A stretch of 15,578 nucleotides of DNA from Chloroflexota bacterium (GTDB taxonomy: Bacteria > Chloroflexota > Anaerolineae > Aggregatilineales > UBA3940), in NCBI GenBank assembly GCA_024643825.1, contig JAHEME010000014.1:1-15578 (forward strand), read 5' to 3'. Numbering within the stretch: position 1 is the first letter of the stretch; each line of letters opens with the position of its first letter. Shown here in pieces: positions 1 through 15,578 of this stretch. A program made the translations under genes and the position numbers. The notes under the pieces are model-generated. The model had not been told where the DNA came from. It worked only from the letters and a program-made list of their open reading frames with translations, and made no database searches.

Positions 1-38
1 CCCATAGATAGATTCCTTACTCGCTTGGTTTGCTACGC

Positions 39-60
39 AATGGTATCGTGGGAATGGTAT
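39..60. promoter_or_regulatory. Direct repeat 'AATGGTAT' x2 (39-46 and 53-60, 14-bp period) upstream of the SDR gene; possible transcription factor site
   Basis: Seen in sequence: 'caATGGTATcgtgggAATGGTATgc', about 65-85 nt upstream of the ATG at 125. The element 'AAGGA' lies 8 nt upstream of that ATG. Confidence 0.2.
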
Positions 61-124
61 GCAAACAAGATGGACTTTTCTCGTCGCAGCTCTTCCGGCT
101 ACGAACCATTGAAAGGACAATTCC

Positions 125-883
125 ATGTCAGACATGCTTCACGATAAGGTAGCCTTGATCACCGGCGCGACATCCGGCATAGGCCGCGCCACAGCGGAGC
201 TGTTTGCCGCCGAGGGTGCGAAGGTAGCCTTCACAGGCCGCCGCATACAACTGGGGCAGTCGTTGGCCGCGCAGATTGCTGGCAAGTTTATCATTGCCGA
301 TCATCGCCTCGCCGCCGATTGTGAGCGCGCCGTCGCCGAGACTGTGAGCGCGTACGGTCGCCTCGACATCGTATTCAACAACGCTGGGATTGTGATCGGC
401 GGCACAGCGGAATCCACTTCCGAAGAAGACTGGCAAGAGACCTTCCAGGTGAACGTGACCGCCGTATGGCACATCTGCAAACACGCGATCCCCATCATGC
501 GCACCCAGGGGGGTGGGGTGATCGTCAACAATGCCTCAGATTGGGGTCTGGTCGGCGGTCGCGAGGCGGTCGCCTATTCCGCCTCCAAAGGGGCCGTGAT
601 TCAGATGACGCGCTCAATGGCCCTTGACCACGCCCACGAGAACATTCGCATCAATGCGGTCTGTCCCGGCGATACCTTCGTGGATCGTTGGCTTGAAGAG
701 GGTTATTTTCGAGAATCAGAACTTGTCCCCGAAGCCGAAGCCCGCCATAGTGACGAACTCCCAATGGGGCGTGTGGGCGAGGCTGAGGAGATCGCGCGCG
801 CAGTCCTGTTCCTCGCCTCCGATCTATCCAGCTTCATGACCGGGGTTGCGCTCCCAGTGGATGGCGGCAATACCGCGCAATAG
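125..883 (+). CDS. Short-chain dehydrogenase/reductase (classical SDR, FabG-like NAD(P)-dependent oxidoreductase)
   Basis: N-terminal Rossmann motif 'TGATSGIGRATA', an 'NNAGI' motif, and the catalytic Tyr-x3-Lys 'YSASK'. At 252 aa the length is typical of classical SDRs. Confidence 0.9.
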   Translation: MSDMLHDKVALITGATSGIGRATAELFAAEGAKVAFTGRRIQLGQSLAAQIAGKFIIADHRLAADCERAVAETVSAYGRLDIVFNNAGIVIGGTAESTSEEDWQETFQVNVTAVWHICKHAIPIMRTQGGGVIVNNASDWGLVGGREAVAYSASKGAVIQMTRSMALDHAHENIRINAVCPGDTFVDRWLEEGYFRESELVPEAEARHSDELPMGRVGEAEEIARAVLFLASDLSSFMTGVALPVDGGNTAQ

Positions 884-888
884 AACAA

Positions 889-926
889 CCCCCTGTGGTG
901 GAAAGAAGCCACAGGGGGTTAGTTTT
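889..926. terminator. Bidirectional rho-independent terminator between the convergent SDR and ppdK genes
   Basis: Perfect 10-bp stem 'CCCCCTGTGG' (889-898) pairing with 'CCACAGGGGG' (909-918), a 10-nt loop, then 'TTAGTTTT' on the + strand and a T-rich 'TTGTTCT' on the - strand. It sits exactly between the two stop codons at 883 and 950. Confidence 0.6.
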
Positions 927-949
927 CACCTCAGTTCCCGCATGATTTC

Positions 950-3658
950 CTACGCAGGCACTAACTGTTCCTTTTCTTTTTGCTCTTTCACCACGGCATG
1001 CGCCGCCGCCAGCCGTGCTACGGGCACACGATACGGGGAGCAGCTCACATAGTTCAATTTCGTACGATGGCAGAACTCGATGCTGTCCGGTTCTCCACCG
1101 TGCTCGCCGCAGATTCCCACTTCCAGCGAGGGTCGCACAGCGCGCCCTTCCTCAACTGCGATCTCCATTAACCGACCCACGCCAATCTGATCGATTGCTT
1201 GGAACGGGTTTTTCGGCAGAATGCACTGCTCGACGTATGCCAGTAGGAATTTCCGTTCCGCATCATCTCGGCTGATCCCATACGTCATCTGAGTCAGGTC
1301 ATTCGTCCCAAAGCTGAAGAACTGCGCCATCTCTGCGATCTCGCCCGCCGTCAGTGCCGCGCGCGGAATCTCGATCATCGTCCCAAATTTGTAGCTGATT
1401 GTGATCCCTTTTTCCTCCATCACGTTCTGGGCTACTTCTTCCAGCAGCGGTTGAATCACCTTTAATTCATTGACATGACTTGTCAGCGGAATCATGATCT
1501 CCGGGTGTACGTCAATACCTTCCAACGCGGCATCACACGCAGCCTCAAAGATCGCCCGTACCTGCATCTTGTTCAGCGGCGGCAGCATGATCCCCAGACG
1601 GCAGCCCCGCAAACCCAGCATCGGGTTGAACTCGTGCATGTCCTGCACAATCGAGAGGAGCCTCTTCTTCTCCTGATATTCGTCCCCCGTATCGCCCTTC
1701 GCAGCGAGTGTCGCTGTCGCTTCTACCAGTGCCTCCAACGAGGGCAGGAACTCATGCAGGGGTGGGTCCAACAGCCGAATCACCACTGGCAACCTATCCA
1801 TCGCCCGGAAGATGTCATGAAAATCACTGCGCTGAAGCGTCAATAGCTGCTCGTCGAGAATTCGCTGAAACTCTGCCGGGTTGTTATCAGCCGCCGCCAG
1901 AATCGCACTCTGGAAGACAGCCGTACGCTCACCCAAAAACATATGCTCGGTGCGGCACAGCCCAATTCCTTCGGCCCCATAGTGCCGTGCTCGTGTGGCC
2001 TGCGGCCCGTCATCAGCATTCGCCCACACTTCGAGCTTCCGAATACCATCTGCCCATCGGAGAATCTTCTGTAGATCCTTCTCCTCTTCAAAATCCGGTT
2101 CAATAGTTGGCAGCGCGGCCTGAAAGACTCGGCCTTCTGTGCCATCCAGTGAAATCACGCTGCCTTCGTTCACCGTCGTCCCATTCACGGTAAACAGGCG
2201 GCGTTCCAGATCGATCTTGAGTGCTTCACAGCCAGCCACACACGGCTTCCCAAGCTGACGCGCCACCACCGCCGCATGGCTGGTTGCCCCACCATGCTGA
2301 GTCAGGATTCCCTGTGCAGCCAGCATCCCATGCACATCGTCCGGCGTGGTCTCCGGTCGGACGAGAATTACCGCTTTCCCGTCTTCCTTGCCCATGCGAT
2401 GAGCAAGGTCAGCATCAAAGACCACTGCACCGACCGCAGCCCCCGGCGAAGCATTCAATCCCTTTGCCAGAAGGCGACCACTCTTTTCAAGTTCCTGGAG
2501 CGCGCGCGGGTCAAAGCGGGGGTGCAGCAGTTGATCAATCTGCTCCGGCAAGATGCGCGATACCGCTTCCGCCTTTTCAATCAGCCCTTCATCCACCATG
2601 TCCACGGCGATCTTGACAGCAGCGGCAGCGGTGCGTTTACCCGTCCGCGTCTGGAGCATCCACAGCTTGCCGTTTTCAATGGTGAATTCCATATCCTGCA
2701 TGTCACGATAGTGCGTTTCCAGCGTCGTGGCGATGCGTATCAGCGACGCCAGAATCTCTGGCATTTCTTCTCCAAGTTCGCTGACCGGAATCGGCGTCCG
2801 CGCACCGGAGACAACATCCTCACCCTGCGCATTCCCCAGATATTCCCCGTACAGCATCTTCTCGCCACTGGCCGGGTTGCGCGTGAAGGCCACACCCGAC
2901 CCCGAATCCCAGCCTGTGTTGCCAAACACCATCGCCTGAATATTTACTGCCGTGCCTAGATCGTGCGAGATGCCGCACGCATTCCGATAATCCACAGCTC
3001 GCTTTCCATTCCACGACTGAAAAACAGCGTGGACGGCCAGTTCAAGCTGCTCCCACGGGTCTTGGGGAAATTCGCGTCCCGATTGCTCGCGGACGATCTG
3101 CTTGAAGGATCGCGTAACGCGCTGCCACCCTTCCGCAGATAACTCTGGGTCGGTGTCCACACCCTCCCCAGAGCGTTCAGCAGCGATCACCGCTTCCAGC
3201 AAACCCGGATCAACCCGAAGAACGACCTTGGCAAACATCTGCACCAGCCGCCGATATGCATCCCAGGCAAACCGAGAATCACCCGTTTTCTCCGCCAGTC
3301 GCAGGACGGCCTGATCATTCAATCCCAGGTTAAGTACCGTGTCCATCATGCCCGGCATCGAGAACTTGGACCCGGAGCGAACCGATACCAGCAGTGGATT
3401 CCGATCACTTCCAAAGGCGCGTTCCATGCGGTCGCCCAGGCTCTCCATAGCCCAAGTCACTTGCAACCATAAGTCCGTAGGAAATTCATGCTCGTTTTCA
3501 AGCGTGTGGAGGCACGCCTGCGTTGTGATCGTAAATCCAGGGGGAACAGGCAATCCGATCCGGGTCATTTCTGCAATCCCGGCCCCTTTTCCACCCAACA
3601 ACTCCTTCATTTCGGCGCAGCCTTCTTCAAAGGCATACACCCATTTTGTGCTGGTCAT
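950..3658 (-). CDS. ppdK: Pyruvate, phosphate dikinase (PPDK)
   Basis: 902 aa. Characteristic N-terminus 'KWVYAFEEG...GGKGAGIAEMTRIGLPVPPGFTITTQAC' (ATP-grasp/PEP-utilizer N-domain). Central phosphohistidine domain 'GGATSHAAVVARQLGKPCVAG'. C-terminal PEP-utilizing TIM-barrel signature 'GICGEHGGEPDSIEF'. The SD 'GGGAGGA' lies 7 nt upstream of the ATG on the - strand. Confidence 0.95.
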   Translation of the reverse strand: MTSTKWVYAFEEGCAEMKELLGGKGAGIAEMTRIGLPVPPGFTITTQACLHTLENEHEFPTDLWLQVTWAMESLGDRMERAFGSDRNPLLVSVRSGSKFSMPGMMDTVLNLGLNDQAVLRLAEKTGDSRFAWDAYRRLVQMFAKVVLRVDPGLLEAVIAAERSGEGVDTDPELSAEGWQRVTRSFKQIVREQSGREFPQDPWEQLELAVHAVFQSWNGKRAVDYRNACGISHDLGTAVNIQAMVFGNTGWDSGSGVAFTRNPASGEKMLYGEYLGNAQGEDVVSGARTPIPVSELGEEMPEILASLIRIATTLETHYRDMQDMEFTIENGKLWMLQTRTGKRTAAAAVKIAVDMVDEGLIEKAEAVSRILPEQIDQLLHPRFDPRALQELEKSGRLLAKGLNASPGAAVGAVVFDADLAHRMGKEDGKAVILVRPETTPDDVHGMLAAQGILTQHGGATSHAAVVARQLGKPCVAGCEALKIDLERRLFTVNGTTVNEGSVISLDGTEGRVFQAALPTIEPDFEEEKDLQKILRWADGIRKLEVWANADDGPQATRARHYGAEGIGLCRTEHMFLGERTAVFQSAILAAADNNPAEFQRILDEQLLTLQRSDFHDIFRAMDRLPVVIRLLDPPLHEFLPSLEALVEATATLAAKGDTGDEYQEKKRLLSIVQDMHEFNPMLGLRGCRLGIMLPPLNKMQVRAIFEAACDAALEGIDVHPEIMIPLTSHVNELKVIQPLLEEVAQNVMEEKGITISYKFGTMIEIPRAALTAGEIAEMAQFFSFGTNDLTQMTYGISRDDAERKFLLAYVEQCILPKNPFQAIDQIGVGRLMEIAVEEGRAVRPSLEVGICGEHGGEPDSIEFCHRTKLNYVSCSPYRVPVARLAAAHAVVKEQKEKEQLVPA

Positions 3659-3746
3659 AAGTTAGTCCTCCCGTTGCCCTGTGTGCCGCGAGAGTACATT
3701 GGTTGGGCAGGATACGAATCAGAAAAGTGGATAGATCCTTGCGGTT

Positions 3747-3789
3747 CAAATCAGAATCGCACGACCATTAGATGGATTATTCTGATTGT
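3747..3789. promoter_or_regulatory. 9-bp perfect inverted repeat 'AATCAGAAT'/'ATTCTGATT' (3749-3757 and 3779-3787) with a 21-nt spacer, about 90-130 nt upstream of the ppdK start; candidate operator or UTR structure
   Basis: Seen in sequence. The two arms are exact reverse complements. It lies in the 193-nt gap between the GT28 stop (3852) and the ppdK start (3658). Confidence 0.3.
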
Positions 3790-3851
3790 ATAGTGAGGTT
3801 GTGTTTCCGGGGGGAAGGTTAAGACGAATCGTGACGTTCCTCTAGCAGAAC

Positions 3852-4991
3852 CTATGACGATTGAATCTGCCTGATAATAAATTCAGCTACATCCAGCGCA
3901 GAGTGCGGTTTACCAACACGCTTTGCAGCCAGTCGGCGCTTCTCCAACTCACTGCCATCTCCTGCCAGCCAGGAATACGCGGTCGTCAAAACACCAATTG
4001 GCCCCGGCGACCATACCCCTGCACCACTTTCGACAACATAGCGCACATTCCCAACCTCTTGCCCCGGTAGCGCTTCATAAAGTACCAGCGGCAGACCGCT
4101 TGCCAGCGATTCAGTGATGATTAGCCCACCCGCCTTACATACGATGAAGTCCGCAGCCCGCATCATCTCTGCCATATTCGTGATCAACCCATACGGGTGC
4201 ACGATTCCCTTCCACTCAGTAGAGTTCAACTGTGCTTCAGTCTGCTGATCACCCCCACTGAGTGCAACCACCTGAAGCTCTAGCCCGGATCGATCCAGTA
4301 AGCGGGCGATCTGAGCAGTCTGGCCGCTGCGAGCAGACCCCACGATCAGAGCCGTAGTCAGGGTAGGGTGCCATCCAAGTTCTTCACGAATCGCCACTTT
4401 CTCACGCTGATCTTCGGCAATGCGAGGATGAACCGGCAGCCCCGTGAGCTGCATCTTTTCTTTCGTGAGTCCGTTCTCAATCCCTTGCTGGTATACCTGT
4501 TCCGTGGGCACGAAGGTGAGTGCTGCCTTTTCATGAAACCACAACGTGTGTACGCCAATGAGATCAGTAACAATAACGTCTACAGGAATCCGTTTGCCCA
4601 GTTTCTTAGCGGTTTTGATCGCTGCTTGCGTGTAAGCCGGATAGGTCGTAAGGAATATCTCAGGATCATGACGCTCGATCAAGCTCTGCATCGTGCGGTT
4701 CAGGGCTGTAGTTGCCACGTCCTGCACAAGCTGCGCTACGACTGGGGCATCCGTCGCGGCATAGGCCAATTGATAGAACGCTGGATCATCCGTCACCATC
4801 TCGTCATACCCTGACTCAAGCTGCTTCAGTAGGTCAGGCAGATACGGATCCTGAAAGGGATTGAAGATCGCAATCTCGTCACGGCTGTCTAGCAGAGGGA
4901 TCAAGGCGGCTTCGACGGCCTCAGCAGCGCGGCGATGACCAAACCCCGCGTCAGCCGTCAGAATGATGATACGCTTTGGTTCTTTCGCCAT
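3852..4991 (-). CDS. GT28-family glycosyltransferase, monoglycosyl-diacylglycerol (MGDG) synthase/UgtP-like
   Basis: 379 aa. N-terminus 'RIIILTADAGFGHRRAAEAV' resembles the MGDG-synthase N-terminal domain (I-L-x-S/A-D-x-G-G-H-R). C-terminal GT-B motif '...FIVCKAGGLIITESLASGLPLVL...PGQEVGN'. The overall MurG/MGDG-synthase architecture is present. Confidence 0.75.
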   Translation of the reverse strand: MAKEPKRIIILTADAGFGHRRAAEAVEAALIPLLDSRDEIAIFNPFQDPYLPDLLKQLESGYDEMVTDDPAFYQLAYAATDAPVVAQLVQDVATTALNRTMQSLIERHDPEIFLTTYPAYTQAAIKTAKKLGKRIPVDVIVTDLIGVHTLWFHEKAALTFVPTEQVYQQGIENGLTKEKMQLTGLPVHPRIAEDQREKVAIREELGWHPTLTTALIVGSARSGQTAQIARLLDRSGLELQVVALSGGDQQTEAQLNSTEWKGIVHPYGLITNMAEMMRAADFIVCKAGGLIITESLASGLPLVLYEALPGQEVGNVRYVVESGAGVWSPGPIGVLTTAYSWLAGDGSELEKRRLAAKRVGKPHSALDVAEFIIRQIQSS

Positions 4992-5175
4992 AGGGAGTAA
5001 TCAGTCCGTGGATAGAGCCTGTAATCAATTGTACGCGAATCGCAGCCATTTGATGCAACTCAATCGGGAGATCACCGCGAAATCTGTCTATCGTAGGTAG
5101 GGAAAGTCCCAGTTGCATATAGAAGTAGCCTTGCTACACTTACATACATATTCGCTGTGAATTGGCATATCGTAG

Positions 5176-6519
5176 ATGACATTGATAAACAAACTCAACT
5201 TTCCCGATTCCTTCCAGTGGGGGACGGCGACCTCCTCCCACCAGGTAGAAGGAAATCTAACCAACAACGATTGGTATGCCGCCGAGCAGCAGGGCGGTTA
5301 TATTTATGAAAATCAGCGTTCCGGGCAGGCATGCGATTGGTGGAACCGCGCCGAAGAAGACTTCGACCGCATGGCCGCCATGCACCAGAATGCCCACCGC
5401 CTCTCCATCGAATGGAGCCGCATCGAACCCCGTCAGGGCGTGTGGGATGAGTCGGCTCTTGCTCGCTATCGGGAAATGCTGGTGGGCCTCCGTCAGCGCG
5501 GCATCACCCCGATGGTCACTCTCCATCACTTCACCAACCCCCTCTGGGTCTCTGAAGCAGGCTCGTGGGAAAATGAGCAAATCATCACCTGGTTTGAACG
5601 CTACACGCGCAAGGTAGTCGCGGCGCTCGGCGATCTGGCCGATATTTGGTGTACCATCAATGAACCGGGCGTGGTCGTTTCCCATACCTATCTTCTTGGG
5701 CGCTGGGCTCCCGGCAAGCGCGACATCAACGGCGCGTTGCACGCAACGATCAACATGATGCGCGCACACGCAGCCTCCTACCGCGCCATTCACGATCTCC
5801 AACCAACCGCGCAAGTGGGTCTCGCCCACCATATGATCATCTGGAAACCCTGGCGACCCTATGCCATCACCGATTTACTGGCGACCAATATGGTTCGCTA
5901 TATGTTTCAGGAGCTTCTGCTGAAAACCATTGCTTGGGGCGTGATGCGTGTTCCCGGGAGACGCTCATACCTCATGCCAGAGGTTAGAAACACCCTGGAT
6001 TGGATTGGCCTGAATTACTATCAGCGCTATCGTATCCGCCTCGGTCTCCCACCATTCAGCAAACCCTCTGTAGAGCACCGCACACACCCCGATTTGCAAA
6101 CCGGCCCAGGCGAATGGGGCGAGATCCACCCACGTGGCATGTTCGATACCCTGCGCATGCTATGGAAGGTCTACCGCATCCCCCTCTACATCACCGAGAA
6201 CGGTATTCCCGACGAGAACGACGAGAACCGCCCCGGTTTCATCATCTCCCACCTTCACCAGCTATGGGAGGCAATCCGGGAGGGTGTCCCGGTGAAGGGC
6301 TATTATTTCTGGAGTCTCATCGATAACTTCGAGTGGACCGAAGGCTACGATCCGCGCTTCCGTTTTGGCCTGATCGGGGTCAACTTCGAGACGCAGGAAC
6401 GCCACATCCGACCCAGCGGCAATCTCTACTCTGCCATCTGCCGTGATGGGGGTCTCAGCCGCGATCTCGTCTCTCAGTACGCCCCACACTTGGCGCAGAC
6501 TGTCTTCAGTGGAGCCTAA
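5176..6519 (+). CDS. Glycoside hydrolase family 1 beta-glucosidase/beta-galactosidase
   Basis: 447 aa. N-terminal 'FPDSFQWGTATSSHQVEG'. The acid/base catalyst motif 'TINEP' and nucleophile motif 'YITENG' are both present, and there is a C-terminal 'FEWTEGY' motif. This is a typical GH1 (beta/alpha)8 enzyme. Confidence 0.92.
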   Translation: MTLINKLNFPDSFQWGTATSSHQVEGNLTNNDWYAAEQQGGYIYENQRSGQACDWWNRAEEDFDRMAAMHQNAHRLSIEWSRIEPRQGVWDESALARYREMLVGLRQRGITPMVTLHHFTNPLWVSEAGSWENEQIITWFERYTRKVVAALGDLADIWCTINEPGVVVSHTYLLGRWAPGKRDINGALHATINMMRAHAASYRAIHDLQPTAQVGLAHHMIIWKPWRPYAITDLLATNMVRYMFQELLLKTIAWGVMRVPGRRSYLMPEVRNTLDWIGLNYYQRYRIRLGLPPFSKPSVEHRTHPDLQTGPGEWGEIHPRGMFDTLRMLWKVYRIPLYITENGIPDENDENRPGFIISHLHQLWEAIREGVPVKGYYFWSLIDNFEWTEGYDPRFRFGLIGVNFETQERHIRPSGNLYSAICRDGGLSRDLVSQYAPHLAQTVFSGA

Positions 6520-7205
6520 ACGATCAGCCGGGTCACGATCAGGGCCACGAACACCATAATGTACAGGTGAATCAGAAACGGGTAGACGAACGATCTCGTC
6601 CGCCACGCCACCCAGCCGAACGCCGCGCCGCCAAAGATCGTGCTCAGAGTTTCTAGCGGTGGCTTGGTGAGATGTGCCAGCGCAAACGGCACAGCCTGGA
6701 TAAGTACCGCAATCGGCCCCATCACCGGATACAGGGCCGCCAGGTAGAATCCCCGAAATACAAATTCCCACCCCACCAGATCAAGCGCCGTCGTTGCTAC
6801 CAGTTCCCCCATCGGCTGATGGCGGTTCGCATAATATTCCGCCATCCCAGGCGCATGTGCCGCCGCAAACAGGATCGGCGTTGCCACCACGCACGCCCCC
6901 AGTGTGATCAGCAGCCCGCGCCGCCAATCCCCCAGCGCAAACCCATAAGCGGAGGGTCGTTCCCGGAAGATCACCACGATCACCAGCAGCGGAATCACAA
7001 GGTACAGAAAGATCCGATCCAGCGCCTTGTTGCGGAGGAAATTCCCCATACTCTCATATGGCAGGAAGCGGTTGAACCCGTCGTAGTAATAATCCACCAT
7101 GATCAGCAGCGTGACCAGTACAGTCGCCATCGTCGCTTTTCGCGGCAGTGGCAGCCCGAACAACCGAAACGTGCGATCCTTTCCCCGGTCTTCTCTCAGA
7201 TCCAC
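6516..7205 (-). CDS. CPBP-family (CAAX protease/Abi) intramembrane metalloprotease
   Basis: 229 aa, multi-pass hydrophobic protein. Motif 1 'GWEFVFRGF' (EExxxR-like) and motif 2 'VPFALAHL' (FxxxH) are present. The annotated start at 7205 is GTG and overlaps the cupin 3' end by 10 nt. An in-frame ATG at 7130 ('MATVLVTLL', giving 204 aa) is an equally plausible start. Its TAG stop (6516-6518) overlaps the GH1 TAA stop (6517-6519) on the opposite strand. Confidence 0.7.
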   Translation of the reverse strand: MDLREDRGKDRTFRLFGLPLPRKATMATVLVTLLIMVDYYYDGFNRFLPYESMGNFLRNKALDRIFLYLVIPLLVIVVIFRERPSAYGFALGDWRRGLLITLGACVVATPILFAAAHAPGMAEYYANRHQPMGELVATTALDLVGWEFVFRGFYLAALYPVMGPIAVLIQAVPFALAHLTKPPLETLSTIFGGAAFGWVAWRTRSFVYPFLIHLYIMVFVALIVTRLIV

Positions 7206-7552
7206 TGCGCCTGTGCCGTTCGCTCACCCTGAACATCCCCCGTATTGACCGTCGTCTTCGGTTCCAGCAGCAGAATCCATACTTCCTCCTCTGCGACGGG
7301 CATGTGCTCCACCCCGCGCGGAATGATCACCATCTCCCCCTCGTCCAGCCACCGATCCCGATCCCGGAAGCGAATCAGCAGCCTCCCTTTGATCACCAGG
7401 AAGAGTTCATCCTCGTGTTCATGCTGGTGCCATACGAATTCACCCTCTACCTTGACAAGCTTCACATACGAATCATTCAGTTCCCCGATGATCCGTGGTT
7501 TCCAGTGATCGTCAAACAGGCTGAATTTCTGTGCAAGATTGATCACATCCAT
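7196..7552 (-). CDS. Cupin-2 conserved-barrel domain protein (small single-domain cupin)
   Basis: 118 aa with a canonical cupin motif region, 'GEFVWHQHEHEDELFLVIKGRLLI...EGEMVIIPRGVEHMP' (G(X)5HXH(X)3-4E(X)6G ... PxGxxHxxxN-like). The SD 'AGGGAGAAG' lies 9 nt upstream of the ATG. Confidence 0.85.
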   Translation of the reverse strand: MDVINLAQKFSLFDDHWKPRIIGELNDSYVKLVKVEGEFVWHQHEHEDELFLVIKGRLLIRFRDRDRWLDEGEMVIIPRGVEHMPVAEEEVWILLLEPKTTVNTGDVQGERTAQAQWI

Positions 7553-7584
7553 TGGCGTTCACTTCTCCCTGTTTCAGTTCAATA

Positions 7585-7600
7585 CCCACCCCCATTATAG
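7585..7600 (-). promoter_or_regulatory. Putative sigma70-type -10 element (perfect TATAAT on the - strand, 7594-7599) for the cupin gene
   Basis: On the - strand this reads '...GGATTACCTATAATGGGGG', about 41 nt upstream of the cupin ATG (7552). The -35 region is weak ('TTCTTA' at 17-nt spacing) and overlaps the upstream terminator stem. Confidence 0.35.
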
Positions 7601-7612
7601 GTAATCCACACC

Positions 7613-7643
7613 GCCATAAGAAAAGCCCCTGAATCCGGGGCTT
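7613..7643 (-). terminator. Rho-independent terminator of the TPR-CHAT transcription unit
   Basis: On the - strand: stem 'AAGCCCC' / loop 'GGATTCA' / stem 'GGGGCTT', followed by 'TTCTTATGG'. It lies about 200 nt downstream of the CHAT stop (7847) and immediately upstream of the cupin promoter. Confidence 0.6.
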
Positions 7644-7650
7644 GAATCAT

Positions 7651-7677
7651 GTCCGTTTTTCGTCCGTTTTTTGTCCG
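7651..7677. repeat. Tandem 11-bp repeat 'GTCCGTTTTT(C/T)' x2.5; phased A/T-tracts at helical periodicity, so probably intrinsically curved DNA
   Basis: Seen in sequence: 'GTCCG-T5-c-GTCCG-T6-GTCCG'. The - strand reads CGGAC-A6-CGGAC-GA5-CGGAC. Period is 11 bp. Confidence 0.5.
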
Positions 7678-7769
7678 AAACCCTATCCGAGCGCACACGA
7701 CCCTCCTTGATACTGGAACTACTACGCGGAACCCCCGCGAAGTCATTCTAACGAAAGGAGCCTTCGATC

Positions 7770-7820
7770 ATGGAGAACTATCTCGGCGGTACTGGCGCTG
7801 GTGGTGACGGCCCTATCTAA
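7770..7820 (+). other. Tiny Gly-rich ORF (16 aa, 'MENYLGGTGAGGDGPI') with a strong SD 'AAAGGAG', antisense to the CHAT 3' UTR; possible small protein or leader, or a chance ORF
   Basis: ATG at 7770 and TAA at 7818-7820. 'AAAGGAG' sits at 7754-7760, 9 nt upstream. This is the strongest SD in the window, in a genome where most genes have weak SDs. There is no other support. Confidence 0.2.
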
Positions 7821-7846
7821 GGTCACACAACCAGGTGAGGAGCGTC

Positions 7847-10800
7847 CTACGGGGCGCTCTTTACATGAGGGGTAGGTTTACCGGTCAGGAAGAACGGTGC
7901 CCATTGGAAAACACAGAGATTGGTTTCGATAGCCTGCCGTTGCACCTGGGCCAGCGCGCGTGCAGGAGGCTGTCCTTCTTCCAGATTCTGATACAGTTGC
8001 TCCATGAACAACGCGCCGCTCGGATCATCCTGTACCGGCCACATACTGGCGATGACATTCTGCGCCCCACCGCTAAGAAATGCCTGGATCATCCCGTTGA
8101 TTTCATCTCCTTTGTGGGCGCTCCCCATCCCTGTCTGACAGGCAGAGAGCGTCACAAGCTCGGCGCATGTCTTCCATCGCAGAATATCCTCCACCCAGAT
8201 GGCTCCATCCCGTGTCGCCAGCCCCATGAAGGCCCCGCTGTACCGATCATACTGGCTGTGAGTAATGAAATGCAGCCGCCGCATCGAGCGGAGGGTTCCA
8301 TTCTCGGCCAGTTCATCCAGCCGATCTCGCTGGAAGTCATCACCCGAATGGATTTCAGCGTGCTTTCGGATGGCGGCTTGTACGAGTTCCGCTTCTTGCC
8401 GGGCATATTGCAGATCGCCGAATTGCTGATCCGCAAACACGTCCTGAGCAAAAATCAGGCTGCCACTCCCATTCCACTCATGTATAGATGGGCGGGTAAG
8501 CGACGCATGCAGCAGTTCCAGCGAAGGCGCATAACCCACTTCCGCCCGTTGAATCAGCGACTGGTCTTCTGGATCCAGTAGAGCGTGGAAGGGCAGTTGA
8601 TAGAGATGCCCTGACGGGATAATGATCAGGGGCTGATCAGGGTGACAGATTTCGCGGAGCGAAGCGGGAATCAACGCGTCATGTAGAATGCGGCGACTCC
8701 GTTTTCCCAGTTCATCATCCACTCTGCCATAGATCATCTTGCGGAAGCTGGTATCAGGCCGTGTGTTGAGGTCGAACACCTCCACAAGATCGCGGGTGAT
8801 CGGGATCGGATGCGCCTCAAATGTATCGGGCGTGATCAGGAACCGCCATAGCAACCCTTCATTCTGCCATGCATACCGCAGAATCGCCCATCCAGATCCT
8901 ATCTGCGTCATCATTTCAGCGCGTATTCGATCCTCAATCCCCACTGGGGAATCAGTGCTGTCCTGTCCAAACCGCACGCTGACCAACTGCGCCCCGTACA
9001 TCTCAGCTAAAGCAAGCTGCTCTCTGGGGCGGTTGAGCGTCGCTGCCAATCTAAAAGCATCTTCAAAGACCGGGCGGAGTTCTCCGACGAAGTGCTCCAT
9101 CAATGTTTCATGAGGAAGCGTCCAGCGGCTCTCCTGCATCCGTCGCATCGCAGCCATATACGCATCTAGGGCTGACTCAGGCCGACTCTGGGATATCGCC
9201 ACCCGTGCAGAAGCAGCATCATGTCGCCATCGAACTCCACCTTGCAGCATTTCGACCTTCATCTGCCCAAGAACATCAGTCGCCCGTTGCGAATCTCCCC
9301 CGCTGAGGTAGCTTTCTGCTTCCCCAATCTCGGAATCGTGGGCGGCTTCCGTCTGTCCCAGGCGATACAGATCGATCTTGCTTTGCTGAAAGGCAAGGCT
9401 GGCAGCCTCAAAGTCCCCTTTCTTGAGCAGAAGCTCTCCCCGAATCTGCTGGGCGAGGGCGGCGTCCCGTTTCAATCCATGCTTCACCGTCAGCGTTTCT
9501 GCCATTGCAAGCCATTTATCGGCTTCCTTGATTGCATCTGCGAGAGTTTCTTTGTCTCTTTCTTTCGCCAACAACATCGAAGCCAGATAAATCGCCAGTC
9601 GCAGACTGTGATTTTTGGCCTTTGGTTTTCGCAGCGCAGCCATACCCTCTCTCGCTTGCTGGATGGCTGCATCCTGGTAGCCAAAGGCCCGGTACGCCTG
9701 CGCGAGGAACTGTGTGGCAAGCGCGTAGTACTCATACTCCTTGTTTTTCTTAAATACGGGGATTGACCGTTGGAGCAGATCGAGTGCGTCACCAAATCTA
9801 CCCTCTGCAATAGCGATCCTTCCCAGGTTTGCATCGCACAGGACAGCCAGGATCGAAGAATCCAGTCTGGTGAAGATCTCCCTTGCCGTCAGGTAAGCCT
9901 CGCGAGCTACGGCATAGTTGCCCAGTAATTGCTGAACGTGCCCTGCTATCAATAGGTTATTAGCGCGAACACCATCGAGCTGTAGTTCAACAGAGATCGG
10001 TTTGGCGATCTGAAGCGTGCGGAGGCTCTCATGCAGGTCGCCCTCATTATTCTGCACTTCCGCTTTGAGAGTGAGCATTGTTGCGAGGTAATAATGGTGC
10101 CGTAGAGCCGTAGCCTTGCGAATACCCTGATCAATCCAGTAGTACGCCTCGCTGATCTCACGCTTGTGGTAGTGATATAGCCCATGCTCAAACCACGCCC
10201 ATGCAAGCATGGCAGGCATCCTGGCGCGTTGGAATAGATCTTCTGCCTGTTCTATTTCCTGCAAGCCCTGTTCTAGTTTTCCTGTCCGTAACAACCAGTA
10301 AGCACGTAGCGTCTTTGCGATGCCCTCATCTCCACCCAGGTCATGCTGGTGAAAGTAAGCCTCCACACGCTTCAGGAGGATCATGAGATGTGGATTCTTT
10401 TCAGATATCTCTTTCCCTGAGACCCCATCCATCCGGCAGCGCATCGCGCCAGTTGGATCACCCAGTCTATCCAATTGATCCGCGATTGCGATCATCCTCT
10501 CAAACGGATCGCCTGTTCTTGTGAATCTCCTCTGGCTTACCAGATGATGCCAGGTAGCATACGCTCCAATCGGCGATGGCAGCCCGGCTGCATCTGCCTC
10601 ACGCAAGAAGGGCAGCGATTCAATGTAGTACCCCCACCAGCATAGCCCCATTCCAAGCGCCAGCTTTGCCAGCGCCACCCGTTGCGGGTCATCCAGAGTC
10701 GCCGCCACTTCCAGCGCGCCACATCCCAGCGCCGTCCCCAGAACCGGGTGACGCCTTGATAAAGACGCAGCCTGTTCCAGCATGATCAAAGGAGCACCCC

Positions 10801-10909
10801 GAATACAGGATGCTCCTTGAGTCCATACGTTTTGGATTTTCGTCTGCCGCGTGACCCGCCCATCGACAGACAGAAGTCGTTCGCGGATCGCGTCAGGGAT
10901 TTCAGCCAT
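7847..10909 (-). CDS. TPR-repeat / CHAT-domain protein (caspase-like cysteine protease of the HetF/Csx29 superfamily) with a long N-terminal TPR-like helical-repeat region
   Basis: 1020 aa. The C-terminal ~250 aa form a CHAT domain with the His-Cys dyad contexts 'LHFITHSQYD' (His) and 'LVTLSACQTGMG' (Cys), followed by 'GAQNVIASMWPV'. Residues ~150-700 are Leu/Ala/Tyr-rich helical TPR-like repeats ('EAYYWIDQGIRKA', 'AYRAFGYQDAAIQQAREGMAA' and similar). Confidence 0.9.
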   Translation of the reverse strand: MAEIPDAIRERLLSVDGRVTRQTKIQNVWTQGASCIRGAPLIMLEQAASLSRRHPVLGTALGCGALEVAATLDDPQRVALAKLALGMGLCWWGYYIESLPFLREADAAGLPSPIGAYATWHHLVSQRRFTRTGDPFERMIAIADQLDRLGDPTGAMRCRMDGVSGKEISEKNPHLMILLKRVEAYFHQHDLGGDEGIAKTLRAYWLLRTGKLEQGLQEIEQAEDLFQRARMPAMLAWAWFEHGLYHYHKREISEAYYWIDQGIRKATALRHHYYLATMLTLKAEVQNNEGDLHESLRTLQIAKPISVELQLDGVRANNLLIAGHVQQLLGNYAVAREAYLTAREIFTRLDSSILAVLCDANLGRIAIAEGRFGDALDLLQRSIPVFKKNKEYEYYALATQFLAQAYRAFGYQDAAIQQAREGMAALRKPKAKNHSLRLAIYLASMLLAKERDKETLADAIKEADKWLAMAETLTVKHGLKRDAALAQQIRGELLLKKGDFEAASLAFQQSKIDLYRLGQTEAAHDSEIGEAESYLSGGDSQRATDVLGQMKVEMLQGGVRWRHDAASARVAISQSRPESALDAYMAAMRRMQESRWTLPHETLMEHFVGELRPVFEDAFRLAATLNRPREQLALAEMYGAQLVSVRFGQDSTDSPVGIEDRIRAEMMTQIGSGWAILRYAWQNEGLLWRFLITPDTFEAHPIPITRDLVEVFDLNTRPDTSFRKMIYGRVDDELGKRSRRILHDALIPASLREICHPDQPLIIIPSGHLYQLPFHALLDPEDQSLIQRAEVGYAPSLELLHASLTRPSIHEWNGSGSLIFAQDVFADQQFGDLQYARQEAELVQAAIRKHAEIHSGDDFQRDRLDELAENGTLRSMRRLHFITHSQYDRYSGAFMGLATRDGAIWVEDILRWKTCAELVTLSACQTGMGSAHKGDEINGMIQAFLSGGAQNVIASMWPVQDDPSGALFMEQLYQNLEEGQPPARALAQVQRQAIETNLCVFQWAPFFLTGKPTPHVKSAP

Positions 10910-10949
10910 AGGTGATTCTCAACAGGGAAGGTTGATCAGCATGAGTTTT

Positions 10950-11357
10950 CTACTGGAGAGTCTTCAGTCGCAGATGGATCGCATCAAATTCTGGCGGGAT
11001 GCGCACGTTAGAAAACTCAATCTTTTGATTTTGAACGGGTGATTCGTAAGGCAGATCATCAATGACAAGTTCCGCTATCATTGGCTCTGAAATCGGGTCA
11101 CCATACAGTTCCCCTAGGACAAGGTAGCTTCCCTCTTCCTGCCCATCCAGCAGAGTCAGCATAACCCGGATCAGCGCATCATCAAGGCGAATTTGATCAT
11201 AGAGCAGCAGTCTGCCTCCCGGCTGAATCGGAGCCAGAGCGCGCATCCCTGCCGAATAATCCGGCAGCGCGATCTCCATCGGAATCACGATTTCTACATC
11301 AAATGATGTTGTCGTGCTGCCATCTCGGATATTGATCTGTGGTGTGCTTGTATCCAT
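10950..11357 (-). CDS. Small acidic hypothetical protein (135 aa, or 145 aa if it starts at 11387), probably co-transcribed with the downstream TPR-CHAT gene; no recognisable domain
   Basis: ORF in six-frame track with the CHAT gene's strand and a 40-nt gap to the CHAT ATG. The preferred start is the ATG at 11357, preceded by 'GGGAG' with a 7-nt spacer. The upstream ATG at 11387 has no SD. The protein has no Cys, no TM segment, is D/E-rich and has mixed beta/alpha character, with 'MDTSTPQINIRDGSTTTSFDVEIVIPMEI...' at its N-terminus. Confidence 0.55.
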   Translation of the reverse strand: MDTSTPQINIRDGSTTTSFDVEIVIPMEIALPDYSAGMRALAPIQPGGRLLLYDQIRLDDALIRVMLTLLDGQEEGSYLVLGELYGDPISEPMIAELVIDDLPYESPVQNQKIEFSNVRIPPEFDAIHLRLKTLQ

Positions 11358-11389
11358 AATGCGGCTCCCAGAATATGATATTCCCATAA

Positions 11390-11436
11390 CTTATATAGTA
11401 TGTAAGAACCAGGGGCAAGTAGAAAAACTTGCGGTA
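11390..11436 (-). promoter_or_regulatory. Short hairpin (a weak terminator for the AttH-like gene) followed by a 'TATATAAG' -10-like element upstream of the small-ORF/CHAT unit
   Basis: The - strand reads 'GCAAGT-TTTTTCT-ACTTGC' (stem 11415-11420 and 11428-11433), then 'CCCCTGGTTCTTACATACTATATAAGTT' immediately before the ATG at 11387. Confidence 0.25.
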
Positions 11437-11446
11437 CGATGTATTC

Positions 11447-12628
11447 TCAGAACTGCCCCGCCATCGAAGCCGCATATCCCGTCATCTCAAGATAGCCAGA
11501 TCCACGCACCGGGTGACCCTCTTTCTCCCCGGTGATGCGCATGGCCCCCTCCCAGTAAGAGAACGAGACGTTAAGTTCCTGATCCGCGAGATAGGGTTCT
11601 ACGTTGATTGTGAGATTCAGCGTGGGGATCGATACTGTCCATCCGCCGGGATAATCCCCGCCGCTTCGTGGGCTGTGCCACGTTCCCTGCGGGGTGAGCG
11701 TGAAATCTTCTCGCTTCAGATGCGTCGTCGTCCCATCTGCCGCAATATAGGTTCCACTGGAATACGGATCAACGCTCCCATCCTCGCGCCGCAGTTGAAA
11801 CACCATCAACTCACTGCCATCGTCCATCTGAATCGAGAACCAGTCCCATCCTACCTGACCGGGGCCGAGTGCGCTGGTGCTGAACTCATGATCCATCCAG
11901 CTTAATCCCACAACGTCATATGTGCGCCCATCCACCACCACGCTCCCCGAACTTTCCAACCGTGTCAGGCTGTAATACGTAGAAGCATTCCCCGCTTCCG
12001 GCCCCTTTTGACTGTAACCCTCATCCCCTTGCAGTACTGGCCCTTTGCGATCCACAAACTCAAGGTCGATTTCCTTGCCATCCTGCGCCGCGTGCAGAGA
12101 ATACACCCCATCCGTGCCCTGCGTTACTTGCCAATTCTCAAGCCATACCTGATACGGTTCCGCTTCCGCGCCCGCCAGCCCCCCGGCCCCTCGCGAGAAC
12201 CGTTCAAACGCATGGAATTGGCTTCCACCCACATCTGTCAGGGCAAAGTGCGCAAAATAGATTTGCTCCGTCGCCAGATCAGATTCTCGCGCCACCTGCT
12301 GATCCTCTGGCAGCAGCGCACGCCGGAAGAAGGTCAGTTGATAGCCAAAATGACGGCCCTCGGCAGTTTCGAGGTTGCCCGTGTAATACCACCACTCGGT
12401 CTGATATTCATTGTGTGGCCCCGCATCCTGTGGGAAGACCAAATCCTGAGGCCCATCTACGCGAGCATACCCTTCTATCGACCCCGCAGCCCCCGACATG
12501 ATCCTTGTCTGAGGAATACTCGGCTCCGCCTGAGATCGCAGGGCAAAAAAAGCGGCTGCGCCAGCACCTAGAAGACCTGCCACGAGGAGAAATCGTTTCA
12601 CGAAGTTTCCGTTCGAGTCTCGGCACAT
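11447..12628 (-). CDS. AttH/CrtC-family lipocalin-like secreted protein (COG5621 'predicted secreted hydrolase'; carotenoid 1,2-hydratase-like fold)
   Basis: 393 aa. N-terminal signal/anchor 'KRFLLVAGLLGAGAAAFFALRSQA'. Family-typical motif 'FPQDAGPHNEYQTEWWYYTGNL', compared with the CrtC/AttH consensus 'FP.DHG.H...TEWWY.TGNL'. Aromatic-rich beta-structure dominates the rest of the protein. Confidence 0.65.
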   Translation of the reverse strand: MCRDSNGNFVKRFLLVAGLLGAGAAAFFALRSQAEPSIPQTRIMSGAAGSIEGYARVDGPQDLVFPQDAGPHNEYQTEWWYYTGNLETAEGRHFGYQLTFFRRALLPEDQQVARESDLATEQIYFAHFALTDVGGSQFHAFERFSRGAGGLAGAEAEPYQVWLENWQVTQGTDGVYSLHAAQDGKEIDLEFVDRKGPVLQGDEGYSQKGPEAGNASTYYSLTRLESSGSVVVDGRTYDVVGLSWMDHEFSTSALGPGQVGWDWFSIQMDDGSELMVFQLRREDGSVDPYSSGTYIAADGTTTHLKREDFTLTPQGTWHSPRSGGDYPGGWTVSIPTLNLTINVEPYLADQELNVSFSYWEGAMRITGEKEGHPVRGSGYLEMTGYAASMAGQF

Positions 12629-12669
12629 TTGTGCTATCGTTCACTAGCGAAGATTGTAGCGAGACCTAA

Positions 12670-12718
12670 CTACCAGAAACAACCAGAAATCCCCTCGCAA
12701 CAGGTAGGTTGCGAGGGG
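12670..12718 (-). terminator. Rho-independent terminator of the flotillin gene
   Basis: Perfect 11-bp stem 'CCCCTCGCAAC' (12691-12701) pairing with 'GTTGCGAGGGG' (12708-12718), with a 6-nt loop. On the - strand it is followed by 'ATTTCTGGTTGTTTCTGG'. It starts 12 nt after the TAA stop (12730-12732). Confidence 0.7.
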
Positions 12719-12729
12719 ATTCATCCGAA

Positions 12730-14523
12730 TTAGCCCTCTTCCACCTTCAGCGCGTGCCCATTGCTCCCGATCTTCTCCCGCATCGTGGTCGCCAGCAATC
12801 CATCGACCAATCCGCCCCGGTCACTCCCACTCACCGAGACTTCCGGCACGACGCGCACCTGATTCTCACCGATAATCTGCATCATCTGAATCGACGTGTA
12901 CCCTTCCGCACCCAACGCCTCGACTCCAGCTTGATACGCTTCCGCTTGTGCATTGCCCGTTGCGCGGATCGCCTCCGCATCACCCTTGGCCCGCAGCCGC
13001 GTCGATTCGGCTTCACCCGTCGCGTATTTGATATTCGCTTTCGCCTGCAAATCAGCGATGCTCACACCCTGTTCCGCTTCCACCATCTCCTGTTGGATGT
13101 CCGCCATCGCCGTCTCGCGTACAAGCTGCTGACGCTGCTTCTGCGCTTCTTCCTGCACCTCGTACGTCTTGCGCTGCTCTTCCGCGATCTTCCGTTCCGT
13201 CTGCGTATGCATCAGTTCTTCCGGCGGCGTGATGTCGCCGATCAGCGTATCGATTGCCTGCACGTCATATGCGCCAATCGCTGCCCGGATGTGCTGCGCC
13301 GCTTCCGCCTGACGCTCACTGCGTGCGAACAGGAAGTCCAGCACCGTGTAGTATTGCGCCGAATTGCGGAAGTAGTTCCCCACAATTGGTTGCAGCACAT
13401 GATCCACCATGTTCTGCATCGATCCCACCCGCGAGATCACGCGCGGTGCTTCCGGCGCGCCCACATGAATGATCTGCGAGACATCCAGATTGAACGCGAA
13501 CCCGTCCTTGGATCGCACTGTGATCGACGAGAGCTTACCATCATACCCGTGTGCCTCTGTCCGCGTTGCCCAGTTCAAGACGATGTTCGTCGTCGGAACC
13601 AACTCCACCCGCATGATCTGCGTATTCAGTGGATGCTTGCCGGGGTAGAGGGGCGAGACCCATACGCCTTTGTGCCCCGGATTCACCAGATCGCCATGCT
13701 TGAACTCTGTCCCGCTGACATCTTCGTGTGCGCGCCCTACAAACGAAATCACCACGCCCACATACCCAATCGGGATCTCCGTCATCGGAACCTGATCCAC
13801 CTGCACAAACCACGGATTCAGATTCCACGACCCGGAGAGCAGTACTTGCTCCTGAAGCCCCCGTGATCCTTCCCTATCCATGAACGACTGTGCGTTCTGG
13901 AAGTTGTTGTGACCGGGGATTGACGGCCCGGCGATCTCGCCTTCCGGGATCGGATTACCATCCAGCGTGGTTACGATCCCCACCGTATCCGGCGAAACCC
14001 GATACACCTGTAGATAAGCCGCGTTCATGCCATGCGATGCGGCGTTTGTGGCGGTGATCACCGTAAAAAGCGCCGTGTTGATCCGGTACGTCCCGGCGGT
14101 CAGGATGCCCAGTTGCCGCCCCTTCTCGCCGCCATTGGCAAGGAACTTCCGCGCGTTCTGGAAGTTATCGCAGTCCACCACCTTCGCCAGAATCCGCTGA
14201 GGCGGAGTCGCGTTCCCATCCGCCGCCACGATCAACCCGATCTCCCCCTGCGGGATCACCAGCATCGGGACTTTGTGAATCGTGTACTGCCATCGCCAGA
14301 ATCCGAGGTGCAGCCCCGGCGCGAGCGTATCGGCCTGATACCCCGCCTCGCCATTGAGCGCCACCATCCGCCCGGCAGGGAGACTCTTCCCTGCGAACTT
14401 CTTGACTACGATCCCCACCTGCCGTTCGCTGATCACAACGATACCCAGCGCCGCGCTGATCAGGAACAACACCGCGATCAGTCCCAACGAACCCAATACA
14501 ATGAGAACAAACAACCCGTCCAT
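12730..14523 (-). CDS. Flotillin-like SPFH/Band-7 domain protein (FloT/YuaG family)
   Basis: N-terminal TM segment 'MDGLFVLIVLGSLGLIAVLFLISAALGIVVI', then an SPFH domain ('ERQVGIVVKKFAGK...'). The C-terminus has a flotillin-type Ala/Glu/Gln-rich coiled coil ('EAEQGVSIADLQAKANIKYATGEAESTRLRAKGDAEAIRATGNAQAEAYQAGVEALGAEGYTSIQMMQIIGENQVRVVPEV'). The six-frame ORF extends to a GTG at 14559. The ATG at 14523 is preferred because it is preceded by a strong SD 'GGAGGA' with a 5-nt spacer, giving 597 aa. Confidence 0.85.
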   Translation of the reverse strand: MDGLFVLIVLGSLGLIAVLFLISAALGIVVISERQVGIVVKKFAGKSLPAGRMVALNGEAGYQADTLAPGLHLGFWRWQYTIHKVPMLVIPQGEIGLIVAADGNATPPQRILAKVVDCDNFQNARKFLANGGEKGRQLGILTAGTYRINTALFTVITATNAASHGMNAAYLQVYRVSPDTVGIVTTLDGNPIPEGEIAGPSIPGHNNFQNAQSFMDREGSRGLQEQVLLSGSWNLNPWFVQVDQVPMTEIPIGYVGVVISFVGRAHEDVSGTEFKHGDLVNPGHKGVWVSPLYPGKHPLNTQIMRVELVPTTNIVLNWATRTEAHGYDGKLSSITVRSKDGFAFNLDVSQIIHVGAPEAPRVISRVGSMQNMVDHVLQPIVGNYFRNSAQYYTVLDFLFARSERQAEAAQHIRAAIGAYDVQAIDTLIGDITPPEELMHTQTERKIAEEQRKTYEVQEEAQKQRQQLVRETAMADIQQEMVEAEQGVSIADLQAKANIKYATGEAESTRLRAKGDAEAIRATGNAQAEAYQAGVEALGAEGYTSIQMMQIIGENQVRVVPEVSVSGSDRGGLVDGLLATTMREKIGSNGHALKVEEG

Positions 14524-14645
14524 GCCCGTCCTCCATCCCCATCGCGCCGAAGTACGCACAATCTGATCGCACAGCCGCGATCATTCCGCTACGATAGCGC
14601 GCGGGAAGGGGTAGCCCGTATCCCAATTTCCGGGGGATTCAACGC

Positions 14646-14679
14646 GTCAGCCCGTCGAGTCCCCACTCGACGGGCTGAC
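14646..14679. promoter_or_regulatory. Perfect 14-bp stem-loop (GTCAGCCCGTCGAG / loop TCCCCA / CTCGACGGGCTGAC) in the FecR-like to flotillin intergenic region; a U-tract-less terminator or a regulatory structure
   Basis: Seen in sequence. No T-run follows on either strand. It lies 40 nt past the FecR-like stop (14720) and about 120 nt before the flotillin ATG (14523). Confidence 0.4.
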
Positions 14680-14719
14680 AAACCCTATCCCACATCCTTC
14701 TAGGAAGAAAGCGAAGTTG

Positions 14720-15578
14720 TTAGTGATTGCGCCGCAGTTCCTGCCGAATCTGCCCGATATTCATCCCCGATTCATACAGCGCAATCAGGTCACGCACGGT
14801 CACATCGCCATACGCTGCCGCCAGCGAAACCATCTGCTTGAATATCCCCAGCGGAATCCCCGATTCGTTCAGCGAGAAGGCTTCGTCCGGTGTCAGCCCC
14901 GATTCGCGGGCCAGCGGGTAGAGCTGCTTGATCTGCCCGAACCCATACCCCGCGTCGAACCACCCCATGATCTCCTCGTACGGCACGCCGAGTTCTTCCG
15001 CCAGCCGTGTTCCGTGTGGATGCACCGTTAACGGGCCATCCACCGAAGCCAGCGTCTCTTCATTCGCCTGCACCACCACGCTCCGATCAGCCACCTGCAC
15101 ATGGACGGCCCCTTCGAGCGTCGCATAGTACGTCGCCTGGTCAGAGACGATCTCCGTCTCAAACACCGTCCCTCGCACCGATGCAGTCGAAGACGGGGTC
15201 TTGAGTTCGAACACCTCGACATCAGCCAGCGTTGTCTCTACTCGGCTGAACACTCGCCCCGCATCGAGCGACAATCGAACCCGATACGCTCCCTGCGTCC
15301 CGGTGCTGAGTTCCTCCACCGCCAGCGCGGTTCCTTGATCGAGCGTGATCATTGATCCATCATTCAGCGCAAGCTGTCCGATCTCACCCGGTTCGAGCGT
15401 GATCGTATCCCCGGCCTGAATCACCCGCGTCTCGGTGACCTTCTCGCCATTCTGCAAATCGAGATCGGATAACCGAATCGGCCCGCTGACTGTCGCGATC
15501 CGCAGTTCGGCAGCCTCTGCGGTTGCCGGAACCAGCCCCAATTGCGGCACAGCCACAAATCCAACGATCAACACAACC
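14720..15578 (-). CDS. FecR-domain secreted protein with C-terminal tandem ~30-aa repeats, 5'-partial (runs off the window edge)
   Basis: The ORF is open to the window end. The first in-window start is GTG at 15574, and the frame continues beyond it. N-terminal signal-peptide-like 'LIVGFVAVPQLGLVPATAEA|AE'. FecR-like beta-sandwich region 'VIQAGDTITLEPGEIGQLALNDGSMITLDQGTALAVEE...VEVFELKTPSSTASVRGTVFETEI'. Two C-terminal repeats: 'PYEEIMGWFDAGYGFGQIKQLYPLA' and 'TVRDLIALYESGMNIGQIRQELRR'. Confidence 0.55.
   Translation of the reverse strand, partial: VVLIVGFVAVPQLGLVPATAEAAELRIATVSGPIRLSDLDLQNGEKVTETRVIQAGDTITLEPGEIGQLALNDGSMITLDQGTALAVEELSTGTQGAYRVRLSLDAGRVFSRVETTLADVEVFELKTPSSTASVRGTVFETEIVSDQATYYATLEGAVHVQVADRSVVVQANEETLASVDGPLTVHPHGTRLAEELGVPYEEIMGWFDAGYGFGQIKQLYPLARESGLTPDEAFSLNESGIPLGIFKQMVSLAAAYGDVTVRDLIALYESGMNIGQIRQELRRNH

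Follow-up and report, generated by a model that had tools for sequence, protein, structure and literature searches.

The window (the whole stretch of 15,578 nt analysed here) carries two adjacent minus-strand genes, one encoding a small acidic protein and the other a TPR-CHAT caspase-like protease, which a preliminary description had proposed to be a specifically linked pair. The features of the locus are listed below.

7623-7643, minus strand: intrinsic-terminator-like hairpin and T-run, 204 nt past the CHAT stop codon
7847-10909, minus strand: TPR-CHAT caspase-like protease, 1020 aa (Pfam CHAT, TPR_12, TPR_MalT)
7880-8692, minus strand: CHAT protease domain, residues 740-1010, with the predicted dyad His884 (8258-8260) and Cys924 (8138-8140)
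9374-10339, minus strand: TPR region, residues about 191-512 (Pfam TPR_12, TPR_MalT, TPR_1)
10340-10909, minus strand: subfamily-specific N-terminal region of about 190 aa, with motifs LCWWGYY (residue 89) and RCR (residue 157)
10950-11357, minus strand: small acidic protein, 135 aa, stop included; a stand-alone beta-sandwich and proposed TPR-CHAT receiver
11241-11243, minus strand: codon of Arg39, an almost invariant residue of a loop that varies in length, is modelled with low confidence and immediately precedes IQPGGRLLLYD
11365-11369, minus strand: GGGAG Shine-Dalgarno sequence, 7 nt before ATG 11357, in the same place in the close relatives L001, L002 and L003
11390-11418, minus strand: promoter-like TTGCCC-17 nt-TATAAG that includes TATATAAG, weak, partly kept in L001 and L003

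The coordinates proposed for this layout were confirmed: the small ORF ends with a TAG at 10950-10952 and the TPR-CHAT ATG is at 10909, leaving a gap of exactly 40 nt between two genes on the same strand. The small ORF can be read from its first ATG (10950-11387, 145 aa) or from its second (10950-11357, 135 aa). The second ATG is the right start, because all five homologues (71-79% identity) are 133-135 aa long and the Shine-Dalgarno sequence before ATG 11357 is conserved; the first ATG is out of frame in L001. Against three homologous loci the small ORF has a dN/dS of 0.10-0.19 at dS 0.9-1.9, and it is thus a real gene, more than a chance ORF. The N-terminus of the CHAT protein has a dN/dS of 0.19-0.39, so the small protein is the better conserved of the two.

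Among the expression signals proposed earlier, the -10-like element TATATAAG is present at 11390-11397 on the minus strand, but the consensus promoter scan made no call at the TTGCCC-17 nt-TATAAG element, which we therefore regard as weak; a promoter upstream of the small ORF is plausible but unverified. The downstream terminator was recovered by scan at 7643-7623 (7-bp stem, 5 GC pairs, TTCTTAT tail), in a region where terminator-like sites show no excess (2 found versus 3.7 expected from shuffles). The scan called no terminator between the small ORF and the TPR-CHAT gene.

The 1020-aa protein belongs to the CHAT family (Pfam PF12770, 5.5e-49, 167.6 bits versus a gathering cutoff of 24) and matches TPR_12 at 1.3e-13. 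The NCBIfam Csx29 model (NF041237) gives a partial match of 1.3e-11 over residues 757-975, and its 44.1 bits against a cutoff of 300 place the protein outside that family. The predicted dyad residues lie 40 residues apart in LHFITH (His884) and LSACQTG (Cys924), comparable to H862/C907 of DdvA (PMC11506125), and the motifs LH(F/L/I)xTH and LSACQ(T/S)G are kept in the CHAT proteins of the related loci L007 and L008. Profile matches of the TPR region in the PDB are all TPR proteins. The N-terminal ~190 aa had no Pfam match; this region is conserved in A6, while generic TPR-CHAT homologues align from about residue 250 onward or over the CHAT domain alone. Perhaps it serves as a docking region for the beta-sandwich partner. 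The protease lacks both a signal peptide and a TM segment (maximum 19-residue hydropathy 1.27) and is for this reason taken as cytoplasmic. The small protein has no TM segment either (maximum 0.91), and TM segments are absent from all module components.

As described previously, the small protein is acidic and Cys-free (22 D+E versus 9 K+R, pI 4.16). It had no match in Pfam, NCBIfam or PADLOC. The claim that it lacks recognisable relatives did not hold, as a profile search with the small ORF found 32 cluster representatives at E<=1e-3, 22 of them at E<=1e-10. Most of these are 200-224 aa long: a three-helix H...HxxxCxxC domain at the N-terminus is followed by a linker and then by a beta-sandwich that corresponds to the window protein. 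The profile matches long and short forms with E-values of 1e-26 to 1e-8. The small ORF is thus homologous to the C-terminal beta-sandwich of a zinc anti-sigma (ZAS)-beta-sandwich family that we define here. In the AF2 model (pLDDT 82) the small protein is a nine-strand beta-sandwich, and the fold search returned weak MATH/TRAF-like matches alone.

The window protein begins at the beta-sandwich and lacks the H-x3-C-x2-C zinc motif, the ZAS domain and the DLxFL-bearing linker of the long forms. We read it as a zinc anti-sigma factor of which the C-terminal half has survived. True short forms make up one clade nested among ZAS forms, indicating that the ZAS domain was lost once. The most conserved motif of the family, IQPGGRLLLYD, is present in the window protein together with Arg39, whose column is >=90% conserved in a 37-sequence alignment. 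The loop before this motif has pLDDT <50 at residues 35-43 of the short form and a mean pLDDT of 57 in the corresponding long-form region (residues 111-120). Arg39 might be recognised by the protease or form the P1 site; as cleavage sites, both the Arg loop and DLxFL are guesses resting on few lineages.

All 22 full-length long forms have invariant His13, His43, Cys47 and Cys50. Zf-HC2 is by far the commonest Pfam family matched by their N-terminal domains (12 of 22), with every match below the gathering score, and the ZAS assignment is based on motif, predicted fold and gene context. In the PDB the top matches of the ZAS-domain profile are the anti-sigma factors DdvA and ChrR, neither of them significant. 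An AF2 model of a long form (pLDDT 88) has helices at residues 8-62, a linker at 63-83 and the beta-sandwich at 84-212. The gene upstream of the long forms encodes a sigma70/ECF-like sigma factor (Pfam Sigma70_r4, 3e-7) whose profile matches RpoS at 1e-7 and an ECF sigma factor across sigma2-sigma4 at 3e-4, and in L008 the stop of the sigma gene overlaps the start of the ZAS gene. Together these features suggest that the long forms are soluble, ZAS-type anti-sigma-like proteins.

The related loci are MAG and metagenome contigs, one of them labelled Anaerolineae, and the neighbourhood comparison covers only about 7 independent lineages, the short forms P0027-P0031 being left out. A short or long member of the small family lies immediately upstream, on the same strand, of a collinear TPR-CHAT gene in the window, L001-L003, L007, L008/L009 and L012/L013; in the last three the order is sigma, ZAS-beta, TPR-CHAT. 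The window CHAT protein is collinear over its full length (~1000 aa) with those of L007 (34% identity, E 5e-162), L008 (33%, 1e-148) and L012 (27%, 6e-70). The small protein is 40, 33 and 32% identical to the corresponding ZAS C-terminal domains (residues 90-213 in L007), in a rank order matching that of the CHAT proteins. The CHAT subfamily and the beta-sandwich family therefore co-diverge, down to 27-34% and 32-40% identity, respectively. The recurrence of the same small family before the same TPR-CHAT subfamily in such diverged lineages bears out the proposed specific linkage; it argues against random synteny and against the CHAT protein being one of many partnerless HetF-like paralogues.

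The linkage is not universal. Long forms directly precede TPR-CHAT in 3 of the 6 long-form lineages, and in the other three (L010, L015, L017) no CHAT gene accompanies the sigma/ZAS pair. One of these absences is seen between two contigs with 90% nucleotide identity, which differ there by a clean indel of 3,092 bp. Because the sigma/anti-sigma pair stands without CHAT in half of the lineages, CHAT is dispensable for it, and the protease can at most supply an accessory input. An old CHAT-less clade has no DLxFL linker and a degenerate IQPGGR motif, and a recent CHAT-less strain has Gln in place of the loop Arg in its ZAS protein.

In L010/L011 and L015/L016 the sigma-ZAS pair lies directly beside GH1, followed in L010/L011 by MGDG synthase and PPDK. 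These three genes are also neighbours of the pair in the window, and the relatives' copies are 65, 61 and 73% identical to those of the window; the relative sharing all three has kept sigma and ZAS and has no CHAT. The window itself has no sigma gene and no ZAS domain. The gene upstream of its small ORF encodes an AttH/CrtC lipocalin protein, and its neighbours include AttH, SPFH, cupin and CPBP genes.

We conclude, with a probability of roughly 0.6, that the pair derives by reduction, with loss of the sigma gene, from a cytoplasmic sigma / anti-sigma / TPR-CHAT module of Chloroflexota (Anaerolineae-type) that is independent of CRISPR. The full module comprises a sigma70/ECF-like sigma factor extended at its N-terminus by about 90 aa, a soluble anti-sigma-like protein (three-helix zinc domain H...HxxxCxxC, flexible linker with DLxFL, beta-sandwich) and a TPR-CHAT protease of roughly 1000 aa. 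Since the anti-sigma-like relatives adjoin a sigma gene, we infer that the ancestral logic was sigma-factor signalling by regulated proteolysis. The ZAS domain of the full module would sequester the sigma factor, and TPR-CHAT would act through the beta-sandwich and linker as a handle. When the N-terminal/TPR part senses a signal, CHAT would most likely cleave the anti-sigma protein and free the sigma factor, in the manner of Csx29 acting on Csx30/CASP-sigma.

The window lineage would then have lost the sigma gene and the ZAS domain and kept the beta-sandwich and CHAT. Without these two parts, release of a sigma factor cannot operate locally, and the output of the 135-aa protein would no longer pass through an adjacent sigma factor. 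Because the beta-sandwich survives, probably co-transcribed with the protease and under purifying selection, it may be the protease's dedicated binding partner or receiver, either a substrate with its cut site in the flexible loop around Arg39 or a pseudosubstrate, similar to securin or PCi, that restrains the protease.

A related reading makes the 135-aa beta-sandwich a stoichiometric inhibitor or chaperone of CHAT, securin-like or PCi-like, with the real substrates encoded elsewhere. The position directly upstream with a 40-nt gap, the likely co-transcription, the lower dN/dS relative to the CHAT N-terminus and the loss of the DLxFL linker are all consistent with this, and there are precedents in securin-separase and in PCi-PCaspase, where PCi is a small dedicated inhibitor beside a prokaryotic caspase-like protease (bioRxiv 10.1101/2023.06.23.546230). 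The observations fit this reading and the substrate model alike; in the long forms, however, the domain is fused to an anti-sigma domain, an arrangement more in keeping with a regulator that is cleaved than with an inhibitor alone, and we consider the reading rather unlikely. Alternatively, the small gene could be the leftover of a decayed anti-sigma gene, independent of the protease or hardly functional, and adjacent to it by inheritance. CHAT does come and go beside the sigma/ZAS pair, and the AttH-small-CHAT order of L001-L003, which are close relatives, carries no information by itself. Strong purifying selection, conserved length, co-divergence of the two families, decay of the motifs where CHAT is absent, and the retention of exactly the beta-sandwich and CHAT in a lineage without sigma gene and ZAS make this quite improbable.

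The preliminary description also suggested a role in conflict or programmed cell death, in which a stand-alone TPR-CHAT protease would sense an invader and turn the small protein into a toxic effector. CHAT proteases do have roles in Craspase, gasdermin activation and type III-B cascades, and the CHAT domain has the weak Csx29 match given above. As that description had itself stated, the 15.6-kb window is free of cas, STAND/NACHT and gasdermin genes, and we found no gasdermin-like ORF next to CHAT there. Nor were there defence genes in the window or in any related locus examined; PADLOC gave sub-threshold BovA matches alone (E 0.003-0.005), and no plasmid copies were found. The locus is stably syntenic with housekeeping genes, which are neighbours in every locus examined, the long forms adjoin sigma genes, and the partner is an anti-sigma-like regulator domain with no pore-former or toxin fold. 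Nothing found points to defence or cell death, and we regard this role as very improbable.

Several known systems resemble the reduced sigma-less module that we propose. In the CalpL-CalpT-CalpS and SAVED-CHAT/PCaspase/PCi cascades of type III-B systems, too, the target of the protease is an anti-sigma-like or inhibitor partner whose gene adjoins that of a sigma factor (bioRxiv 10.1101/2023.06.23.546230). Those systems are activated by cyclic oligoadenylates via SAVED and lie in CRISPR/CBASS loci, whereas the window has no SAVED domain or cyclase.

The long forms share with the soluble ZAS class of ChrR, RsrA and RslA the H-x3-C-x2-C motif, an N-terminal domain predicted to be helical and a gene that immediately follows the sigma gene. 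ChrR carries a C-terminal beta-rich sensor domain. Unlike members of this class, the window protein has neither Cys nor ZAS domain, the C-terminal domain is a weakly MATH/TRAF-like beta-sandwich and not a cupin, and the gene is paired with a protease gene.

In Myxococcus xanthus, DdvA fuses a ZAS domain to TPR-CHAT (PMC11506125). DdvA-DdvS is similar to the present module in coupling a zinc anti-sigma domain to TPR-CHAT and an ECF sigma factor, and the DdvA anti-sigma domain is the top, non-significant PDB match mentioned above. DdvA, however, is a single transmembrane polypeptide with periplasmic TPR-CHAT, thought to undergo self-cleavage prior to RseP action. In the present module the components are individual soluble proteins with an intervening beta-sandwich domain, and there is no defence island.

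Another parallel is the type III-E Craspase arm, in which Csx29 cleaves Csx30, an inhibitor of CASP-sigma (PMC10028731). There, as in the full module proposed here, a cytoplasmic TPR-CHAT protein has as gene neighbours an ECF-like sigma factor and a soluble protein of two domains, the N-terminal part of which would bind and inhibit sigma, and the output is proposed to be proteolysis of this inhibitor. The match of the window protein to the Csx29 model is confined to the CHAT domain. There are also differences. Neither the window nor the related loci have Cas7-11/gRAMP, a CRISPR array, csx30 or csx31, and target RNA cannot serve as the activating signal. In the partner family a three-helix ZAS domain is joined to a beta-sandwich, and there is no NCBIfam match, Csx30 itself lying outside this comparison, and the window copy lacks both a sigma gene and a sigma-binding domain. 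The ZAS-beta-sandwich family linked to TPR-CHAT is undescribed. Tentatively, and at less than even odds, Chloroflexota carry an undescribed CRISPR-independent cytoplasmic switch, in which a stand-alone TPR-CHAT protease cleaves a ZAS anti-sigma factor via its beta-sandwich/linker handle and frees a dedicated sigma factor. Such a switch would be a free-living counterpart, and possibly the evolutionary source, of the Csx29-Csx30-CASP-sigma arm of Craspase, and the window would represent a further step, with the receiver domain cut from the sigma circuit to become a stand-alone substrate or securin-like regulator.

The small ORF and the protease gene lie on the minus strand as follows:

ATG 11387 or ATG 11357 to TAG 10950-10952, minus strand: small ORF
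Start 10909, end 7847, minus strand: TPR-CHAT ORF of 1,020 aa, beginning 40 nt past the small ORF

Pfam places TPR repeats at residues about 190-510 of the large protein and a CHAT domain at residues 740-1010 (5.5e-49), with a predicted dyad of His884 and Cys924, the latter within LSACQTG. The small protein is acidic (D+E 22 vs K+R 9; pI 4.16), has no cysteine and gave no match in Pfam or NCBIfam and nothing significant in PADLOC. No terminator was called between the two genes; 7643-7623 holds a terminator-like hairpin and its T-run. ORF reading, Pfam and the scan thus bear out the layout, composition, LSACQTG motif and terminator-like hairpin of the preliminary description. Its −10-like element TATATAAG is indeed present at 11390-11397, with TTGCCC 17 nt upstream of TATAAG, but is not called by the promoter scan. 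An Rfam search of the window returned no match. In a related locus (L003:888-926), the gap that separates the small gene from CHAT holds a perfect hairpin of 8 bp (GTCGAGGC-AGTTCA-GCCTCGAC) that lacks a T-run; its window counterpart is just a 5-bp TCAAC/GTTGA stem at about 10921-10937.

ATG 11357, giving 135 aa, is the true start, because all homologues are 133-135 aa long and a GGGAG 7 nt upstream is kept in three homologous loci. The 145-aa alternative from ATG 11387 was rejected on the same homologue lengths and because the upstream ATG is out of frame in the related contig L001. A non-coding or chance ORF was likewise rejected on a dN/dS of 0.10-0.19 (dS 0.9-1.9), and the small ORF is a real gene.

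A word-indexed search with the small protein found five close relatives only (71-79% identity), all on short metagenome contigs. The order AttH, small gene, CHAT occurs in all three of the contigs read, a synteny too shallow to inform. An exhaustive HMM search from a six-sequence profile reached 32 cluster representatives (E<=1e-10 for 22). Most are 200-224 aa long, and the window protein matches their C-terminal 125-130 residues. The extra N-terminal part of these long forms (∼65 aa) has His13, Tyr23, Tyr37-Pro38, His43, Cys47 and Cys50 invariant in 22/22, and its H-x3-C-x2-C with an upstream His ligand reads as the signature of a zinc anti-sigma (ZAS) domain. Sub-threshold Pfam zf-HC2 matches occur in 12 of the 22 N-terminal parts, while other families recur in two at most; in PDB the N-terminal profile comes closest to the anti-sigma factors DdvA and ChrR, though the E-values are not significant. 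The partner first regarded as unknown is, by profile search, the C-terminal domain of an anti-sigma-like family and not an orphan, which gives a hypothetical-protein family a domain with a defined context for annotation. Genome scans in GTDB with the small-protein alignment and the CHAT protein yielded no relatives. Of two metagenome scans, the first found nothing and the second only the L008 contig again, and tblastn against plasmids with the long form P0032 and the CHAT N-terminus found nothing.

The AlphaFold2 model of P0032 (pLDDT 88) comprises a helical bundle (8-62), a linker of lower confidence (63-83) with a short helix at a conserved DLxFL motif, and a beta-sandwich (84-212) with a floppy loop at residues 111-120 (mean pLDDT 57). 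Modelled alone, the window protein has the same beta-sandwich (pLDDT 82) and the same floppy loop, at residues 35-43. Neither the short nor the long model found a confident match in fold searches, and MATH/TRAF naming of the beta-sandwich was dropped for this reason. The system is taken to be cytoplasmic, since no TM segment was found in any component.

We read the gene contexts of the long, ZAS-beta form in six independent loci. Genes for a sigma-like protein, the ZAS-beta protein and TPR-CHAT lie on one strand with tight spacing in L007, L008/L009 and L012/L013; the sigma-like and ZAS-beta genes occur without CHAT in L010/L011 (an NCBI MAG labelled Anaerolineae), L015/L016 and L017/L018. The sigma-like proteins are 260-290 aa long, with Pfam Sigma70_r4 scores up to 3e-7, and their profile matches RpoS at 1e-7 and an ECF sigma over sigma2-sigma4 at 3e-4. 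The stop of the sigma-like gene overlaps the ZAS start in L008. A search for ECF-type autoregulated promoters upstream of the sigma genes found only TGnTAnAAT extended −10-like elements, TGATACAAT or TGCTA(C/A)AAT, ∼40-100 nt upstream in L007, L008, L010, L012 and L017. This suggests that the sigma genes are transcribed by a housekeeping sigma factor rather than by ECF-type autoregulation. The sigma-like proteins (L008:7178-8011 and relatives, alignment A5) share a conserved N-terminal extension of ∼90 aa, with the motif N-x2-R-x-P ... P-x-T-G-I-P-D-S-Y-I-D-E-I-I and no database match, which could be regulatory or itself a protease target. The L007 sigma gene (7196-7990) seems frameshifted, its sigma4 region (VIQRLLEGQTTEEIASATGRTRNAVHQLRRKAL) lying in another frame past the called stop, either through assembly error or as a pseudogene.

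Where CHAT is present in these loci, it resembles the window protease over its full length.

Alignments of the window TPR-CHAT protein
L007 CHAT: 34% identity, 1,019 aa, E 5e-162
L008 CHAT: 33% identity, about 1,013 aa, E 1e-148
L012 CHAT (cut by the contig end): 27% identity, 728 aa, E 6e-70

These alignments include the N-terminal ∼190 aa with WWG and RCR motifs; generic TPR-CHAT proteins lack that region, and database matches cover the CHAT domain only or begin from residue about 250. Against PDB, phmmer with the CHAT protein found nothing and the CHAT-subfamily profile matched only TPR proteins. Identities of the small ORF to the ZAS-beta C-terminal domains (40% in L007, 33% in L008 and 32% in L012) follow the same rank order as CHAT. 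The CHAT superfamily is large and heterogeneous, and chance could not have paired the same full-length CHAT subfamily from it with the same small-protein family at this divergence.

In more distant loci, a zf-HC2 gene precedes that of the Chloroflexota TPR-CHAT protein P0008, and its product matches both domains of the family profile (by hhalign, probability 79%, E 1.6e-5). Another such protein, P0009, follows genes for an ECF sigma, a membrane zf-HC2 anti-sigma and a DUF8256 protein, which show no detectable homology to the family. A different module of this sort lies at L005:3961-8466, where TPR-CHAT (821 aa) is accompanied by a 156-aa ECF sigma, a 227-aa membrane zf-HC2 anti-sigma with a single TM segment, and a 272-aa DUF8256 protein. 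Because hhalign detected no homology of the family with the L005 zf-HC2 and DUF8256 proteins, and the L004 upstream protein was negative against the sigma profile, we do not claim all sigma/anti-sigma/CHAT loci as a single family.

The flanks of the pair in the window bear on its history:

14720-15574, minus strand: FecR-domain protein, hydrophobic at its N-terminus and with weak similarity to Leptospira LipL45/Lsa33
12730-14559, minus strand: SPFH/Band-7 protein of 609 aa, TM segment at the N-terminus
11447-12628, minus strand: AttH/CrtC double-lipocalin protein
7196-7552, minus strand: cupin
6516-7205, minus strand: CPBP/Rce1-like intramembrane protease, overlapping the cupin gene by 10 nt
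5176-6519: GH1
3852-4991: MGDG synthase
950-3658: PPDK

FecR domains are frequent companions of sigma/anti-sigma systems. The immediate neighbour of the sigma-ZAS pair in L010/L011 is a divergent GH1 gene, after which come MGDG synthase and PPDK (65, 61 and 73% identical to the window copies), and L015/L016 also has an adjacent GH1 gene, 65% identical to that of the window. At the corresponding place the window has the beta-sandwich gene, CHAT, the terminator, cupin and CPBP, with AttH upstream where the sigma gene is elsewhere; no sigma gene occurs in the window. The syntenic L010 locus lacks the cupin and CPBP genes, and its ZAS gene directly adjoins GH1. In the window the interval from AttH to the small gene is just 89 nt, which leaves no room for a hidden ZAS exon. 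In a neighbour-joining tree of the beta-sandwich domain (without bootstrap), the genuine short forms (the 135-aa group together with P0027-P0031, of 141-164 aa) are one clade nested among ZAS forms, and a single loss of the ZAS domain would be the simplest reading. P0030 comes from a 42-kb contig. CHAT is present or absent as a discrete unit: between L008 and L017 nucleotide identity is ∼90% over 16 kb, interrupted by one clean 3,092-bp indel that holds the CHAT gene alone (L008:8702-11793 vs L017:8701-8703).

The family thus occurs as the full three-gene module, as sigma/anti-sigma without protease, and as protease with beta-sandwich without sigma. This natural variation points to the beta-sandwich as protease-facing and ZAS as sigma-facing. 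The strongest conservation in the family is a near-invariant Arg in the floppy loop, which varies in length, followed by G/A-x-x-P-IQPGGRLLLYD; the DLxFL linker motif is conserved as well. An old CHAT-less clade (P0063, P0050, P0062) has no DLxFL and a degenerate QPGGR motif, and the loop position that is Arg in the CHAT-bearing P0044 is Gln in its sister P0059, which became CHAT-less recently. In the anti-sigma-like protein of L017, whose contig has no CHAT, this otherwise near-invariant loop residue is Gln. In the window protein the linker is gone, and Arg39 and the full IQPGGRLLLYD motif are retained. Because separases cut after Arg and craspase sites differ between species (PMC11506125), the Arg39 loop can be put forward as a candidate recognition or P1 site, an assignment that we consider rather doubtful. 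These protease-facing features all come from few lineages.

In the full module, the ZAS domain would hold the sigma factor. The protease would sense a signal, probably a protein, through its TPR and N-terminal domains, and CHAT would cleave the anti-sigma factor via its linker or beta-sandwich, freeing the sigma factor. We infer these steps from homology, architecture, gene order, co-divergence, selection and location, together with two precedents studied by experiment: Csx29 cleaves Csx30, an inhibitor of sigma (PMC10028731), and DdvA is a ZAS-TM-TPR-CHAT anti-sigma factor (PMC11506125). In the window the sigma-facing half is gone, and selection has retained the protease-facing half and the protease, for which reason the small protein is probably a dedicated partner of TPR-CHAT. 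It may act as a substrate that has acquired a new output on cleavage, as a securin- or PCi-like pseudosubstrate (PCi is a small inhibitor beside the prokaryotic caspase PCaspase; bioRxiv 10.1101/2023.06.23.546230), or as a decoy for a sigma/ZAS pair located in another part of the genome.

Adjacency inherited without any functional link would fit the L008/L017 indel, by which CHAT is dispensable for the sigma/ZAS pair, but runs counter to selection, co-divergence and the set of parts retained. Of the specific two-gene pair proposed preliminarily, a real and specific partner therefore stands, whereas the link is not obligatory, CHAT being absent from the L008-like L017. The suggested tie to conflict or programmed cell death fares worse: neither PADLOC nor the context of the window or related loci supports a defence or cell-death role, and the partner belongs to a known class of regulator domains rather than to the conflict effectors.

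Protease control of anti-sigma factors is a general principle of bacterial signalling. The literature searched on CHAT with sigma or anti-sigma factors yielded only DdvA, Craspase and type III-B cascades, and CHAT goes unmentioned in the main text of the ECF reclassification paper; because the matches are confined to these three, the split, soluble, non-CRISPR sigma/ZAS-beta-sandwich/TPR-CHAT module is, as far as we have seen, undescribed. Such a version offers a simpler system for asking what activates bacterial TPR-CHAT proteases and what they cut. Its kind, protease-regulated anti-sigma factors, is known, and the window carries a sigma-less variant of the module.
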